Shown here one piece after another: positions 1 to 64,000 of a DNA stretch of 64,000 nt. Source of the DNA: a virus. The stretch covers positions 32,001 to 96,000 of IMG/VR virus record IMGVR_UViG_3300023174_003433. One strand, 5' to 3'. The notes beneath the pieces were generated by a model, which was not told the DNA's origin, made no database searches, and was given only the letters and a program-made list of their open reading frames with translations. Made by a program: the position numbers and the translations under genes. Position 1 is the stretch's first letter, and the number at the start of each line of letters is the position of its first letter.

Positions 1-497
1 TTAATTTTTTTTGAATCTGTGTTATTGTTTATCCAAATAGAGCCAAAACTAGGATTTTTTTGGCCAGTTCTTGTTCCTATCATTGATTTTTTTATATTTA
101 ACCTATGTTCTTTTGATTTTGGTTTTTTGTGTTTGTTTTTTGTTTCTTCTGAAAGTTTCCAAGTTTTGCCTTTGGAACCATTTGTTAATTTCCTAACTTT
201 CAAAAATTGATTTTTTTTAATTGTTTTTTCTTCTTCGGTTAAATTATTCCAAAATTCTTTACCTTTTTTAGATAAATGGTTTTTTATTGATTCTTGATTC
301 ATTATACCTTTAAGTATATCTTCTTTACCAATTAAACCGGCCAGTCCTTGCCAAGCATAATAATCTTGATATCTTCCTTGTTCTTCCCAAAGCAATTTAT
401 GAGCTTCGGCGTGTTCTTCAACAGTAAGTTCTATTAAGTTTGATGGATCATCAGTACCACCAGCGTGTTTTGGAATAATATGGTGTTTATGTTTCAT
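1..497 (-). mobile_element. Free-standing HNH homing endonuclease with NUMOD3-like basic C-terminal region (runs off left edge)
   Basis: Not in ORF track. Hand translation from ATG at 497: MKHKHHIIPKHAGGTDDPSNLIELTVEEHAEAHKLLW... (HH-IIP-x3-GG-x-D-x3-NL-x2-LT-x2-EH-x3-H signature), then KGKTWKLSEETKNK and GQKNPSFG motifs. Confidence 0.85.
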
Positions 498-498
498 A

Positions 499-1272
499 TC
501 AATTCATTAGAAATTCCAATGGCGCTCCGTATTCGGTTTGCATTTCGGTTTCCAGCTTCTCAATTTCACCTACCGCTTCTTCATAAATCTTATCACCATT
601 AAGTGTGACACCACCTGGTAACTGTAAGCCAGAAAACTTTTTGAGGTTATTTCCCCATGTTCGTTTAATTAAAGCGGTAGTATATTCTTTTAACCAACGG
701 TCATTCCACACACGATTATATGTTGTGGCATCAATACAAGCATAACATTCGGCAACTACAATTGTACCCGCTGGTGCTTCAGATGCTCCCCATGCCCAAT
801 CAATAAAGAGTTTTCCCATATGTCGTTGGAAACGAATAGGAACTTCTCCACTAAACAATAACTCTAGTGAACGTAAATGCTGTTGAGTTAAGGTATAATT
901 GACGTATGATGCGGAGGTGAAGTCGTAGAGTTCGTTTAGACGGAGTTGATACCGCAGGTCAAACATATTAATAGTTGCCTGAGAATCTTGAACTGGAAAA
1001 ATACGAGTAACGCCAACAATGTCCAAAGGAACATTGGCAGAATCTAACACATTGGTTAAATTCAAATATTGATTATTGACATCGGTATCCGTAATCCTTC
1101 GAATATAATAGATTTTTTGGAGACCATCAAAGTGGTAGTCTTGCCAATATTGAATGGCATCATCTATTCTATCTTCTAACTGGTCATCATCAATATTGAT
1201 TTCAATGACTGGAAAACCTAATCGTCTGAGGCAATAATCTTTGAGTGTTTGTCTACTAGTTACCGCTGGCAT
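499..1272 (-). CDS. gp13: Neck protein gp13
   Basis: LKDYCLRRLGFPVIEINIDDDQLEDRIDDA N-terminus and WGNNLKKFSGLQLPGGVTLNG C-terminus typical of T4-like gp13. Confidence 0.92.
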   Translation of the reverse strand: MPAVTSRQTLKDYCLRRLGFPVIEINIDDDQLEDRIDDAIQYWQDYHFDGLQKIYYIRRITDTDVNNQYLNLTNVLDSANVPLDIVGVTRIFPVQDSQATINMFDLRYQLRLNELYDFTSASYVNYTLTQQHLRSLELLFSGEVPIRFQRHMGKLFIDWAWGASEAPAGTIVVAECYACIDATTYNRVWNDRWLKEYTTALIKRTWGNNLKKFSGLQLPGGVTLNGDKIYEEAVGEIEKLETEMQTEYGAPLEFLMN

Positions 1273-1293
1273 ATTACCCTCCTATTATAGAGG

Positions 1294-1301
1294 TATTTAT
1301 A
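1294..1301 (-). promoter_or_regulatory. T4-type late promoter TATAAATA
   Basis: Exact TATAAATA about 20 nt upstream of gp13 start. Confidence 0.8.
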
Positions 1302-1312
1302 CCTTGTCCTGT

Positions 1313-2146
1313 TTATTGTATTCCAAGACTTTTCCTTATTTTGGTTGCGGAAATATCAGTAATTGATTTATCAAAAGACTCTTGTTCAATTTTATAACCT
1401 ACATCACGACCATAAGTAATATTTACAATGTTTGGTACCACCTGAATCTCATATTGACCTTGAAACAACGGATCCAAATCTCTACGGATGTATGATTTAA
1501 CTTGTTCAATGGCAAAAGGATTAGAACCTTGCCATCCTTGACAGTCACGGATTTGAATAACCACTTGACCAGTTTTGGCAATGGCTCGCTCAAATAAAGC
1601 TCGATGGCCTTCATGCCATGGTTGCCAACGACCTAACATCTGTACAGTTTCTTTCTGCCAGTCAAATGTTGGACGCCTACGATTCTCAATGATATGGTTA
1701 CCAATAAACTCAGCCCATTTTTCAGCATTTTGTTCTGTCACACGGAAGTCATATACTTCTGGTGGAATGAACGCTTTATTGGTATCTTCAAATCGACCTT
1801 TTTCAATTGTGTCCATCCAAATAGTCCAATCGGCTTTAAAGTTGTTTCTCATCTCAACCAATGGCGCCACAAAATCACAGATAACATAATCACCGCCAGC
1901 CTCTAAAGCAAACTGTGCCATTCTTAGAGATTGGCGAATACGACCAGCATCTGAGAAATCCCAATCATTATATTTTTTACGAACTTCATCAGCATTAAAC
2001 CAAGTGACTTGAGCATTAAAGCCTGTAATTGGCAACATCTCAGCAATATTATTCGTTGTACCGTTTTTTTCAAGGTATTTTTTTAAGGCTTCTGCCATAA
2101 ATGTTTTTCCAGAACCTGGTAATCCCATAATCAAAATCTTTTTCAT
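1313..2146 (-). CDS. cysC: Adenylylsulfate (APS) kinase-like domain fused to an HxGH nucleotidyltransferase domain
   Basis: P-loop GLPGSGKT, NADEVR, DFSDAGRIRQ, DFVAP as in APS kinase; C-terminal GRWQPWHEGH nucleotidyltransferase motif. Confidence 0.8.
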   Translation of the reverse strand: MKKILIMGLPGSGKTFMAEALKKYLEKNGTTNNIAEMLPITGFNAQVTWFNADEVRKKYNDWDFSDAGRIRQSLRMAQFALEAGGDYVICDFVAPLVEMRNNFKADWTIWMDTIEKGRFEDTNKAFIPPEVYDFRVTEQNAEKWAEFIGNHIIENRRRPTFDWQKETVQMLGRWQPWHEGHRALFERAIAKTGQVVIQIRDCQGWQGSNPFAIEQVKSYIRRDLDPLFQGQYEIQVVPNIVNITYGRDVGYKIEQESFDKSITDISATKIRKSLGIQ

Positions 2147-2156
2147 TTGTATTCCT

Positions 2157-2894
2157 TTATTGAGGTTTGCATAATAAATTATTTCCTACTACCTTATAAT
2201 CATATTCATACTGATCTAAAAATTGCTTGATATCATCTATAATAGTTTTTCTGTTGTCGCAGTGTTCCACAAATATAATAGGTAGGTGCTTTTTGATTGT
2301 ATTGGAGCCTCCAACTAAAACATCTAAGTCCATACCTTCTACATCTATCTTTAGCAGATGCACTTTAGGTATATTATAGTGTTCTAAAAACCAATCAATT
2401 GTGTGTATGTCAACAACGACTTTATTGTTTGTTTTTTCGGTAATAATATCTTCTACTAAACTAAAAGTACCAAAATCATTTTTTCTAAAGTAATTAGGTT
2501 CTTCAAATTCAATTTTAGTATTATCTTTACCTAATCCAATGTTGTATGGATATACATTATATAGATTGTTTATAGAAGCATTTCCACACAGCATTTTAAA
2601 CACTTCTCTTTGAGGCTCAAAAGAATATATTTTTCCTTGAGGAAAGGCTCTGGACATCCAAGTGGTAAACGTTCCTATATTGGCACCAATGTCAAATATT
2701 ATAGGTTCAGAATATTCTTTAATTGATTCATAACAATTGAATGCTTCAATCGTAGAAGTATTTCCATGATCTAATAACCATTGGCCATGACCAACTTGTT
2801 CACTATTACAATCAAATCGATTTACAATCATTAAACCGTGGTCACAACTCAGTAACACATTTCGGTGAACTTTATCACCTATATTAAAAACCAT
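2157..2894 (-). CDS. FkbM-family methyltransferase
   Basis: FDIGANIG, SFEPQ, LLKIDVEG motifs. Confidence 0.9.
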   Translation of the reverse strand: MVFNIGDKVHRNVLLSCDHGLMIVNRFDCNSEQVGHGQWLLDHGNTSTIEAFNCYESIKEYSEPIIFDIGANIGTFTTWMSRAFPQGKIYSFEPQREVFKMLCGNASINNLYNVYPYNIGLGKDNTKIEFEEPNYFRKNDFGTFSLVEDIITEKTNNKVVVDIHTIDWFLEHYNIPKVHLLKIDVEGMDLDVLVGGSNTIKKHLPIIFVEHCDNRKTIIDDIKQFLDQYEYDYKVVGNNLLCKPQ

Positions 2895-2895
2895 T

Positions 2896-3498
2896 CTATT
2901 CTTTCAACTTTTTAAAAGCCACTTGAAAAGAATCTGGTAAATGTATTAATTCTATTTTATGCCAATTACATTGTATAAACATCTCAATGCCCATTCTTGG
3001 AGAGAGTTGTACAGGAGCACTACCATGTTCATCAACAAGTTTCCAGCCTATAGAATCGTCACATAACATTACTCCGCCTACTGGCAGTAATCTCCAAGAT
3101 AGCATCATATCTTCTAGAACAGCAGCAGATGTATGGTCACCATCAACAAAAATAAATTCAGCTGTTTCTTTTTGATGAATCAACTCGACTAAAGCCTCAT
3201 AACTGTATTTGTTAATGTATGTTACATTGCCTACACACTTACTTAAATTATATTCAAACGTTCTTTTAATTGTTTTAAAATCAAAATTTGGATTATCATT
3301 TAATGTGGTGTGTGGATCAATGGCATATATTTTAAATTTATCATTATGAATTTTACCAAACTCTGAAACCCAAAATGTGGTTATTCCTTCAAAACAACCA
3401 ATTTCTATCATTGTGTTTGGTACACCAAACTTTTCAAATAAAAATTTAATATTCGTTTGAGTTCTTTCTCTACCCATATCGACTGTTGAAATATACAT
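2896..3498 (-). CDS. Class I SAM-dependent methyltransferase (Methyltransf_24-like)
   Basis: EIGCFEG, IDP, FIFVDGDH, GGVMLCDD motifs; start moved to ATG 3498 just after the upstream stop. Confidence 0.85.
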   Translation of the reverse strand: MYISTVDMGRERTQTNIKFLFEKFGVPNTMIEIGCFEGITTFWVSEFGKIHNDKFKIYAIDPHTTLNDNPNFDFKTIKRTFEYNLSKCVGNVTYINKYSYEALVELIHQKETAEFIFVDGDHTSAAVLEDMMLSWRLLPVGGVMLCDDSIGWKLVDEHGSAPVQLSPRMGIEMFIQCNWHKIELIHLPDSFQVAFKKLKE

Positions 3499-3499
3499 A

Positions 3500-4108
3500 T
3501 CAATTATTCTTTTTATGCCAATCAGCAAATCTTCCTGGCTTATGCACTCTGATAAAAATATTTACACTTTCACAGACATTCGCCATAGTATTTAAATTAA
3601 TGTCCATCTGTTTTGGTGCCAGCATACCATCTTGCTGTTGTTGTAACCAATAGCCAACCATATTGTAAGTCACATCATAAACTTCCAAATCTACGTCATG
3701 GTATAATCCAAATGTACTATCACTTAATTTTTTAGCAATAGATTCAAAATTTACTTTTTGGTCAAACATTTTAAAAGTTTTGGCAGTCAATGGCCTAACA
3801 TGAGTGTAATCGTCCCAAAACAAATCACACCGATGATGTGGTACATTGATAAACCATTCTGCTTGATCTGCACTTACTCGATACATTTCTTTAATAATAT
3901 TGGTAAAAACTTTTGGATCTTGACCTAAATGTTCCAAAACATTATCTGCTGTAATTTTTTCAAAGAAGTTATCTTCATATGGCCAAGGAGTTATTTCAAA
4001 ATCTAATACTTCATCAGGATTACATTTGGCTTCTACATCTACATTCCAATGGTCGTTTAATTTTTTAAATCCACAACCCATGTTTAGTTTTTTATTTTCT
4101 GGTGTCAT
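3500..4108 (-). CDS. Class I SAM-dependent methyltransferase (Methyltransf_11-like)
   Basis: KLNMGCG, NVD, VLEHL, EMYRV, DYTH motifs; start at ATG 4108 preceded by AAGGA. Confidence 0.8.
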   Translation of the reverse strand: MTPENKKLNMGCGFKKLNDHWNVDVEAKCNPDEVLDFEITPWPYEDNFFEKITADNVLEHLGQDPKVFTNIIKEMYRVSADQAEWFINVPHHRCDLFWDDYTHVRPLTAKTFKMFDQKVNFESIAKKLSDSTFGLYHDVDLEVYDVTYNMVGYWLQQQQDGMLAPKQMDINLNTMANVCESVNIFIRVHKPGRFADWHKKNN

Positions 4109-4122
4109 AATATATTCCTTTA

Positions 4123-4920
4123 TTAAATCCAAGCATTCCAAAATATTTCACGATTATACTGTTCGTAAATATCAAGTCCAAGATACTCTACACAATTAAC
4201 TGTGGTACGATCAAGTGATGGCTTAATCTTGTGTAAGTTAGGCAAACCAATTGCCAAATCATTATACACTTCTGTTTGAACAATCTTTTCAAAATCATGT
4301 TCAAACTTTGGTAGTTCTAAAAATTCATAGATACGTTTAGTTTGGCTTTTTGGACTATTGCAAAAACGATTGTAATCAATAAAAAGAAAACGATCCAAAT
4401 AACCCATTGTAATTGCATCTTTAATATTTCTATGAGATAATCCCATTGCGCCTTCTGGACCAGCATAGTAATAAGCTCTTGAAGCAATATTGGATCCTTC
4501 TCTTAAAGAAGAATCTGCTTTGGTAAAAAACAAAGGATTCTCTTTTCTAAGTTTTTCAAAAGAAGTTAAAATTTCGGCTGGGTTTCTAACACAAACAATA
4601 ATTTTAACTTTGCGATCCAAAATTGCTTCGACTTGTGGTAGTAGTGGAATCCATCCACGGTCTTTATCAACAATAATAGGCTTATCAATATGAGAATAAT
4701 ATCCCTGTAATACTGATTTTAAAACTCCAACTTTGGCATCTGTATTATTATATTCTTGATTTTGTTCCATACTAGACCAAGAAGCATTAATACTACCAAA
4801 TATAGAAGATAAAGAACTTACGGATTCTCCGTGAACTTCTGAATTTTGTTTGAGTATGTTTGTTATGAGAGTGGAACCTGATCTTGGGAGACCTGCCACA
4901 AAATGTATGGTTTTTTCCAT
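4123..4920 (-). CDS. Sulfotransferase
   Basis: 5'-PSB motif GLPRSGSTL, DK, 3'-PB motif VRNP..IL.S. Confidence 0.88.
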   Translation of the reverse strand: MEKTIHFVAGLPRSGSTLITNILKQNSEVHGESVSSLSSIFGSINASWSSMEQNQEYNNTDAKVGVLKSVLQGYYSHIDKPIIVDKDRGWIPLLPQVEAILDRKVKIIVCVRNPAEILTSFEKLRKENPLFFTKADSSLREGSNIASRAYYYAGPEGAMGLSHRNIKDAITMGYLDRFLFIDYNRFCNSPKSQTKRIYEFLELPKFEHDFEKIVQTEVYNDLAIGLPNLHKIKPSLDRTTVNCVEYLGLDIYEQYNREIFWNAWI

Positions 4921-4970
4921 GATTACCTTTCAGTTTAAAATTATAAAATCAAGATTTAACACTTGTTGTA

Positions 4971-4978
4971 TATTTATA
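4971..4978 (-). promoter_or_regulatory. T4-type late promoter TATAAATA
   Basis: Exact consensus about 50 nt upstream of the sulfotransferase start. Confidence 0.7.
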
Positions 4979-6035
4979 CGCTTATTTTTTCAGCTTTTTG
5001 TTTTTTAGTTTTTTGAGGAAAACGTTCTTTTAATTCATTAGAAACTTTTTGAAATGTATCTGTCCAATCTCCAAATTTAGTTTGCCTAAAAACTTTAGTG
5101 GTGTTTTGATACCAAGGACTATGATCTCCTCCATAAGCCCAAACATGATATGGTAACAATGGCACAATTACCCATGTGGGTTTACCCATTGCAGAAGCAA
5201 GATGAGCAATACTAGTACAAGAAGTAATAACTAAATCTAAATTAGCAATACATGCAGCTGTATCTTCCCAAGAAATTATTAAATGTTGAAGATCGGATAT
5301 TGCTTCAGGTAATTCTTTTACATCTGTATCTCTTTGCAAACTATAGAATTGTATATGAGGAAAATCTTTGTGTAAATTAATTAATTTTTCTGCAGGAAAA
5401 ATACGAAATTGCTGATGTTCAAAAAGAGGGCTACCACTCCAACGAATACCAACTTTTATTTTTTCTGTGTTTAACATTGTTTTCCAAAGATCGACACTTT
5501 CGTTTTTAGCAAAAATGTAAGGCTCGTTTGGTAAATTATCAAATTCATGTCCAAATAACCAGCTAGCACTAAATCCTGGAATCCAAAAATCATGATATGT
5601 TTGAGATACTTGGTCTAAAGTGATACATTCTTTAACACCAGGAATCCGTAGAAAGAGGGGGTGCAATAATTTTTCACAACACATAATACATTTACCGCCT
5701 CGTTTCCAAATTTCGGTGGCAAATCTAGCGTAAATCATTTGGTCGCCAAAACCACACTCCATATTTAAAATGACAGTTTTACCTTTTAAATCACTTTGAT
5801 CCCAAATTGGCTTAGTAGTGTTAATTTTACCACTACCATAAACTTTGAGTGCTCGTCCATTTTCAAGACATTGAAATCCTTCTTGTAATTTTCCTTGATT
5901 AATAAGAAACCAACCACGATTAAATTTTGCTTTTGGATCTGTAGGATCTAAAGCTTCCAATTCTTCAGCCAATTTCCAAGCTTCTTCAAATCTTCCTCTT
6001 ATCATCAAATTCAATTGCTGATCAATCATATGCAT
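4974..6035 (-). CDS. TPR-containing glycosyltransferase (GT9-like)
   Basis: N-terminal TPR; ECGFGDQMIYARF, KVGIRWSG, SLQ, DTAACIANLDLVITSCTSIAHLASAMGKPTW, SPWY, FRQ...GDW. Confidence 0.88.
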   Translation of the reverse strand: MHMIDQQLNLMIRGRFEEAWKLAEELEALDPTDPKAKFNRGWFLINQGKLQEGFQCLENGRALKVYGSGKINTTKPIWDQSDLKGKTVILNMECGFGDQMIYARFATEIWKRGGKCIMCCEKLLHPLFLRIPGVKECITLDQVSQTYHDFWIPGFSASWLFGHEFDNLPNEPYIFAKNESVDLWKTMLNTEKIKVGIRWSGSPLFEHQQFRIFPAEKLINLHKDFPHIQFYSLQRDTDVKELPEAISDLQHLIISWEDTAACIANLDLVITSCTSIAHLASAMGKPTWVIVPLLPYHVWAYGGDHSPWYQNTTKVFRQTKFGDWTDTFQKVSNELKERFPQKTKKQKAEKISV

Positions 6036-6067
6036 AATCTAAAACTCCTGTAAAATAATTATATAGA

Positions 6068-6074
6068 TATTTAG
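6068..6074 (-). promoter_or_regulatory. Late-promoter variant CTAAATA
   Basis: TAAATA core in the short gap about 33 nt upstream of the glycosyltransferase. Confidence 0.5.
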
Positions 6075-6083
6075 TAAAGCTTT

Positions 6084-9000
6084 TTATGAAATTCCTACTG
6101 TATGAGCATCACCACCAGCAGATACAGCAGTCCATGAGCTGGATCCTATTTGTACTGGACTGGATCTACTGGTAAGTGTACCATCTCCTAATCGGCCACT
6201 ACCATTATATCCCCACGTAAACAATGTACCACCAGAACGTATAGCTGCTGTATGTACACCACCAGCAGATACAGCAGTCCATGAGCTGGATCCTATTTGT
6301 ACTGGACTGGATTTACTGTTAATGGATCCACTTGTACCATCTCCTAATTGGCCTTGACCATTATATCCCCATGTAAACAAGGTACCACCAGAACGTATAG
6401 CTGCTGTATGATTACCACCAGCAGATACAGCAGTCCATGAGCTGGATCCTATTTGTACTGGACTGGATCTATTGATAAGTGTACCATCTCCTAATCGACC
6501 GACACTATTAGATCCCCATGTAAACAAGGTACCACCAGAACGAATAGCTGCTGTATGAATACTACCAGGACCAGCAGCCACAGCAGTCCATGAGCTGGAT
6601 CCTATTTGTACTGGACTGGATTTTTGAGTACCAAAACCACCAGTACCATCTCCTAATTGGCCATTACTATTAAGTCCCCACGTAAACAAAGTACCACCAG
6701 AACGAATAGCGACTGTGTGACTAAGACCACCAGCCACAGCAGTCCATGAGCTGGATCCTATTTGAACTGGACTGGATCTAGATGTGCTTGTACCATCTCC
6801 TAATTGGCCATATGTATTATTTCCCCATGTAAACAAGGTACCACCAGAACGAATAGCTGCTGTATGATCACGACCAGCACCTACAGCAGTCCATGAGCTG
6901 GATCCTATTTGAACTGGACTGGATCTACTAGTAGTTGTACCATCTCCTAATTGGCCAGCATTAACTCCCCATGTAAATAATCTTCCATCAGAACGAATAG
7001 CTGCTGTATGAGTACCACCAGCAGCCACAGCAGTCCATGAGCTGGATCCTATTAATAAGGGAGAAGGTAGAATAACCACAACATTATTGCCTACTGTTAT
7101 TGGACTGGATTTATTAGTTAATGATCCACCTGTACCATCTCCTAATTGGCCAGATTGATTATATCCCCATGTAAACAATATATTATCAGAACGAATAGCT
7201 GCTGTATGACCTCTACTTACGCTACTATTACCACCACCAGACACAGCAGTCCATGAGCTGGATCCTATTTGTATAGGACTGGATCTACTGACAATTGAAC
7301 TATTTCCTAATTGGCCTTGACCATTATATCCCCATGCAAACAGAGTACCACCAGAACGAATAGCTGCTGTATGCCTACCTCCAGCAGACACAGCAGTCCA
7401 GGAACTAGATCCTATTTGTACTGGCCTAGATTTAGCAACAGCTGTACCATCTCCTAATTGGCCACCAGTATTACCTCCCCATGTAAATAAGTAGCCATCA
7501 GAACGAATAGCTGCTGAATGAGATAAACCAGCAGTTACAACAGTCCATGACATAGATGCAAAATCGGATCCAATTTGTACTGGACTGGATTTACTGTTAA
7601 TGGCTCCACTTGTACCATCTCCTAATTGGCCATGAAAATTATATCCCCATGTAAATATTGTACCACCAGAACGTATAGCTGCTGTATGAGCATCACCACC
7701 AGACACAGCAGTCCATGAGCTGGATCCTATTTGTACTGGACTGGATCTATTGGTAAGTGTACCATCTCCTAATCGGCCATCACTTCTTTGAGAATTATTT
7801 CCCCATGTAAACAAATATCCATCAGAACGTATAGCTCCAGTATGATACCTACCAGCACCTACAGCAGTCCATGAGCTGGATCCTATTTGTACTGGACTGG
7901 ATTTGAGAGCAGTTGTACCATCTCCTAATTGGCCAGCACTATTAAATCCCCATGTAAATAGTGTACCACCGGAACGAATAGCTACTGCATGGTATTGGCC
8001 ACCAGCCACAGCAGTCCAAGAGCTAGATCCTATTTGTACTGGACTAGATTTAGAAACATTCGTACCATCTCCCAATTGGCCAAAAATACCTTGGCCCCAT
8101 GTAAACAACGTACCCCCAGAACGAATAGCTGTTGAATGCCGGCGCCCAGCAGCCACAGCAGTCCATGAACTAGATCCTATTTGAACTGGACTGGAGCTAC
8201 TAGTAGTTGTACCATCTCCTAATTGGCCATTATTATTATAACCCCATGTAAACAAGTAACCATCAGAACGAATAGCTGCTGTATGATCATTTACACTACC
8301 AGCAGCTACAGCAGTCCATGAGCTGGATCCTATTTGTACAGGACTGGAGCTACTAGTAGTTGTACCATCTCCTAACTGGCCATTGTTATTAAATCCCCAC
8401 GTAAATAATGTGCCACCAGATCGAATAGCTACTGTATGCTTAGCACCAGTACTCACAGCAGTCCATGAACTGGATCCAATTTGAACTGGACTGGATCTAG
8501 AAGTGGTTGTACCATCTCCTAAACATCCAGGATTATTATAACCCCATGTAAATAAATATCCATCAGAACGAATAGCTGCTACATGCGCATAACCAGTAGA
8601 CACAACAGTCCAACTCGCAGAACTTGCAATTACAACTGGACTTGATTGCACTATATTAATGAATCCTATTTGTACAGGACTGGATCTATTGGTAAGTGTA
8701 CTATCTCCCACTTGGCCCGCAGTATTAATTCCCCATGTAAATAATAAATTATCAGAACGAATAGCTCCCGCATGATAACCACCAGTACTCACAGCAGTCC
8801 ATGAGCTGGATCCTATTTGTACAGGACTGGAGCTACTAGTAGTTGTACCATCTCCTAACTGGCCACCGCTATTAAATCCCCACGTAAATAATGTGCCACC
8901 AGATCGAATAGCTGCTGTGAAAGCTGCGCCAGCATTTATTACAGTCCAGGAACTAGATCCTATTTGAATCGGACTGGATTTGCTATTAGCATCACCGGAT

Positions 9001-11450
9001 GTACTATCACCTATTTGTCCTCTGTAATTACCTCCCCATGTAAATAAGGTACCACCAGAACGAATAGCTGCTGTATGAGAACCACCAGCAGATACAGCAG
9101 TCCATGAGCTGGATCCTATTTGAACTGGACTGGATAGTGAAACAAGATTATTTCCAACCGTTACTGGACTGCTTTGCCTGAACCGTGTGCCAAAACTAAT
9201 TTGTCCTAATTGGCCATAATTATTAATTCCCCATGTAAATAAGGCACTATAAAAACCACTAGAACGAACAGCTGCTGTATAATATCGGCCAGCAGACACA
9301 GCAGTCCATGAACTAGATCCTATTTGTACTGGACTGGATTTATCAGCAGTTGTACCATCTCCCAATTGGCCTTGGGCATTTCGACCCCATGTAAACAAAG
9401 TACCACCAGAACGAATAGCTGTTGTATGATCGTTACCACCAGACACAGCAGTCCATGAGCTGGATCCTATTTGAACTGGACTGGATCTAGATGTGCTTGT
9501 ACCATCTCCTAATCGACCTTGGCCATTAGATCCCCATGTAAACAAGTAACCATCAGAACGAATAGCTGCTGTATGATAAGCACCAGCATTTACAGCAGTC
9601 CATGAACTAGATCCTATTTGAACCGGACTGGATTTAGCAACAGCTGTACCATCTCCTAATTGGCCATAATTATTTTGGCCCCATGTAAATAATAAATTAT
9701 CAGAACGTATAGCAATTCCATGTCGAGCACCAGCATCTACAACAGTCCATGAGCTGGATCCTATTTGTACAGGACTGGATCTATTGGTGGTACCACCATC
9801 TCCTAACTGACCAGTACTATTATATCCCCATGTAAACAAGGTACCACCAGAACGAATAGCTGCTGTATGAGATAAACCAGCAGTTACAACAGTCCAAGAG
9901 CTGGATCCAATTTGAACTGGACTGGACCTATTAAAACCAGAAGTCCCATCACCCACTTGTCCTCTGTAATTACCTCCCCATGCAAACAAATATCCATCAG
10001 AACGAATAGCTGCTGTATGAGTACCACCAGCAGCCACAGCAGTCCAAGAGCTGGATCCAATTTGAACTGGACTAGATTTACCAACAATTGTACTATCTCC
10101 TAATTGGCCTTGGGTATTTCGACCCCATGTAAATAATAAATTATCAGAACGAATAGCTGCTGTATGGTAACCACCTACAGACACAACAGTCCAGCTAGAT
10201 AAATTTGTTAGTGACTCATTTCCAATTTGGCCCGCACTTCCAAGACCCCATGTAAACAAGTATCCAATATTATTAATAGCTGCTGTATGAGTACCACCAG
10301 CACTTACAGCAGTCCATGAGCTGGATCCTATTTGAACTGGACTAGATTTATCAGCAGTTGTACCATCTCCTAATTGGCCTTGAAGATTATATCCCCATGT
10401 AAATAAGGTACCACCAGAACGAATAGCAGTTGTATGAAAAAAACCAGCATCTACAACAGTCCATGAGCTGGATCCTATTTGTACAGGACTGGATCTATTG
10501 GTAGTTGTATTATCTCCTAATCGACCGTTTCCATTACCTCCCCATGTGAACAAGGTACCACCAGAACGAATAGCAACTGTATGAACATAACCAGCACTCA
10601 CAGCAGTCCATGAGCTAGAGCCTATTTGTACTGGACTGGATCTAGTGGTAGTTGTACTATCTCCTAATTGACCATAATTATTTCGTCCCCATGTAAATAA
10701 TAAATTATCGGAACGAATAGCAGCTGTATGAGAACCATTAACAGACACAACAGTCCAGCTAAGCAAAGCTGTTGTATCTCCTTGCCCCAACTGGCCAGAA
10801 CCATTAAGTCCCCATGTAAATAAGGTACCACCAGAACGAACAGCCATTGTATGAAGAGCACCAGCAGCTACAGCAGTCCATGAGCTGGATCCTATTTGTA
10901 TTGGACTGGATTTATTGGTAAGTGTACCATCTCCTAATTGGCCTTGACCATTATATCCCCATGTAAACAAGTAACCATCAGAACGAATAGCTGCTGTATG
11001 ATTACCACCAGCAGCCACAGCAGTCCATGAACTGGATCCTATTTGTACTGGACTAGATTTATTGAAAGTTGTACTATCTCCTAATTTGCCATATTGATTA
11101 AATCCCCATGTGAACAAAGTACCACCAGAACGAAGAGCAGCTGTATGTCTAAATCCAGCAGACACAGCAGTCCATGAGCTGGATCCAATTTGAACTGGAC
11201 TGGATCTAGTGGTAGTTGTATTATCACCTAATACGCCATTATTATATCCCCATGTAAACAAGTAACCATCAGAACGAATAGCTGCTGTATGAGAACCACC
11301 AGCACTTACAGCAGTCCAACTGGATAAAGGTGTTGTTACAGTTGTTCCTAACTGGCCATAAGCATTATTTCCCCATGTGTATAAAAATTTATTCTCGGCT
11401 GGAGCAGCTGCAGAAGCACCTTTAGCTAAAAGTTGTTCAATGAATAACAT
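6084..11450 (-). CDS. Giant RCC1-repeat beta-propeller protein (35 blades), probable virion adhesin
   Basis: 35 (T/A)WG-xN-xx-GQLG repeats of about 49-51 aa, consensus WTAVSAGGxHTAAIRSGGTLFTWGxNxxGQLGDGTTxxxSSPVQIGSSS. Confidence 0.92.
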   Translation of the reverse strand: MLFIEQLLAKGASAAAPAENKFLYTWGNNAYGQLGTTVTTPLSSWTAVSAGGSHTAAIRSDGYLFTWGYNNGVLGDNTTTTRSSPVQIGSSSWTAVSAGFRHTAALRSGGTLFTWGFNQYGKLGDSTTFNKSSPVQIGSSSWTAVAAGGNHTAAIRSDGYLFTWGYNGQGQLGDGTLTNKSSPIQIGSSSWTAVAAGALHTMAVRSGGTLFTWGLNGSGQLGQGDTTALLSWTVVSVNGSHTAAIRSDNLLFTWGRNNYGQLGDSTTTTRSSPVQIGSSSWTAVSAGYVHTVAIRSGGTLFTWGGNGNGRLGDNTTTNRSSPVQIGSSSWTVVDAGFFHTTAIRSGGTLFTWGYNLQGQLGDGTTADKSSPVQIGSSSWTAVSAGGTHTAAINNIGYLFTWGLGSAGQIGNESLTNLSSWTVVSVGGYHTAAIRSDNLLFTWGRNTQGQLGDSTIVGKSSPVQIGSSSWTAVAAGGTHTAAIRSDGYLFAWGGNYRGQVGDGTSGFNRSSPVQIGSSSWTVVTAGLSHTAAIRSGGTLFTWGYNSTGQLGDGGTTNRSSPVQIGSSSWTVVDAGARHGIAIRSDNLLFTWGQNNYGQLGDGTAVAKSSPVQIGSSSWTAVNAGAYHTAAIRSDGYLFTWGSNGQGRLGDGTSTSRSSPVQIGSSSWTAVSGGNDHTTAIRSGGTLFTWGRNAQGQLGDGTTADKSSPVQIGSSSWTAVSAGRYYTAAVRSSGFYSALFTWGINNYGQLGQISFGTRFRQSSPVTVGNNLVSLSSPVQIGSSSWTAVSAGGSHTAAIRSGGTLFTWGGNYRGQIGDSTSGDANSKSSPIQIGSSSWTVINAGAAFTAAIRSGGTLFTWGFNSGGQLGDGTTTSSSSPVQIGSSSWTAVSTGGYHAGAIRSDNLLFTWGINTAGQVGDSTLTNRSSPVQIGFINIVQSSPVVIASSASWTVVSTGYAHVAAIRSDGYLFTWGYNNPGCLGDGTTTSRSSPVQIGSSSWTAVSTGAKHTVAIRSGGTLFTWGFNNNGQLGDGTTTSSSSPVQIGSSSWTAVAAGSVNDHTAAIRSDGYLFTWGYNNNGQLGDGTTTSSSSPVQIGSSSWTAVAAGRRHSTAIRSGGTLFTWGQGIFGQLGDGTNVSKSSPVQIGSSSWTAVAGGQYHAVAIRSGGTLFTWGFNSAGQLGDGTTALKSSPVQIGSSSWTAVGAGRYHTGAIRSDGYLFTWGNNSQRSDGRLGDGTLTNRSSPVQIGSSSWTAVSGGDAHTAAIRSGGTIFTWGYNFHGQLGDGTSGAINSKSSPVQIGSDFASMSWTVVTAGLSHSAAIRSDGYLFTWGGNTGGQLGDGTAVAKSRPVQIGSSSWTAVSAGGRHTAAIRSGGTLFAWGYNGQGQLGNSSIVSRSSPIQIGSSSWTAVSGGGNSSVSRGHTAAIRSDNILFTWGYNQSGQLGDGTGGSLTNKSSPITVGNNVVVILPSPLLIGSSSWTAVAAGGTHTAAIRSDGRLFTWGVNAGQLGDGTTTSRSSPVQIGSSSWTAVGAGRDHTAAIRSGGTLFTWGNNTYGQLGDGTSTSRSSPVQIGSSSWTAVAGGLSHTVAIRSGGTLFTWGLNSNGQLGDGTGGFGTQKSSPVQIGSSSWTAVAAGPGSIHTAAIRSGGTLFTWGSNSVGRLGDGTLINRSSPVQIGSSSWTAVSAGGNHTAAIRSGGTLFTWGYNGQGQLGDGTSGSINSKSSPVQIGSSSWTAVSAGGVHTAAIRSGGTLFTWGYNGSGRLGDGTLTSRSSPVQIGSSSWTAVSAGGDAHTVGIS
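6110..11330. repeat. Coding tandem repeat (about 147-156 bp period) underlying the RCC1 blades
   Basis: Near-identical block GCAGTCCATGAGCTGGATCCTATTTG(T/A)ACTGGACTGGAT recurs in most blades. Confidence 0.9.
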
Positions 11451-11945
11451 TTAATTTTCTAATGATGGCCAATTGACTTGAGCAATATTCACAACCTCAT
11501 TTTCTGAATATACTTGTATAATATCTCTTAGAGCTTGTCGATATATAATCCATTTATTTTTGGTGTTTTCATCAAATAAATTTTGTACATCTTGTAATTG
11601 AGTCCAATCAGAACTAACTAACAATTCATTTCTTTTTTTTCTTAGTTCTTCTATAAATCTATATTTTAAAGTAGAGAATTCTTCAACAGGTTCTGGTTGT
11701 CTTTCAGTTATAATAATACTTTCTAAAACATCATTCTCTCTAATCTCATAATTATATCCACTTACATAATGGGTTAAATCATTCCACGTTTCATTTTGTT
11801 TAGTTACAGGATACCAACCTACAGATTTTAAAAAAGGCAAATCATCAGCAGCCAAATTTAGTCCGCTTACATTTCTCCAATTATTAGGTAGTAAGTCATA
11901 CTGACCTGTAATTTCATTATTTTCTATGTGTACCCAATTTGCCAT
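11451..11945 (-). CDS. Phage tail fibre assembly chaperone-like protein
   Basis: LRKKRNELLVSSDWTQLQD...WIIYRQALRDI...VNWP motif. Confidence 0.8.
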   Translation of the reverse strand: MANWVHIENNEITGQYDLLPNNWRNVSGLNLAADDLPFLKSVGWYPVTKQNETWNDLTHYVSGYNYEIRENDVLESIIITERQPEPVEEFSTLKYRFIEELRKKRNELLVSSDWTQLQDVQNLFDENTKNKWIIYRQALRDIIQVYSENEVVNIAQVNWPSLEN

Positions 11946-11957
11946 TTTTAATATCCG

Positions 11958-12518
11958 TTATTTGCTGTCTACCATAGAGGCCACACCTCGCCAATTTAAA
12001 CCGCCGTCATCTGTGATAAATGTTAACACATCAACACCGGCCGCTGTAAGAGATGGAGCTGTACCTCCAGGCCATTTGACTGCCGAAGGCCAAGTTAATG
12101 CTGCAGAGCCTCCATTGGTAAGCTCTAAAACAAAACCGATGGCAGCCGGCGGTGCAATTGGATTAGAAAATACCCAAGTTGTAACACCCGTTACAGTTGC
12201 TGATACATAATTACCTAAAGTTAAATCTATGGTTCTAGTACCAGAACCAGCACCCAATACATTATGTGTTGTACCATATTGAGTAATTGCTCTGTTACTG
12301 TTTATGTATGGAGAACCCAATATAGAATATGAATTGGCTGTTATGATACCAGTATGCGAACTTAATAAAACTTCTACGTTGGTGACTTGTGTGCCACCAA
12401 CAGGTAAAGTTTTGAAAAGCCGATTTGATGTTGGGTCATACACCTCATCACCAAGCCGTTGGCCGTTTAATGAGGTGTTTGCCGATACTACATGCCGAAT
12501 ATAATCCCGAGAGGACAT
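11958..12518 (-). CDS. Tail-fibre-associated adaptor protein
   Basis: C-terminal LTWPSAVKWPGGTAPSLTAAGVDVLTF module common in phage fibre genes; start MSSRDY at 12518 with GGAGG RBS. Confidence 0.6.
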   Translation of the reverse strand: MSSRDYIRHVVSANTSLNGQRLGDEVYDPTSNRLFKTLPVGGTQVTNVEVLLSSHTGIITANSYSILGSPYINSNRAITQYGTTHNVLGAGSGTRTIDLTLGNYVSATVTGVTTWVFSNPIAPPAAIGFVLELTNGGSAALTWPSAVKWPGGTAPSLTAAGVDVLTFITDDGGLNWRGVASMVDSK

Positions 12519-12528
12519 TTTACCTCCC

Positions 12529-15429
12529 TTAAGCTTGTGCCTCTGACCAACTAAAACGAGCGGCAACGTTAGCTGCACCACCTAATGGAGTAATACACAA
12601 AGTTAAAATATCTGGACCATCAGGATAAATTTGCAATGCTGTGTTTGATACGGCATTGTTTACACCGCCACCTAAAATACTATTACCAATATCACGCAAC
12701 CTTACTAAATCTTGAGAATCTGTATTATTTGCTGGTGTAAAGCCGGTCCAAATTGATTCACCACCATTAATTACAGCTGCTGGTCCATGAATAGCATACT
12801 GTGCTAAAGAAGAACCTCCAACTGGCAGATAAGTTCCTGAAGAAACACGACCATTCAAAACCAATTCAGCACGAACAGCATTATTAGAAGCAAAAATACC
12901 TATTGAAGCGGGAGCTAATTGCATACGGTTAATAATTTCACGTTGTCCTAAAACACCAGCAGTACCATTGTCAATTGATGGTGCTAGGCGAACACTAAAC
13001 ACCGGATAACGTATTGCTGGGCTTGGATATGTTTGTTGAGTATTTTGTCCAAAATTAAAAATAAATGATTTATCATCATCATAACGGCCGTCCATAATTA
13101 CAGAAGAACCCCAGTGACTAACTGTTGATGCTTGGCCAGGTGAATAAGATTCAACACGAACAGGAGCTGTACCACCAGGATTGACTGCTGTAGCACCAGT
13201 AACGGTAAATGTTGTTGCTGTGCTAGTACCTAAAGCAATACCACCAGTATTTGCTGAGTTGCGTTGTAGTCCTGTAAATGTTGTTGCTGTTTTACCTGTG
13301 TAGTAAATATATTCAATTGCACCACCAGTATCAGCAGCTGCATAAACTAATAATACACCAACAGGTGGGAAGAATGTTGTATCATTAACTGTCATTGATG
13401 TTGCACCAGCAGCCAATGTAGCAGTTAAGAATGTTGTAACAGGAATTGTATTTGTTTCGTAACGAGCAGGCAAGTTACCAGAACGCATATATGCTTCTGT
13501 GTTGATGTTGTTGTTTGGCATACGATGGCAATAAATTACTTCTCCACGAGTGTTCTTAAATCCGAAACGAACAGCACCTGCACCATACCAAGAATAGTCG
13601 GCATAGAACATTTGCATTCTTGTTAAATCTAGATTGAATAAACTTGCACCAGTGCCATCACACCGGTCAATATTCCATTGCGATTGAGGTACACGTAAAT
13701 CAACTGTTTTACTAATTTGGCAAGCAGACGATGTTACGCCACGATACTCAGGATAAATGTACATTAAAGTATCAGATACAATTGTTTGTACCAGATATGA
13801 TTGGCCACGAATGACAATATAATCATTTGGTTTTAGTTGTTGACTGAAACGAGTGCTTGTACCAAATACAGCACCGTTACCAGAAACAACAGAACCAACA
13901 CCAGATAATTGTAATGTGCTTGAACGTCTAACTGCATATAATGTTTGGCCATCATATTCAAAGAAGAAACCGTTTTGTGAATCAAACATACCAACACGAT
14001 TAGCAGCACCATACCAAGAATATGGTGAAACATTTAGTGGAAATCCAGATGCTGTTGCAGATGATGGTACTGAGTTTGCTGTGTAAGTAAACTGTAAAGG
14101 AGTATTTGCACCAGTCACGGTAAACAATCCATTGTATGCCGTTTCTGTTGCACCTGAAATTAAAATTTGTGAGTTGGCACCAAGACCATGAGCGAACTTG
14201 GTTGTTACTGTACAAGTCGTACCAGAACTTGTAATACCATCAGTTGCAACTGCTGGTTTTAGAATAGAACCGGTTGAAAATTGAATACCTTTACCGGACT
14301 GATAACGGAATTGACGGCGTGTCTGACGAATAACTTGATAACCATGGAATGGAGATACGTTAGAGAATTGAACACCGCCATCAAATGGACGATGCTGAAC
14401 ATAACCTAATGGACGTGGATAAATTGACGCATTGGCGGGAGCTGTAATTGTTCCTGTTGCGGCACAAGAGAATGTAAATATGTTAGTATTAGGTGTATTA
14501 GCAACAACCCAAGAACTGTTAATAAGTCCTGTATTGCCTGTGGCACCAGTAACATAAAATCCATCACCGACTCGAAAGCCATGAGCATTGGCTGTTGTGA
14601 TTGTACCAACTACACCGTTCAAAACGATGGTACCACCTGCTGCACCTGAAGAAGGTAACGCAGCGCCAGTATAATATGCACCAATAAATAAAACTGTTTT
14701 ATTAGAATCAAATAAAGCAGCTGCAGGAGTGTTTATTACTGTATATGTAAAGTTGGCATTAGGAGAAACGCCTTCAACAATCCACCATCCATCAGCGTTA
14801 GCATTATCTAAAGTACCTTGTACAAAAATAGGAGTGCCAGCAGTAATACCTGTTGTATTATTAATTGCTACTGTTACTGTTTTACCGGATGCTGTAACGT
14901 TAGTAATTTGATATGAACCAGCAGAACCAACGTTAGTAGAACCAACAAATGCTACGTTAGCAGAAATGTTTGAAATACTTTGTGTAGGATCATAAAAAGC
15001 ACCAGGACGATTGTTAAGAAGATTAATTGATTCCCATTTTGTTGGCTGAGGACCATATTCAAAGTCTGTATCAATCAATGCCTGTGGAGTAGATACACGC
15101 ATTTTGTCCACAGGATCACGTAAAACTTCATTTGGAGTAATTTCTTGATAAGTTTCTTCTGTAAGAATAGATAACTTATCTGTCGAGTTCATCGAGCCAG
15201 TAGCAAAAGCTAATACAATAGTGGTTGTTTCTAAACCACTAACTGTATTGGACGAATTGGTAAATGAAGTTGCTTGAAGTGCTGGATCGGAGAAATTATA
15301 AATGACTGTGCCAGAAGTTGTATTGGTAATCAATAACAACTGCTCTCTACGAATGTTTTTACCAGATACCGTAACGGTTCTTGTTGACGGGGTAAATGTG
15401 TAACTTTCTAATATAACATGCTTTGCCAT
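12529..15429 (-). CDS. Large virion structural/fibre protein with repeated small beta domains
   Basis: Three related segments (TVTVAINNTTGITAG, TITTANAHGFRVGD, TVTTKFAHGLGAN); S/T/G/N-rich; lies in the fibre cluster. Confidence 0.6.
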   Translation of the reverse strand: MAKHVILESYTFTPSTRTVTVSGKNIRREQLLLITNTTSGTVIYNFSDPALQATSFTNSSNTVSGLETTTIVLAFATGSMNSTDKLSILTEETYQEITPNEVLRDPVDKMRVSTPQALIDTDFEYGPQPTKWESINLLNNRPGAFYDPTQSISNISANVAFVGSTNVGSAGSYQITNVTASGKTVTVAINNTTGITAGTPIFVQGTLDNANADGWWIVEGVSPNANFTYTVINTPAAALFDSNKTVLFIGAYYTGAALPSSGAAGGTIVLNGVVGTITTANAHGFRVGDGFYVTGATGNTGLINSSWVVANTPNTNIFTFSCAATGTITAPANASIYPRPLGYVQHRPFDGGVQFSNVSPFHGYQVIRQTRRQFRYQSGKGIQFSTGSILKPAVATDGITSSGTTCTVTTKFAHGLGANSQILISGATETAYNGLFTVTGANTPLQFTYTANSVPSSATASGFPLNVSPYSWYGAANRVGMFDSQNGFFFEYDGQTLYAVRRSSTLQLSGVGSVVSGNGAVFGTSTRFSQQLKPNDYIVIRGQSYLVQTIVSDTLMYIYPEYRGVTSSACQISKTVDLRVPQSQWNIDRCDGTGASLFNLDLTRMQMFYADYSWYGAGAVRFGFKNTRGEVIYCHRMPNNNINTEAYMRSGNLPARYETNTIPVTTFLTATLAAGATSMTVNDTTFFPPVGVLLVYAAADTGGAIEYIYYTGKTATTFTGLQRNSANTGGIALGTSTATTFTVTGATAVNPGGTAPVRVESYSPGQASTVSHWGSSVIMDGRYDDDKSFIFNFGQNTQQTYPSPAIRYPVFSVRLAPSIDNGTAGVLGQREIINRMQLAPASIGIFASNNAVRAELVLNGRVSSGTYLPVGGSSLAQYAIHGPAAVINGGESIWTGFTPANNTDSQDLVRLRDIGNSILGGGVNNAVSNTALQIYPDGPDILTLCITPLGGAANVAARFSWSEAQA

Positions 15430-15433
15430 TTAA

Positions 15434-18019
15434 TTAATCTCCTAGTGCTATAGTAGCGGCTGAATATGGATATCTTCTATTTTGTGAAGCTGATGAACTA
15501 TTTATAAGCGTTAGAATCGCTTGGTCACCTGGTGCAGGTGGGTTGTAAATTACCAATTGAGAACTGGTATTACTACTTACCACCCTATGACCTTTAAAGG
15601 AATCATATGGTATTAACCATGGGTACCGAATCTCTGTTACATACGGTGCCAATTTAGCACCATTAATAATGACTTCCAGATTTCTGGAGTTCATAATGTT
15701 AATTACATTTGACTGTTCCGACCTCAAATCAAATACACATTTAAGGTTATCAAACTGATTAGTAATATCATTTAGAACTACGGATGGTGATGGAGTGACT
15801 ACGTTATTTGCAAGAACTGAAGTTACTATCTCAACACCACCAGAAACAAATACAGTATTGGAAATTAAATTTCCTGTTAGAACTATTGTATTGTTAGAAG
15901 CAACAAAGAATGAATTACTATTACTTAAATAACCTGTTGAGTTAGCAACGATGATTGTATTGGCTAACCATCCAAATCCGCCACCTGTGGCAGCTGTTGT
16001 TTGTTTTGTGCCATCAGCAAACGTAATACCATTGGAACCAGCAAAAAATGTATTGGCTGCACTAATGTTTGTATTGGAATAAATGGCACCATTGGCATAT
16101 AAAGCCCAAGAATTAGTTACAGTAAGATTCGTATTAGCAACATTAATTGATGGAGCATTTATATGAACTGTTGATAAATTTCTATAAGTTACTGGTGCAG
16201 GTGCATTTCTTAATATTGGACCAATAAAATAATTATAATATATTGGTTCTGCTATTGTTCCTGTATCGGAGATATCCACAAAAGTGGATCCTTTAACAAA
16301 TAAACTTCCTCCTAAAGCACTACCAAAGGGTCCACTTAGATTACGCAAAGAAAAGCCGTTATTGGTGCTACCACTGGTAGTTAAACCATTTTGTAAAACG
16401 GTGCCTCCGGTACTCGTAAAACTAAACGATGTCAATGAGGCAATCCAGCTAGCACCGGCGATGTAGGCACCACCAGCCATTTGTAAACTACCCGCCACCG
16501 GAAAACTACTTCCAGCATTTGTTCCAGTGAGTACCAAATTAGCCGCAGTGAATGTATTGGCTAATTGTAAATTATTATTAGATTGAAAAAATTGTAAATT
16601 ACTTGTGTTTGAAAGATAACCAGTAGAGTTAGCAACGATAACTGTATTGGCTGTCCAGCTAGATAATGTTTGATTGATTGCTGTATTACTATAATCCAAC
16701 CTTACATTCTGGCTGTTATCTACACCTTGTATAATAGTAATGGCTGTGTTACTGTAATCAATTCTTACATTTTGGCTTGCATCAGTACCTTCAATTACAG
16801 TTAATCTGGTATTTTGAGTAACATCAGTGCCTTGAATAATGGTGATGGCTGTATTACTATAATCCAACCTTACATTCTGGCTAGCATCTGTACCTTCAAT
16901 TACAGTTAATCTGGTATTTTGAGTAACATCAGTACCTTGAATTATGGTGATGGCTGTATTACTATAATCCAACCTTACATTCTGGCTAGCATCAACACCA
17001 TCCGCAATGGTCATTCTAGCGTTCTGGCTAGTATCAGTACCTTCTATAATAACCATTCTAGCATTTTGGCTTACATCTGTACCTTCAATAATAACCATTC
17101 TAGCATTTTGGCTAGTGTCTGTACCTTGAATTATGGTGATAGCTGCATTGCTATAATCTAAACGGACATTTTGGCTTGCATCAGTACCTTCAATTACAGT
17201 AAGTCTGGTGTTCTGGCCAACATCCACACCTTGAACAATAGTAATGGCTGTATTGCTATAATCCAATCTTACGTTTTGGCTAGTATCAGTACCTTGAATA
17301 ATAGTTATAGCTGTATTGCTATAATCTATTCTAACGTTTTGACTAGCATCTACACCATCCGCAATGGTCATTCTAGCATTTTGGCTAGTATCAACACCTT
17401 GAATTATGGTGATAGCTGCATTGCTGAAATCTAACCTTACATTCTGACTAGCATCTACACCTTGAATAATGATAGTGTTTGCCGAGGCACTATTTGCAGT
17501 ATCTCTGGCCGCTTGGTCAATCGATGTGCCGCCACCGCCACCACCAGAACCCATAACCCAAGGTAATCCGTTAGCCGCATATCGTAATATGTCAGTATAG
17601 ATACCATTTGATCCTGCACTTGTGCCACCAACATAGATATTACCTGTTACACCGACACCACCAAAAACAACTAGTTCACCAGTCGTATTTGAATTTGAGG
17701 TTGTTGCAGATGTGTTGGCACCAATAACAACACTACCATTGTATTGTGCTAGATTAACACGACCAGTATCCAGCACCTCAATACTAGGAATACCAGAGAT
17801 GTCATTGACGGAGAATAAAGAACCAGTTAGATTGTTGGTAATTGAGAATAGTTGACCAGCAGAACCTTCAAATGATAGAGTTCCATTAGATGTAGGATAA
17901 GCCCGAATGGTGATATTGGCTGAATTGGATGTGGTATTGGCCGCAGAAAAGACAATCGTAGGATCATTATTGGATCCAACATTGGGCGTTATTAGGATAT
18001 TTTTATCTAGATTACTCAT
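15434..18019 (-). CDS. Tail fibre protein with heptad-repeat stalk
   Basis: N-terminal LSFEGSAGQLFSI..LFSVNDISGIPSIEV module; array of IIQGTDxxQNxRL / YSNTAIT units. Confidence 0.75.
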   Translation of the reverse strand: MSNLDKNILITPNVGSNNDPTIVFSAANTTSNSANITIRAYPTSNGTLSFEGSAGQLFSITNNLTGSLFSVNDISGIPSIEVLDTGRVNLAQYNGSVVIGANTSATTSNSNTTGELVVFGGVGVTGNIYVGGTSAGSNGIYTDILRYAANGLPWVMGSGGGGGGTSIDQAARDTANSASANTIIIQGVDASQNVRLDFSNAAITIIQGVDTSQNARMTIADGVDASQNVRIDYSNTAITIIQGTDTSQNVRLDYSNTAITIVQGVDVGQNTRLTVIEGTDASQNVRLDYSNAAITIIQGTDTSQNARMVIIEGTDVSQNARMVIIEGTDTSQNARMTIADGVDASQNVRLDYSNTAITIIQGTDVTQNTRLTVIEGTDASQNVRLDYSNTAITIIQGTDVTQNTRLTVIEGTDASQNVRIDYSNTAITIIQGVDNSQNVRLDYSNTAINQTLSSWTANTVIVANSTGYLSNTSNLQFFQSNNNLQLANTFTAANLVLTGTNAGSSFPVAGSLQMAGGAYIAGASWIASLTSFSFTSTGGTVLQNGLTTSGSTNNGFSLRNLSGPFGSALGGSLFVKGSTFVDISDTGTIAEPIYYNYFIGPILRNAPAPVTYRNLSTVHINAPSINVANTNLTVTNSWALYANGAIYSNTNISAANTFFAGSNGITFADGTKQTTAATGGGFGWLANTIIVANSTGYLSNSNSFFVASNNTIVLTGNLISNTVFVSGGVEIVTSVLANNVVTPSPSVVLNDITNQFDNLKCVFDLRSEQSNVINIMNSRNLEVIINGAKLAPYVTEIRYPWLIPYDSFKGHRVVSSNTSSQLVIYNPPAPGDQAILTLINSSSASQNRRYPYSAATIALGD

Positions 18020-18046
18020 TGAACATTCTTCTTATTGGTTACCTAT

Positions 18047-18054
18047 TATTTATA
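18047..18054 (-). promoter_or_regulatory. T4-type late promoter TATAAATA
   Basis: Exact consensus 28 nt upstream of the 18019 start. Confidence 0.75.
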
Positions 18055-18769
18055 GACCGTATCTTCCACGGCTGGCATTGAAATTGTTTAAAACTTCATT
18101 ACCAGAAAGTTCTATGGTGTAACATCTTATTGCATAAATGTCTGAATTGGTGGCATAATTTTTATCATTTGACCATCCACCAATACATAAAGTATCTCCA
18201 TATGCATTCATTCCATTATTACTAAGATAATCAAATGTACTGGTTGCTATCAACACACCATTGATATAGCTTTTAACAATACCATTATTATAAGTCATTA
18301 CGGAATGCACAATTGTTCCTGGTGCCACAGTAGCAACGTTTGCAACTAAAGCTCCTGTCCAACAGTTACCCGTTTTAATGGCGTGTTGTATGATAGTATT
18401 TGCTCCATCGGGAGCCAAATAAATTCCACCATGGCAACCAATTCTACCCACAAGAAATGATTCACCTGAAACTGGAGATGAGATGTTTTTCCATAAACCT
18501 TCTAATGACCAAGTGCCTGTTAAATTTGTACTTTTTAAAACTCCCTCATTAAAACTGGCGGACATCCAAGATTTATTGGTACTTGGATTTGTATTATCAT
18601 TTCTAACCTGAAATGAATTGGCTGTAAATGTAACAGAATTGGCTGTTATTGTATAATTTTTATTTGAAAGGTCTTTTACTGAAGTACTTAAATTTGATTT
18701 GGAATTATTTGCATCCAAATAAAATATCAGGCCTGCAGTAGTAACAAGAGGTCCACCAAATACACTCAT
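18050..18769 (-). CDS. LamG/concanavalin-A-like lectin domain protein (paralog 3)
   Basis: GLIFYLDANNSKS...HSVMTYNNG..KSYINGVL...LSGNEVLNNFNASRGRYGL. Confidence 0.8.
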   Translation of the reverse strand: MSVFGGPLVTTAGLIFYLDANNSKSNLSTSVKDLSNKNYTITANSVTFTANSFQVRNDNTNPSTNKSWMSASFNEGVLKSTNLTGTWSLEGLWKNISSPVSGESFLVGRIGCHGGIYLAPDGANTIIQHAIKTGNCWTGALVANVATVAPGTIVHSVMTYNNGIVKSYINGVLIATSTFDYLSNNGMNAYGDTLCIGGWSNDKNYATNSDIYAIRCYTIELSGNEVLNNFNASRGRYGL

Positions 18770-19410
18770 AGTTGATACCTTCCACGAGTAGCATTAAAGT
18801 TTTGTTGTATTTCTTGTGCAGTTAATACACGATCATATACAAAAGCTCCGTTTATTTGTCCTTGAAAATTGTTACTATTACCATATGCTGCAACCTGCAC
18901 ATCTCCAGTACCGGTGAAAGTAGTAGTTGCTACGTCAGTATCTTCTAATAAACCATTTAAATATAATGCCCAACCTGTTGTAGTACTAAATGTAACTGCA
19001 CCAAAATACCATCGATTTGCTAAAAGAGATGTATTTGATTGAACGATATACCACGATCCATTGTGGCCAGAATTTAATTTATCACCACTCGACAACCAAA
19101 AAGCGTGTTGGCCATTATTACCACTCATAATATTATTGGTTGCTGCTAAATTTTGTGTTTGAAACCAAGCGCATTTTGTATACGCAGTTGAGTTTAAAAG
19201 ATTATTAGATGTACTAGCATACTGAGATCCGTTAAAAGAAAATATATTATTTGCTCCTACTGTTGGTGAACCAACTAGGGTAAAAGAGTTTGTATTGGTA
19301 CTTAAATTAGTCCATGTGGTACCTGAACCTGAATAACTTTTTGAATTAACTGAATCCAAATATAAAGTTAATCCGTTAGTAACAATAGAAGGTGAATGAT
19401 TAAGTCCCAT
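18766..19410 (-). CDS. LamG/concanavalin-A-like lectin domain protein (paralog 2)
   Basis: IVTNGLTLYLDSVNSKSYSGSG...WYFGAVTF..LYLNG...VYDRVLTAQEIQQNFNATRGRY. Confidence 0.85.
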   Translation of the reverse strand: MGLNHSPSIVTNGLTLYLDSVNSKSYSGSGTTWTNLSTNTNSFTLVGSPTVGANNIFSFNGSQYASTSNNLLNSTAYTKCAWFQTQNLAATNNIMSGNNGQHAFWLSSGDKLNSGHNGSWYIVQSNTSLLANRWYFGAVTFSTTTGWALYLNGLLEDTDVATTTFTGTGDVQVAAYGNSNNFQGQINGAFVYDRVLTAQEIQQNFNATRGRYQL

Positions 19411-20081
19411 TATAGGTTATACCTTCCACGGAGGGCATTGAAGTTTTGTGTAATTTCTGCTGATGTTAATGTTCTATTATAAACTTTTACAGAAGATATA
19501 TCACCAGCATAGTTAATAAAGAAATTATTTAAATATATTAATGGTACATGAGCATATGCACCACCATCACCGTTGTACATAGTTTTTGGTGAATTGTTAA
19601 TATAGAATTGGTAGTTTGTTGTTTCCCAATTAAAAACGATGTGATTCCATCCAGCGCTTATACTATCCTTTATTGCTGTTCTATAATAAACAGAACTAAT
19701 GTATGACACAAAAGTTAAAGTTTCTCCCGTAACAAAGCCGGTTGAAGCTCCAAAAGTACAATAACCTTGACTAAAAGTATCATAATTAAAAAAGTTGGTA
19801 GGAGCCGATGCACTTGTTATCGTATTCGGTAAGTTGATCCAAAACTCACAACTGTACATGTAACTATTAGTATTACCAGAATTACCCATAGTGGCTGTTG
19901 TTGGTGAAAATGTTATGGCATTGTTTGCAAATGTTGGTGTCTGGGAAAATATTCCGTTATTATTACTACCACTTAAATCAGTCCATATTGTACCAGAACC
20001 AGGATAACTTTTTCGATTGGCTGCATCTAAAGCCAACACCAAACCACTAGTTACTATCTGTGGATTATAATTGGTGCCCAT
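19410..20081 (-). CDS. LamG/concanavalin-A-like lectin domain protein (paralog 1)
   Basis: IVTSGLVLALDAANRKSYPGSG...WNHIVF..FYIN...VYNRTLTSAEITQNFNALRGRY. Confidence 0.85.
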   Translation of the reverse strand: MGTNYNPQIVTSGLVLALDAANRKSYPGSGTIWTDLSGSNNNGIFSQTPTFANNAITFSPTTATMGNSGNTNSYMYSCEFWINLPNTITSASAPTNFFNYDTFSQGYCTFGASTGFVTGETLTFVSYISSVYYRTAIKDSISAGWNHIVFNWETTNYQFYINNSPKTMYNGDGGAYAHVPLIYLNNFFINYAGDISSVKVYNRTLTSAEITQNFNALRGRYNL

Positions 20082-20083
20082 AG

Positions 20084-23000
20084 TTAACCTTCTACATCAA
20101 GTTTATCTACGTCAGCTCTTTCTCCGTATACAACATAGTAACAATAAATTTCTTTTCTGAACCATCCATCATTATTAATGATAATTGTATTGTCTTTGAT
20201 TTCTTTTACGGAAAGTTTTTGATATTTACCAATAGGTGTAAGTGAAACAGTAATTGTATCGGTATCAACTAACTTAGTCCAGTAATCAGGCAACTCAATA
20301 ACATTAGAACCTTTTAATGTGCCACGAACATACACACCAAACTCTGGTCCCTCTAAAGAACCATAACGTAGGTCTTTGCCTTCTTTAGTTGGATGTGGAA
20401 TGTTGAATGACTTGGTTGTAGCATTAAGAGCACCAGAGATACCTACACCACCTTGAACTACAAGAGCACCAGTAGTTGTATTGGAACTTCCTGTGCCGTT
20501 TTGAATCTTAACTGGAGAAATGCCAGCAAAGATTACAGTATTGTTACCATCATCTTTGGAAATTGTGCCTCGTTGTATCAAAGCGTTTTGATTGTATACA
20601 CCAATGGAATTATTAAAATAATAATAAGCGGTGCCACCAAAAGCTACGCTGCCTGTTGCAACACTATCAGAATAAATAAAGTTTGCTTGACTTAATGTAA
20701 TACGATTTATAGCAGCAGCACTTGAAGCCAAATTCATCGACAGGTTGCCGGACAATCCAAGGCCACCATCAACAATCAGAGAACCTGTAGTATTACTTAT
20801 AGATGCTGCAGTGTTTTGAATTCTAACTGGAGAAGAACCAGCAAATAATACGGTGTTGTTACCTGTGTCATTTAAAATTACACCTCTAGCAACATAAGAA
20901 GATGTTGTGTAAAAATTGGAATTAATATTTAAAAAATTTCCAGTAAACTCTGCTCCACCAAATTGATTACTTCTCATAAAGTAATTGTCTGTCCAACCTA
21001 AACGGTAACTTTGTGCACCGTTTGTAGTTAAAAAGAAATTATTAGCAGCTGACATAAACAAGTTACCAGTAATACCAACACCACCAGAAACAACCAGAGA
21101 ACCTGTAGTGTTACTTGTTGATACTGTGTTTGAAGTGACTAAAAGTGTATTATTGGATGAGATAAAGAAAACGTTACTATTTGATAAGTAACCTGCTGAA
21201 TTAGCAACAACAATTGTATTAGCCAAATAATTAAATGAATCTGGTTCTGTATTGGCACGATTGAAAGCCGCTTGAGCAAGAACTGTACCTGTATTGGCTT
21301 GATTATAAGCAGATGCCATTTTGCCATCAGTTGCATTAATGGCAGTATTACTAAAGTCCAGCCTTACATTCTGGCTATTGTCCACACCTTGAGCAATGGT
21401 GAGAGCAGTATTACTGTAGTCCAATCTCACATTCTGGCTAGCATCAACACCTTCTATAATTGTCATTCTGGTGTTTTGACCAACATCCACGCCTTGAATA
21501 ATTGTTATAGCTGTATTGCTATAATCTATTCGAACATTCTGACTAGCATCAACACCAATAGTCACATTGGCTTGATCAAATGCCGCATTGGCTTTAATGA
21601 AAGCTCCGTTAGCATGGAAGTATGCAGCTACAGACCGAACATCAGCAGTATTGGCCACATTGTAAGCGCCTTGCATCTTATTATCTGTTGCGGCAATGTT
21701 GGTGTTTTGAGTTAAATCGACACCCTCAATAATGGTCATACGGGTATTGCTAAAATCTAATCTAGAATTTACATCTAATCCACCAACTCTTGCTGTAGTA
21801 GCAATTAAGTTACCTTTGAACCAGTTACCATGAATATTTGCTTTAGTAAATGATGCAGCGTTAACATTGATTACGTTACCTGATACCTCTGGTGTATAAC
21901 CTTGAAACGCATAGAATTCTTTTGTTAGGGCATCTCGAATCATACCGGCATGAGCATTCGTGCCATCATTATAGTGACCAACATAACCAATTGTTAAAGC
22001 ATCTGTATAGTAATTTCCTATACCAAGTTGAATTAAAGTATCTTCTACTTCAAACGAGGTTACATTAAGTGATATGGTGTTGCCAAGAACAACTAAGTTA
22101 CCTGTTACTGTAACATCATTACCAAATACCACATTGCCGGTTACTGTTTGACTTGCTGCACCAGTTAATGCTAATCGATTTGCTATATTAGTATTCTGTG
22201 TAACATCCACACCTTCAATGATCGTCATGCGAGCATTTTGGCCTGCATCGACACCATCAATAATATTCATCCGTGTGTTACTGAAATCCAATCTTACGTT
22301 TTGGCTTAAATCCACACCCTCGGATACAGTTAATCTGGTGTTTTGAGTTACATCTACACCTTGTATAATAGTAATGGCTGTATTGCTAAAATCTAACCGA
22401 ACGTTTTGGCTTAAATCAACACCTTCACTTACAACTATACGAGCATTTTGGCTAGTGTCGGTACCTTCAATGATGGTCATACGAGAATTTTGACCAACAT
22501 CCACACCTTGTATGATTGTTATAGCGGCATTACTGAAATCTAGCCTTACGTTTTGGCTTGCATCGGTACCTTCAATCACGGTCAATCTGGTGTTCTGTGT
22601 AACATCTACACCTTGGATGATGGTAATAGCCGTGTTACTAAAATCCAGCCTTACGTTCTGACTTGCATTGGTACCTTCAATGATGGCCATACGAGCATTT
22701 TGGCTGGTATCTGTACCCTCAATGATGGTCATTCTGTTGTTTTGGCCAACATCAACACCATCAATAATGTTCATTCTAGTGTTACTAAAATCCAATCTTA
22801 CATTCTGGCTTGCATCAACACCTTCAATGATAGTCATGCGAGCATTTTGGCCTGCATCAACACCATCAATAATGTTCATTCTAGTGTTACTAAAATCCAA
22901 TCTTACGTTTTGGCTTGCATCAGTACCTTCAATGATTGTCATGCGAGAATTCTGGCCAACATCCACACCTTGTATGATTGTTATAGCGGCATTACTAAAG

Positions 23001-24574
23001 TCCAGTCTTACGTTTTGACTAACATTCACACCATCACTTATAGACATTCTAGAATTTTGACCTGCATCCACACCTTCTATGATGGTCATACGAGTATTAC
23101 TAAAGTCCAGCCTTACGTTTTGGCTTGCATCGGCACCTTCGATAATGGTCATTCTAGCATTTTGGCTAGTGTCAGTACCTTCAATGATTGTCATGCGAGC
23201 ATTTTGGCCTGCATCCACACCATCAATAATATTCATACGGGTATTACTAAAGTCCAGCCTTACGTTTTGGCTGGCATCTGTACCTTCAACAATGGTCATT
23301 CTAGCATTTTGGCCAACATCTACGCCTTGAATAATAGTAATGGCTGTGTTACTGAAATCTAGCCTTACGTTTTGGCTGGCATTTACACCATCAATTACAG
23401 TCATTCTAGTATTCTGGCCAACATCAACACCTTCGATGATGGTCATACGAGTATTACTAAAATCTAACCTTACGTTTTGGCTGGCATTAACGCCATCACT
23501 TATGTCCATGCGGGTATTACTGAAATTTAACCGAACATTCTGGCTCAAATCAGTACCTTCAATCACCGCCATTCTAGTATTGCTGAAATCCAATCTAGAA
23601 TTTACATCTAAACCACCAACTCTTGCTGTTGTAGCAATTAGATTGCCTTTGAACCAATTGCCGTGTATGTTTGCCTTGGCAAACGATGCATCATTAATGT
23701 TGACCGTATTACCTGTTACTCCTGGTGTGTAACCTTGAAATGCATAGAACTCTTTCGTTCCCGCATCACGAATCATACCAGCTTGAGCATTTGTTCCATC
23801 GTTGTAATGGCCAACATAACCGATAGTTAGTACATCTGTATTATAATTTCCTATTCCCAACTGAATTAAAGTATCCTTTACTTCAAGCGAGGTCACATTA
23901 AGTGATATTGTATTACCGAGAACAATTAAATTACCTGATACAGAAACATCATTGAGAAATGCAACGTTACCAGAAACAGTTTGAAGGCTTGCTCCAGACA
24001 AACTTAGTTTGTTCGCTATGTCGGTGTTTTGAGTTACATTCACACCTTCAATGATGGTCATACGGGTATTACTAAAATCTAATCTAGAATTCTGGCTTGC
24101 GTTTACGCCATCACTAATGGTCATACGACTATTTTGACCAGCATCTACACCTTCAATGATGGTCATGCGAGTATTGCTGAAATCTAGCCTTACGTTTTGG
24201 CTAACATTAACACCATCACTAATTGCCATGCGAGTGTTACTAAAGTCCAGCCTTACGTTTTGGCTAGTGTTTACACCATCACTAATGGACATTCTAGCAT
24301 TTTGAGAAGCGTCTACACCTATGGTTACGTTAGCTTGATTGTAACTAGCTTGAGCCAATACTGTTGCCGTATTTGCTTGATTATAAGCTTCTTGAGCTTT
24401 TAGATCAGTAGGAGGATTACTAATAATTTTGATGCCAGTATTAGATCCAATAAACAAAGTATTGGATACAAATGAAAATGCTAATTGTCCATCATCTAGT
24501 GTTAGTGGCGCACTATTAGAGTACGACCGAAGAATCTGTATGGTCGATATATTAGATGTATTTGCAGCTGGCAT
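20084..24574 (-). CDS. Long tail fibre protein with heptad-repeat stalks, an internal duplication and a conserved C-terminal fibre domain
   Basis: LDDGQLAFSF head motif; IIEGxDxxQNxRx/FSNTRMT arrays; C-terminal TKSFNIPHPTKEGKDLRYGSLEGPE...YGERADV. Confidence 0.8.
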   Translation of the reverse strand: MPAANTSNISTIQILRSYSNSAPLTLDDGQLAFSFVSNTLFIGSNTGIKIISNPPTDLKAQEAYNQANTATVLAQASYNQANVTIGVDASQNARMSISDGVNTSQNVRLDFSNTRMAISDGVNVSQNVRLDFSNTRMTIIEGVDAGQNSRMTISDGVNASQNSRLDFSNTRMTIIEGVNVTQNTDIANKLSLSGASLQTVSGNVAFLNDVSVSGNLIVLGNTISLNVTSLEVKDTLIQLGIGNYNTDVLTIGYVGHYNDGTNAQAGMIRDAGTKEFYAFQGYTPGVTGNTVNINDASFAKANIHGNWFKGNLIATTARVGGLDVNSRLDFSNTRMAVIEGTDLSQNVRLNFSNTRMDISDGVNASQNVRLDFSNTRMTIIEGVDVGQNTRMTVIDGVNASQNVRLDFSNTAITIIQGVDVGQNARMTIVEGTDASQNVRLDFSNTRMNIIDGVDAGQNARMTIIEGTDTSQNARMTIIEGADASQNVRLDFSNTRMTIIEGVDAGQNSRMSISDGVNVSQNVRLDFSNAAITIIQGVDVGQNSRMTIIEGTDASQNVRLDFSNTRMNIIDGVDAGQNARMTIIEGVDASQNVRLDFSNTRMNIIDGVDVGQNNRMTIIEGTDTSQNARMAIIEGTNASQNVRLDFSNTAITIIQGVDVTQNTRLTVIEGTDASQNVRLDFSNAAITIIQGVDVGQNSRMTIIEGTDTSQNARIVVSEGVDLSQNVRLDFSNTAITIIQGVDVTQNTRLTVSEGVDLSQNVRLDFSNTRMNIIDGVDAGQNARMTIIEGVDVTQNTNIANRLALTGAASQTVTGNVVFGNDVTVTGNLVVLGNTISLNVTSFEVEDTLIQLGIGNYYTDALTIGYVGHYNDGTNAHAGMIRDALTKEFYAFQGYTPEVSGNVINVNAASFTKANIHGNWFKGNLIATTARVGGLDVNSRLDFSNTRMTIIEGVDLTQNTNIAATDNKMQGAYNVANTADVRSVAAYFHANGAFIKANAAFDQANVTIGVDASQNVRIDYSNTAITIIQGVDVGQNTRMTIIEGVDASQNVRLDYSNTALTIAQGVDNSQNVRLDFSNTAINATDGKMASAYNQANTGTVLAQAAFNRANTEPDSFNYLANTIVVANSAGYLSNSNVFFISSNNTLLVTSNTVSTSNTTGSLVVSGGVGITGNLFMSAANNFFLTTNGAQSYRLGWTDNYFMRSNQFGGAEFTGNFLNINSNFYTTSSYVARGVILNDTGNNTVLFAGSSPVRIQNTAASISNTTGSLIVDGGLGLSGNLSMNLASSAAAINRITLSQANFIYSDSVATGSVAFGGTAYYYFNNSIGVYNQNALIQRGTISKDDGNNTVIFAGISPVKIQNGTGSSNTTTGALVVQGGVGISGALNATTKSFNIPHPTKEGKDLRYGSLEGPEFGVYVRGTLKGSNVIELPDYWTKLVDTDTITVSLTPIGKYQKLSVKEIKDNTIIINNDGWFRKEIYCYYVVYGERADVDKLDVEG

Positions 24575-24795
24575 TAAAAGAATCCGTTATCTATAATTAA
24601 TCGTGAATTTTCTGCTGGAGCAATAATAAAAGAATTTGTTGAAGCCACATAAGTTACCACATCACGGTCTAGAGCACCAGCCATACTAACATCACTTAAT
24701 GCTTTTAATGTTGTTGCACCATATGATAGTGTTCGAACTGTTTGTTGAGAAGCACCTAGTTGTACATTGACTGTACCTATTGTTTGACCTGGCAT
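24574..24795 (-). CDS. Small fibre-associated protein
   Basis: 73-aa ORF coupled to its neighbours; LKALSDV motif. Confidence 0.55.
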   Translation of the reverse strand: MPGQTIGTVNVQLGASQQTVRTLSYGATTLKALSDVSMAGALDRDVVTYVASTNSFIIAPAENSRLIIDNGFF

Positions 24796-24798
24796 GTT

Positions 24799-25137
24799 TT
24801 ACCTCGTAACTCGTGGAGAAACATCAACAATGCCTTCTAAAACTCTTGTTACTGTATTGGCACCGGCATTGGTGATTATTGTGTCGTAAACATATCTTCC
24901 TGGAGAAATGTTAGCGGTTTGAGCAGAAGTCAAAGCAAGCTCAATGACCCCTGTGGCGGGGTATACTGTTGTTGAAAATGTTGCTGTAGCGTTTGAGGAA
25001 TAGTAGGATTTACGCATTTGACCACTGGCCGTACAACCAGTTAAATCGTATACGTTACCATATACATCGTCTAATGTAATAGTGGTATTAAATGTGGTAC
25101 CTTGTTCTAACAGTAGATTTGAGTAAGCAGCTGGCAT
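24799..25137 (-). CDS. Conserved small virion protein (fibre-base type)
   Basis: EQGTTF..MRKSY..G.IELALTSAQT...GRYVYD...RVLEG.V.VSP.VT, a family common in T4-like phages. Confidence 0.7.
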   Translation of the reverse strand: MPAAYSNLLLEQGTTFNTTITLDDVYGNVYDLTGCTASGQMRKSYYSSNATATFSTTVYPATGVIELALTSAQTANISPGRYVYDTIITNAGANTVTRVLEGIVDVSPRVTR

Positions 25138-25169
25138 TTTATATTCCTGATATCATTAATCCTATTGGA

Positions 25170-25177
25170 TATTTATG
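25170..25177 (-). promoter_or_regulatory. Late-promoter variant CATAAATA
   Basis: ATAAATA core 33 nt upstream of the 25137 start. Confidence 0.6.
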
Positions 25178-25271
25178 TCAACACCAACTTAAGCTCAAAA
25201 GTAAATTCGCTTTTTGGAATCTAGGATTTCGTCTCCGGAAATTCTAGGCCGGAATGAAAATTTTCGAATTT

Positions 25272-26528
25272 TTAATTATTCAGTTCGTTGTCAAGGGGTT
25301 TACGAATTGAATCTAATTCTTTTTTGAGTTCTTTGATGGCCTCGACTAAAAGTGGTATAACTCGTTCATAATGAATAGTGAGATATTTCTCATCAATCGG
25401 TGCTGGAACAACCACTTCAGGTAATACTGCCTGTACTTCTTGTGCCGATAGGCCAATTTCTGGTTTAACTGTATATCCTAGAGCTTGTGCGGTTTCATTG
25501 GCTTCATATTGAAAACCATTTAATGTCATTACCTTGGCCAACGCATTTTCTATATTACCCAAACGTTTCTTCAATCTATCATCCGAATAATAAGCAGTAA
25601 TATTGTTGGTGGCACGAAGTTCGCCTGTTGTACCAGAACCTGCAGTTCCTACACCAACCGATCTAAATTGAACATCATTACCCGTACTCACAGATTGGTT
25701 AATTGTGTAACTAGAGAGATTTGCTGAAGAACCGGCGATATCACCAGTTATCTTAGAACCCGCTAAAGATGTAATCCATGAAGGATTAGCATATGAACCA
25801 TTATTAACCACTCCATTAACTACTGCCATATTAAACGTATTACCTGAATTTAAAGCAGACTTAACAAATTGTGTTGTGGCCACAGTATTAGTGTTTGCAT
25901 TTAAATCTCCAGTAACCGCTGTTGAACCAGCGGATAATGTCGCAACACCACTATATGCACCAGCAATTGAACTTGTAGAAATTGCATTATTACATGTAAT
26001 ATTATTAAAAATGCCTGTTGTACTAGCGTTAATAAGTGGAGCAAATATTGCAGTATTTGAAGTTAAAGAATCTGCCACTACAAATCCAAGTGCATTTAAA
26101 TTTAAAGTTCTTATTAAAGTATTTGCTGTAATTCCGTTAACAAAGGCACCACCACTGGCATTTACTGTTGTGGTTCTTACTAAAGTGTTTGATGTGATTG
26201 AATCAGTAATTAATGTTTTTGCAATAACAGCATTATTAGCAACTTGCAAAGCAAAATCGGAACCAGTAATTGCTACGTTAGATGTAGCAACTAAATCTCC
26301 CAATAAAGAGGTGTTTCCAGAAACAATTGCTCTTCCTAAACTAACAGTATTGGCTACTGACAAAGCAACACCAACTCCATTTAAAAATAAAGTTCCAGTA
26401 TCTTTAGTGAAATTGTTAGAAGATGTTCCTCCAGCAAGATTATTTAACTCGACTGCAGCTTTATTTTGCTGAGCAACTAAGTCACCAAATGTGTTATTAA
26501 AACTTAAAATGTTTACTGTATTTGCCAT
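25272..26528 (-). CDS. Tail fibre protein with C-terminal peptidase S74 (auto-cleaving chaperone) domain
   Basis: YYSDDRLKK..IENAL.KV..LNG..Y...GLSAQEVQAVLPEVV...Y..VIPLLVEAIKEL. Confidence 0.88.
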   Translation of the reverse strand: MANTVNILSFNNTFGDLVAQQNKAAVELNNLAGGTSSNNFTKDTGTLFLNGVGVALSVANTVSLGRAIVSGNTSLLGDLVATSNVAITGSDFALQVANNAVIAKTLITDSITSNTLVRTTTVNASGGAFVNGITANTLIRTLNLNALGFVVADSLTSNTAIFAPLINASTTGIFNNITCNNAISTSSIAGAYSGVATLSAGSTAVTGDLNANTNTVATTQFVKSALNSGNTFNMAVVNGVVNNGSYANPSWITSLAGSKITGDIAGSSANLSSYTINQSVSTGNDVQFRSVGVGTAGSGTTGELRATNNITAYYSDDRLKKRLGNIENALAKVMTLNGFQYEANETAQALGYTVKPEIGLSAQEVQAVLPEVVVPAPIDEKYLTIHYERVIPLLVEAIKELKKELDSIRKPLDNELNN

Positions 26529-26530
26529 TA

Positions 26531-26752
26531 TTAGTTCCTAGTGAACAATTGTTGTAAAAGATGTTTAATTTCTTTTACATCATTTTTTACGTCATTAATT
26601 TCAGATTTTAGAGTATTTATTTCGGACTTCTGATTGTTTATTAACTTTGATTTAAAAGTATATTCTTCTAAACCTACAGAATCAGTATTAATCAGAGCCA
26701 TAGTGTTAGTATCTCTAACAAATGTGGTTCCTGGTATTTTAACTAATGGCAT
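26531..26752 (-). CDS. Small coiled-coil protein following the DUF4815-type gene
   Basis: VRDTNTMALINTD then heptad EINTLKSEINDVKNDVKEIKHLL. Confidence 0.7.
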   Translation of the reverse strand: MPLVKIPGTTFVRDTNTMALINTDSVGLEEYTFKSKLINNQKSEINTLKSEINDVKNDVKEIKHLLQQLFTRN

Positions 26753-26755
26753 TTT

Positions 26756-29700
26756 TTATCCTATTGCTGGTAGAGCGATTGCACGAATATCAGTTAAGAA
26801 CGGAACAGCAGTTTTATCTGATGTTGCAAGAACTACTTTAATTGCAAACTGACTAAATCTATTATATGTTTGTCCGTTAACTGTACTGGCGTAAGAAACA
26901 TAATTCTGAGCAGTTCCTCCAGAACCAGGAGCAGCAACATACTCGTACAAATTGTTTCTGTTTTCAGAAAACTTAGAATCGCCACTATTAATTAAAGTCA
27001 TTAACTGCCAGTTACCATCATCAAATAATTGTGTATCGGTTCTTGAAAGAATCTTGTAGTAAACATAGATATTTGTATTAACTGGACGATATGCGGTAAA
27101 GTATACACGTAAATCGCCAGAATCAAATCCTTGGTCCAATACAACTTTTTTGGTAATATATTTGGCAAGACCATTACCACCAGATTTAGAAGTTTCACCG
27201 GCAATCGTAATGATAGCATTTGCATTTCCTGTCAACCGAGTGTTTCCTGTTGATTCAGAAAGTGTAATTGTTGGTGTTGTTGCATAACCAGAACCACCAG
27301 AGGTAATGAAAATACTAGTAATATTACCTTGTGCTGAAACATTAGCTACAGCTACTGCACCCGAACCAAAACCATTTGCAGCAGTAACGGTAACCAATAG
27401 TGTATTGGCGTTATAACCACCACCAGTATTGGCAACAGAAATCATTGAATTAGAGATTCCAAGATTATTAATATTCCAACGAATTGTATACACACTTAAA
27501 CCATCATCAGAAATCATTGGTGACACGGCATCATCTGCGGTACTCATTACTGCATACAATGAGAACGATGTATTAGAATCGGCAACAAGTACACGTTCAC
27601 CATATCCATCATTTAAATAAATGTCATCATACGTTGGTGTACCAAATTTACCTGGAGTTATTCCGGTTGTTGCTGCAGCTGTAAATGAACTATTCAATGT
27701 AGCACTATAAGTGTAATTTAATGTTGTATCGCCGGGCAAGAAATCAGTTGTTGAGATATTCAATGCGTGAATTGGAACATTTGTATTTGCCGAAGTAACA
27801 ATCTTATTAGATGTTGTATTAGGATTCAAATAATAGTTAATATCATCTTCAACAACTTTTCTGTATGGTAATCTATTAGGTACAACAAACTGTAATGTTG
27901 GAGTTACTGTTTTAGAGAATACGCAACGATTCATTACAAACATCATTGCTTCATTTTGGTCAGCAGTCCATGTTTGTAGATTTTGAGAAACAAACAGAGA
28001 ACCAACATATGGTGCTGAATTAATCTTAGTTACTGTAGTTGGTGTTGTGTCTGTTGGCAAATTCTTAGTAGAAGATGCAATTGCAGTATCACCAAGTTGA
28101 GCAGTATAGATTGAATACTCATTTGATGTTGGGCAACGAACAATAAATGCATACAACTTGTTGGATTCCAAATATACAGGAGCAGGGAACTTAAACAATG
28201 TGTATGTTGTAGGATCCAAATAATGTGGTTCTGCTGTAGGTTCATTAATATGTTCAGAAGTCAAAGTTACTTGTGAATTATCTAAAGTTTCACCATTTGG
28301 ATAACCATTAGTAGTGCCAACAATTGACAATGTTACTGGTGCAAAACCTGTTGTTGGCTTAGTTGCAAAAAACAATTTAACAGAATCAATGAATACACCG
28401 TTAGGATAATTTTCTTTATCAACAATAAACGTTTGTGCAACAGGATCCCAAACTACAGTATATGTGTATGAGCTTGTATTTTCTCTTGTTGCTGTGCTAA
28501 CAAATGTATTCTTTGCAGCATCAATAGAAGAAGCATAATTTAGACCTTGTTTTGTTGCTTGTAATCCTGAAGCAAAGAATGTTGCCTTAGAATATGTTGT
28601 TGCACTATCTAAATTGTTATTGATACTATTATCAATTCTAAATGTTCTTTCACCTGTATTAAATGTGCCACCAGGTATAGAGAACACACCAGAAACCATA
28701 CCAACTTCATTGGTCTTTAATGAACCAATAGAGTAAATATCACCATTGGCTGCTGTGATAGAACTACCTAATGTGGCCAACTTAGTGGTGCCATTGTATG
28801 AGGTGATATTGGCAGATTGACCAACACCTGTTCCGTTAATTACATACAATGTATTGCCAGCATAGAAGTTGGTTGTATTTGAAGCAAGAGGTGATAATGT
28901 AAGTGTAGTAGTTGTATTGGCATTGGTAATTAAACCACCCAAATGAGTATAGGTACTAATTACACCACTTGCCGTTGTTGTTTGATATTGACCAGATGTG
29001 TTAAACTGTGCATTACGGACTGAAGCTCCAGTATTAAAATTCGCATTAACAATATCACCAATTACATATAAACGTACATTGGTTGTTCCTGAATAGCTGT
29101 AATATGAGAGAACTTTTGCAATTGGTGTAAAATTACCACCAGCAAAATAACCAATGATATCACCATCTTGGAATTCACCAGAAACATTAGTTAATTCTAA
29201 TACGTTTGGTTTACGAATATACTTATTAACTTGTACGTTGTCAAAATAAGCATTAACAGAAGTGTTAATTAACATGCCATACGAATTAAAGAATACAAAT
29301 TGTTGACGAATGTAAGGAAGAATACTAACGTCTTGTACATATCCAGAAGTTTCAACATAACTAGAATTTAACTTGTCATAGTTACCTAAAATAGTTTGTT
29401 GTTGTTCTTGGATATAATTTGTCACCCGATTGGTGAACCAGTTTCTACCAGAACCAATTGTAGCAACCGTTGTTGTTGCAACAGTAGTTTTCCAATCACC
29501 CACTTGTAACACATTAACTTGGTCGCTTGCACGATATACTTGTAAGTTAGGATCAACAATTAATAAATCAGGAGATTTTTGTGTATCTACCCAATTGTCC
29601 ATTGGAGGACTTAAAGTTGTTATACCTTCTTTGAGAGCCACAGCAAAAGGATTTAAATTGACTGTGCGGGAGGCAATTGGCTGTGTAACAACATTCGATG

Positions 29701-32700
29701 TTGTGTATGGTAATGTATAGAAATTAGAAGAACCAGATTTAGAAATCTTGTAGTTCAAATTGTTTGCACTTGTTGAATCTATCTGACCCATGTTATATAC
29801 AAGTGATAACGACTGTAACGGGAAATTAGAAACATTCTGTGATGCTGTCATCTGTTTTGTTCTACGATTGACAGTAATCAAATAATCATTATTATTTGTA
29901 TCTGATGTTGAGTAACCAGAGAAGTCATCAACTAAAATACCATTTTTGAAACGATTTAAACCATTAGTATCAGGAATCTGTAATGCGGCTGCATTTTTCT
30001 CTAAGAGATTTAATGCTGTATAGTATTCAAGATTGTTTACTCGGCTTTCTAAACCAGTAATATCACTCATTAACCAACGTTTATGTTTCACTTTCTCAAC
30101 AGAAAGATTTGGTAAAATACCAGTAGTTACTTCACTTGGAATATAAGCTGTGTATGGATCGTGGAATAGATTTGCAACAACCAATGCACCATCTGGTTCT
30201 GCCGGCAGTAAAGGATTATCAGAAGGTGTTCCTTGAATGATTTCAAATGCACGGTCTTTACTTAATACTAATTTGTCGTAACGTCCCAAATAATTGGAAT
30301 AATCAGAAACAAATGTACTTAAATCGACAGGCATATAGGCACCAGCAGCACCAGAGCCAGAACCACTAGTTCTAATTGTAAAGTTTGCTTGAGCATTAAT
30401 AAGTGCTGGTCTAAAATCTAAAGCATCTCGTAGTTGATATGTTGTGCCTGAAGTACTTGTGTAACTTGGTATCTCTGCATAATTTTCTGGTAAAGAAGAA
30501 ACTGGAGACAAATATGAACCAACAGAATAATAACCATCACCACCAGTTGTTTCATAATAATCTAACAACACCAACATATTACCTTGTATTGGTGTTTGAC
30601 CAATTTTTAAAGTAAGTGTTGCAAAATCATAATATGAATCTCTTTGGCCGTTATCAAACAAGAAACGGTTTGTAACATCAAAAGAAGGATTCGTCAACAT
30701 TGCATCTGTGGGCACAGTTGCCGGCGCACCAGTATCAATAATTTTACGAATTCGTTTTACATCAGTAATATATAATTTTTGTGGCTGTCCCGCAGAAACT
30801 AAACCAGAATTTTGTACATATACTTGTCCATTTGTTAAATCAACTTTGGTAAAAGTTGCAACAGTTGTACCGGTATAATTTACGTTTGCTGTATTTGCCG
30901 TTTTGAGATTTTTGGCTTTTAACACATAACTGGTATCATTACCATTTCGTACATATGCTTTGGCAATAATGGTGGCCGTAAACGCACCTAGGTCGCTTGT
31001 TGGAGTTGTGAAGGTCGCAGTTGATCCGCTACCTGAAATCGTTACGGTGCGACTTCCTGTCGTCCAAGGCAGGCATTGGCCGGCTCTCAGACCACTGGAT
31101 TGTGGATTGGTAACGATAATTTGAAAGTTTTGAGTAACCGAATCTGCTGAAAGTGCTCCGTTACCAAATGGGAAAGATAAAGTGGCAACTGGTGCGGCAC
31201 CAAATGTTAAAGCGGCAGAAATATTAGCACCAGAAACAGTAAATGCCACATTTCTAAACACCTGAACGGTATTATAAGAAGTATCTGTTACGGTGCTTAC
31301 ATAACGATTACCCAAATTGAATAATAATTCAGGATTGTTTTGATTTTGTAATACTGTATCACCAGTGGAAATATTACCAACTTTACTTGAATTATCAATT
31401 GCAGCGTTTGCCGTAATTGTGTATGGTGTTCCTGGAGTATCTACAATGATAGATTCATAATCAGTAACATCAAAACGTAATGTAAATACTGATGTCGTAT
31501 CTGGTGCAACAGTAAATGGCCGGTCAACAAAAGCAACTCTTGTTGCTCCACCTGGAACATAAGATGTAATTGTTCTAAAATCACCAGCAGATGTGCCTCG
31601 GTCAATACTAATTGTTACGTTATAGTAAGCATTGGCATTGGCAGAAAATTGTGCTGTACTTGGTATTGTAATAAATGTATTATTGGCGGAACTGGCTGAT
31701 GCATTTGCTGATAACGCTTGATTCTGTAATCCAAACACATATGCTTTGTAAATATAAGCATCACCATTAGAAGTGTTTGATGTGCTAGAAAATATTAAAT
31801 TGCGAATATAACCTGTACCTGCCAATGTTGAGTTATATGTAGTTACGTTTGCTGTATTAACATTTGCTTTAACTACACTATGAAAATCAACTGCCGGTAA
31901 TGTGGATACATCAAACACACCATTGGCAGAATTAACATAGAAATAATTGCCATAATCAATATATGTTGGATTATTATTTGCAGCTGATGTTGTTCTTGCA
32001 CGGTCATTGGTTAAAGTAACATCGCTTTGAGTTTCTAAACGATAACCACGAACATAGGAAATACCTTTTGAAATACCTAAATTATATTTTGCAGAGTTAA
32101 TTGTATTTGCTTTAGGTGTCAATGTGTAATCTTTGACAATAAAATCACCATTTGTATCACTAGTACGTTTTGCAATGTAATCATCGATTGTTGAGTAAAC
32201 GGTTTCATTGACTTGTTTAAGTATTGAACCATTTTCTAAACGAACTAATTCAATAAAATCATTGTCATTACCCAAATCTAATGGACGTGTTTCTAGTGAT
32301 AATGTAATTTTATATCGGTCGGCACCAGGTGCCTGATAGTTGGAAGCATTTAACGCTGGATCCAATAAACTAGAATCGTCTGTATAATTGTAAATACTTT
32401 CAGTTGCATTTAAACCAACACGTAATGATGGTGTTGAACTATATTTTTCTAAAGGAATAGTTGTTTCTGATACAGTAACAAAGTTACCTTTGACATAGAA
32501 AATACCATCAGAGATAGAAGCGACAGAACTTAAACCTGTTGCAAAATTGGTAACTGTTTCTGTTATTAATGTTGCTGTGTAGTTTGAATCTACAAGATAA
32601 ATTGTATCACCACTTACAAAACGAGAACCTGTAATATAAGATACAATTAATGTGGGTGAATCGCCAGCTGCACCGGAACTAGTTGTTGTTGCTTCAGCTG

Positions 32701-33040
32701 CATAAACTACTTTAGCAACAACACTTGAATCTGCATTTGTAATTGTTCCGTCAGCAAAATCTTCAGCAGAAATTGTTGTTGAACCTACAGTAGTGTTTAA
32801 TTTTAGATAATATACATTTTGGTTTACTGTGACTTTACCACCAGAGATTGGTGTGTTTTGAGCAAAAATAGCATCAGCAAAACTAGTAATTTGATTTTGA
32901 AGAATAGTTTGTGATTGAGTTAATTCACGAGCTTGTACGGCAAATCCAGGTTTAAATAATATTCTGTGATAATTTTTAGCCGCATCAAAATTATCATAAT
33001 AAGGATCTACGTTAAAGTCGCCGGTAAAATTGGTTGCCAT
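26756..33040 (-). CDS. Large baseplate-associated structural protein (DUF4815/VrlC-like)
   Basis: FNVDPYYDNFD..KNYHRILFKPGFAVQARELTQSQTILQNQ, APGADR, FDNGQRD, RFKNGILVDDF, DPVAQTF. Confidence 0.88.
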   Translation of the reverse strand: MATNFTGDFNVDPYYDNFDAAKNYHRILFKPGFAVQARELTQSQTILQNQITSFADAIFAQNTPISGGKVTVNQNVYYLKLNTTVGSTTISAEDFADGTITNADSSVVAKVVYAAEATTTSSGAAGDSPTLIVSYITGSRFVSGDTIYLVDSNYTATLITETVTNFATGLSSVASISDGIFYVKGNFVTVSETTIPLEKYSSTPSLRVGLNATESIYNYTDDSSLLDPALNASNYQAPGADRYKITLSLETRPLDLGNDNDFIELVRLENGSILKQVNETVYSTIDDYIAKRTSDTNGDFIVKDYTLTPKANTINSAKYNLGISKGISYVRGYRLETQSDVTLTNDRARTTSAANNNPTYIDYGNYFYVNSANGVFDVSTLPAVDFHSVVKANVNTANVTTYNSTLAGTGYIRNLIFSSTSNTSNGDAYIYKAYVFGLQNQALSANASASSANNTFITIPSTAQFSANANAYYNVTISIDRGTSAGDFRTITSYVPGGATRVAFVDRPFTVAPDTTSVFTLRFDVTDYESIIVDTPGTPYTITANAAIDNSSKVGNISTGDTVLQNQNNPELLFNLGNRYVSTVTDTSYNTVQVFRNVAFTVSGANISAALTFGAAPVATLSFPFGNGALSADSVTQNFQIIVTNPQSSGLRAGQCLPWTTGSRTVTISGSGSTATFTTPTSDLGAFTATIIAKAYVRNGNDTSYVLKAKNLKTANTANVNYTGTTVATFTKVDLTNGQVYVQNSGLVSAGQPQKLYITDVKRIRKIIDTGAPATVPTDAMLTNPSFDVTNRFLFDNGQRDSYYDFATLTLKIGQTPIQGNMLVLLDYYETTGGDGYYSVGSYLSPVSSLPENYAEIPSYTSTSGTTYQLRDALDFRPALINAQANFTIRTSGSGSGAAGAYMPVDLSTFVSDYSNYLGRYDKLVLSKDRAFEIIQGTPSDNPLLPAEPDGALVVANLFHDPYTAYIPSEVTTGILPNLSVEKVKHKRWLMSDITGLESRVNNLEYYTALNLLEKNAAALQIPDTNGLNRFKNGILVDDFSGYSTSDTNNNDYLITVNRRTKQMTASQNVSNFPLQSLSLVYNMGQIDSTSANNLNYKISKSGSSNFYTLPYTTSNVVTQPIASRTVNLNPFAVALKEGITTLSPPMDNWVDTQKSPDLLIVDPNLQVYRASDQVNVLQVGDWKTTVATTTVATIGSGRNWFTNRVTNYIQEQQQTILGNYDKLNSSYVETSGYVQDVSILPYIRQQFVFFNSYGMLINTSVNAYFDNVQVNKYIRKPNVLELTNVSGEFQDGDIIGYFAGGNFTPIAKVLSYYSYSGTTNVRLYVIGDIVNANFNTGASVRNAQFNTSGQYQTTTASGVISTYTHLGGLITNANTTTTLTLSPLASNTTNFYAGNTLYVINGTGVGQSANITSYNGTTKLATLGSSITAANGDIYSIGSLKTNEVGMVSGVFSIPGGTFNTGERTFRIDNSINNNLDSATTYSKATFFASGLQATKQGLNYASSIDAAKNTFVSTATRENTSSYTYTVVWDPVAQTFIVDKENYPNGVFIDSVKLFFATKPTTGFAPVTLSIVGTTNGYPNGETLDNSQVTLTSEHINEPTAEPHYLDPTTYTLFKFPAPVYLESNKLYAFIVRCPTSNEYSIYTAQLGDTAIASSTKNLPTDTTPTTVTKINSAPYVGSLFVSQNLQTWTADQNEAMMFVMNRCVFSKTVTPTLQFVVPNRLPYRKVVEDDINYYLNPNTTSNKIVTSANTNVPIHALNISTTDFLPGDTTLNYTYSATLNSSFTAAATTGITPGKFGTPTYDDIYLNDGYGERVLVADSNTSFSLYAVMSTADDAVSPMISDDGLSVYTIRWNINNLGISNSMISVANTGGGYNANTLLVTVTAANGFGSGAVAVANVSAQGNITSIFITSGGSGYATTPTITLSESTGNTRLTGNANAIITIAGETSKSGGNGLAKYITKKVVLDQGFDSGDLRVYFTAYRPVNTNIYVYYKILSRTDTQLFDDGNWQLMTLINSGDSKFSENRNNLYEYVAAPGSGGTAQNYVSYASTVNGQTYNRFSQFAIKVVLATSDKTAVPFLTDIRAIALPAIG

Positions 33041-33055
33041 TTTTTCTTTCCAAAA

Positions 33056-34456
33056 TTAAAATCTTAACACTAAACGGAATTGTTCTGTGCCATCAGGACT
33101 TCTTTGAATTGCCGTTCTATTTTCTATATATGTCATGTATCCAGAGTATAAAATAAATTCTGAATCGGATGTGGCCAATAACGTCCTAACAGCTACGTTT
33201 ACAGCACCACTCGCATCTTGAATAAGAGCATCGTTTATAGTTGGTGTTCCATTTGTATTTATGACACTCAAAAGATTGTTTGTGGCATCAAAACTAACAA
33301 CTTGAGCTGTAAATGTTGCTGAGGTTAAACTTGGTCCTTGATAAATTGTTTGACCACTAACAAATAAACCTGTTCCAGGAGAAACAGTAAACTGTTTTGT
33401 GGTGTTAAAAATATCTTCAAAAGTATAAGCAGGTGTACTTTGTTGTGATGATGGATCCAATATTAAACCTATTTGATAATAGGTAATGTCTGTTGGAATA
33501 GTTCCGTTCTCATCTTCAATAAATTCTACAGTTATCATCACATTGTTACAGCCTAAGTCCGAAATTGGATCAAGTCCGTGGCCACCAACAGGAGAAACAG
33601 GAGTTATTGCAACGGCCGTTACGTTTGCTGCCGGATAACCTGCAGCTGGCGTTATAACTGTGTTTGCGTAAGTATAACCTGAACCAACACTTGTCATTAT
33701 CATATCAGTCAAATAACCTGCTGCATTAATAACTGGAGAACCGTTTGCACCAGTTCCATCGCCAGTTATAACAACATCTACTCCACCAGATTGATATCCT
33801 TGGCCAACTGTTGTAATGTTAATCACATCTATTTGTCCTTCAGCTACAGAATTTAATGTAGGATTAGGTACATTAAATCCTACCGGAACAGGCATCCAAT
33901 TTTCATCCAAAAATTTTTGTTTTATACCAGCGTCAATTGAATATATGAATTTCCATTTGTATCCATCAGCTGTTTGTACCAAAAAAGTTGAATCAAACGT
34001 TCCTGGAGATAGTTGAGGTTCAACAGTTGATGCTGCACCTCGATTATTCCATAGACAAATAAACACTTGGTCATATCTATTTTTAATATAGAAATTTTTA
34101 GAGACCAAATTATTTGCATCTACAGCAAACATATTTACTCTGTCATCATAATAGTCATAAACTGTACCTGTAGCCCAATTCCTTCTTGGTACAACAGGTG
34201 CAATATCTGAAGATATTATTTTTTTCACAGCAATAATGTTTTTAAATGTGTCTTTAATTGCAATTTGACTTTGTTCTGGTGCCGGAGGATTAAAAGGATC
34301 AGGCCAAGGAGTTACTCTACCGATAAAAGCATATAAACTATTAGGCACATCAACAAATTCTGAAGCAGTTGATGAAGGTGCAAAATAGTATTGTAATACC
34401 TCATACAACTTACTAGAGTATGTTAGTAGTGACGAATTGGCGGTTAAAACTGGCAT
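33056..34456 (-). CDS. gp8: Baseplate wedge subunit gp8
   Basis: YAFIGR..PW, VVPRRNW..GTVYD.Y, TADGYKWKFIY, GGHG.D, YIENR..I.RS. Confidence 0.88.
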   Translation of the reverse strand: MPVLTANSSLLTYSSKLYEVLQYYFAPSSTASEFVDVPNSLYAFIGRVTPWPDPFNPPAPEQSQIAIKDTFKNIIAVKKIISSDIAPVVPRRNWATGTVYDYYDDRVNMFAVDANNLVSKNFYIKNRYDQVFICLWNNRGAASTVEPQLSPGTFDSTFLVQTADGYKWKFIYSIDAGIKQKFLDENWMPVPVGFNVPNPTLNSVAEGQIDVINITTVGQGYQSGGVDVVITGDGTGANGSPVINAAGYLTDMIMTSVGSGYTYANTVITPAAGYPAANVTAVAITPVSPVGGHGLDPISDLGCNNVMITVEFIEDENGTIPTDITYYQIGLILDPSSQQSTPAYTFEDIFNTTKQFTVSPGTGLFVSGQTIYQGPSLTSATFTAQVVSFDATNNLLSVINTNGTPTINDALIQDASGAVNVAVRTLLATSDSEFILYSGYMTYIENRTAIQRSPDGTEQFRLVLRF

Positions 34457-34471
34457 TATATGATCCTATTA

Positions 34472-35926
34472 TTATTTTGTAATAGCCACAAAAGTATTTG
34501 CTAATGTTCCATCCATACACCAGTATCTTGCAAAAATAGTTGATGTTCCTGGAATTGCGTATGTGGTCGAACTAACTGTTGAATTAATTGCAGAACATCC
34601 GTGAGTGAATGTTTGATTGGTGCCAGTAGTATTAGTAACCCAAGCTTCAACTGTTTTACCTACAACAAAACTTGAGAGTGTTACAACCAAATTGGCTGAA
34701 GTCTGAGCCCGAACAACCGAGTCGTCTGCAAAGTTTATGGTAATTGCCGTCTGAGCATTTGGATATATGTTTGGTGTATAAATGAATCCTTTTCTTGGTG
34801 ACACAGTATTAGTAATTGTTACGTTGCCAGTTACGGTTAAATCACCAGCAAATGTTCCTGTTGTATTGGCTAAAGCATTATTGGCTTTAACAAAAGCATT
34901 ATTAGCAGTATTATAAGCACTTTGCATCTTACCATCTGTCGATGAAATTGCCGTGTTTTGAGAAAGGTCAACATTTTCAATAACAGTTAATCTGGTGTTT
35001 TGAGTGACATCCGTACCTTCAATTACAGTAAGTCTGGTATTTTGTGTAGTATCAGTACCTTCTATGATGATCATTCTATTATTTTGGCTAAAATTAGCAC
35101 CTTCAATTGCACTTATTCTGTTATTTTGTGTACTATCTACTCCCTCAATAATCAATGTACGTGCATTTTGTGCTACGTCAGTACCTTCAATAATAGTCAA
35201 TCTGGTGTTTTGAGTAACATCTACACCTTGAGTTATAAATGTATTTGCAGACGATGTATTGGCCACATTAAATGCGGCTTGAGATAAAACGGAAGTGTTA
35301 TTGGCTAATGTAAAGGCGGCCTGAGAATAATTTACTGGACTAGCGGCAACAGATTGTATAGAACCGTCACCAAATTTAATATTATAATTGGCAGACAATT
35401 GTAAATCAGTTTTGGTCATACGAGCTACAATATTATTAGTAACTGTGCCGCCAACAATATAAACAATGTTTGCAAAAGAAGATGCGGTACCAATAACTAA
35501 ATTACCCGAAGCACTTAATGCTGACGGACCATAAGAATACAAATAACCATCATATGGCCTCATTGCAGTATAAATTGAGTTATTAAATGTTGACCCATTA
35601 ATACCCATATTAATATACTTGTTTGAATTGTTTGAATCACTTGTTGTTGCTATATAGTCAGAAGAACCATTGGAATTAAAGTTCTGATTATTGATTTGCA
35701 AACGAGTATTAGAATTACCTGAAAATTGGCCAATAGTATTTGAAAATAAAATTCGATTGTTGCCAACTTTTAATGGTTGAAAGGCGTAGAGTCCTTCACC
35801 CAAAGTAATTAAATTTGCTTTTCCTGTAGTTCCAGTAGTGAGATCCACACCAACAAATAGAGTTGCCCCTGTATTGGTACTGAAATTACTTATTTCTGGT
35901 AGTTGTGATATTTTTACTGTTGGCAT
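34472..35926 (-). CDS. Baseplate-associated fibre protein with short heptad stalk
   Basis: VKISQLP N-terminal motif; IIEGTDxxQNxRL units shared with the other fibres. Confidence 0.6.
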   Translation of the reverse strand: MPTVKISQLPEISNFSTNTGATLFVGVDLTTGTTGKANLITLGEGLYAFQPLKVGNNRILFSNTIGQFSGNSNTRLQINNQNFNSNGSSDYIATTSDSNNSNKYINMGINGSTFNNSIYTAMRPYDGYLYSYGPSALSASGNLVIGTASSFANIVYIVGGTVTNNIVARMTKTDLQLSANYNIKFGDGSIQSVAASPVNYSQAAFTLANNTSVLSQAAFNVANTSSANTFITQGVDVTQNTRLTIIEGTDVAQNARTLIIEGVDSTQNNRISAIEGANFSQNNRMIIIEGTDTTQNTRLTVIEGTDVTQNTRLTVIENVDLSQNTAISSTDGKMQSAYNTANNAFVKANNALANTTGTFAGDLTVTGNVTITNTVSPRKGFIYTPNIYPNAQTAITINFADDSVVRAQTSANLVVTLSSFVVGKTVEAWVTNTTGTNQTFTHGCSAINSTVSSTTYAIPGTSTIFARYWCMDGTLANTFVAITK

Positions 35927-35929
35927 TTT

Positions 35930-38842
35930 TTACCCTATTAATATAAAGAGACCACTCTCGGTTAAGAGTGAGTATCCATCTTCCGTTATTAGTTCTGGAG
36001 TATTGTATAATCCTACATCTCCATAAATTATTACTGACTGTGTATTAGCATTCTTATTAACAGTAATTCTTGTATTTGCTATAGGTCCTAAAGAACTATT
36101 ATTTATTGAGAAGTTACCATTAGCAAATCTCTTAGTAATCGTATAGAACGTTCCGCCATTATTTAAAGAAATTGTGTCACCAACAAAGAATATACTGTTG
36201 GAATTTGCTAATTCTCTAAAATTACCATCATATTGTCCAGTCAAGGTGTTTATATTTATGACGTTTGAAGATGAACCTATAGAGGCAAAAGCAACATTTG
36301 CAAAAGTTAAAAATACATTATCTTGCATATAAATCTGATTATTTGACCAATCCACATTAGTAATGGTAGAGTATGCTCGAATATTATTGGTGGCTGTGAA
36401 TTCTATAAAATCATTAGCGAATATGGTATTTCCTATATTGCCGGCAATAACATTGGTCAATTTAATAATATTGTTACTAATTGTTGATGATGTGGCCACA
36501 ACGGATAGAGTGGCATAGGCGGCCGTACCAGCAAGATAGGACAATGGATAACCATTCTGAAACGCATTATCTGAAGTAAAGATAAATGAATTTACTGCTT
36601 TTAATAAATTGCGACCAATTAACCTTGTTCCTGATGGATGAACTAAATTTAATACCAGTTCTTTGTATTTTGCCAAAGCTTGTGTGGTGGAAAGAACATA
36701 TGTGTATTTGTTGTAGTTTTTACTCTCTAAAACTCTACCTAAAGAAGAAATCCAACCATCATCATTTAGATATTTTCCTTCACCTAAAACCACACCACCC
36801 AAGAAAGATGCTGTTGCTTTTGCTGTACCATCACCATATCGTTTAATTGATGTTGGATTTCCAAATTGATCAACATAAGAAGTAACAGATGGCATGATTA
36901 AGGTGTATGTATTTGCATTAACATCTTTATCAATTTTTAATGGCAGTGTTGAATTATAGTCACCCACATAATTATAAGTTCTAATTTGATACACATCATT
37001 TGCTGTGTTTGGTGGTGCGGCTGTACTTAATTTTAATGTAGAATCGACATAAGCATAATAATTAGTATTTGCTGTGGTACCTTGATAAATTAAATCACCA
37101 GATGTGATTGGATATAAAAGAGAAACATTAGAAACAGCAACATCGGCAACTCTTAATGATAAGTTTGGTGTAGAAACATAATCTTCACCTCCATTAATAA
37201 TATTAATTGTTTGTATTGAACCAATAGAATCTGTAGTTGGAGAAAAAGTTGCACCAGCACCCATAATACCAGGTATTATTAAAGACGCATTTGAACCTGA
37301 AAGAGAATATACATTTACTGTGGGTAAATAATTTGAATCATATCCAAGTCCACCTAAAGGATATGCACTATTTGCGGTGTCTGTTGTTTCAAACCTGTAA
37401 TTTGCGGAGATAATTGAACCTGCAGCATTTACTCTAATGTTTGCATATGCTCCAAATCCTGTACCACCAAGAATCGTAATTGTGTTTGAATTGCCATAAT
37501 TAACACCGCCGTTTAAGATCCGAATTGGTTGTAATATACCAAGAACGCTAAAATCGTCTGTGCCAAAATCCGTTGTATAGTTTGACTGCGCAATAATTGT
37601 CGGTGCAGTAGAATAATTTTTTCCTGAATTGGTAATTTGTACTGAACCAATTGGTGCCACCACAAAAGTTTTAAAGGTTAATGTATTCGATAAAGTTGTA
37701 TTTGTATTTCCTAAAGCAATAACTCCACCGCCAAATGTATATGTTACAGGATGAGTTGTATTTCCTAATAAAACATTAGCAACTGCACCTAATGTATTAC
37801 TTGTTACTAATGTAAGGTTTGCAAATTTACTTTCATCTAACAATGATATTTGTGCTGCAGCATTACTACCTCCACCACCAGTAATTGATATTAGAGTATT
37901 TGGCGGTAATCTATAACCATGAGAAGGATTAACAACAACTAATGTTGCCAGACTACCAAGATTTGTGTCACCAACTTCTGCAGAAAGACCTATTGGATTT
38001 GCTTTATTTGGATCTAAACCTCCATAAGCAACAATTGGATCACCAGTACTATAGAATAAACCTTTATAATTGGGGTTGAGTGCAATTGCTGAAACTGTGC
38101 CAACAATTTTTTCAGTTAATGTTACCGCACCTGCAGGTATTTCATAACCTTGGTTTTGTACATAAATTTCATTGTTATAAAAATAAACTTCTAAATTATT
38201 ATTATCAACAACTGTAATATTTTCTCCAGCTGTAAATTGTCTTTGTATATTTGAAATGTATAATTCTATTCGTTCACCAGCAATTTTAACGTAATCAATT
38301 ACAGCATACGATTTACTAGTTTCACCAAAAATTTTAAAACCTTCGGTTAAAAGCCAGTTCAAATCTGCAGATTCAATTCTTAAATATTTTGGTATAATCC
38401 ATTTACCATCAGATGATCTTAACACGGCATCATTGGTATTAAAAAGTTCTAGATTTGCATTATATAAAACTTTAAACAAGAATTTATAAGAATTTTCGGT
38501 ACCTTTTGCTTGATAAAACTGTTTTGATATTTTTAATAATTTTCTTTTGTCTGTGGATATTTCAACAGGAATATATGGAAGAAAATCATTAAGAAAATAT
38601 TGAACAAATTCATCAAGTGTTTCATCAACATCAACATAATTTAAAATATTTTTTGAGCCATAGGTTATGCCTTGGCTAGTGGTACTAACAATGGTACTAT
38701 TGGCATTGGCCGTATATTGAGTTTCTAACCACTCATAGTATGCCTCTAAGAAAAGTACAAAATTTTGATAATTGCTATCGTCCCGAACAAATTCGGGAAG
38801 TTGTTGAGCAATTTGTACTGAAGTTTTTTTACTTAAAGACAT
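35930..38842 (-). CDS. gp7: Baseplate wedge protein (gp7-like)
   Basis: QLPEFVR..FLEAYYEWLE, FYQAKGTENSYKFLF, SDGKW, LVHPSG; located between gp6 and gp8. Confidence 0.75.
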   Translation of the reverse strand: MSLSKKTSVQIAQQLPEFVRDDSNYQNFVLFLEAYYEWLETQYTANANSTIVSTTSQGITYGSKNILNYVDVDETLDEFVQYFLNDFLPYIPVEISTDKRKLLKISKQFYQAKGTENSYKFLFKVLYNANLELFNTNDAVLRSSDGKWIIPKYLRIESADLNWLLTEGFKIFGETSKSYAVIDYVKIAGERIELYISNIQRQFTAGENITVVDNNNLEVYFYNNEIYVQNQGYEIPAGAVTLTEKIVGTVSAIALNPNYKGLFYSTGDPIVAYGGLDPNKANPIGLSAEVGDTNLGSLATLVVVNPSHGYRLPPNTLISITGGGGSNAAAQISLLDESKFANLTLVTSNTLGAVANVLLGNTTHPVTYTFGGGVIALGNTNTTLSNTLTFKTFVVAPIGSVQITNSGKNYSTAPTIIAQSNYTTDFGTDDFSVLGILQPIRILNGGVNYGNSNTITILGGTGFGAYANIRVNAAGSIISANYRFETTDTANSAYPLGGLGYDSNYLPTVNVYSLSGSNASLIIPGIMGAGATFSPTTDSIGSIQTINIINGGEDYVSTPNLSLRVADVAVSNVSLLYPITSGDLIYQGTTANTNYYAYVDSTLKLSTAAPPNTANDVYQIRTYNYVGDYNSTLPLKIDKDVNANTYTLIMPSVTSYVDQFGNPTSIKRYGDGTAKATASFLGGVVLGEGKYLNDDGWISSLGRVLESKNYNKYTYVLSTTQALAKYKELVLNLVHPSGTRLIGRNLLKAVNSFIFTSDNAFQNGYPLSYLAGTAAYATLSVVATSSTISNNIIKLTNVIAGNIGNTIFANDFIEFTATNNIRAYSTITNVDWSNNQIYMQDNVFLTFANVAFASIGSSSNVININTLTGQYDGNFRELANSNSIFFVGDTISLNNGGTFYTITKRFANGNFSINNSSLGPIANTRITVNKNANTQSVIIYGDVGLYNTPELITEDGYSLLTESGLFILIG

Positions 38843-40908
38843 TATATTTTAGCAGCAATGTTTATATTAATTGAATCTGGATCAGTTGAATCAAGTGTGA
38901 CAATCTTATCTCTACTAGAAGATATAATTGTTGATACTGGTGTGGCTTGAATACTTAAAACACCGGTTGTATTGTTTATTTGAGTTGGATTAAAAGCAGT
39001 TAGTGTCACAATACCTGTACCATAATTAACAGTACCAGCAGTAGGATCTAAAACAGTTTTTACACCATTGTTATAATAATACGTCCTTAATGTGCCTATG
39101 TTTCCTGCTAATACAGCATATGCAGAGGCCAACGAACCTCCACCACCTGTAATTTGAACTAATGCTTGGGTGTAGTTTGAACCTGCATTTGTAATTTCAA
39201 TACTAACAACTTGGCCATTAATAACTGTGGCGGTAGCAGTAGCACCAAAACCATCACCAACAATAGTAACTGTTGGTGTTGTTGTGTAATTAAAACCAGG
39301 ATTTACAATTGAAATTGAATCAATTATTGATGTAGATGATGGTGTTTCTTCCAAATAAACAACTTCTCTAATAATGTTATTGTTTTTAGAATCTCTATAT
39401 TGGAATGTTGGATTTGCCGTAATACTTCCTGAATATATGTCTTTCTTTAAAGATGTATCAAAATTAAAATTATAAGTTGTTGAGTTTAATAAATCTGGAA
39501 CAAATCGTTTTTGTAAAATAATTGATGCATCATTTGTAATAAATGAAGGACTTACCGATTGTACAGTAGTTATTAAAGAAGATAATTTGAATGTTGAATT
39601 GAATGTATTTAATGTACTAGATCCAAATGACTGAATAGCACCCAACACTTGTGTTTCTAGTTGTGTTGCTGAATAGGCTGTTAATCTTGGTGTGTATAAT
39701 ATATTTGAAGTAATTTTTAAATAGGTATAATCAACATCCACTATTCTTGGTACAACAGTTAATATACTAATAGGTTTAATAATTTCAGTTTCAACAATAC
39801 GTTTTTGTGTTTCTGTCAATACATAACCACCTCTCGGTTTAATGGCAACAAGAACGGTACCATATACGGGAGGATCATTTTCTTCTCCGCCCCATACGTT
39901 TACTGCTTCAATTGGAATTAAACCAGCATTATTTTGAATTTGATAAATATAATCTTCTTTTGTTACTGCACGACCTTGTGCAGAATATGCTTTTGGTGCT
40001 GTGTAACGAATAGAATCGAGTGTTTCTTTATCTGATCCTTGAGTTGTTGATGTAATTGGTGTGATGACTGTATTTGAATAACCTGCAATCGTGTCCATTA
40101 AAACAAAGTTATTGGCACCATAAGATGCTGTACTACTTGTTGTGATGTATGAAACAATTACTTGATTGCCATCAGTCAATAATTTACCTAAAACACCATC
40201 ACCAAAGTAAATTTGATAATTGCCATTAGGACCTTCTTGTAAGAAATATACAGCAGAAGTGGGATCTAATTCCAAATAAGCTTCGGCCAATGAGTATACT
40301 TCTGAATATGTATTTGAAGTGCTTTGTTGAACGACTACAGTTAGTGTTGAAGTATCAATTGTGGAATCTGGCATTTCAAAAGTCTTTGAAGGGTTTTGAG
40401 TTGCGTCATAATTAAATGTGAGATTAACGGGCTCACCTTGTTTAATTGTCAGATTTGAGAATGTGGCTGTCTGATTAACTGTATTAGTATTTACAGTAGT
40501 GTCTGTTACTGTCACAAAACGATAGTTGATGCCATCAATTGCTTCCGAGATAAAATTGGTAAATTTTGGTAGTGTTACAGCCAAATCTGTAACTTGATTA
40601 ATTTTTAAGTCAATCGTTGCAGATGGAGCCGATGCAGATGTGGGAGTATAATTCAACAACTTGGCTTGAGATACTACCGACTGACGTTGAATAGCTGAGT
40701 CCAAGAACATCTCATTAGCCACCATATTCAAATAGTAAGCATTGTATTGAGTATTATAAGCAAGAATATCTAAAAGAGTAGAAAGTGCAGAACCTTCGTA
40801 GTTATAATCTTTTAGTGTATCTTGTGACTGTAAATACCGTTTTAGATTGGTTTTAATTGTATTAAAATCTAAATCTGTTATCTGAATATTGGAATTAGCC
40901 CCTGCCAT
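38842..40908 (-). CDS. gp6: Baseplate wedge subunit gp6
   Basis: LDFNTIK.NLK.YL, DYNYEGSALS.LLDILAYNT.YNAYY.NM..NEMFLDSA, RAVT.EDY, WGGEENDPP.YG. Confidence 0.95.
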   Translation of the reverse strand: MAGANSNIQITDLDFNTIKTNLKRYLQSQDTLKDYNYEGSALSTLLDILAYNTQYNAYYLNMVANEMFLDSAIQRQSVVSQAKLLNYTPTSASAPSATIDLKINQVTDLAVTLPKFTNFISEAIDGINYRFVTVTDTTVNTNTVNQTATFSNLTIKQGEPVNLTFNYDATQNPSKTFEMPDSTIDTSTLTVVVQQSTSNTYSEVYSLAEAYLELDPTSAVYFLQEGPNGNYQIYFGDGVLGKLLTDGNQVIVSYITTSSTASYGANNFVLMDTIAGYSNTVITPITSTTQGSDKETLDSIRYTAPKAYSAQGRAVTKEDYIYQIQNNAGLIPIEAVNVWGGEENDPPVYGTVLVAIKPRGGYVLTETQKRIVETEIIKPISILTVVPRIVDVDYTYLKITSNILYTPRLTAYSATQLETQVLGAIQSFGSSTLNTFNSTFKLSSLITTVQSVSPSFITNDASIILQKRFVPDLLNSTTYNFNFDTSLKKDIYSGSITANPTFQYRDSKNNNIIREVVYLEETPSSTSIIDSISIVNPGFNYTTTPTVTIVGDGFGATATATVINGQVVSIEITNAGSNYTQALVQITGGGGSLASAYAVLAGNIGTLRTYYYNNGVKTVLDPTAGTVNYGTGIVTLTAFNPTQINNTTGVLSIQATPVSTIISSSRDKIVTLDSTDPDSININIAAKI

Positions 40909-40909
40909 T

Positions 40910-41302
40910 TTATCTATTTCTCTCTAAAAGGAGTGTTACTGTGGTTGGTAATGTAGCATTTTCTATATAAAATGTTATAGTAGCATTATATGCATTGTAG
41001 TCTGGTTGTGCAGATACTACGACACTATCTACTCTGGCTCTTGGCTCATAGTTTTCTATGACGTTTTGAATTTCTCTTTCTAAACTGGTAGCCGTTAAAG
41101 GAGAAACCATTTCAAACAATAAAGCATCAATATTTGAACCTAAATCTGGATTAAAAGGCCTTTCATAATGCCTAGTTAATAATAGATTGCGAACAGAACG
41201 AATTACTGCCTGAGTATCAAAACTCAAAGCAACATCACCTACTACCGGTTTTTTGGTAAATGTGAAGTCGATATCGGAGTATATTCTGGTTAAGCTTGCC
41301 AT
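40910..41302 (-). CDS. gp25: Baseplate wedge subunit gp25
   Basis: YSDID, SVRNLLLT..YERPF.PDLGS, IENYEPR. Confidence 0.93.
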   Translation of the reverse strand: MASLTRIYSDIDFTFTKKPVVGDVALSFDTQAVIRSVRNLLLTRHYERPFNPDLGSNIDALLFEMVSPLTATSLEREIQNVIENYEPRARVDSVVVSAQPDYNAYNATITFYIENATLPTTVTLLLERNR

Positions 41303-41306
41303 TCTT

Positions 41307-41314
41307 TATTTATA
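41307..41314 (-). promoter_or_regulatory. T4-type late promoter TATAAATA
   Basis: Exact consensus only 4 nt upstream of the gp25 ATG, implying a nearly leaderless transcript. Confidence 0.65.
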
Positions 41315-41495
41315 TTGCTTCCCAGGTTTCTGAATCATCATCATTGATAGTTACTTTAGAAATGGGAGAATTACTAGTTTGTGAAAGATAAAATTGCCAA
41401 GCAACTTCTTTTGCTTTAATATTAGCTAATTCAATTGTTTCAGCATCTTCATATAGACCTATACTAGGATTTACAACTTTATAAATTATTCTCAT
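41310..41495 (-). CDS. Small hypothetical protein
   Basis: MRIIYKVVNP... starts directly after the adhesin stop. Confidence 0.55.
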   Translation of the reverse strand: MRIIYKVVNPSIGLYEDAETIELANIKAKEVAWQFYLSQTSNSPISKVTINDDDSETWEAI

Positions 41496-41496
41496 T

Positions 41497-42516
41497 TTAA
41501 CTAATCGCTCCGTATGTTGTTCCCGAACCACTTGTTGTTGCTGAATAACCATTTAATGCAATTGCTTTGCCGCCTGCGCCACCAGCAATTGATCCGGCAG
41601 ATGCGGTGCCACCAGATGCACCCCAGCCACCGCCACCTCCACTACCATGGCTATTGGAGGGACTGGCTACTGAACCAGCATTACCTGCACTACCGCCGGC
41701 ACCACCGGTACTAGGACCTCCGGGACCACCTGCGCCGCCAGTTCCTGGTAATATTCGGCCTCCGCCGCCGCCGCAGCCACCAACAGCTGGATTTGGTGGA
41801 CCAGTAGCAATCGTGCCGCCTGCACCGCCACCAGCACCGCCACCAGAACCGCCAATGTTACTTGATCCATACGTTTGGCCTCCATTACTTCCTGAAGAAC
41901 CTATTGATCCTCCAGTTCCAAAAGGACTTGTAAATCTGCCCAATCCTCCATCTCCGCCACCGGCACCGCCACCACCGCCAGCTAAATTACCGCCACCACC
42001 GCCGCCACCACCAGCTATAAATGCACCTGAACCATTTACTATAGTGACATTGATGCCTAAAGATATCGCCGGACCTCCTGAAGCACCAGCTGTTGTTCCA
42101 GAATTAGTGCCTCCTTTACCACCTTTTCCAATAATATATCCGTTATTGGTTAATGTTACACCATTAGGCCAAGAACCATCAATTGTTAAACCTGCTACAC
42201 CAGTATTATCTGACCAAACATATACACCAGCACCAATTGTGGCCGCAACAGCAGCTGTGCCGTCCCATCCAGCAGCCAATGCTAATGTTCGCAAATTTAC
42301 TTCTTGTTGGTTAGATGAAATAGTAAAAGAAAACGAACTTGATTTACCATAACCATTAAACATACTTATTGGTCCACTAGCGACACCCAATAAAGTTCTT
42401 ACAGAAGAATCAAACAAACTAAGTTGTGCTGTTTCACTAAGACTCAATTCTTTCGCTATTGATTGACCTGTAATAGAACCAATTAAACTAATTGGACCAG
42501 AAGAATTCAATGGCAT
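41497..42516 (-). CDS. gp38-type glycine-rich adhesin (polyglycine-sandwich receptor-binding protein)
   Basis: VTLTNNGYIIGKGGKGG...GGPAI...IAGGGGGGGG...GGAGGKAI...GTTYGAIS follows the T2/S16 gp38 layout. Confidence 0.8.
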   Translation of the reverse strand: MPLNSSGPISLIGSITGQSIAKELSLSETAQLSLFDSSVRTLLGVASGPISMFNGYGKSSSFSFTISSNQQEVNLRTLALAAGWDGTAAVAATIGAGVYVWSDNTGVAGLTIDGSWPNGVTLTNNGYIIGKGGKGGTNSGTTAGASGGPAISLGINVTIVNGSGAFIAGGGGGGGGNLAGGGGGAGGGDGGLGRFTSPFGTGGSIGSSGSNGGQTYGSSNIGGSGGGAGGGAGGTIATGPPNPAVGGCGGGGGRILPGTGGAGGPGGPSTGGAGGSAGNAGSVASPSNSHGSGGGGGWGASGGTASAGSIAGGAGGKAIALNGYSATTSGSGTTYGAIS

Positions 42517-43712
42517 TATGGAGTTCCGCCAGCAATAACATTATTAGCAGAAATAAAGATTCCGTTTGCACCCATTGAAGCAATCACAGTTGCCCCATAC
42601 TTAAATATTAATTTTCCGCCAGATTCAGATATAGAAAAATTAGAAGTTGTCAATGTATTTGCTGCAAGATTTCCAATAATTTGAGTATTGGCTACTTGTG
42701 TTGAAGAATTAAATGCTGGTGTGCCTATTCCGGTGTTTGCAAATGTCACACGACCATAGGCATCAACAGAAATAGTTGATAATGTATATGTTCCAGGAAC
42801 AACACCAGTAACCGATAATCCTTCAGTAGACGTTGAGGTGCTTGTGCTCGTAGTTGTTGTACTTGTACCAGAATATATGTTATTTGGATAACCTACAGGT
42901 ACACTATACTGTAAATAATTTTGTAACTTGGTTGTACCAATATTTAAATCTTTAATGAGATACGATGAATTTACGCCAAGATTTGAGAACTGAAGAATAG
43001 TATTGTAATCTTGAATAAGAGAAATTGAGTTTGTATAGAATGTTGTGTCGCCTACTCGCCTACTATTCAATAAATTAAATGCTGTTTGAGCCGATGCAAT
43101 AATAGTATTCATTGAGGCTCTTGATATGTCACTATAGGTATTACTGCCAACTATACTTAAACTGGCATTTAATGTGGTAGCACTACTGGATAATTGTATA
43201 ACACTATTTGAAACATCTTGTACAACTGCCAAACTGGTAAAATTACCAAGAATTGGTGCATTGTTTTGAACACCATCAACTTGATTACAAATTTGCAAAA
43301 CTTGCCGGCCAATCGACATAGCAATTTGATAATCTGGTATTGTGAGTTTGTTTGTTGATTCTGTTACACCAGACATTCTGTTGGTGTGGTCTGTGAAACT
43401 TGATATCTCAATTAAAAGATTATTAGCCAAAGCATTCAAAGTATTAGCTTCTATTGGTGCTACGTTATATGTTACTGTTTGAGTATTTGAATATGTGAGC
43501 AACTGGTTTGTATAACTTGTCATCAAAGTCAAATTAGCAGAATGTGGATTCTGAAAATAATTTGCAACAGAACTTCCGGACAAATCACTGGCCTGCCAAG
43601 TGTATAAAGGACTTGGATAATTTAGTGTAAGTTTTTGACCGTCAGTAAGTTCGTTGTTTGCACCAAACTTAGCTGAATCAAAATTATAATTTAATCTACC
43701 AAAAGCACTCAT
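42516..43712 (-). CDS. Hub-associated structural protein with fibre-like C-terminus
   Basis: Helical N-terminal region; GTYT...VDAYGRVT fibre motif; C-terminal GGKLIFKYG..IASM..NG. Confidence 0.5.
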   Translation of the reverse strand: MSAFGRLNYNFDSAKFGANNELTDGQKLTLNYPSPLYTWQASDLSGSSVANYFQNPHSANLTLMTSYTNQLLTYSNTQTVTYNVAPIEANTLNALANNLLIEISSFTDHTNRMSGVTESTNKLTIPDYQIAMSIGRQVLQICNQVDGVQNNAPILGNFTSLAVVQDVSNSVIQLSSSATTLNASLSIVGSNTYSDISRASMNTIIASAQTAFNLLNSRRVGDTTFYTNSISLIQDYNTILQFSNLGVNSSYLIKDLNIGTTKLQNYLQYSVPVGYPNNIYSGTSTTTTSTSTSTSTEGLSVTGVVPGTYTLSTISVDAYGRVTFANTGIGTPAFNSSTQVANTQIIGNLAANTLTTSNFSISESGGKLIFKYGATVIASMGANGIFISANNVIAGGTP

Positions 43713-43720
43713 TTATATTC

Positions 43721-44467
43721 TCACATTAAAGGTGTAGGTAAAGAAGTAACGCCAAAATCTTTACTTAAAACTGCATGATTGTGTATGTCATAAATTATAC
43801 GATCCATCACCATAGTTCGTACTATATCTGTCACCATAATTCCTGATACCCAACCTGGAATAGGATTTAAAGGTACAGGAGAACCAGCAGAAATATAACC
43901 TGGCGTTACCATGCCCAATGTAGCAAAACATTGTAAGCCAGCATTTAAATTACCTAATGCTGAAACACTTTGTGTTGCAGCCACACTACCCGTCACATTC
44001 AATTGGCCATCGACATTGATTGCTTGAGCCTGTAAACTAATATCACCAGATGAAGCAATATCTACATCACCTTTGCCAACTATTTTTGTGGTGCCATCAA
44101 CTGTCTGTGTAACATCACCTTTGACTTGTTGAGTGACGTTGCCCTCTACTTTCATCAAACTATCACCTTTGATGGTTACAACACAAGCACCTTCAATAGT
44201 AATATTACATTGGCCAGTAATTTGTACATCTTTATCACCTAAAACAATCTCGTAGCCATTACCATAAATTTTATGAACTTCACCATCAGGTTGCATTTCT
44301 AAAAATGTACCATCACGATGTTGAACACGCACACGCTCCCTATTAGGTGTGTCATCCATTTCTATTAAATGGCCAGATTCAGATTGTTGTGCCTTATTAT
44401 ATGGGTATTGTGGCGGATTATCTGAATCTACTACGACCGGTTCTGTCCATGAACTATCTATTGTCAT
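43721..44467 (-). CDS. gp5: Baseplate central spike, gp5 C-terminal part (beta-helix)
   Basis: YPYN...ESGHLIEMDDTP..ER...H..GTF.E; VxG repeats; terminal HNH. Confidence 0.85.
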   Translation of the reverse strand: MTIDSSWTEPVVVDSDNPPQYPYNKAQQSESGHLIEMDDTPNRERVRVQHRDGTFLEMQPDGEVHKIYGNGYEIVLGDKDVQITGQCNITIEGACVVTIKGDSLMKVEGNVTQQVKGDVTQTVDGTTKIVGKGDVDIASSGDISLQAQAINVDGQLNVTGSVAATQSVSALGNLNAGLQCFATLGMVTPGYISAGSPVPLNPIPGWVSGIMVTDIVRTMVMDRIIYDIHNHAVLSKDFGVTSLPTPLM

Positions 44468-44475
44468 TACTCATC

Positions 44476-45417
44476 CTATGATAATTGTGGTACTACTAAA
44501 GCCGTATTTCCGCTGGCCACCACTTCTTGTATATTAATTGCTGATTGCACTTCTGCTTTTAATTCATTCAACACAGCAGTTTGGTCAGTCAACGTGCTAA
44601 CTACTTGTTGAGCAGCTTTTAATTCAACTGTTGCTTCGGCTAAACATTTTGCTAATAATGCCTGTAATTGTGCTGGCAGGCTTTGTATATATGCGATTAA
44701 TTGTTGTAGATACTTTATGTATTCTTGGTAAGCTCGTATCTCATCAATAATAGGCTCTATTTCTTTTTGAATTAATTTAACTTTTGCTTTTAATGCCAGA
44801 GCAACTTCTTTTGCTTCTTCAATAATAGGTGTGCTTGATGTGCCGGCCCACAAGCCTTCTAATGTTGTTCGTATTAACTTAACGATACCCATAACTTCAG
44901 ATTTAATCACTGCAACATCTTTATTAATCTCTACAGCTACGTTACAGATGTGTGTACGATTATTGGCCGCTCGACCTTGAGGAGTATTTGCAACTACACC
45001 TCTGGCTGAAGGTGATGTGGTGGGCTGTCCTACTGATTCAACAACAATACCATCTGGTGGTTTGGGTGCAGCTGCAATTTGTGCTGGTGTTCTTGGATCT
45101 TGGAAACCTGCATCACCGCCTGCAGATTGTTTTATGCCAGAATATACTCCCATAATTACAGGATCTTGATTTGATTCACCATCAGCAAAAAATCCTACGA
45201 CATATTCTCCTTCTTTAGGAGGTGAAAAATTTTGTGTTGAATTTGGTGAAACAAGACAAGCCGCCCATGGTAAATCTGCTGTGGGTATTAATTGTTTATT
45301 TTCTGTATGATAACCAAAAATACGAACTTGACACCGACCCAACTTTAAAGGATCAGTTCGAGTTTCTACAACACCGACCCACCAATTAAACCCATCTTTT
45401 CCAATAAAATTTTCCAT
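44476..45417 (-). CDS. gp5: Baseplate hub gp5 N-terminal OB-fold part with helical extension
   Basis: WWVGVVE.R.DPLKLGRCQVRIFGYH, LPWA, VVGFFADG...Q.PVIMG. Confidence 0.9.
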   Translation of the reverse strand: MENFIGKDGFNWWVGVVETRTDPLKLGRCQVRIFGYHTENKQLIPTADLPWAACLVSPNSTQNFSPPKEGEYVVGFFADGESNQDPVIMGVYSGIKQSAGGDAGFQDPRTPAQIAAAPKPPDGIVVESVGQPTTSPSARGVVANTPQGRAANNRTHICNVAVEINKDVAVIKSEVMGIVKLIRTTLEGLWAGTSSTPIIEEAKEVALALKAKVKLIQKEIEPIIDEIRAYQEYIKYLQQLIAYIQSLPAQLQALLAKCLAEATVELKAAQQVVSTLTDQTAVLNELKAEVQSAINIQEVVASGNTALVVPQLS

Positions 45418-46790
45418 TATCCTTCTAATGCCTTATTGTAATCAGAGTTATAATTAATGTTTTGATATGCCTGTGCTGAACTATCTTTAGCCAATTCTAA
45501 AACAGTTTGATAACCGGTTGGTACGATAATATGCCTTACAGCCGTGACCAAATATTTACCTGAATAAAATTTATCCATTTCTTTTCCATTTGCCATTGGC
45601 TTTAAAGATGGTAATTGAATATTCACCGTTCTACCTGCCGTTATCGAAGCATTTCCTGGTACTGTAGCTTTAATAATTGTATAATTGGCCAAAGCAATTT
45701 GAGCCGTTCTGGTTGGAATAAATGTTTCAACAAAAATGTCCTTGGCAACTCCTGCTTCTTTATCTTTAATATAAGCCACATCTTGCTGATTGGCATTTCC
45801 AAAAAGAACTTTTATTGTTCCATCGTAACTTTCATTTGAATTTGTACCAAGTCTATTTTTTATTGTATTTGATGGACTATTTGGATTTAAAGTCTTTGCT
45901 TGAGGTTTAAATTTATTGTAATTAAATATTGTTGTTTTGTATTTTCTTGTTAATGGATCAATTGTTATTACTTTATTTGCAAATGTTCCAGAACTAATTT
46001 CTTCTAAAGCATCAAAAGGTTTTACAATTTCATAATTTAGTATACTCATAAATTTTTCTTGTGTACTTTCCACATTTTCTGGCAAATTTTGCATTTGGTA
46101 TTTGTATGTTCCAAATACAGGATCAATATACATTGACTGTAATGACCTAAAATTGTAACCATTCTGTGTTTCAAAGAATAACATATCAGCACCAACATAA
46201 TTCAATGGCCTAGCGTAAGTTGATAACCAAGAGATTGCTTCAAGTGGCTTTAAACGAGGTATAATAAAATCATAAACACCTTTGGTTTTTTCAATTACTT
46301 GCACTCTTTCTTTTTTTATTTTTAATTGTTCATATACTATATTTTCAATAATCTTATGAATTTCTGTGCCTTTATAAGATTTACTAATTTTAATTTGTTC
46401 CGACAAAAGTAATTCTTCTGAACAAAAATACAAAGTATAGAATTCAGTATTTAAATTGCCCGCAGGCACTCTTGGCCCAACTTTGTATACTCGAAACTTT
46501 TGTACATTTTCACTTGGATCATTTTTGATTTTACTGAATACGACTTCGATATATTCATTACCTGTTAACTGTAATAACTCAATAAAACCTTGTGAATCAG
46601 TTACCGTAACATAACCAGAAGAAACAAAATTGTAGATATCTTCATAATATGAAAACTCTCCTAGAATTCTTTTTAACTCTATTCGTTGACCATTGGCGGT
46701 CAAAAAATTTAAAGTTTTTAAATTGTAATCTTGAGGATAATATAAACCTGGTGATTCTACCCCATCAGGAAAAGATACGATTTCAGCCAT
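45417..46790 (-). CDS. Baseplate hub protein (gp27-like)
   Basis: YEDI..SG...D...LTGNE, FFET..GYNFRSL, SGKYLVTAVRH; located between gp53 and gp5. Confidence 0.7.
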   Translation of the reverse strand: MAEIVSFPDGVESPGLYYPQDYNLKTLNFLTANGQRIELKRILGEFSYYEDIYNFVSSGYVTVTDSQGFIELLQLTGNEYIEVVFSKIKNDPSENVQKFRVYKVGPRVPAGNLNTEFYTLYFCSEELLLSEQIKISKSYKGTEIHKIIENIVYEQLKIKKERVQVIEKTKGVYDFIIPRLKPLEAISWLSTYARPLNYVGADMLFFETQNGYNFRSLQSMYIDPVFGTYKYQMQNLPENVESTQEKFMSILNYEIVKPFDALEEISSGTFANKVITIDPLTRKYKTTIFNYNKFKPQAKTLNPNSPSNTIKNRLGTNSNESYDGTIKVLFGNANQQDVAYIKDKEAGVAKDIFVETFIPTRTAQIALANYTIIKATVPGNASITAGRTVNIQLPSLKPMANGKEMDKFYSGKYLVTAVRHIIVPTGYQTVLELAKDSSAQAYQNINYNSDYNKALEG

Positions 46791-46791
46791 G

Positions 46792-47391
46792 TTAAGTTGT
46801 CAACAATTGTTTAAATTGTTCTTCAAATTGATTAACGTAAATTGAATTTAAAATTTTAATGTTTCTTTTTGATTCATTCAAATCTAATTCATAATCATAG
46901 ACACTAACTGCATTACGTTCTGTAGTTATTGTTACAGGTCCAGTAGGTAAAGTATATGTTGCTGTTTGAGTAACCGGTAAAAGATTGTATGCATCTTCAT
47001 CAATTCTAACTTTATTTACTGTGGTTGTTTGAGTATTAGAATCATACTGTGTTATTATTTTTTCATAATATTCCACTTCAGAATATACATTTGTTGAAGG
47101 ATACTTATCTGCAAGATATTGTTCGAACACTCTAGAAGTCATTGGCCAATCCCATTGAGGATCTAATAATTCATTTGCAAACAATACAATCCAATAACGA
47201 TATGAATCACCATAGTATTTGTGTGCAATAATTTCTGGTGTATCACCTTCTTGAATATCGTATGTATAATACAATAAAGGATCTTTAAGTATTTCTGGTA
47301 TTACACTTACACGAGCCAATAAATTAGTATAGATTGAAGCTACACCATTTTGTGTATAGAGAACTTTTGGTAAAGTATCAAAATATTGCAT
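46792..47391 (-). CDS. gp53: Baseplate wedge protein gp53
   Basis: YF...P, Y.IQEGDTPEIIA.KYYGD...YWIVLFAN, WP, YE...NE.KR.IKIL. Confidence 0.92.
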   Translation of the reverse strand: MQYFDTLPKVLYTQNGVASIYTNLLARVSVIPEILKDPLLYYTYDIQEGDTPEIIAHKYYGDSYRYWIVLFANELLDPQWDWPMTSRVFEQYLADKYPSTNVYSEVEYYEKIITQYDSNTQTTTVNKVRIDEDAYNLLPVTQTATYTLPTGPVTITTERNAVSVYDYELDLNESKRNIKILNSIYVNQFEEQFKQLLTT

Positions 47392-47393
47392 TT

Positions 47394-48338
47394 TTAATAT
47401 CCTTGAGCAATTTTTTTCTTGTCAACAAGTTCAATTTCTTTGAAATTCATTGTCAATGTTGTTTGTACTGGTGCACCATCTGTGTGTGCTGACCATCCAT
47501 TAGGCGCATAATTGACATCGATACTGTCGATCACACTTTCTGTCACTTTAGAAATGTTTTTGTTTATATCATTATTATATAAAAAATCAATTTTAAATGT
47601 GCTAGGAGGAATAAAAAACATACCAAAAGCTGCATCTGTTATTTTTGGTAGTGCAGCCTCTTTAAATAATGTAATTATTTTTTTCACATCTTCTGCCTCT
47701 TGTTGAGAATATGGTGTAAATGTGAACGCCAATTGATATGACCTAAAATCAATCGTATCAAACAATAACTGATTCAATGGATTTAAAGCTAAACCTTGAG
47801 TTGCTAAAGCCAATCGAGTAATATCAGATTCAATAGCTGCCGTAATATTTTTTTGAGCTGTTGCATTTGGAATTGCTTTGATTAATGTATTTCTTAATCC
47901 CAAATTATTATATTGTGGAGTGTATTGAAAATTTACTGTATCTGGCATATACAAAGCTACTGTTGCAACTTGCCGGGTTTGCCTTTTTGTAAGACTTAAA
48001 TTTATATTATTGTCTTTTGCAAAAGTGGTTCCAAAATCAGAGAATGCATCCCACGCACTTCTTGCAAGGTCAGTTAATCCTCTGGACTCAACTGAATTTA
48101 ATTTTTGGCCTAATGCTTCAACTGCCGATGCTGTTTTAGAGGAAGAAAAGGATATTGGTTGTATTTCATTTATAGTAAATTTTATGGCGTGGCCTTTGGT
48201 TGCTGAACCCAAATCTCTAGGATACTGATAGTTTGCCAGTTTATATTTACTATCAAATAAAGCTCCCAAAGGACCTTTTGTTGTAGTACCAGGTATACTT
48301 ACACCACCGATTGAGGTTGGAATAGAAATGATGGCCAT
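47394..48338 (-). CDS. gp48: Baseplate tail-tube cap gp48
   Basis: LYMP, NP...LLF..IDFR.Y...F.F.P.S..EA, V.YAPNG, P...LTM.FKE.E. Confidence 0.85.
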   Translation of the reverse strand: MAIISIPTSIGGVSIPGTTTKGPLGALFDSKYKLANYQYPRDLGSATKGHAIKFTINEIQPISFSSSKTASAVEALGQKLNSVESRGLTDLARSAWDAFSDFGTTFAKDNNINLSLTKRQTRQVATVALYMPDTVNFQYTPQYNNLGLRNTLIKAIPNATAQKNITAAIESDITRLALATQGLALNPLNQLLFDTIDFRSYQLAFTFTPYSQQEAEDVKKIITLFKEAALPKITDAAFGMFFIPPSTFKIDFLYNNDINKNISKVTESVIDSIDVNYAPNGWSAHTDGAPVQTTLTMNFKEIELVDKKKIAQGY

Positions 48339-48366
48339 TGATTTCTCTTTTTAGATTGAATATACA

Positions 48367-48374
48367 TATTTATA
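48367..48374 (-). promoter_or_regulatory. T4-type late promoter TATAAATA in the divergent gp48/gp4 gap
   Basis: Exact consensus on the minus strand 29 nt upstream of gp48; an overlapping TATACATA on the plus strand may serve gp4. Confidence 0.7.
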
Positions 48375-48808
48375 TGGCTTACCAAGGAATATTCAGACCA
48401 AAAAACCCTCAAAAATATATTGGGGACTCAAATAACATTGTGTATCGCTCTTCATGGGAATGTAGAGTGATGAACTGGTTCGACCAGAATGATGACATTA
48501 TATCATGGGCAAGTGAAGAATTGATTGTTCCTTATAAATCTCCAATCGATAATCGTTTTCACCGGTACTTTCCTGATTTCATAGTAAAAGTTAAAACCAG
48601 AGATGGTACAATGAAAACATTGATGATAGAGGTCAAACCAAAGAAACAAACCGTACCACCAGAACCAAGAAAACGAGTTACCAAACAATACATAACTGAA
48701 GTTACAACATATGGTGTCAATCAGGCCAAATGGAAAGCCGCTCAAGAATATTGTTTAGACCGTGGCTGGGAGTTCAAAATAATGACAGAAGAACATTTGG
48801 GACTGTAA
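48374..48808 (+). CDS. gp4: Head completion nuclease gp4
   Basis: Y.G.FRPKNP.KY.GD...IVYRSSWE, W.SEE..VPY, HRYFPDF, IEVKP, NQAKW.AA; start at ATG 48374. Confidence 0.92.
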   Translation: MAYQGIFRPKNPQKYIGDSNNIVYRSSWECRVMNWFDQNDDIISWASEELIVPYKSPIDNRFHRYFPDFIVKVKTRDGTMKTLMIEVKPKKQTVPPEPRKRVTKQYITEVTTYGVNQAKWKAAQEYCLDRGWEFKIMTEEHLGL

Positions 48809-48820
48809 CTAAATACTTCA

Positions 48821-49414
48821 ATGGAATCTAAACTTACACTATTGGCCAAAGAACGGTCATCTTCAGAAATGAAAGTGATGTCCAAGCAATCATTAGATTG
48901 GCTGGCACAGAAGATTGCTCAACTAAAAGGAACAGCAAGCATACCAATCGGCATGAGCCGTGAAAAGTTTAGGCAAGTGAATGATTTTAGATTGGGTAAA
49001 CTATATTGTTTTTACTACGATCCAAAAGGTAAAGAAGATTTGCCATACTATGACCGTTTTCCAATGGTATTGGCAATCGAAAAATATAATGATGGTTTTT
49101 TAGGCCTAAACCTTCATTATTTGCCATTTAATTATCGGATGGCATTTTTAGGTAAACTACTTAAATTTGCGGTCCAAGGTGAACCAGGAGAAATTGACAG
49201 GTTGAGAGTCACCTATGATATTTTAGTCGCCTCCAGACGCCTTAAAGAGTTTCGGCCTTGTATTAAACGTTATCTTTCTGGTCATATCCAGTCAAAGATA
49301 CTTGCCATCCAACCTAATGAGTGGGATATTGCCGCTTTTCTGCCATTACAGCAGTTCAGAGGTGCCAAATCCCAACAAGTGTGGCAAGAATCATTAGAAC
49401 AAATAAGGAACTAA
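48821..49414 (+). CDS. gp2: DNA end protector protein gp2
   Basis: YDPK.K..LPYYDRFP, GFLGLNLHYL, CIKRYL..H; CTAAATA at 48809-48815. Confidence 0.92.
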   Translation: MESKLTLLAKERSSSEMKVMSKQSLDWLAQKIAQLKGTASIPIGMSREKFRQVNDFRLGKLYCFYYDPKGKEDLPYYDRFPMVLAIEKYNDGFLGLNLHYLPFNYRMAFLGKLLKFAVQGEPGEIDRLRVTYDILVASRRLKEFRPCIKRYLSGHIQSKILAIQPNEWDIAAFLPLQQFRGAKSQQVWQESLEQIRN

Positions 49415-49415
49415 A

Positions 49416-50096
49416 ATGGCAGGTAGCATTAGCGAATTTAAATCAAGTTTTCGTGGTGACCTAGCACGACCAAACAAATTTGATGTCAATGTTAATATTC
49501 CATTGGTATTAATACCATATGTTGCTGGTGCAAGGTCATTAAATTTTCGTTGCGAGAATACTCAATTACCTGGTAGAACACTTGCCACTACAGAACAAAA
49601 AACATATGGACCAATTGAAAAGTTTCCATATTTAAACACCTATAATGATATTGATTTAACATTTATTGTTGATGATGACATGCAACAAAAGATATTATTT
49701 GATGCTTGGCTAAACTTTATTAATCCATTGTACAATAATAATATTCGTTATAAACAAGAATATGCAACCATATTGACAATTAATCAATATGATGTAACCA
49801 ATAAAGTATCATATTCTATTAATTTGTATGACGCTTTTCCCATTTCACTAAATCAAATGGATTTAGATTGGAGTGGAGATGGTTATCATAAACTAGGAGT
49901 GACTTTTGCCTATACCTACTGGCAAAACAATTCTCTACAATCGCTTGGTATGCAGTTTGTCGATGCGGGTATTGCTGCAGTATCAAGCATTTTAAATGGT
50001 GGACCAGAACTAACACAATTTGGTATAAGTCCTCCAGACCAATCAGCATCTTTTAGTGCTGAAGCTTTACGAGAAAGAACTACAAATTTAATATGA
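49416..50096 (+). CDS. Tail-tube-family protein (gp19/gp54-like)
   Basis: LARPNKF.V, CE..QLPG, L.DAFP, VTFAY. Confidence 0.75.
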   Translation: MAGSISEFKSSFRGDLARPNKFDVNVNIPLVLIPYVAGARSLNFRCENTQLPGRTLATTEQKTYGPIEKFPYLNTYNDIDLTFIVDDDMQQKILFDAWLNFINPLYNNNIRYKQEYATILTINQYDVTNKVSYSINLYDAFPISLNQMDLDWSGDGYHKLGVTFAYTYWQNNSLQSLGMQFVDAGIAAVSSILNGGPELTQFGISPPDQSASFSAEALRERTTNLI

Positions 50097-50113
50097 TTAT
50101 ATAAGGAGTTATT

Positions 50114-50839
50114 ATGGCTTTACCAAAACTTGATGTACCAATCTATGAACTTGAATTGCCTTTATCTAAAAAGAAAATTCGTTATCGTCCTTTTCTTGTA
50201 AAAGAGCAAAAGAATTTATTAATGGCCATTGAATCTTCTGATTCAAATACTGTACAACAAAGTGTTCGTGACATTTTAAATAATTGCACAGTTACAGAAG
50301 GTATTGAAATCGATAAATTGCCTATTATTGATATTGAATATTATTTTATTAATCTGAGAGCCAAATCTGTAGGTGAAGTTGTTGAATCAAAATATAAGTG
50401 TAATAATATTGTTGATGATAAAGAGTGTGGCAATATTATGGAAAAGAATATTGATTTAACAAAAATACAAGTTACATTTCCAGAAAATGCGGAATCAGAA
50501 ATTCAACTCACACCAAAGATTTCAATCAAAATGAAATATCCTGAATTTAGTGTGGTTAAAGATTCTCTAAAATATGAAGATATTAGTCAAGTAACCTTTA
50601 ATATGATTGCTCAATCAATCGAGTATATTTACGATGGTGAACAGTTTTATTATGGCCATGAAGCACAACCTGGTGAAATGTTAGAATTTGTAGAAGGCAT
50701 GAACCAAGAACAATTCTCTAAAGTAGAAAAGTTCTTAGAGAATTTACCAAAATTAAAAGAAGATGTGAACATTACCTGTGGTAAGTGTGGGTTTAACCAC
50801 ACGATAGAGGTGGAAGGGTTAGAAAGTTTTTTCGGTTAA
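50114..50839 (+). CDS. gp26: Baseplate hub assembly chaperone gp26
   Basis: MALPK...P.YELELP, YRPFLVKEQK.LL, DIEY.F..LRAKSVGE, CxxC, EGLESFF. Confidence 0.9.
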   Translation: MALPKLDVPIYELELPLSKKKIRYRPFLVKEQKNLLMAIESSDSNTVQQSVRDILNNCTVTEGIEIDKLPIIDIEYYFINLRAKSVGEVVESKYKCNNIVDDKECGNIMEKNIDLTKIQVTFPENAESEIQLTPKISIKMKYPEFSVVKDSLKYEDISQVTFNMIAQSIEYIYDGEQFYYGHEAQPGEMLEFVEGMNQEQFSKVEKFLENLPKLKEDVNITCGKCGFNHTIEVEGLESFFG

Positions 50840-51021
50840 CATTTCGTCATGACAATCTGAGTAATTATTATAAAACAAATTTTGCTTTAATGCAACACCA
50901 CAAATACAGTTTGACCGAACTTGAAAATATGTTACCTTGGGAAAGAGATATTTACATATCTTTGTTGATTTCGTATATTGAAGAAGAAAATCAAAAAATT
51001 AAAGAAAGACAAAGAAAATAG
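50827..51021 (+). CDS. gp51-like hub assembly segment, probably reached by -1 frameshift from gp26
   Basis: Not in ORF track. The -1 frame is open from 50827: FFRLTFRHDNLSNYYKTNFALMQHHKYSLTELENMLPWERDIYISLL...RK*; first ATG (50890) has no evident RBS. Confidence 0.7.
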   Translation, partial: FFRLTFRHDNLSNYYKTNFALMQHHKYSLTELENMLPWERDIYISLLISYIEEENQKIKERQRK

Positions 51022-51024
51022 TAA

Positions 51025-52524
51025 ATGGATTACCAAAAAGCCAAAGATGTTAGAGGTAAATCTTTTTCATCACTACTGATAGACAATATTGTTGGAGGTG
51101 GTGGTGTTGGTTCGTCTTTAAGTAAAACCATTTCAGAAAAAACACAAGCAAGCGTTAAAGGCATAAAACAGGCCTTTGACCCATTACAAATTGCCAAGAC
51201 TTTAACTTTTGGTGGTAATATTGCACCAGCATTATTAGGTCGTGCAATGGGTCGTAGTAAAGGAGATATTAAGTTTTTTACTGGTAGAACCAGAAAAAGA
51301 CGTTCTGCATTTGCAAGTGCACTAGATAATTCTGCTTCTGGTATTGGCCAAGCAAATCCTGCTGTCGAGGCTTTAGGTAACATTTACGATCTATTGGTTG
51401 AAAAAGATGAATTAAGAAAACAAGAAATACTCGATAGAGAAAAAGAATCTAAAAATGAAGAAGATTATGCTGAGTTTGTTAATCAAGAATTAATTAAAGC
51501 ATTAACTGCTCGTAGAAAACCTTCTAAAGAAAAAAAACAATATCGTGATGAAAAAGGCAGGTTTGCTAAAGAACCTCCTGTTGAAGCGCCAAAAAGTGCA
51601 CCAGCACCTAAACCAGCAACACCAGCACCAGCACCTAAACCAGCAACACCAGCACCAGCACCTAAACCAGCAACACCAGCAGCTAAGCCACCAGCACCAG
51701 CAGCTAAGCCAACAGTTAAACCATCTACAGCCGTAAAATTGTCAACTGGAGCTGCAGCAATATCAATATTTGGAGAAACCGGAGCAAAAACTCCAGAGCA
51801 AGCTTTAAAAAAAGGTGGCCAAATTGTGGGTAACGATCCTAGTGCCGGTTATTATTCATATGGAATTTTTGGTATGAATTCCAAATCAAAAACTATTGAC
51901 GATTTTGTTGTACAGAACCCACAATTTGGATTTAAAGAAAAACCAGGCACAAAAGAATTTAACGAAGAATGGAAAAAAGTGGCATCTGAACGAGCAAAAG
52001 AACTGTTTGATGCACAGATGGATTGGTACGAAAAAAATGTATTTGATCCATTAAAGAAAGACTTATCATCTAAATTACCTAATGGTTTTGGAGAAGATCC
52101 TAGAGTAATATCTTATTTTGCTGATAGGCGAATACAATATGGAAAAGTGCAAGAAAATTCAGCAATAGAATATGCAAAATCATCTTCAACACCAACAGAA
52201 TTTTTAGAGAAAATCACTGATTACGATTTAAACACTTTAAATTTGAGCTTTCCAACAGCACTAAAAAATAATCCTGATATAAGAAAAGGTTTAGAAAATC
52301 GAGTAAAAAATAGAAAAAGTTTATCCTTATCAATTAATAATTCTGGCAATGTAATTGTTACCGGAGCTAAAGAGAATCAAGAACTTAAAGAAAGCTTAAA
52401 TAGAGATAAACGAGCACAAGATACAGTAACAAATAATATAACCACAAATACAAGTCAAAAAACGGAAGAACGAGAAGAACCCGCTGATGATAAACCAGCA
52501 CTTATGAAGAAAAGGCGCAAGTAA
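51025..52524 (+). CDS. Tape-measure/hub-like protein with Pro-Ala linker and putative lysozyme-like domain
   Basis: Follows gp26; helical N-terminus, PAPKPAT repeats, GET...NDPSAGYYSYGIFGMNS segment resembling muralytic domains. Confidence 0.55.
   Translation: MDYQKAKDVRGKSFSSLLIDNIVGGGGVGSSLSKTISEKTQASVKGIKQAFDPLQIAKTLTFGGNIAPALLGRAMGRSKGDIKFFTGRTRKRRSAFASALDNSASGIGQANPAVEALGNIYDLLVEKDELRKQEILDREKESKNEEDYAEFVNQELIKALTARRKPSKEKKQYRDEKGRFAKEPPVEAPKSAPAPKPATPAPAPKPATPAPAPKPATPAAKPPAPAAKPTVKPSTAVKLSTGAAAISIFGETGAKTPEQALKKGGQIVGNDPSAGYYSYGIFGMNSKSKTIDDFVVQNPQFGFKEKPGTKEFNEEWKKVASERAKELFDAQMDWYEKNVFDPLKKDLSSKLPNGFGEDPRVISYFADRRIQYGKVQENSAIEYAKSSSTPTEFLEKITDYDLNTLNLSFPTALKNNPDIRKGLENRVKNRKSLSLSINNSGNVIVTGAKENQELKESLNRDKRAQDTVTNNITTNTSQKTEEREEPADDKPALMKKRRK
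51601..51681 (+). repeat. 3 x 27-bp perfect tandem repeat (PAPKPATPA)
   Basis: CCAGCACCTAAACCAGCAACACCAGCA three times. Confidence 0.95.
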
Positions 52525-53909
52525 TGGATTACCAACAAGCAGAAAAAATTAGAGGCAAATCTTTTGCTTCTTTAATGACAGAAAAACTTGCTGAAGGTGG
52601 TGGTATTGGTGGTTCATTGAGAGCAACTGTTTCTGAAAGATCCCAAGCAAGAATGAAAGGTATCAAAGAAAAGTTTGATATTTTAAATATTGCCAAGATG
52701 TTGACCGGTGGTTCAAACTTAGCACCTGCCATTTTGGGCAGAATATTAGGTCGTAGCACAAGAGATATAAAGTATTTTGCTGGTATTAAAGATAAAAAGA
52801 CCGCCAGTAAATTAGGACCAACTGGTGGTGATGTTAGTCCTGAAATGATGAATATTTTAGAAAAAATATACGATTTTCTAAAAGAAACAAATGATGAAGA
52901 TAGGTTAAAAAAACAAAGTGAATCTCAATTTGCTGAGGAAAAAGAATTAGAAAGAATGCGCCGGCACAAAGAACTTATGCAGGCTATAACAGGTAAACCG
53001 TACACACAAAAAATTGTAACTGCAACAAAGTTGGATGAAGAAGATGATGGAAGTTTTTTAGATAAATTTTTGAGAATGTTGAGTATTGGTAAAAACACTT
53101 GGAAAAATTTAAAATTTGCTTTAGGTGTTCTTGGTTTGGTTGGTGGTATGGTGGGATTTTATGGTGGCCTTTTGTGGTTGGTGAATAAAATGAATGAAAT
53201 AACTCCAAACATGAAAGCTCTTTCACCAGAAGAAGCTCGAAATGTATTACAAAATGGAAGTCCAAAAGATATTGAAGCTGCCGGAGGCCGGCAATTCTTG
53301 GAAAATATTATTCTGAACCGCAAACAAGAAGCAATTGATGCATTAGCAATGGAACCAGGAGAAGAACGAGATAAAAGAATACGTCAATTGGGCGGTGAAG
53401 ATAAATTAAATAAAATTGTTGCTGATACAAAAGTTTATGAAGTTCCTGCACCCAGAGCTGTTGGTGAAGATATGGCTGAAAAACTTCCATTTACAAAAGA
53501 ACAATTTATAGGAAAAGGAACCGCAAGGCGTGTAAAAGAAGATAAGTGGAACAAACAATATGCTCCATTTTATAATGATGATGGTACTTTAAAACAAGAA
53601 CTTAAAGTTCAACCAAAAGAATCTCCTAAGCCAGAAACTCCAACACAAGTAGTTCCGGCACCTGTTACCAACAATACAGAACCTCCCTCAGTAGAAACCC
53701 CAAACGTTGGCCAAAAATTAAATGTGTTGCAAGGTGAAAATTTGATGGCAAAAATTGATGATAAAACTGAGGTGGCAAAAGCTATTACAACAAACAATGT
53801 TATTAAAAATGATTTGAATTCTTCTGTAAAGAGGGGTTACATACCTGCAGTAAGAAACCAAGAAGAAACGTTTCAACAAATGATATTACAAAGTACCAGA
53901 GTTGTATAA
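52524..53909 (+). CDS. Tape-measure-like paralog with hydrophobic segment
   Basis: N-terminus paralogous to the previous gene; hydrophobic FALGVLGLVGGMVGFYGGLLWLV. Confidence 0.55.
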   Translation: MDYQQAEKIRGKSFASLMTEKLAEGGGIGGSLRATVSERSQARMKGIKEKFDILNIAKMLTGGSNLAPAILGRILGRSTRDIKYFAGIKDKKTASKLGPTGGDVSPEMMNILEKIYDFLKETNDEDRLKKQSESQFAEEKELERMRRHKELMQAITGKPYTQKIVTATKLDEEDDGSFLDKFLRMLSIGKNTWKNLKFALGVLGLVGGMVGFYGGLLWLVNKMNEITPNMKALSPEEARNVLQNGSPKDIEAAGGRQFLENIILNRKQEAIDALAMEPGEERDKRIRQLGGEDKLNKIVADTKVYEVPAPRAVGEDMAEKLPFTKEQFIGKGTARRVKEDKWNKQYAPFYNDDGTLKQELKVQPKESPKPETPTQVVPAPVTNNTEPPSVETPNVGQKLNVLQGENLMAKIDDKTEVAKAITTNNVIKNDLNSSVKRGYIPAVRNQEETFQQMILQSTRVV

Positions 53910-53910
53910 T

Positions 53911-53954
53911 AAAAAACCCGCCAAGGTTGCGCATTGTTAAGAGGCGTGGCGGGT
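53911..53954 (-). terminator. Rho-independent terminator with a large structured loop
   Basis: ACCCGCCA...TGGCGGGT stem followed by TTTTT, at a convergent gene junction. Confidence 0.75.
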
Positions 53955-53976
53955 GTGTTACTACTATTTAGAAGAA

Positions 53977-54105
53977 TTACTTCTTCTTTTCATCTTTCTT
54001 AACTTCTGCTTTTGGAGCTTCTTTCTTTGGCTCTTCTTTCTTAGGAGCTTGAGCAAAGGCGGTTACTGCAAATGCAGCTGCGAGTAGAGATACGAGATAC
54101 TTCAT
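53977..54105 (-). CDS. Small secreted K/E-rich peptide (42 aa)
   Basis: Not in ORF track: MKYLVSLLAAAFAVTAFA-QAPKKEEPKKEAPKAEVKKDEKKK; AAGGA RBS; AFA signal-peptidase site. Confidence 0.75.
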   Translation of the reverse strand: MKYLVSLLAAAFAVTAFAQAPKKEEPKKEAPKAEVKKDEKKK

Positions 54106-54144
54106 TTTATTTCCTTTCAATCAAAGTTAAAAATTCACAAGGCA

Positions 54145-55023
54145 TTAATCTTCTTCAGCGAGCTTACTAAAGTATGCCATATCATCATCATCTGCTAGGT
54201 CAGGTTCAGCAACTGTTTTCTTAGTAGCAGTAAACTCTTTTGCTTTTACCTGTTCTACGGTCGTCTTTGGTGCTTCACCATTAAGGCCAAGTACCTTATC
54301 AAGACGTTTCTTCAAATCATCATATGACTTAAATTCTTTATCACTAATCAACTCTTGTAGTGAGTATTGTGATTTCCAAATTGTTTCAAGTTCAGCATCA
54401 TCACTAGATAATGGAGCTGCCGATTCAAATTCAGATTTGTCATAATTCTGATAACCTTCAACTTTACGAATCTTTAACTTGAAGTTAGCACCTTTCCATA
54501 AATCAAATGGATTGACTGCTTGTTCATCAGCAAACTGAGGATTCATGGCTTCAGTAATCTTATCAAAGATTTTCTTACCATAACGGAACAAGAATACTTT
54601 ACCTTCATTCTCAGGATGTTTTGGATCGGATACAATATAAACGTTTGAAACGTAATTTAGTTTACGTTTTTGTTTGCGAACTACATCTTTGTTCGCTTCT
54701 ATACCAGAATTCCACAATGTAGAATTGTGTTCACACACAGGACATTGTTGATTCTTAGTGGTCAAACAATTATCAATTAACCAACCACCAGGACCTTGAA
54801 ATCCATGTGAGAAGATTTTGACCCAAGGCAGAGCATCATCACCATCTTTTTCAGATGCAGGAAGAAAACGGATAGTGGCCATGCCATTACCTGCTTTATC
54901 AACTTCTGGACGCCAGAAATTATCGACCTTTGTATTGCCTTCGGTTGTTTGGGAGAGTGCCTCGACTGCTTTAGATAGTTTGTCAAGGTTGCCAGATTGG
55001 CGTTTTAGATTTGCAAAACTCAT
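54145..55023 (-). CDS. gp32: Single-stranded DNA-binding protein gp32
   Basis: DKAGNG.A.IRFLP, HGFQGPGGW.I.NC.TT....CPVCE, GKVFLF.YGKKIFDKI, GANFKLK, NYDKSEF, acidic tail. Confidence 0.96.
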   Translation of the reverse strand: MSFANLKRQSGNLDKLSKAVEALSQTTEGNTKVDNFWRPEVDKAGNGMATIRFLPASEKDGDDALPWVKIFSHGFQGPGGWLIDNCLTTKNQQCPVCEHNSTLWNSGIEANKDVVRKQKRKLNYVSNVYIVSDPKHPENEGKVFLFRYGKKIFDKITEAMNPQFADEQAVNPFDLWKGANFKLKIRKVEGYQNYDKSEFESAAPLSSDDAELETIWKSQYSLQELISDKEFKSYDDLKKRLDKVLGLNGEAPKTTVEQVKAKEFTATKKTVAEPDLADDDDMAYFSKLAEED

Positions 55024-55087
55024 AGTAATTCCTTTCGTATAAACGGAGTATTAAACGGTGTATAAACAACTTATCCACGAACTTCTC

Positions 55088-55116
55088 ATTATATAATAGT
55101 ATTTATCCAATGTCAA
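55088..55116 (-). promoter_or_regulatory. Perfect sigma70 promoter with an embedded late-promoter core upstream of gp32
   Basis: TTGACA-17 nt-TATAAT; the spacer contains GATAAATA. Confidence 0.88.
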
Positions 55117-55598
55117 GTGTACATTTTCAAAATACCTAACGTGGTCATGGTATCTGTGTGAAGTATACCAACACCACCTTCTCTACGCCATTGGTCAATA
55201 TTAACTAGTGTATCATCAATCAATATTGAATTGGCATTAGAAAAATCTTTTTTCAATCTTTTACCTGGTACCAAATTGACCTTGAAACCAATGTTATGGG
55301 TTTGTAACCATGTTAGTTTCTGAGCCCTAATATCAGCATCACGTTTTTCGGATGATGTAGAAGATAATATCTCAGTAGGTATGTTTAACTTACTAAGATA
55401 GTTTAATAATGGTACAGCATCTGGCATCAAATCTAGTGTTGCAAATTGTTGAGTGGCAATAAACTCACTAAAAAATTTATGAAACTCTTTTTTATTCTCT
55501 GCCTCTTTTGGTTCCATCTTGTACAATTCTTTATACCGTTTATTAAAATCGGCAATCACACCATCCATGTCCAAGTAAATCTTTGTAATCTTATGCAT
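55113..55598 (-). CDS. HAD-family 5'(3')-deoxyribonucleotidase-like protein
   Basis: YLDMDGVIADF, ILSS, K..W, LIDD...NI..W...GG.GI. Confidence 0.85.
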   Translation of the reverse strand: MHKITKIYLDMDGVIADFNKRYKELYKMEPKEAENKKEFHKFFSEFIATQQFATLDLMPDAVPLLNYLSKLNIPTEILSSTSSEKRDADIRAQKLTWLQTHNIGFKVNLVPGKRLKKDFSNANSILIDDTLVNIDQWRREGGVGILHTDTMTTLGILKMYT

Positions 55599-56211
55599 GT
55601 TCTTTAATTTTTTCTTTCAATATTTCTTTAAACTTCTGTTTATTATAATTAATAAATGGTGTGTATTTCTTTACAATTCTTCGGTGTGTCGGCCAAATAA
55701 TATCTTCAGTAATTTGTTTTTCCCATCGTGGCATACAGTCAAATATATCTATTAGAATACAAACTGTTTCTAATTTAATCTTATCGTGCATCATTTTGGT
55801 GATTAACATTGGCCAACCGCCATCAATAGGTTTAAAGTAATCATCAATGTGCCAGAACTCAGCGCCATCAACACTATCGAACATATACATTATATCATTC
55901 TCAAAGGTATATGTCAAGCTTTGTTGAGTTTTTTGCCACTTGGTATAGTTCTCATCACCATCTTGAAGTAAATCACCAACCCAATCACCTTTGCCTTGAA
56001 TAAAATTGGCAATATAAAAATCTTTGAGTTCCTCTAGATTGTATTTTCGGGATAATTTATAGAAATGGTATTTTGATTTGTTTGTACTAAATGTGGATTT
56101 AGATACATTCGTCTTACCATTGTATTTAAAGTAATCATAAGAATCGGAAGTAAAGTGCAGCTTCAATGCGTTCCATAGAGCATAGGCTGCAAAGCCTGTG
56201 TTCTCGGTCAT
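55591..56211 (-). CDS. gp59: Helicase loader gp59
   Basis: ALKLHFT..YDYFKYNGK, F.KL..KY, I.LET, KY.PF; located between gp32 and gp33. Confidence 0.88.
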   Translation of the reverse strand: MTENTGFAAYALWNALKLHFTSDSYDYFKYNGKTNVSKSTFSTNKSKYHFYKLSRKYNLEELKDFYIANFIQGKGDWVGDLLQDGDENYTKWQKTQQSLTYTFENDIMYMFDSVDGAEFWHIDDYFKPIDGGWPMLITKMMHDKIKLETVCILIDIFDCMPRWEKQITEDIIWPTHRRIVKKYTPFINYNKQKFKEILKEKIKEHA

Positions 56212-56429
56212 ATCGGCAGTTTCGAACTCTTTTTCAACAGATTATTTTCTTGTGCTTCATCTTTAATCTTTGCTTTGAGTGCAGACGATATAAGAGTGGC
56301 AGCAACTTCTATTTCGAGTCCAGTTTCTTTACAATGATGACAGATGGCATCCATATAACCTAGATGTTCATCTGCCACTAGTTTTTCAATCAGCATACTA
56401 AATTGCTTTATTTCTTCACGACTTGGCAT
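56208..56429 (-). CDS. gp33: Late transcription coactivator gp33
   Basis: FS..IE.LV....YMDAI...C....EIE..A.LIS..LK.KI..EA...NLL. Confidence 0.9.
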   Translation of the reverse strand: MPSREEIKQFSMLIEKLVADEHLGYMDAICHHCKETGLEIEVAATLISSALKAKIKDEAQENNLLKKSSKLPI

Positions 56430-56430
56430 A

Positions 56431-56970
56431 TTAAATTCTACTATAAAATATATGATTACCTATTTTCGTTACAACCTTGTTTCTATTCCAACCAGGATTT
56501 ACATACGTAGCATGGTAATACAGTGCGTTTGTTTCTGCTATTTTATCATGTAAAACTGGAACTGTCAATGCTCTTTTTGCAATTAGTAGAGATTCTTCCC
56601 ATCTATACCGATCTTGTCCGTGTACCATTTCTTTGACCATACAGGTCCATGAAAATTGGCAAACTGTCCTAAGATTGGCATCTGTGGTTTTTTGGTAAAC
56701 AACAGCACAGATGTCTGTTGGGAATTGGCCACTCTTAACACGATTAAGTGTTACTTGTGCAACGGCTAATTTACCTTCGTATGTTTCGCCAGCCGATTCA
56801 TAGTAAATATTTTTGGCGAGGCATTCTACTTGTTTGTTGTAACTTGCAGCAACTTGTTTCTCTGTTGCTGTCGATATGAATTCTTTTGATAGTGTTGGTA
56901 CAGTAAACAAAACAGCAACTGCTGTTAATACTGCCGTGACTAAATTAATTTTTGGAAGATTAAACTTCAT
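56431..56970 (-). CDS. Cell wall hydrolase SleB family, with N-terminal signal/anchor
   Basis: CLAKNIYYES.GE...GKLAVAQVTLNRV, CQFSW, YYHA.YV.P.W, IGNHIFY. Confidence 0.92.
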   Translation of the reverse strand: MKFNLPKINLVTAVLTAVAVLFTVPTLSKEFISTATEKQVAASYNKQVECLAKNIYYESAGETYEGKLAVAQVTLNRVKSGQFPTDICAVVYQKTTDANLRTVCQFSWTCMVKEMVHGQDRYRWEESLLIAKRALTVPVLHDKIAETNALYYHATYVNPGWNRNKVVTKIGNHIFYSRI

Positions 56971-56988
56971 CTTATCTCCTTGTTAATT

Positions 56989-57004
56989 GCCGGCCGAAGC
57001 CGGC
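56989..57004 (-). other. C(UUCG)G extra-stable hairpin
   Basis: GCCGGC-TTCG-GCCGGC on the minus strand between genes, with no minus-strand U-tract. Confidence 0.7.
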
Positions 57005-57013
57005 TTTCTCCAA

Positions 57014-57292
57014 TTACGAATTTGATTTCGATTTTATTTTAACTTCAGGTTGTGGAGTGGTTTGAGAAACAAATTGATTGAGAGCTTCCGCTTTCTTTAC
57101 AATTTCTTCTTCTGTGGGAAATGGCGGTAACGCCGGGAAATCAGGTGATGATGTGCCAGCAATTTTTGCTGCATCTACCTGTGTATGCCATTGCTGTTGT
57201 AGAGAATCATGTCTAGTGTGATAATCATCAGTTAGCATATCTTTGGCCATTTTTAAGAGTTCTAGCCGAATCTCATAAGGTGTCATACTCAT
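57014..57292 (-). CDS. Conserved hypothetical phage protein
   Basis: MTPYEIRLELLKMAK...P.EEEIVKKA..LN.FVS; AGGAG RBS. Confidence 0.75.
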   Translation of the reverse strand: MSMTPYEIRLELLKMAKDMLTDDYHTRHDSLQQQWHTQVDAAKIAGTSSPDFPALPPFPTEEEIVKKAEALNQFVSQTTPQPEVKIKSKSNS

Positions 57293-57360
57293 TTACTTCT
57301 CCTTTTGTGTGTGTTTATGTGTATTACCAGCGGTTTGTGTGTTGCTGGTGTTTTATTTAT

Positions 57361-57654
57361 CCAGGTGATTCTGTTGCTAAGTTCACCTGGTGAAACTCCG
57401 CTTACCTTTTAGGCAGCAAGTGCAAACTTATTATCGTTAGCGTTTAATTTAATTTAGTGATTACGCCTTCTCTGGCGATTCTCCATTATTATACTAATCT
57501 GATAATCGAATCTATTCGCCCCCATTAGGAACTACACTAGACCAGTCTGGCTCTGTTTGCTACCGATAACTCGGTTCGTTCTAATGTAGTTGCTGGTGGA
57601 GGCGGTGGGATTCGCACCCACGTCTTACCAAACGTTTTAATAACTTCTACGAAT
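57361..57654 (-). ncRNA. ssrA: Circularly permuted (two-piece) tmRNA
   Basis: Acceptor piece GACGTGGGTGCGAATCCCACCGCCTCCACCA (ends 57594) lies upstream of GGGGGCGAATAGATTCGA (starts 57523); acceptor stem with G3-U70; tag ANDNKFALAA* at 57441-57409. Outer ends approximate. Confidence 0.9.
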
Positions 57655-57764
57655 TATTTCAAAATAAAAAGTATTGCTAGTACACCTACAGCGAATGCAC
57701 AGGCACCCATGTAGAAAGCAAAACTTCTTACCTTATATTCTTTTACACAATCTTTGCTAGGCAT
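57654..57764 (-). CDS. Small membrane peptide (36 aa)
   Basis: MPSKDCVKEYKVRSFAFYMGACAFAVGVLAILFILK; overlaps the upstream stop (TAATG). Confidence 0.55.
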   Translation of the reverse strand: MPSKDCVKEYKVRSFAFYMGACAFAVGVLAILFILK

Positions 57765-57889
57765 TATAGAATCCTTTCTAGTAACCAAATAACAAAAAGA
57801 AAACTTAGACCACCAGCCAAAAGTTTTAAAGCCCCGTACTGTCTTTCATTCTGCTCGGGAGTGCAGAGTTTTTTCCAATATTTGTTCAT
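57764..57889 (-). CDS. Small membrane peptide (41 aa)
   Basis: MNKYWKKLCTPEQNERQYGALKLLAGGLSFLFVIWLLERIL; AGGA RBS; TATAAGTA late-like promoter at 57913-57920. Confidence 0.55.
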   Translation of the reverse strand: MNKYWKKLCTPEQNERQYGALKLLAGGLSFLFVIWLLERIL

Positions 57890-57951
57890 AGTGTTCCTAT
57901 TATAAGTGTTTATACTTATATAGGCAACCAGTTTACTTCAAGTTTACCACT

Positions 57952-58386
57952 TTATGGACACCAACTGGTCTTTGCCTCACCATAGTATTCCCGTGCATAA
58001 CCTTGTTGGATCAACATGGAACGCAAGGACTGACCATTCAATAGTACGTCACCTAGGACACGACCACCATACTTGTCCCAATCCATTAATACCACTTGCC
58101 GAGTGGTAAATTGTTCTATCATCTTCTTGGTAAATGCTGTGGCGGCTTGGCCACGAGCATCCTCAGAAGGACATTTGGCACGAAAACCTTTTTCTGGCGT
58201 ATCAACACCAAATACACGGATTGACAATTCTTTCTTTAATGGATCTGGTAACCATAACGCTTGGAATGCCACAGTATCACCATCAATAACTCTAGTAATT
58301 GTTGCATTGTATGTTACGCCAGCTTTTTGTTGTTGAGCAAAAGCCAACATTGGTACAAATAATAATGTAAGTAATATTTTTTTCAT
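57952..58386 (-). CDS. Thermonuclease (SNase) family protein with signal peptide
   Basis: RVIDGDT, IRVFGVDTPE, DKYGGRVLG, G.AREY. Confidence 0.9.
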   Translation of the reverse strand: MKKILLTLLFVPMLAFAQQQKAGVTYNATITRVIDGDTVAFQALWLPDPLKKELSIRVFGVDTPEKGFRAKCPSEDARGQAATAFTKKMIEQFTTRQVVLMDWDKYGGRVLGDVLLNGQSLRSMLIQQGYAREYYGEAKTSWCP

Positions 58387-59039
58387 TTGTATTGGTCCTT
58401 ATAAAATTGTATGGCCTTTACCAAACCATCGATATGATGTTCTGTTTTTTCTTGGAACAATAAAGGTTGTTCATCTTGTACTGCCATGATAATGACCAAA
58501 TTATTTATTGGTGTGCCAATCAATTCTTCATACATGAGTGCATATGCTGATGTTTGCCAGAAATAATCTTCAATCTCAACTTTAGATTTTATTTTCTTAG
58601 ATGTTTTAAAATCAATTACAGATAATACACCATCAAACTCACCAATACAATCTACACGACCTGCCATACCTAATTGTTTAGACCATAGTGCTTGTTCTTG
58701 GTAATGAATATTATTGATACGATTGAGTAATGGCTTGATTGATTTAAACATTTCTTTGGCATCAGGCATAATATCACCTAACGATTCATTGTTTAAATAA
58801 CGTTCACATAGTGTATGAACATTGGTGCCACGACCTGTGGCGGCCTTTGATATTCTATTGGCCTCTGCTTCACCAACTCGTTTACGCCATGCCATGATGG
58901 CATCTTTCTTTTGTGCACCAAGAACTGTGGTGACCGATGGCAACTTTGTGCCATCTTCTAATGTATAGTATCGTTTACCATCAGGAAAAGTTTCGGATTG
59001 TAAGTCTTTTAGTTCTTTTGGTGAACAGTAATTAAACAT
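58383..59039 (-). CDS. PD-(D/E)XK exonuclease (T4-like)
   Basis: PSVTTVL, W..RVG..EA, RGT.VH, AGRVDCI, IDFKTS, Y..Q..AYA. Confidence 0.9.
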   Translation of the reverse strand: MFNYCSPKELKDLQSETFPDGKRYYTLEDGTKLPSVTTVLGAQKKDAIMAWRKRVGEAEANRISKAATGRGTNVHTLCERYLNNESLGDIMPDAKEMFKSIKPLLNRINNIHYQEQALWSKQLGMAGRVDCIGEFDGVLSVIDFKTSKKIKSKVEIEDYFWQTSAYALMYEELIGTPINNLVIIMAVQDEQPLLFQEKTEHHIDGLVKAIQFYKDQYK

Positions 59040-59634
59040 TCTTTTTCTCAAATTTAGGTATCAATAAAAATTCTCTTGTTATATCTATAATATAAATTAA
59101 TCTTCTTTTGTTTGTTCTATTATATGCACTATGTAATTCTCCATTATCAAAAGCAAACAAATTTGACCAATTGGTTGTTAAACCATTAACTTCAAAACCA
59201 GAATCTCCTTCGGGTATGATTAGTGGTATATGTATTCTAACACTATTATGTGACCTATTTTCAACATCAACGTGTTTTTTAATTATTCCACCAGATTCTA
59301 AAATACTATAACCACTACAACCACAATGTTTAATATATTTTTGTGTTAATGTTGATGCTGTTGGAAAAGCATTTGACACCTTTGGATCTAAAAACATATT
59401 ACTCTCTTTTTTTTGTTCTGGCAAGAAGTATCGTAAACCTTCAACTTTCCAATCCACTTTTCCGGGAACATGATCTAAAATAGCCAATGGATTTGCCTTA
59501 GAATAGGGAATACCTCCCTTAAATGTGGTGTCAAAATCTTTGTGGTGGGCTAAAAATTCACTTCGTAAGTTTGGTACCAATGATAATAATTCATCCGCAA
59601 TATGTATTTCTTCTTTTGTCCAAAGATATTTCAT
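59032..59634 (-). CDS. Asp/Asn beta-hydroxylase (AspH/LpxO)-like 2OG-Fe(II) oxygenase
   Basis: YSIL..GG.I..HVD, RIHIPLIIP, FDN...HSAYN....RLIYIID. Confidence 0.85.
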   Translation of the reverse strand: MKYLWTKEEIHIADELLSLVPNLRSEFLAHHKDFDTTFKGGIPYSKANPLAILDHVPGKVDWKVEGLRYFLPEQKKESNMFLDPKVSNAFPTASTLTQKYIKHCGCSGYSILESGGIIKKHVDVENRSHNSVRIHIPLIIPEGDSGFEVNGLTTNWSNLFAFDNGELHSAYNRTNKRRLIYIIDITREFLLIPKFEKKNV

Positions 59635-61151
59635 TGTATGCCCAACTTTAATTTTTTATATTCTAAAATGGTTTGATCCGCTTCTCGTATTTTTTTATTT
59701 AAAAAAGACTTGTCAAAATTGCCATCAATAATGTCTTTAATATCAACACCCATACCAACCAATTCATAAACATCATGGTTGATACTAACTCCCTTATCGG
59801 CATTTCCATAAATCGATTTACCAGCTTTAATTCTGTGTTTTTCGGTCTCAATATTTAATTGATTAGTAATTGTTCTGGCCGTGTGCCAGTTCGTATATTT
59901 GTTTTTCCATATCATCACACCATTATTATCCGTACCATATTTTATATCATCATCAACTTTTGGTATGGAATATTCTCCTGGTAACAGTTCAGTATAACCC
60001 CATTTGTCATATTCTTTTTCAAATTCACTTAGGCGGCTTATTGAACCTTTTCTAATTAACAACGGCCACCAATCCCAATTATCGAACACTTCAAAGTTTT
60101 GGTCAAGTAACATTTGTTGGCTTTTAATCACACTAGAGATTGGTTCTCCTGGTAAACCACAAATCATACCAGTATATGTATAGATTGGTTTGTATTTCTT
60201 TAATTGCCTAATTGCCTCAAACTGTCTTTCATTATCTAATCCTTTGCCAATGGCTTTCTTTGCTTCTGGATGAAATGTTTCTAAACCAAAAGTTGCAGCG
60301 ACTAATCCTGTATCGGCCAACATTGGAATTGTTTCAGGAAAAGCCTCAATTAAATCTGCTCTGAGAAATGCTGTATATGTTATTTTTATTCCACTTTTAG
60401 CAATTGCTTCAGCAACATATTCCAATTTAACTACATTATCATTAAAGGTATCATCATTAAACCAATAATTATTGACACCAAACATTTCATAATTTCTTCT
60501 CAACTCAGCAGATAGGTTATCCACATGACGAATATAATCATTCTTTTTTTTACCTAAAAGTGGAAAGGCACAAAATCTACATCTAAAAATACAACCTCTA
60601 CTAATTTCAATCGGTAAAAAATTGTTTTTAATCAAATCACTTTCCAACCATTTGATTGTCAGGTCGCTAGAATCATTCTTGTATAACATTTCCGCATTGA
60701 TTGATTTTGTTCCACGATAAGGCACCCACGGCAAATCATTCAAAAGCTTTTTATTAAGAAATTTCATGTAGTGTAACATGGCTTCTTCAGAATACCCCCA
60801 AACAATTCTATCTACTTGTGTCAAATCAACACCTTCAATAGGAGTTTCACTACCACCAATTAGTGTTTGTACTTTTGGATATTTTTCTTTGATGTGTTTG
60901 AATAGATAATTAATTTTATCGAATGCATATATGAATGTTATACTGATACCAATAAACAAAGTTTTTGGTCCAATATATCTTTCACAAAGTAGTTCTAGTT
61001 CTCTTTCAGTAAAATTACCAAAATAATCTATAACTTCAATATTGTAATTGTGTTGTTCTAAAAAAGTTCTTAGGCGTGCGGCACCAGCAGGACGACTAAT
61101 TGTCCTAGTTCTTTCCATACCAGTGAATATAATACCATGCCGATCATCCAT
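59631..61151 (-). CDS. B12-binding-domain radical SAM protein
   Basis: N-terminal domain (GISITF, LIGG), EISRGCIFRCRFC (CxxxCxxC), DDTFND, FLRADL, GLET, GLPGE. Confidence 0.88.
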   Translation of the reverse strand: MDDRHGIIFTGMERTRTISRPAGAARLRTFLEQHNYNIEVIDYFGNFTERELELLCERYIGPKTLFIGISITFIYAFDKINYLFKHIKEKYPKVQTLIGGSETPIEGVDLTQVDRIVWGYSEEAMLHYMKFLNKKLLNDLPWVPYRGTKSINAEMLYKNDSSDLTIKWLESDLIKNNFLPIEISRGCIFRCRFCAFPLLGKKKNDYIRHVDNLSAELRRNYEMFGVNNYWFNDDTFNDNVVKLEYVAEAIAKSGIKITYTAFLRADLIEAFPETIPMLADTGLVAATFGLETFHPEAKKAIGKGLDNERQFEAIRQLKKYKPIYTYTGMICGLPGEPISSVIKSQQMLLDQNFEVFDNWDWWPLLIRKGSISRLSEFEKEYDKWGYTELLPGEYSIPKVDDDIKYGTDNNGVMIWKNKYTNWHTARTITNQLNIETEKHRIKAGKSIYGNADKGVSINHDVYELVGMGVDIKDIIDGNFDKSFLNKKIREADQTILEYKKLKLGIQ

Positions 61152-61154
61152 AAT

Positions 61155-61928
61155 TTATTTTTTAGTTAAATATTTTTCTTTGATTGCTTCAAAGAAATCA
61201 ATATCTTCTTCAGTCAATTCAACACTTTCAATTTTTTCCATTTGGCCACGAATATAGTTACGATACAATTCAAAATCACCTTCATATTTAAAATTCTTTG
61301 TAATTTTTTTTGTATCGTAAGCATCCATAATAATATGGTACCGATCTTCGTCAGAATCATTTCTAATTTGGTGCCAAAGATTTGTCCAAAGAATCCAAAC
61401 ACCACCATCTGCCGGCATGTGTAGATTTTTACCTTGGCATATGTGAACAGATTTTTTATTAGTCCACAATGGTATGTGTATGCGGGTCATATATTCGGAA
61501 GAATTTGCATCTCTATGAATTAAACTCTTTGAGTGTGCTTTTAGACAAGCAACTCTCGCTCTACACGGAGTTAATCCAAGCTCACGCAAATCATCCAATA
61601 CTTTTTTAATTTCACCAACATACGCTTCTGTTGGTTTGTCATGTTCTAATCCATGATAAATGTTAAAATGTTTATATGCTTTCCAAATTAATTCTTGTGT
61701 AGGTAAAAAGGACTCTAATGTTTGTCCTTGTTCTAGTTGAATTGCTTCCCAGCCATCAGTCCATGTGGCATTTCTACTCAACAAACTCCAACCACCAAAA
61801 CCATGATATTTTGGTGTTTCATATTCTTTACCTTGAACAACTTGGTCACCTAAAATGAAAACACTTTCACGGACTTCTTTTTTTAATTTTTCAATATCAA
61901 CTGTATAATCTAATTTTTCAAAAAACAT
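61155..61928 (-). CDS. AspH-like 2OG-Fe(II) oxygenase
   Basis: HRD, RIHIPLWTN, HMPADG, HQIRN....R.HII. Confidence 0.8.
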   Translation of the reverse strand: MFFEKLDYTVDIEKLKKEVRESVFILGDQVVQGKEYETPKYHGFGGWSLLSRNATWTDGWEAIQLEQGQTLESFLPTQELIWKAYKHFNIYHGLEHDKPTEAYVGEIKKVLDDLRELGLTPCRARVACLKAHSKSLIHRDANSSEYMTRIHIPLWTNKKSVHICQGKNLHMPADGGVWILWTNLWHQIRNDSDEDRYHIIMDAYDTKKITKNFKYEGDFELYRNYIRGQMEKIESVELTEEDIDFFEAIKEKYLTKK

Positions 61929-61939
61929 TTTTATTTCCT

Positions 61940-62608
61940 TTATAAATTTCCAGTTTCTTTTAACATTTCGTACACTTGTTCATAGTTATAGTGTCTGGTT
62001 CTTAAAGCAAAAGCTTTTCTAAGTTTTGTGCCATCCAATGGTTCAACATTATGTGCCACACTAACATCTAACAAATACGCTTCATTCTTATTAGCGACAA
62101 ATGAACCAATTTCATACACATCGTCAAAAGTATATACTGCATCAACATATGTAATTTCTTCACAAGTGGGCATATTTTGTTTCTCAGCTACAAACTCTTT
62201 AACTTTAGTTTTTAAATCTTCCACATTAATATCTTTTGCTTGCATATTGCCAGTTGTAACCTCTGTGTGCCTATCTTCTTCTGTTTTCCAAGAATTTGCA
62301 CCTGGTTTTGCTTTCCAAAAAATAGTTTTATAATCTCCTGGTTCATAATAAAAATTAATTGTTGTTATAAAATCATTATCAACATGAGGTAACAATAAAC
62401 TATTAATTGACATTCTCGTTACTTGAAAATCTTTCCAATACCTTTCTGGAATAACTTTATATAAAGTTTCACGTTCAGGTTCTGGTGTCCAAATTGTACT
62501 GTGTCTTACTCCTAATCCATATTTTCCTGCAAATGAATCAGCCTGACCTTTTGGTATAATTGTGTGTGGCATATATTCATAGAGGTGTTTTAATTTAACA
62601 AATGCCAT
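61940..62608 (-). CDS. Putative 2OG-Fe(II) oxygenase
   Basis: PHVD..INFY, YLLDVSVAHNV, distal R. Confidence 0.7.
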   Translation of the reverse strand: MAFVKLKHLYEYMPHTIIPKGQADSFAGKYGLGVRHSTIWTPEPERETLYKVIPERYWKDFQVTRMSINSLLLPHVDNDFITTINFYYEPGDYKTIFWKAKPGANSWKTEEDRHTEVTTGNMQAKDINVEDLKTKVKEFVAEKQNMPTCEEITYVDAVYTFDDVYEIGSFVANKNEAYLLDVSVAHNVEPLDGTKLRKAFALRTRHYNYEQVYEMLKETGNL

Positions 62609-63128
62609 TACCTGTTTCCTTTAACATTTTAAGGACATCTTCATACTTATGTATGAAAGTTCCTAGTGTAAGTGCTTTTCTTAAATTAAAATTCCCTTGT
62701 ACGCCGTGTATTTGAGTTACATCAAGTAACCAAATTTCAAAATCTTTGGCAATAAAACTATCTACCTCAATCAAATCTTCTTCAAAATAAATGTGACCAT
62801 TAGTTTGATTTTTAACCTGTATAGTTTTTAAATCATTATTTTTTGGTTTATAAAATACAGTTTTACAACCTTCTGTTTGCAAATAAAAATTAATTGAAGT
62901 AATTATTTCCGTGTCTGTGTGAGGAGGTATTATACAGTCAATTGTCATTATTGTCAAGTGAAAATCTTGCCAATACCTTCTTGGTAATATACCATAAAGT
63001 TTTTCTGCTTCGGGTGACCATATCTTTTTGTAATCAATACCCTTGCCATTATCACCTTTAAATGATTTTAACGGATCGGTAATTGCATAAAGTGGTTTTT
63101 CAAATGTTTTTTCCAATCTGGCAAACAT
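62595..63128 (-). CDS. Putative 2OG-Fe(II) oxygenase (paralog of 61940..62608)
   Basis: PHTD..INFY, WLLDVTQIHGV, distal R. Confidence 0.7.
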   Translation of the reverse strand: MFARLEKTFEKPLYAITDPLKSFKGDNGKGIDYKKIWSPEAEKLYGILPRRYWQDFHLTIMTIDCIIPPHTDTEIITSINFYLQTEGCKTVFYKPKNNDLKTIQVKNQTNGHIYFEEDLIEVDSFIAKDFEIWLLDVTQIHGVQGNFNLRKALTLGTFIHKYEDVLKMLKETGNGIC

Positions 63129-63838
63129 TACTCAAGTTTCCACTCTTTGATTTTGGACATTCTGCCTGCCCAACTTTTTAAGATAACAGTATTTGATGCG
63201 TCTTTATCGACTACTTTTCTTAGGTCGGTCGATAATGAAATTCTTAAATCATCTGATTTGTTTTCATCAATACCATGTAACACATAAGACGGGAAGAAAA
63301 TTAATCTACCTTCAACGGGTTTATATCTACGTTCACGCATGAAAGGACTGCCACTTAAACGATTATTCTCCCAATCAATGGCATGAGAAGAATCAAATGC
63401 CACTAAATCACCACAACCTTCTTTGGCTTTGATGTAATATGTTGCAGCAATTGCTGATTCAGTATGTCCGTGTACTTCAAGTCTTTCACCTGGTTCCCGT
63501 ACATTGACCCAACCCATGAAATGTTCACAACCACGAATATTTAACATACGAAGTTGTGGTATGTTCTGTACAATTTTTCTAGTTACAATATCAATAATTT
63601 CTTGTTTAAGTATATCTAAATTGGGTCTGCTGTAGTCCCATATACTATTATGAGGATCTCTATCTACACCTAAGGCAATATTTTTACCAATGGCATAAAT
63701 TTCTTCTAATAAAACTTCATTGAATGATGTATCGAATTTGGTTTGTTCTTCCCAGATTGGGCTTTGCCAAAACATATTTTGTGCATTTTGATACCAATGA
63801 TAACGATCCCTATCAGCTTTTGTTTTAAAACTATTCAT
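63128..63838 (-). CDS. Putative 2OG-Fe(II) oxygenase (TIGR02466-like)
   Basis: WVN...PG....H.H, A.YY, P.EG.LIFFPSY..H.I..N.S...RIS. Confidence 0.82.
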   Translation of the reverse strand: MNSFKTKADRDRYHWYQNAQNMFWQSPIWEEQTKFDTSFNEVLLEEIYAIGKNIALGVDRDPHNSIWDYSRPNLDILKQEIIDIVTRKIVQNIPQLRMLNIRGCEHFMGWVNVREPGERLEVHGHTESAIAATYYIKAKEGCGDLVAFDSSHAIDWENNRLSGSPFMRERRYKPVEGRLIFFPSYVLHGIDENKSDDLRISLSTDLRKVVDKDASNTVILKSWAGRMSKIKEWKLE

Positions 63839-63850
63839 AATAAAATATTA

Positions 63851-64000
63851 CTACTTATTTTCTTTTGCAAAGAGCTCTGCGTGAAGTCTTAATCTTTCCA
63901 TTTTAGCTTGATGTGCTTCTTCTGTTATGTCAGCATCTTTTGCCATGTCTAAAGCGTATCGATATTCTTCTATAGGATTTCTTTCTTCATCTTGAAAAAC
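63851..64000 (-). CDS. 3' end of a hypothetical protein (truncated by right edge)
   Basis: Open frame ...VFQDEERNPIEEYRYALDMAKDADITEEAHQAKMERLRLHAELFAKENK*. Confidence 0.6.
   Translation of the reverse strand, partial: VFQDEERNPIEEYRYALDMAKDADITEEAHQAKMERLRLHAELFAKENK

Follow-up and report, generated by a model that had tools for sequence, protein, structure and literature searches.

Six co-oriented genes on the minus strand of a freshwater T4-like phage (1313-6035), bordered on one side by an RCC1-repeat gene (1788 aa) and on the other by the neck gene gp13, rather likely form a late-expressed post-translational decoration system dedicated to the neighbouring RCC1 protein. The stretch analysed (the window) comprises 64,000 nucleotides, corresponding to positions 32,001 to 96,000 of IMG/VR record IMGVR_UViG_3300023174_003433. 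The content and order of the six enzyme genes, as described in an earlier reading of the letters without database searches (the sequence-only reading), were confirmed by ORF calls, family profiles and predicted fold. That reading treated the six genes as a unit; locus counts in relatives retain the RCC1 gene, the gene for a GT9-fold glycosyltransferase (GT) and one class I methyltransferase gene as the conserved core, whereas the other four (sulfotransferase, kinase fusion, FkbM and Methyltransf_24) are accessory. The features are as follows:

499..1272, minus strand: gp13-type neck protein (phrog_211, 8e-41; best tblastn matches annotated 'neck protein')
1294..1301, minus strand: exact TATAAATA upstream of gp13, at the 3' border of the cassette's transcription unit
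1313..2146, minus strand: APS-kinase-like/nucleotidyltransferase fusion, 277 aa (APS_kinase, 3.8e-7, with a CTP_transf_like/NMNAT-like C-terminal half)
2157..2894, minus strand: FkbM-family methyltransferase, 245 aa, accessory (PF05050, 1.6e-25; TIGR01444, 5e-33)
2896..3528, minus strand: Methyltransf_24 (TylF/O-methyltransferase-like), 210 aa, accessory (PF13578, 1.8e-16)
3500..4141, minus strand: class I SAM methyltransferase 'MTx', 213 aa (phrog_6636 'methyltransferase', 9e-10)
4123..4920, minus strand: putative PAPS-dependent sulfotransferase, 265 aa (Pfam Sulfotransfer_1/3, E 1e-15 / 9e-14)
4971..4978, minus strand: exact TATAAATA, a T4-type late-promoter motif, with the sulfotransferase start 50 nt downstream
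4974..6035, minus strand: ORF of the TPR + GT9-fold glycosyltransferase, 353 aa (AlphaFold-predicted fold)
6084..11450, minus strand: RCC1-repeat protein, 1788 aa (Pfam RCC1 / RCC1_2 / WD40_RLD, E=0, 34 stretches)
11451..11945, minus strand: tail-fibre assembly chaperone (PF16778 Phage_tail_APC, 3.4e-13; PHROG tail fibre assembly)

Locus organization and promoter motifs

The cassette is located between the fibre genes and gp13-gp20, with gp13 as the first gene of the conserved run gp13-gp14-gp15-gp16-gp17-gp18. The chaperone gene immediately precedes the RCC1 gene, with its stop abutting the RCC1 start. Contigs from RNA libraries cover the cassette; DNA carry-over could also account for them, and they carry no information on timing. 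Of the two late promoters proposed in the sequence-only reading, the exact motif at 4971-4978 stands, whereas positions 6068-6074 read CTAAATA on the minus strand, which matches the T4 late consensus at 6/8 positions and is not convincing. The window has no excess of TATAAATA copies over chance (6 observed vs 9.7 expected). Their placement is non-random: the coding strand carries all six, and, over the whole contig, 10 of 11 sites precede an ORF start of the same strand by 4-69 nt. Among relatives, NATAAATA was present upstream of gp13 in 38/44, upstream of GT in 23/60 and in the 100 nt preceding the sulfotransferase in 24/68.

The RCC1 protein consists of about 34 blades arranged end to end and a short N-terminal peptide (MLFIEQLLAK...), whose 10 residues are conserved in relatives and beyond which no virion-attachment domain was recognisable. 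The Ser/Thr-rich loops, which the sequence-only reading took as plausible glycan sites, proved to be the repeat consensus 'SSPVQIGSSSW', present in nearly every blade, and no special insertions. Judging from gene position, the product is probably a fibre- or neck-associated virion protein; the gene itself is present as described, and the adhesin role given to it derives from the same positional argument. Its linkage to the cassette, the TPR module and the likeness of the sulfotransferase to tyrosylprotein sulfotransferases (TPST) point to it as the likely substrate.

Linkage of RCC1 and glycosyltransferase genes in phages and bacteria

A search with the sulfotransferase gave seventy viral loci (identity 52-97%; 33 clusters at 90% and 11 at 70%). 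None of them had a sulfotransferase without a GT, which was directly upstream in 64, the other six comprising five at a contig edge and one with a single ORF in between. An RCC1 ORF was directly upstream of GT in 55 of these 64 loci, a linkage that is partly inherited synteny, the loci being related and many of them near-duplicates; in the remaining nine, the contig ended (six) or the RCC1 gene was one gene away or downstream (three). All 19 further viral loci anchored on GT contained an RCC1 match, and the linkage persists despite rearrangement (L044, L058, L055). The gene order is fibre - chaperone - RCC1 (700 aa) - GT in the cultured cyanophage BUCT-ZZ01 and RCC1 - GT ... RCC1 - sulfotransferase in the cultured cyanophage S-SRM01. 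Bacterial loci whose GT homologue reached 36% identity or more had an RCC1 gene in 35 of 46 cases (median distance 1.8 kb), compared with just 2 of 34 below 36%. The loci with both genes are mostly from Bdellovibrionota; one of them, in a housekeeping context, is on a complete chromosome of Bdellovibrio bacteriovorus. The Bdellovibrionota RCC1 partners carry twin-arginine signals and would therefore be folded, and possibly modified, before export. Co-occurrence of the cassette with RCC1 genes, which the sequence-only reading had suggested examining, is thus strongly positive.

MTx was present in 42/42 complete cassettes, compared with 29/42 for FkbM and 14/42 for Methyltransf_24; the sulfotransferase was absent from 13/19 GT-anchored viral and 33/46 bacterial loci. 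A 571-aa protein of BUCT-ZZ01 fuses GT (residues 1-365, 40%) to the core methyltransferase (379-566, 45%), and a second 571-aa protein is found in an uncultured phage (TM 0.92).

Predicted activities of the cassette enzymes

The GT comprises a TPR-like helical N-terminus (residues 1-62; about two repeats, with weak scores of E 0.009 and 0.0016) and a GT-B glycosyltransferase of the GT9 (heptosyltransferase) fold. A Pfam search of the ORF did not detect GT9 and gave only TPR_2 (E 0.009). The AlphaFold model (pLDDT 91, pTM 0.90), in which no membrane segment was seen, matched 3tov, an uncharacterised GT9 (Z 18.2), WaaF (1psw, Z 18.0), WaaC (Z 16.5) and TibC (4rap, Z 16.3) by VIA-align, with the next best fold class outside GT9 at Z 12.2; Foldseek gave E 4e-7. 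The proposed identity as a TPR-GT9 protein is therefore borne out by fold. The motif G-x-G-D98 is kept in 36/37 sequences. In 34/37, a Cys (C273) replaces the Asp found in three paralogues (D-T-[GS]..H motif), and the donor may therefore differ. We propose that the GT acts as a protein O-heptosyltransferase. A few database copies are automatically named 'ADP-heptose:LPS heptosyltransferase'.

The GT9 fold and the gene content of relatives suggest that the sugar is probably heptose and the donor ADP-heptose. Cassettes of relatives encode heptose-7-P kinase (1.5e-38), heptose-1-P adenylyltransferase (1.4e-29), a fused HldE (5.7e-87), ADP-heptose 6-epimerase (6.5e-63) and a phosphatase, with ADP-heptose pathway genes in 10 of 42 complete cassettes. 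When four heptose-pathway proteins of locus L018 were compared with the contig of the window phage by tblastn, no ADP-heptose genes were found, the sole match being a 28%-identical nucleotidyltransferase elsewhere. The system, proposed to be self-contained in the sequence-only reading, is therefore not fully so.

By profile and fold, the sulfotransferase is nearest to protein-tyrosine sulfotransferases. TPST1/2 were its best PDB profile matches (E 7e-8 for TPST1, to 4e-6), and the seven best structural matches of its model (pLDDT 88) were all TPST (Z 18.1-19.3, 235-239 residues aligned), compared with Z 15.8 for CurM ST and Z 14.4 for heparan 3-OST, although identity to TPST is just 12-14%. 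Cofactor motifs are intact; the GLPRSGST loop, R112 and S120 are invariant, and E32, the glutamate aligned by HMMER within the TPST1 'GEET' segment and presumably the catalytic base, is kept in 28/34 sequences. Of the sulfated glycan originally proposed, the sulfotransferase remains, but its greater likeness to protein-tyrosine than to carbohydrate sulfotransferases means that sulfate may go directly onto protein. In some relatives, 2OG-Fe(II) oxygenases of the peptide-hydroxylase type are encoded directly behind it.

MTx, whose TTG start overlaps the sulfotransferase stop, had no Pfam match and groups with Atlas clusters named class I SAM methyltransferase / Methyltransf_11. The Methyltransf_24 protein weakly matched a rhamnosyl O-methyltransferase (E 0.0026), and the FkbM protein matched V_cholerae_RfbT (8e-8).

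In the kinase fusion, a P-loop kinase resembling APS kinases (about residues 1-150) precedes a nucleotidyltransferase of the NMNAT-like HxGH type (about 165-277); the protein has the invariant motifs GRWQPWHxGH, YGRDVGY and ISxT..R and at least 8000 homologues, mostly viral. Its PDB profile matches include NadM (2qjt, 1.8e-6) and the APS kinases 2yvu (1.4e-5), 2gks and PAPSS1. Its assignment as the PAPS source is plausible from sequence but contested: the APS_kinase profile and the co-occurrence with the sulfotransferase argue for it, whereas homologues in phages that gave no match to this sulfotransferase argue against it. With lower though still appreciable probability, the fusion is instead a nucleotide or cofactor salvage enzyme that merely sits at the cassette edge, such as a NadR-like nicotinamide riboside kinase plus NMN adenylyltransferase restoring NAD+. 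Its C-terminal half is indeed closest to NMN adenylyltransferases (2qjt; NCBIfam NF002243, 4.2e-6; GRxQPxHxGH motif) and all NCBIfam APS-kinase scores are far under cut-off, whereas Pfam APS_kinase exceeds its gathering score (30.7 vs 21.1 bits) and the profile alignment to APS kinases extends about 60 residues behind the P-loop, a stretch which we take to be the APS-binding segment. Cultured phages of Xylella, Stenotrophomonas and Xanthomonas have full-length homologues of the fusion, and a homologue search with this sulfotransferase gave none in them; there the fusion homologues adjoin a NADAR-domain gene, as in Xylella phage Bacata, or DNA-metabolism genes, as among the replication genes of DLP_6 (35-40% identity in both cases). 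Among GT-carrying loci, by contrast, the fusion is confined to those with the sulfotransferase (36/89 vs 0/46 without; Fisher p 1.7e-8, the loci not being phylogenetically independent), and its position varies inside the cassette. L015 and L018 carry a separate heptose-1-P adenylyltransferase beside it, and the nucleotidyltransferase half therefore has some other role.

Proposed pathway, alternatives and known systems

In the order of steps that we infer, the TPR + GT9 enzyme would use its short TPR-like N-terminus to bind the RCC1 protein in the cytoplasm of the infected cell and would move heptose from ADP-heptose, made by the host in the case of the window phage, to hydroxyl side chains recurring in each blade. 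MTx, the class I methyltransferase of the core, would O-methylate the sugar together with the two accessory methyltransferases (FkbM and Methyltransf_24), the TPST-like sulfotransferase would add sulfate from PAPS to the sugar or directly to protein tyrosines, and the APS-kinase-like half of the fusion may raise the PAPS supply. A protein rather than lipid acceptor is suggested by the TPR-like N-terminus, the TibC match and the TPST-near sulfotransferase, as well as by the nearby peptide-hydroxylase-type oxygenases and the twin-arginine Bdellovibrio partners. Decoration of a structural protein, most plausibly RCC1, as put forward in the sequence-only reading, is the reading that the results support best, with the linkage strongly positive; the sugar, the sulfate target, self-containment, the extent of the core and one promoter motif are among the details corrected here.

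A division of labour, in which the GT9 enzyme and the methyltransferases build a methyl-heptose on RCC1 and the sulfotransferase is a true, glycan-independent tyrosylprotein sulfotransferase acting on RCC1 (e.g. recurrent ...SDGYLFTWGYN...) or another virion protein, appears possible but rather doubtful. The TPST ranks, their distance from the carbohydrate sulfotransferases, the 'GEET' glutamate and the frequent absence of the sulfotransferase, an add-on, agree with it; on the other hand, identity to TPST is low, the gap to CurM-type enzymes, which have a small-molecule hydroxyl acceptor, is moderate, and the repeat tyrosines are predicted to lie in blade strands, not in flexible acidic peptides. 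The constant company of the GT also fits a glycan acceptor. We consider it unlikely that the cassette remodels the host envelope, with heptose placed on LPS core or another envelope glycan, then methylated and sulfated, and with RCC1 as a mere neighbour in a hypervariable fibre region; such remodelling could block superinfection or keep progeny from sticking to cell debris. The classical target of GT9 enzymes is the LPS core, and LPS-like gene clusters are known from cyanomyovirus genomes. The top GT folds (WaaF, WaaC and an uncharacterised GT9), the automatic names, the likeness of FkbM to RfbT, an O-antigen methyltransferase, and polysaccharide genes in relatives (GT2, GT25, GT1, GT10, DegT, GDP-mannose dehydratase) would all suit this reading. 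However, RCC1 and GT stay paired in phage lineages whose GTs show 30-43% identity, and also on Bdellovibrionota chromosomes away from any LPS locus, so that chance neighbourhood is no explanation; moreover, the GT has a TPR-like N-terminus and lacks a membrane segment in the model, the sulfotransferase is closest to protein sulfotransferases, and a late structural run with a late-promoter motif is late, though not impossibly so, for envelope remodelling. A role in modifying phage DNA or in making a free small molecule, with no protein involved, is very improbable; the sequence-only reading had already argued against DNA modification on grounds of late timing. DNA hypermodification by phage glycosyltransferases is well known, and a PHROG named 'DNA methyltransferase' is a weak match of Methyltransf_24 (E 5.8e-6), but Pfam, PHROG and NCBIfam profiles of the cassette revealed neither a base-hydroxymethylase nor a TET/JBP-like or DNA-binding domain. 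The late structural position, the RCC1 linkage, the TPR module and the TPST-like fold point elsewhere, and the same module lies next to secreted RCC1 proteins in bacterial chromosomes.

Dedicated decoration of RCC1, the preferred reading, likens the RCC1/GT pair to the adhesin/heptosyltransferase pair TibA/TibC. TibC is described in PMC4358343 as a GT9-fold enzyme that heptosylates serines of the adhesin encoded beside it. The GT shares its fold and a gene adjoining the putative protein substrate, but is without the beta-barrel and the conserved four-Cys iron finger of TibC, and its match to LPS heptosyltransferases is no weaker than that to TibC. A 2010 comparative study (PMC2938197) predicted that linked hydroxylase, sulfotransferase and PAPS-synthetase genes act on co-encoded proteins, namely tail-collar or collagen-like proteins. 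New here are the RCC1/GT9 adjacency across viruses and bacteria, the full ADP-heptose pathway of relatives, the TPST likeness and the GT-methyltransferase fusion; the RCC1/enzyme pairing is shared by this phage, cyanophages and predatory Bdellovibrio bacteria.

Gene content, late-promoter motifs and RCC1 protein

The window is part of an incomplete 117.7-kb contig (36% G+C) of a T4-like myovirus. The minus-strand block upstream of the cassette encodes the baseplate proteins gp25, gp6, gp8 and gp53, a gp5-like protein, a 2094-aa DUF4815 protein, fibre proteins and three Laminin_G_3 proteins, and gp13 is followed downstream by gp14, gp15, gp16, gp17, sheath, tube and portal genes. No close relative of the first 12 kb was retrieved by Megablast among deposited phages; freshwater and lake metagenomes from several studies contain this stretch at high word share.

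Genes of the cassette region in order of transcription
11958-12581, minus: fibre protein, the first gene of the stretch before the cassette
11451-11945, minus: tail-fibre assembly chaperone, between the fibre protein and the RCC1 gene
6084-11450, minus: RCC1 protein, 1788 aa, with ~34 RCC1 blades from residue 20 to the last
4974-6035, minus: TPR-like and GT9-fold protein (GT)
4123-4920, minus: sulfotransferase (Pfam, PHROGs, NCBIfam)
3500-4141, minus: core methyltransferase, 213 aa (PHROG methyltransferase family; among class I SAM methyltransferase clusters)
2896-3528, minus: Methyltransf_24 methyltransferase (Pfam, PHROGs, NCBIfam)
2157-2894, minus: FkbM methyltransferase (Pfam, PHROGs, NCBIfam)
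1313-2146, minus: kinase fusion with an APS-kinase-like and a cytidylyltransferase/NMNAT-like half (Pfam, PHROGs, NCBIfam)
499-1272, minus: gp13, after the six cassette genes

The six-gene content proposed by the sequence-only reading was recovered, with four genes named directly by Pfam, PHROGs and NCBIfam and the other two by PHROG or cluster membership and by fold. The core methyltransferase had no Pfam match, and the best E-values of the three methyltransferases against PDB sequences were only 0.45, 0.034 and 0.036. Apart from one promoter, the observations of that reading held as a whole, and its interpretation was partly supported and sharpened.

The reading had placed late-promoter motifs at 4971-4978 and 6068-6074. 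The former is an exact T4-type TATAAATA on the coding strand, 50 nt upstream of the sulfotransferase start, and a second exact TATAAATA is located 21 nt upstream of gp13, again on the coding strand. The site at 6068-6074, assigned to the GT gene, reads CTAAATA (6/8) and is not convincing as a late promoter. The motif is not over-represented in the window (6 observed vs 9.7 expected); of the 11 copies in the contig, however, 10 precede a same-strand ORF start by 4-69 nt. In relatives, NATAAATA was found within 100 nt upstream of gp13 (38/44), the sulfotransferase (24/68), the GT (23/60), the RCC1 gene (1/48), the core methyltransferase (2/67), FkbM (1/43), the kinase fusion (0/34) and Methyltransf_24 (0/16). 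Because the motif is placed before ORF starts, in relatives as well, the cassette is likely expressed late. Four cassette genes are matched in part (90-99% likeness) by contigs from three lake metatranscriptome libraries, where DNA carry-over is possible and strand, starts and timing are not readable.

The repeat unit of the RCC1 protein reads WG.N..GQLGDGTTT.RSSPVQIGSSSWTAV.AG..HT.AIRS.G.LFT, with conserved Ser/Thr in each blade. The GTTTSRSSP and IGSSSW loops, earlier proposed as special glycosylation sites, proved to be ordinary repeat consensus of the window protein. IGSSSW was also rejected as a special site on the grounds that it is only partly common to GT-linked RCC1 proteins elsewhere, the 'GSSSW' segment being replaced by 'TNW/TDW' in the RCC1 proteins of cyanophage S-SRM01 and Bdellovibrio. 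No sequon could be defined from the RCC1 repeats compared (window, S-SRM01 and Bdellovibrio). The RCC1 orthologues of related loci (L015-L030, L035, L065) fall into two N-terminal classes, one with the short 'MLLIEQLLAK' peptide of the window type and one with a longer 'MPTTSFRV.G.DLD.LFEPIG...KRADV.Y.V.G.DISN.Y' domain, which suggests that the attachment modules are exchangeable. The orthologue of locus L069 is a natural single propeller of 318 aa.

Several further features were recorded in the contig. The fibre region (18050-20081, minus) encodes three Laminin_G_3 proteins in tandem (concanavalin-like lectins, 214-239 aa), and an exact TATAAATA at 18047-18054 precedes the first of them. An HNH homing-endonuclease-like ORF (3-497, minus; phrog_655, 3.7e-18) separates gp13 from gp14; it had no tblastn match in any of 70 related loci and therefore looks like a recent insertion. 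A protein with a TnsA-like endonuclease N-terminal domain (48338-48808, plus; PF08722, 2.3e-24) is encoded where baseplate gene blocks diverge, and a Druantia DruA-domain protein (PF14236, 5.9e-20) adjoins peptide deformylase at 9829-11094 (L156, minus) of G000, the source contig of the window. A second cluster of likely peptide-modifying enzymes occupies 59032-63838 (minus), with Asp/Asn beta-hydroxylase-family proteins at 59032-59634 and 61155-61928, a B12-binding radical SAM protein at 59631-61151 and a 2OG-FeII_Oxy_5 protein at 63128-63838 (all minus); another radical SAM gene lies just outside the window (L158:1496-2950).

Linkage of RCC1 and GT genes in viruses and bacteria

Co-occurrence of the cassette with RCC1 genes, which the sequence-only reading had proposed as a check, was observed in viral, cyanophage and bacterial loci. 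Scanning of viral contigs with the sulfotransferase as anchor yielded 70 loci of 52-97% identity, comprising 47 distinct sequences (33 clusters at 90%, 11 at 70%). The GT gene was positioned directly upstream of the sulfotransferase in 64/70 loci; five were cut at the contig edge and one had a single ORF in between. In 55 of these 64 loci, the RCC1 protein was encoded by the ORF directly upstream of the GT, and the remaining nine comprised six at a contig edge, one with the RCC1 gene one gene away (L044) and two with it downstream of the methyltransferase (L051, L058). A viral scan anchored on the GT alignment, covering the best 79 loci of 536 relatives, contributed 19 new contigs, all 19 with an RCC1 gene, 15 with the core methyltransferase, six with the sulfotransferase and one with the kinase fusion. 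Of the complete cassettes (n=42, GT to gp13), all 42 have the core methyltransferase, 31 the kinase fusion, 29 FkbM, 14 Methyltransf_24 and 10 heptose genes.

Two cultured cyanophages repeat the RCC1-GT pattern at 30-43% GT identity. The gene order is gp8-like - fibre - chaperone - RCC1 (700 aa, annotated 'BNR') - GT in BUCT-ZZ01, and RCC1 - GT - oxygenase ... RCC1 - sulfotransferase - GT2/Methyltransf_24 in S-SRM01. Bacterial genomes were scanned with the GT, and the best 80 of 380 relatives were inspected. Within this set, an RCC1 gene was located at a median distance of 1.8 kb in 35/46 loci with at least 36% GT identity, vs only 2/34 below that value. Most of the loci with at least 36% identity are from Bdellovibrionota; others are MAG contigs with labels such as Patescibacteria and may be viral, and 8 of the 11 without RCC1 are contigs of no more than 4.4 kb. 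On a complete Bdellovibrio bacteriovorus chromosome, genes for a 1038-aa protein, the GT, a methyltransferase-like ORF and two ~1080-aa RCC1 proteins follow one another, flanked by housekeeping genes; both RCC1 proteins start with twin-arginine signal peptides.

Based on these locus counts in viruses and bacteria, the conserved core consists of RCC1, the TPR-GT9 protein and one class I methyltransferase. One phage branch has added the genes for the sulfotransferase, the kinase fusion, FkbM and Methyltransf_24. The 571-aa gene product encoded behind RCC1 in BUCT-ZZ01 fuses the GT (residues 1-365, 40% identity) to the core methyltransferase (379-566, 45%), which argues for a common substrate of both enzymes. 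A 571-aa protein, from an uncultured phage, was also the best structural match among viruses (TM 0.92).

Enzyme folds, likely sugar donor and proposed acceptor

Since its sequence gave only a marginal TPR match, the GT was analysed by alignment of 37 relatives and structure prediction. The model (353 aa, pLDDT 91) shows TPR-like helical hairpins at residues 1-62 and a GT-B fold at ~85-340. Ranking with VIA-align placed 3tov (Z 18.2), WaaF 1psw (18.0), WaaC (16.5-16.7) and TibC (16.3) highest, with an rmsd of 2.9-3.3 over 230-246 residues to GT9 enzymes and a Z of 12.2 for the following fold class, and Foldseek matched the GT9 fold with an E-value of 4e-7. The earlier label 'TPR-GT9' is thus upheld by fold, with GT9 heptosyltransferases in the lead, though no sequence model gives it: PF01075 Glyco_transf_9 was not matched at E<=0.01 in Pfam, TIGR02193, whose cut-off is 185 bits, scored 15.3 bits (34 residues, E 0.0085), sequence-only PDB searches returned only weak TPR matches, and the database members of the family carry no precomputed Pfam domain.

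In WaaC-type enzymes, we take the candidate catalytic residue to be an Asp after the first beta-strand and D-[ST]-G..H in the C-lobe to be the sugar-nucleotide motif. For TibC, Asp-110 is given as the corresponding Asp in the accessible part of PMC4358343. The phage family has a G-x-G-D98 motif after the first strand in 36/37 sequences and S-C-T-S..H in the C-lobe, where Cys273 occurs in 34/37 and Asp only in three paralogues, as read from the sequence alignment. Since Cys thus stands against Asp (D-T-[GS]..H) in the three paralogous copies, donor specificity might differ. The cysteines C56, C94, C116, C119, C120, C137 and C262 are all variable, leaving no conserved four-Cys set. The GT has at least 2082 homologues, most of them annotated as hypothetical or assigned to the sulfur 'auxiliary metabolic genes'; distant ones in Caballeronia and Azospirillum (31-33% identity) have long TPR arrays and housekeeping contexts that provide no substrate hint.

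Five related loci (L028, L029, L030, L034, L062) contain a second, longer GT paralogue (393-434 aa, 19-27% identity), with Asp at the position of the main GT's Cys in three of them. In podovirus MW202512 (L075, 7446-10879), the major capsid gene is followed, after ~0.5 kb and two small ORFs, by the gene for a 525-aa TPR and GT homologue, behind which lie endonuclease, methyltransferase and GT8 genes; the homologue is possibly a capsid-directed version of the same enzyme family.

ADP-heptose is the likely donor of the GT, given its GT9 fold and the heptose genes in cassettes of relatives. NCBIfam assigned the extra genes, found in 10/42 complete cassettes, to heptose-1-phosphate adenylyltransferase (1.4e-29 to 5e-33), fused HldE (5.7e-87) and ADP-glyceromanno-heptose 6-epimerase (~7e-63); scores were under the equivalog cut-offs, yet no other families matched nearly as well. 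Genes for a small phosphatase and a cupin occur with the heptose genes. No ADP-heptose pathway gene was found in the window's contig, so the phage would have to draw on ADP-heptose made by the host. A stand-alone cytidylyltransferase-like protein (PF01467, 9.8e-12), encoded between clamp-loader genes at G000 5929-6405 (L156, minus) and far from the cassette, is 28% identical to the heptose-1-P adenylyltransferase of relatives. Decoration evidently differs between phages, because the add-on genes differ: relatives additionally encode GT2, GT25, GT1 and GT10-like proteins, DegT aminotransferase, GDP-mannose dehydratase, a formyltransferase, a TylF-type methyltransferase and 2OG-Fe(II) oxygenases.

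A profile of 34 sulfotransferase relatives matched human TPST1/2 best among solved structures (E 7e-8 to 4e-6), followed by CurM/olefin-synthase sulfotransferases and then cytosolic SULTs. In the fold comparison (model pLDDT 88), the top seven structures were TPSTs (Z 18.1-19.3; 235-239 of the 265 residues aligned), with the CurM sulfotransferase (15.8) and heparan 3-O-sulfotransferases (14.4) not far behind. All sequences share the PAPS-binding loop GxPRSG(S/T)T (5'-PSB) and the Arg/Ser at the 3'-phosphate site, and 28/34 have a Glu aligned within the TPST1 'GEET' segment, presumably the catalytic base of TPSTs. In some relatives, 2OG-Fe(II) oxygenases are encoded directly behind the sulfotransferase; the window cassette has none.

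The N-terminal half of the kinase fusion follows the APS-kinase profile (2yvu, 2gks, PAPSS1) through ~60 residues behind the P-loop, with phage 'FVAP' aligned to 'FVSP' of APS kinase. It passed the gathering score of PF01583 APS_kinase (30.7 vs 21.1 bits) and failed the cut-offs of NCBIfam TIGR00455 and PRK05541 (23-25 vs 127-139 bits). The C-terminal half has the HxGH/ISxTxxR motifs of a nucleotidyltransferase intact and is most similar to NMN adenylyltransferases. It may adenylate sulfate, turning the fusion into a minimal PAPS synthase, or it may adenylate NMN. Provision of PAPS would fit the varying positions of the fusion inside the cassette and its presence in 36/89 GT loci with a sulfotransferase vs 0/46 without (p 1.7e-8), although these loci are related and often partial, so that the test is phylogenetically non-independent. 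Against it, cultured phages of Xylella, Stenotrophomonas and Xanthomonas, in which the search retrieved no homologue of the window sulfotransferase, encode full-length homologues of the fusion at 35-40% identity, next to a NADAR-domain gene or among replication genes. At least 8000 homologues make up the family; most are viral, and most are annotated as hypothetical or listed with the sulfur 'auxiliary metabolic genes'. Two further assignments were rejected. The nucleotidyltransferase half is not taken as a heptose-1-P adenylyltransferase, since a separate RfaE-domain-II gene adjoins the fusion in two related loci (L015, L018), and the 192-aa neighbour of the fusion in Xylella phage Bacata, despite a sub-threshold Sulfotransfer_4 match (E 9e-4), proved unrelated to the window sulfotransferase by hhalign (probability 2.8%).

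The proposal that the cassette decorates a structural protein gained support from the linkage, the TPR and the likeness to TPSTs, and was narrowed to a core of RCC1, GT9 and methyltransferase. The RCC1 protein is somewhat favoured as the substrate of at least the GT. Modification of a host glycan instead is judged distinctly unlikely: the linkage to RCC1 is deep and survives rearrangement, including in bacterial loci outside LPS clusters, and together with the TPR-like N-terminus of the GT, the nature of the sulfotransferase and the precedent of TibC and Aah, GT9-fold enzymes that heptosylate serines of an adjoining repeat adhesin, it points to the RCC1 protein rather than LPS as acceptor. In bacteria, the RCC1 partners carry Tat signals, which imply cytoplasmic folding and hence a chance of modification where the signal-less GT resides. 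As the sulfotransferase is nearest to TPSTs by profile and fold, direct tyrosine sulfation of the RCC1 protein is a serious variant. The chemistry of the cassette and the virion location of the RCC1 product are putative.

Implications and comparison with known systems

A bolder scenario, rather unlikely in its entirety, would make RCC1 and the TPR-GT9 heptosyltransferase, with the class I methyltransferase, an ancient mobile module of T4-like freshwater phages, cyanophages and predatory Bdellovibrionota. It would yield surface proteins that bind prey or host and are heavily modified with heptose, methyl groups and, in one phage branch, sulfate; that branch would provide the first sulfated phage virion protein, and the 277-aa kinase fusion would be a minimal virus-specific PAPS synthase in which the NMNAT-like domain acts as sulfate adenylyltransferase beside APS kinase. 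If the overall interpretation is true, a role would be assigned to a gene set widespread in lake phages, a new TPR-bearing branch of GT9-fold enzymes would act on proteins, and a common modification machinery would join phage fibres and secreted Bdellovibrio RCC1 proteins, hinting at a shared logic of prey and host recognition. It would also provide a testable enzyme/propeller pair for effects of surface charge and glycans on virion adsorption, stability and grazing resistance, and would caution against assigning cysC-like genes of viruses to sulfur assimilation.

Experimental demonstrations of glycosylated phage particles have so far come from mycobacteriophages; sulfated phage particles are, to our knowledge, without example. 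No description of the RCC1/GT9 pairing or of sulfated phage proteins was found in the literature, nor anything on the pairing in work on Bdellovibrio RCC1 proteins or cyanophage sulfotransferases, with most subscription journals and all supplements outside the searches. In the papers listed for RCC1 with phage glycosyltransferases, the name mostly denoted a culture collection, and no paper was retrieved on RCC1 beta-propellers in virions. Of phage sulfotransferases, the accessible part of PMC10580990 (2023) says that their role 'remains unclear'. What appears new is the TPR-bearing GT9-fold branch and its new class of partner protein, common to phages and predatory bacteria.

TPST1/2 are the nearest solved relatives of the phage sulfotransferase by profile and fold and share the invariant PAPS-site residues, whereas identity is 12-14%, the phage enzyme lacks a membrane anchor and its acceptor may be a sugar. 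The bacterial enzyme RaxST is grouped with the tyrosylprotein sulfotransferases. WaaC/WaaF (CAZy GT9) represent the best overall fold match of the GT, whose family keeps G-x-G-D after the first strand, and ADP-heptose genes adjoin the GT in relatives. Unlike them, the phage enzyme has an extra TPR-like N-terminus, carries Cys in 34/37 sequences in place of the paralogues' Asp, and has an RCC1 protein rather than LPS genes as its genomic partner.

The mycobacteriophages Che8 and Rita decorate their own structural proteins with phage-encoded glycosyltransferases, as cited from Freeman et al. 2023 in the accessible part of PMC11256854. The likeness to the cassette is one of principle only: as far as that part goes, other glycosyltransferase families, Actinobacteria hosts and capsid and tail-tube targets are involved, without sulfation, a dedicated repeat-protein substrate or an ADP-heptose link. 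Iyer et al. 2010 predicted hydroxylation and subsequent sulfation of co-encoded tail-collar/collagen-like proteins by linked hydroxylase, sulfotransferase and PAPS-synthetase genes (PMC2938197). Those operons resemble the cassette in the fibre-like predicted substrate and in the oxygenases of some cassette relatives, whereas RCC1, GT9 and heptose are all unmentioned in the accessible text.

A close parallel is provided by the BAHT pairs TibC/TibA and Aah/AIDA-I, in which, as in the phage, the gene for a GT9-fold (GT-B) enzyme adjoins that of a large repeat protein. According to the accessible part of PMC4358343, TibC uses ADP-heptose and heptosylates many repeat serines in the cytoplasm before export or assembly, and BAHT enzymes feature an N-terminal beta-barrel, a beta-hairpin thumb, a four-Cys iron finger and a dodecameric ring. 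The phage GT matches TibC structurally (Z 16.3 over 242 residues) but has TPR-like helices in place of the N-terminal beta-barrel and no conserved four-cysteine iron finger; it is not a BAHT member. The proposed substrate also differs, being a beta-propeller instead of a beta-helix, and the phage adds methyl- and sulfate transferases. By analogy, the phage system would work like the TibA/TibC and AIDA-I/Aah pairs, supplemented with these transferases and embedded in a late structural operon.

Follow-up and report, generated by a model that had tools for sequence, protein, structure and literature searches.

How are the 35 RCC1 blades of a single phage protein arranged in space? The protein, P0001, is encoded by one 1788-aa ORF on the minus strand (11450 to 6084) of the window, by which we mean the whole 64,000-nt stretch analysed (positions 32,001 to 96,000 of virus record IMGVR_UViG_3300023174_003433). 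A regular-expression count of [TA]WG motifs in this ORF gave exactly 35, and the spacing between them is mostly that of 49-aa units. RCC1 repeats were recognized by both PF00415 (34 stretches; 1073.9 bits against a cut-off of 21.7) and the RCC1-like domain model PF25390 (1481.1 bits against a cut-off of 150). Within each blade the strand order is A (WTAVSAG), B (HTAAIRS), C (LFTWG and a GQLG loop) and D (SSPVQIG). A blade HMM found 34 full blades and one partial match at each terminus: strand C alone at the N-terminus (residues 22-35, HMM positions 19-32), and strands A and B alone at the C-terminus (residues 1773-1787, HMM positions 1-14). A Pfam match to NfeD had no separate stretch and was taken as spurious. 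We conclude that this chain very likely consists of five seven-bladed β-propellers joined by domain insertion, and not end to end.

The argument starts from the units that depart from the regular length. An earlier note on this DNA had described 35 motifs and seven irregular junctions; both are borne out by the motif count and the unit lengths, and its approximate junction positions all convert correctly to residue coordinates (residue r occupies window positions 11453-3r down to 11451-3r). Units of 41 aa follow WG0, WG4 and WG8, and each is without the SSPVQIG strand D; the junction peptides are TTVTTPLSS (residues 36-44), QGDTTALLS (residues 223-231) and NESLTNLSS (residues 411-419). Long units of 65, 63 and 66 aa follow WG15, WG18 and WG28, and each has a second S-P-x-x-I strand: NNLVSLSSPVQIG (residues 767-779), FINIVQSSPVVIA (residues 930-942) and NNVVVILPSPLLIG (residues 1455-1468). 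The seventh irregular unit, that after WG25, is 56 aa long, and in it SDFASMS (residues 1295-1301) replaces the SSS turn. The three missing-D and three double-D units stand in last-in-first-out order. Matching them like brackets, as the earlier note had done, yields sets of 7, 7, 14 (= 7+7) and 7 blades, and that arithmetic is correct.

We propose the topology 0 ( 1-4 ( 5-8 ( 9-15 ) 16-18 ) [19-25] 26-28 ) 29-34 + C-terminal A-B, in which square brackets mark a side branch. At three places the chain would exit a blade after strand C, via a 9-residue linker, and would then build a further propeller, complete or in its turn interrupted. After returning via a linker of 6-7 residues, it would provide the outer D strand that the blade lacks. 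The outermost blade would be made up of the N-terminal strand C (residues ~22-27), a D strand at residues ~1462-1468, and the last 16 residues. The features, with the evidence for each, are as follows.

11451-11945, minus strand: upstream 164-aa gene, tail-fibre assembly or tail assembly chaperone-like (PF16778, E 3.4e-13; PHROGs 4912, 4697 and 8716).
6084-11450, minus strand: whole ORF of P0001, with 35 RCC1 blades (ORF, motif count, Pfam).
11346-11450, minus strand, residues 1-35: conserved N-terminal helix motif (MLFIEQLL...), followed by C0, which is strand C of blade 0, and the GQLG loop, with no A, B or D (partial HMM match).
11319-11345, minus strand, residues 36-44: junction 'open 1', where D of blade 0 is missing (41-aa unit; 9-aa gap by the blade HMM, where 17 aa is usual).
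10785-11318, minus strand, residues 45-222: blades 1-4, with which the level-1 propeller would begin; blade 4 without D (bracket parse).
10758-10784, minus strand, residues 223-231: junction 'open 2' (short unit; pLDDT <50 in the P0001 model).
10221-10757, minus strand, residues 232-410: blades 5-8, with which the level-2 propeller is predicted to begin; blade 8 without D (two-chain prediction).
10194-10220, minus strand, residues 411-419: junction 'open 3' (short unit; pLDDT <50 in the P0001 model; 0 of 9 residues differ from the close relative L002).
9153-10193, minus strand, residues 420-766: blades 9-15, predicted innermost, contiguous seven-bladed propeller (AlphaFold2 model, UVR8 alignment).
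9114-9152, minus strand, residues 767-779: linker and orphan D strand predicted to complete blade 8 (double-D unit; two-chain contacts).
8664-9113, minus strand, residues 780-929: blades 16-18, predicted second part of the level-2 propeller (two-chain prediction).
8625-8663, minus strand, residues 930-942: linker and orphan D strand, tentatively assigned to blade 4 (double-D unit; bracket order).
7569-8624, minus strand, residues 943-1294: blades 19-25, proposed as a side-branch propeller that sits between blades 4 and 26 (14 blades counted as 7+7; 25/26 linker).
7548-7568, minus strand, residues 1295-1301: SDFASMS, a markedly lengthened D-to-A turn (unit length).
7089-7547, minus strand, residues 1302-1454: blades 26-28, proposed to complete the level-1 propeller (bracket parse).
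7047-7088, minus strand, residues 1455-1468: linker and orphan D strand, tentatively assigned to blade 0 (double-D unit; bracket order).
6144-7046, minus strand, residues 1469-1769: blades 29-34, putative outermost propeller (motif count, blade HMM).
6087-6143, minus strand, residues 1770-1788: C-terminal half-blade, strands A and B (partial HMM match).

Does structure prediction place rings where the brackets do? An AlphaFold2 model of residues 188-1347 of P0001 (alignment of 50 rows, mean pLDDT 81.2) aligned with UVR8 (4dnv_A) at Z 55.6 and an rmsd of 1.4 over 347 of 370 residues, with 32% identity. The aligned range, 228..581 of the model, corresponds to residues 415-768, which is exactly blades 9-15, and a wider PDB fold search agrees. 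Hence the innermost set of the earlier note, which had named AlphaFold as a check, was recovered as a complete seven-bladed ring in the predicted register, and the ring at 9-15 excludes the sequential series (0-6, 7-13 and so on) against which that note had set its reading. The model of a 21-blade homolog, P0111 (1093 aa, mean pLDDT 85.1), aligned with UVR8 (6xzl) at Z 55.3 and an rmsd of 1.7 over 350 of 373 residues; the range, 228..604, corresponds to blades 5-11, and this ring lies exactly between the missing-D (217-233) and double-D (601-617) junctions. The pTM of the two models is low (0.43 and 0.48). The rings were located from the aligned ranges of fold matches, so that contiguous rings only can show. 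Each PDB fold search listed 50 matches, which fell on the innermost ring except for a few two-propeller chains (GH74 6p2m, 3a0f and 7kn8, Elp2 5m2n, and PorZ 5m11), which aligned with an rmsd of 14.7-18.8 and are uninformative on topology. A BFVD search returned full-length RCC1 phage homologs, the best being A0A6J5KPF3 (TM 0.33), and gave no aligned ranges.

The orphan strands are built to different extents in these models. In the P0001 model, the orphan D strand of blade 8 (D8') is a strand at residues 771-777 with pLDDT 37-51, the orphan D strand of blade 4 (D4', residues 930-942) is unstructured in this truncated chain, and short helical turns stand beside D25. The P0111 model has a helix at 2-13 and the strands of the C-terminal half-blade (block-mean pLDDT 79-86); its N-terminal C0 (pLDDT 46-64) and both orphan linkers (<50) are not built as strands.

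For the discontinuous level-2 ring, residues 226-414 (blades 5-8) were predicted together with residues 767-930 (blades 16-18) as two chains. The scores were 0.92, 0.92 and 0.93, and the best of three controls scored 0.02; the calibration mark is passed by 58 of 80 solved complexes and by 2 of 110 mismatched pairs. There were 230-237 confident contacts at a partner pLDDT of 93, and at least 92% of contacts were shared between runs. Strand C8 (L398/F399) contacts the orphan D strand (Q777/I778), which is predicted to lie on it at residues 771-778. Strands A8 and B8 contact A16, and blade 18 contacts A5, so the predicted ring of blades 5-8 and 16-18 closes. A second set of the earlier note was thus predicted as one ring, with the orphan strand on blade 8. 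However, a pass may reflect likeness to solved RCC1 propellers, and any 4+3 blades of P0001 would probably also pass; the two-chain result bears on feasibility and on placement of the orphan strand, not on specificity. Structure prediction therefore supports the 9-15 ring and the 5-8/16-18 ring with its orphan strand. For the other rings, counting suggests that blades 1-4 and 26-28 form one ring and that blade 0 and blades 29-34 close as another, and counting together with the 25/26 linker points to 19-25 as a side branch.

Is seven the rule in related proteins? In 221 related proteins, short and long gaps again fall into distinct modes. We classed junctions by gap length in 220 relatives, P0001 being excluded. 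Among the unambiguous sets closed by brackets, 82 of 159 are multiples of 7 and 77 are not; 1000 within-protein shuffles gave a mean of 8.1 multiples of 7 and a maximum of 18. Sets that enclose a child have exactly 7 blades in 24 of 43 cases (multiples of 7 in shuffles: mean 2.8, maximum 8). Since the gap classes pair into sevens far above shuffles, the junction pattern is not chance. These counts cover the sets in which every close has an open and which contain no 'X' gap (46-54 aa, or >80 aa). The length classifier is crude: loop insertions are misread as double-D units (P0123, P0135), and long missing-D linkers are misread as normal (L003). With it, L003, L005/6, L008 and L010 gave no parse into sevens. 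For P0025 the automatic parse fails, and five sets of 7, five deep, are found only by eye, when two divergent blades without WG are counted.

The relatives also bear on how such chains grow. L002, an independent metagenome contig, encodes a protein 85% identical to P0001 with the identical junction pattern. L004 has the same gene order as the window and 49 blades, which parse from sequence into seven sets of exactly 7, at most five deep, at 6 clean missing-D and 6 double-D units. The earlier note had expected homologs to differ by whole propellers, and the blade counts agree with this: 49 in L004 (2455 aa), 21 in P0111, 28 in L011 (four sets of 7) and 14 in P0189 (796 aa). Across the family, the sequence parse yields between 2 and 7 rings and as many as 5 levels. 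We consider it an even question whether recursive insertion of seven-bladed RCC1 rings between strands C and D is the general growth rule of this phage protein family.

Misassembly was considered as a source of the pattern and is unlikely, since the DNA repeats of P0001 are merely 60-93% identical to one another and the same pattern occurs in L002. The blade-by-blade identity matrix of P0001 shows no 7-blade periodicity, with a mean of 0.67-0.72 at every lag, and its only mutual best matches are blades 5 and 9 (0.88). Hence it neither favours nor opposes any blade set.

Which arrangements other than the proposed topology would account for these data? The inner nesting could be kept and the 14 level-1 blades split otherwise, for example as {1-4,19-21} plus a tandem {22-28}, in which case the side branch would not be 19-25. 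Blades 19-28 carry no missing-D or double-D mark, merely a 25/26 turn that is 4 residues longer; 4 of the 7 residues of that linker differ from L002, and fold searches of the P0001 model never located a ring at 19-25. However, the 25/26 turn is the sole departure from SSS among the D-to-A turns of P0001 besides a one-residue variant, SSAS, at D4'-A19. Blade 19 opens with WTVVS, a form that also begins rings 5-8 and 9-15, and L004 has a marked set of 7 as its second level-1 child. We therefore regard the alternative split as unlikely and retain blades 19-25 as the proposed side branch.

A second possibility is that the outer segments never close, and that only blades 9-15, perhaps also 19-25, fold, with the arcs of three and four blades staying open or forming a blade-swapped oligomer. 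Propeller fragments can assemble as oligomers, and the AlphaFold2 models give the outer closures little confidence. According to the discussion of PMC9218822, a propeller that is short of blades may fold through oligomerisation. However, 4+3 and 1+6 sum to 7 throughout P0001, as in the child-enclosing sets of relatives counted above, and blades 5-8 and 16-18 are predicted as one ring with the confident contacts already given. The orphan D strands are also conserved, with 0 of 13 differences from L002 at residues 767-779 and 1 of 14 at residues 1455-1468. Open arcs are thus very unlikely, and closed outer rings are preferred. Five sequential propellers (0-6, 7-13, 14-20, 21-27, 28-34), or some other bead string in which unit lengths are loop variation, would fit the regular tandem RCC1 arrays that exist (the 14-blade protein of phage BUCT-ZZ01, P0203 and P0118) and the long linker every 7 blades in P0083, but is the least probable reading, given that the predicted 9-15 ring straddles two of the sequential rings, that P0111 gave a result of the same kind, that short units specifically are without D and long units specifically have it doubled, and that shuffling leaves only about a tenth as many bracket sets of 7.

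To what extent is a nested propeller chain new? The earlier note knew of no description of this architecture. The literature searched on nested or inserted propellers and on RCC1 in phages gave nothing on nested RCC1 propellers, but that statement has to be softened, as one-level insertion has been published for Trm734, a yeast WD40 triple-propeller (PMC6847430). As given there, c7 of BPA passes to BPB, leaving BPA without d7; d7 of BPA is supplied after the complete BPB, and the N-terminus starts with d7 of BPC. The likeness to P0001, as far as this text describes Trm734, lies in the insertion between strands c and d and in a split closure by a terminal strand. The loss of D at the exit, and its supply after the inserted propeller, are found in P0001 too. 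Trm734 has WD40 repeats, one insertion level, three diverged propellers and a tRNA-methyltransferase partner, by the same available text, whereas P0001 has RCC1 repeats, three levels (five in L004 by the sequence parse), blades ~70% identical to one another, and a place in a phage tail region. No WD40 repeats or homology to Trm734 or DDB1 were found in P0001, to which Pfam gives RCC1-family models only; hence P0001 is an analogue of Trm734 in topology, not a member.

One-level insertion also occurs in DDB1, CPSF160 and SF3B3, where parts of BPC lie on either side of the middle propeller, BPB, along the chain. These proteins are WD40-like and eukaryotic, and have one level only. The chain path of DDB1 is not stated in PMC3271066. 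So far, then, nesting has been described one level deep, in unrelated WD40 proteins, and in P0001 it would be several levels deep.

Within its own repeat family, P0001 shares the repeats and the seven-bladed fold with UVR8, RCC1, the HERC2 RLDs, RPGR and BLIP-II, but these solved chains have one propeller each and P0001 would have five. A PDB sequence search gave 31 chains (E up to 1e-10), all of the RCC1 family and 370-536 aa long, and no chain with several RCC1 propellers was found among them. The RLD of UBR5, a eukaryotic E3 ligase, is an RCC1-like propeller whose sequence is interrupted (~252-264 residues align over chain 35/41..873); its inserts are non-propeller domains. The protein of BUCT-ZZ01, a Synechococcus phage (ON615601.1), has 700 aa and 14 blades of the same repeats, again a multiple of 7, and stands in the same gene order as in the window (tail fibre, small ORF, RCC1 protein). 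Unlike P0001, this protein and the metagenomic P0083 look like regular arrays without missing-D or double-D junctions. In the Pseudomonas phages PollyC and Littlefix, RCC1 propellers also occur in proteins that are called tail fibres by annotation only; these have few propellers and an N-terminal fibre domain of the T7 type.

If the parse is right, P0001 and its relatives are natural proteins with domains nested three to five deep, with strictly seven blades per level and an extreme non-local chain topology. Outer rings would then close only once the whole chain is made, which bears on the folding of large repeat proteins. Were insertion truly recursive, the chains would be tree-shaped, a single blade would combine strands more than 1700 residues apart, and folding from the inside out would be required. 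The parse would be relevant, too, to how repeat arrays 'count': amplified propellers have 'no counting system' according to PMC9218822, in the text of which neither 'nested' nor 'inserted' appears. A nested RCC1 chain is, in addition, a scaffold idea for protein design.

What might such a chain do for the phage? P0001 lies within a T4-type baseplate and fibre module, and the window has baseplate wedge genes. Immediately upstream are the 164-aa chaperone-like gene, which has the same gene order in L002, L004 and BUCT-ZZ01, and a 207-aa gene that is tail-fibre-like by tail-fibre PHROGs. P0001 itself has a weak match, with no separate stretch, to phrog_20500 'tail protein' (2.9e-11). From the gene neighbourhood, P0001 is probably a virion adhesin or receptor-binding protein of the tail-fibre region. 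The activity of the founding member, RCC1, is guanine-nucleotide exchange on Ran-type GTPases, and it is not expected of a phage structural-module protein. Five propeller faces would bear variable loops, and the double linkers of each insertion would keep the rings closer together than in a bead string. If insertion is recursive, the tail may carry these proteins as multivalent, doubly tethered 'bushes' for receptor binding. P0001 and its relatives mark a widespread, little-studied class of tail-region proteins in aquatic myoviruses. The N-terminal helix motif is present in 15 of the 221 related proteins. Loop variation in these phage RCC1 proteins suggests host recognition: differences between L002 and P0001 lie at loop positions 8-9, 11-12, 27-28, 30 and 36-39 of the 49-aa unit, and the framework is invariant.

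P0001, the RCC1 protein under study, is encoded by a single ORF of 1788 aa (window 6084-11450, minus strand) with Pfam matches to 34 RCC1 repeats and to the RCC1-like-domain. The canonical repeat is 49 aa long, and partial HMM hits indicate that both termini are partial blades, with the C strand only at the N-terminus and strands A and B only at the C-terminus. Seven units are irregular. The regular unit and its departures are as follows.

Strand A: WTAVSAG
Strand B: HTAAIRS
Strand C: LFTWG, then an x-N-x-x-GQLG loop
Strand D: SSPVQIG, then an SSS turn to the next strand A
Missing-D units, after WG0, WG4 and WG8: 41 aa each, without the D strand
Double-D units, after WG15, WG18 and WG28: 65, 63 and 66 aa, with an additional D-like strand that follows a linker of 6-7 residues
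Odd D-to-A turn, in the unit after WG25: SDFASMS; the other turns are SSS, except one SSAS

A regex count of exactly 35 [TA]WG motifs, together with the unit lengths, agrees with the 35 motifs and seven irregular junctions described in the earlier note, whose coordinates all convert correctly. Identity between blades is ~70% all against all, and no 7-blade periodicity was found in this blade-by-blade comparison. At the DNA level, the gene repeats with a period of 147 nt and 60-93% identity; hence, there are no long near-identical DNA repeats. The missing-D junction modules form a DNA repeat family of their own (window 10113-10259, 10677-10823 and 11238-11384; 74-76% identity), with copies 561-564 nt apart, which suggests that a “junction plus four blades” unit may have been duplicated twice.

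When missing D strands are taken to open a bracket and doubled D strands to close one, P0001 resolves into sets of 7, 7, 14 and 7: {9-15}, {5-8,16-18}, {1-4,19-28} and {0,29-34 with the terminal half-blade}. The 14-blade set would divide at the odd 25/26 linker into {19-25} and {1-4,26-28}.

Does the same counting rule hold in other proteins? We built an HMM of 32 positions, covering the A-B-C-loop part, from 34 P0001 blades. With this HMM, we parsed 221 proteins, namely P0001 and the top matches listed from two homolog searches. The gap between successive blade cores has a main mode of 17-18 aa and minor modes of 5-10 aa and ~31 aa, and 110 of the 221 proteins have at least one missing-D junction. 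The 220 relatives were then parsed with a stack. Once unopened closes and any set adjoining a gap that could not be classified were excluded, this yielded 159 closed, unambiguous sets. Of these, 82 are multiples of 7, as compared to a mean of 8.1 and a maximum of 18 when junction classes were permuted inside each protein 1000 times. Sets that enclose a child, and are hence discontinuous, have exactly 7 blades in 24 of 43 cases (multiples of 7 in shuffles: mean 2.8, maximum 8), and childless sets in 57 of 116. The other 77 of the 159 sets do not fit multiples of 7, in part due to classifier error, with loop insertions taken as double-D units and long linkers as normal.

The earlier note predicted that homologs would differ by 7-blade units, and individual relatives do so. 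The RCC1 protein of viral contig L004 (2455 aa, 49 blades), which lies in the same flanking gene order as in the window, shows clean missing-D units of 40-43 aa at six places and double-D units of 63-65 aa at six others. It resolves into seven sets with exactly seven blades in each, nested to five levels, and level 1 has two children. The protein of contig L011 (1483 aa) resolves into four sets of seven, the relatives P0111 and P0128 (each ~1100 aa) into three apiece, and P0189 (796 aa) into two. Parsed by eye, P0025 has five rings and a nesting depth of five; the automatic parse fails on this protein. A 14-blade protein of Synechococcus phage BUCT-ZZ01 is a regular array, as is P0083, which has a long linker at every seventh blade. 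Hence, the parser distinguishes tandem from nested forms.

Four further contigs (L005, L007, L014 and L015) have in common an open frame (ORF 82-12873) at least 4264 aa long, with 81 RCC1 blade hits; it reaches the stored locus edge, and its junction string gives no sevens with the same classifier. L011 carries a tandem pair of large RCC1 ORFs, 1993-6444 (1483 aa) and 6491-9700 (1069 aa), the first of which starts with a ~75-aa non-RCC1 N-terminal domain also present in P0189. In 15 of the 221 proteins, namely P0001 (residues 1-20, window 11391-11450) and 14 relatives, the first strand follows a conserved N-terminal M-L-L-I-E-Q-L-L-like motif. Its carriers mostly have nested patterns, it is a helix in the P0111 model, and it may be an attachment element.

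In the viral-contig scan, L002 was found to encode a protein of 1782 aa that is 85% identical to P0001 and has the same junction string throughout. Between P0001 (window 6084-11450) and L002 2513-7861, 14.7% of amino acids differ, almost wholly at five loop sites within the 49-aa unit (positions 8-9, 11-12, 27-28, 30 and 36-39), and indels are confined to loops and to 1-3 aa. The framework (W, the AIRS motif, LF-WG, G-LG and SSP-QIGSSS) is invariant. Also conserved are the third opening junction (0/9 differences), the orphan D strands assigned to blades 8 and 0 (D8', 0/13; D0', 1/14) and the N-terminus (1/35); the orphan strand assigned to blade 4 (D4', 4/13) and the 25/26 linker (4/7) are not conserved.

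Structure prediction places the innermost ring where the bracket parse does. An AF2 model of whole P0111 (50 alignment rows; mean pLDDT 85.1, pTM 0.43) aligns with UVR8 (6xzl) at 228..604, blades 5-11 (350/373 residues, Z 55.3, rmsd 1.7), exactly between a missing-D junction (217-233) and a double-D junction (601-617). For P0001 residues 188-1347 (window 7410-10889, minus strand; 50 rows; mean pLDDT 81.2, pTM 0.48), UVR8 (4dnv_A) aligns at model positions 228..581 (347/370 residues, Z 55.6, rmsd 1.4), which are residues 415-768, exactly blades 9-15; a second fold search gave the same result. Sequential rings 7-13 and 14-20 could not coexist with a ring of blades 9-15; the model thus contradicts the consecutive arrangement (0-6, 7-13 and so on) that the earlier note had named as its refutation. 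Rings were placed by fold-search aligned ranges, every row of which falls on the innermost ring; discontinuous rings are not readable in this way. Junction linkers have pLDDT <50 in these models. The P0111 model shows no strand at the N-terminal C0 or at either orphan segment. In P0001, the orphan segment after blade 15 is a strand with a pLDDT of only 37-51, and that after blade 18, whose parent ring is truncated in this construct, is unstructured.

For the discontinuous ring, we used a two-chain ESMFold2 prediction of residues 226-414 (blades 5-8) with residues 767-930 (orphan strand and blades 16-18). Scores were 0.92, 0.92 and 0.93, and the best of three controls scored 0.02; the score mark was attained by 58/80 solved complexes and 2/110 mismatched pairs, counts that are only a rough calibration since the alignment used was our own. 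Partner pLDDT was 93, and contacts agreed by at least 92% between runs. The lowest-error contacts join C8 L398/F399 to orphan Q777/I778, A8/B8 to A16, and A5 to blade 18. Blades 5-6-7-8-16-17-18 are thus predicted to close one ring, in which the orphan strand serves blade 8 as its D strand. The pass may reflect resemblance to RCC1 propellers of solved structure; blades combined 4+3 in other ways would probably pass too. As a prediction, the result speaks for feasibility and for placement of the orphan strand, not for specificity.

Together, these observations make it likely that P0001 has a nested topology. The two inner levels are supported by the predicted structures, and the nested reading as a whole by the strong counting rule in relatives; we infer the two outer closures and the {19-25} side branch. 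The sequence parse gives a recursion depth of 3 in P0001 and 5 in L004.

All 31 sequences returned by a PDB sequence search are RCC1-family chains, 370-536 aa long, and nested RCC1 propellers were described in none of the papers that our literature searches returned. DDB1 has a chain path similar to that of the WD40 protein Trm734. The Trm734 paper describes a chain that runs from c7 of BPA into BPB, completes BPB and then returns to d7 of BPA, with the N-terminal strand belonging to BPC (PMC6847430). The insertion site is the same as in P0001. P0001 differs in repeat family, in recursive insertion and in its phage tail region setting. Hence, the novelty suggested in the earlier note holds for these three features, but the principle of propeller insertion is already published. 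In a paper on amplified propellers, arrays of several propellers are taken to be consecutive rings, and neither “nested” nor “inserted” occurs in its text (PMC9218822).

Within the 117,727-base IMG/VR record (69% complete by CheckV), RCC1 repeats are confined to the P0001 gene. T4-type baseplate wedge and tail genes are present in the window, with a gp6-like protein that shares ~40% identity with its counterparts in Pelagibacter and Methylophilales myophages and ~36% with its cyanomyophage counterparts. Two genes lie directly upstream of the P0001 gene, one of 164 aa that is tail-fibre assembly/chaperone-like and one of 207 aa that is tail-fibre-like; in BUCT-ZZ01, a tail fibre and a small ORF are followed by the RCC1 protein, and annotated tail fibres of phages PollyC and Littlefix contain RCC1 domains. 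Because of these neighbours, the BUCT-ZZ01 gene order and the RCC1-bearing tail fibres, we consider it reasonably likely that P0001 is an adhesin or receptor-binding protein carried on the virion, with five faces that bind ligand.

Downstream of the RCC1 gene, a row of genes with equal ORF lengths and order is shared by the window (1313-6035, minus strand), L002 (7910-13632) and L004 (9640-15182), and so travels with the RCC1 gene as a cassette. In order, it consists of:

353-aa gene with a weak TPR match
265-aa sulfotransferase (PF00685, E 9.5e-16)
ORFs of 213, 210, 245, ~277-291 and 257 aa

The same module has further very large structural ORFs on the minus strand, of 2094 aa (window 26756-33040), 1496 aa (20084-24574) and 966 aa (12529-15429), which match PHROGs of unknown function or annotated as “virion structural protein”.
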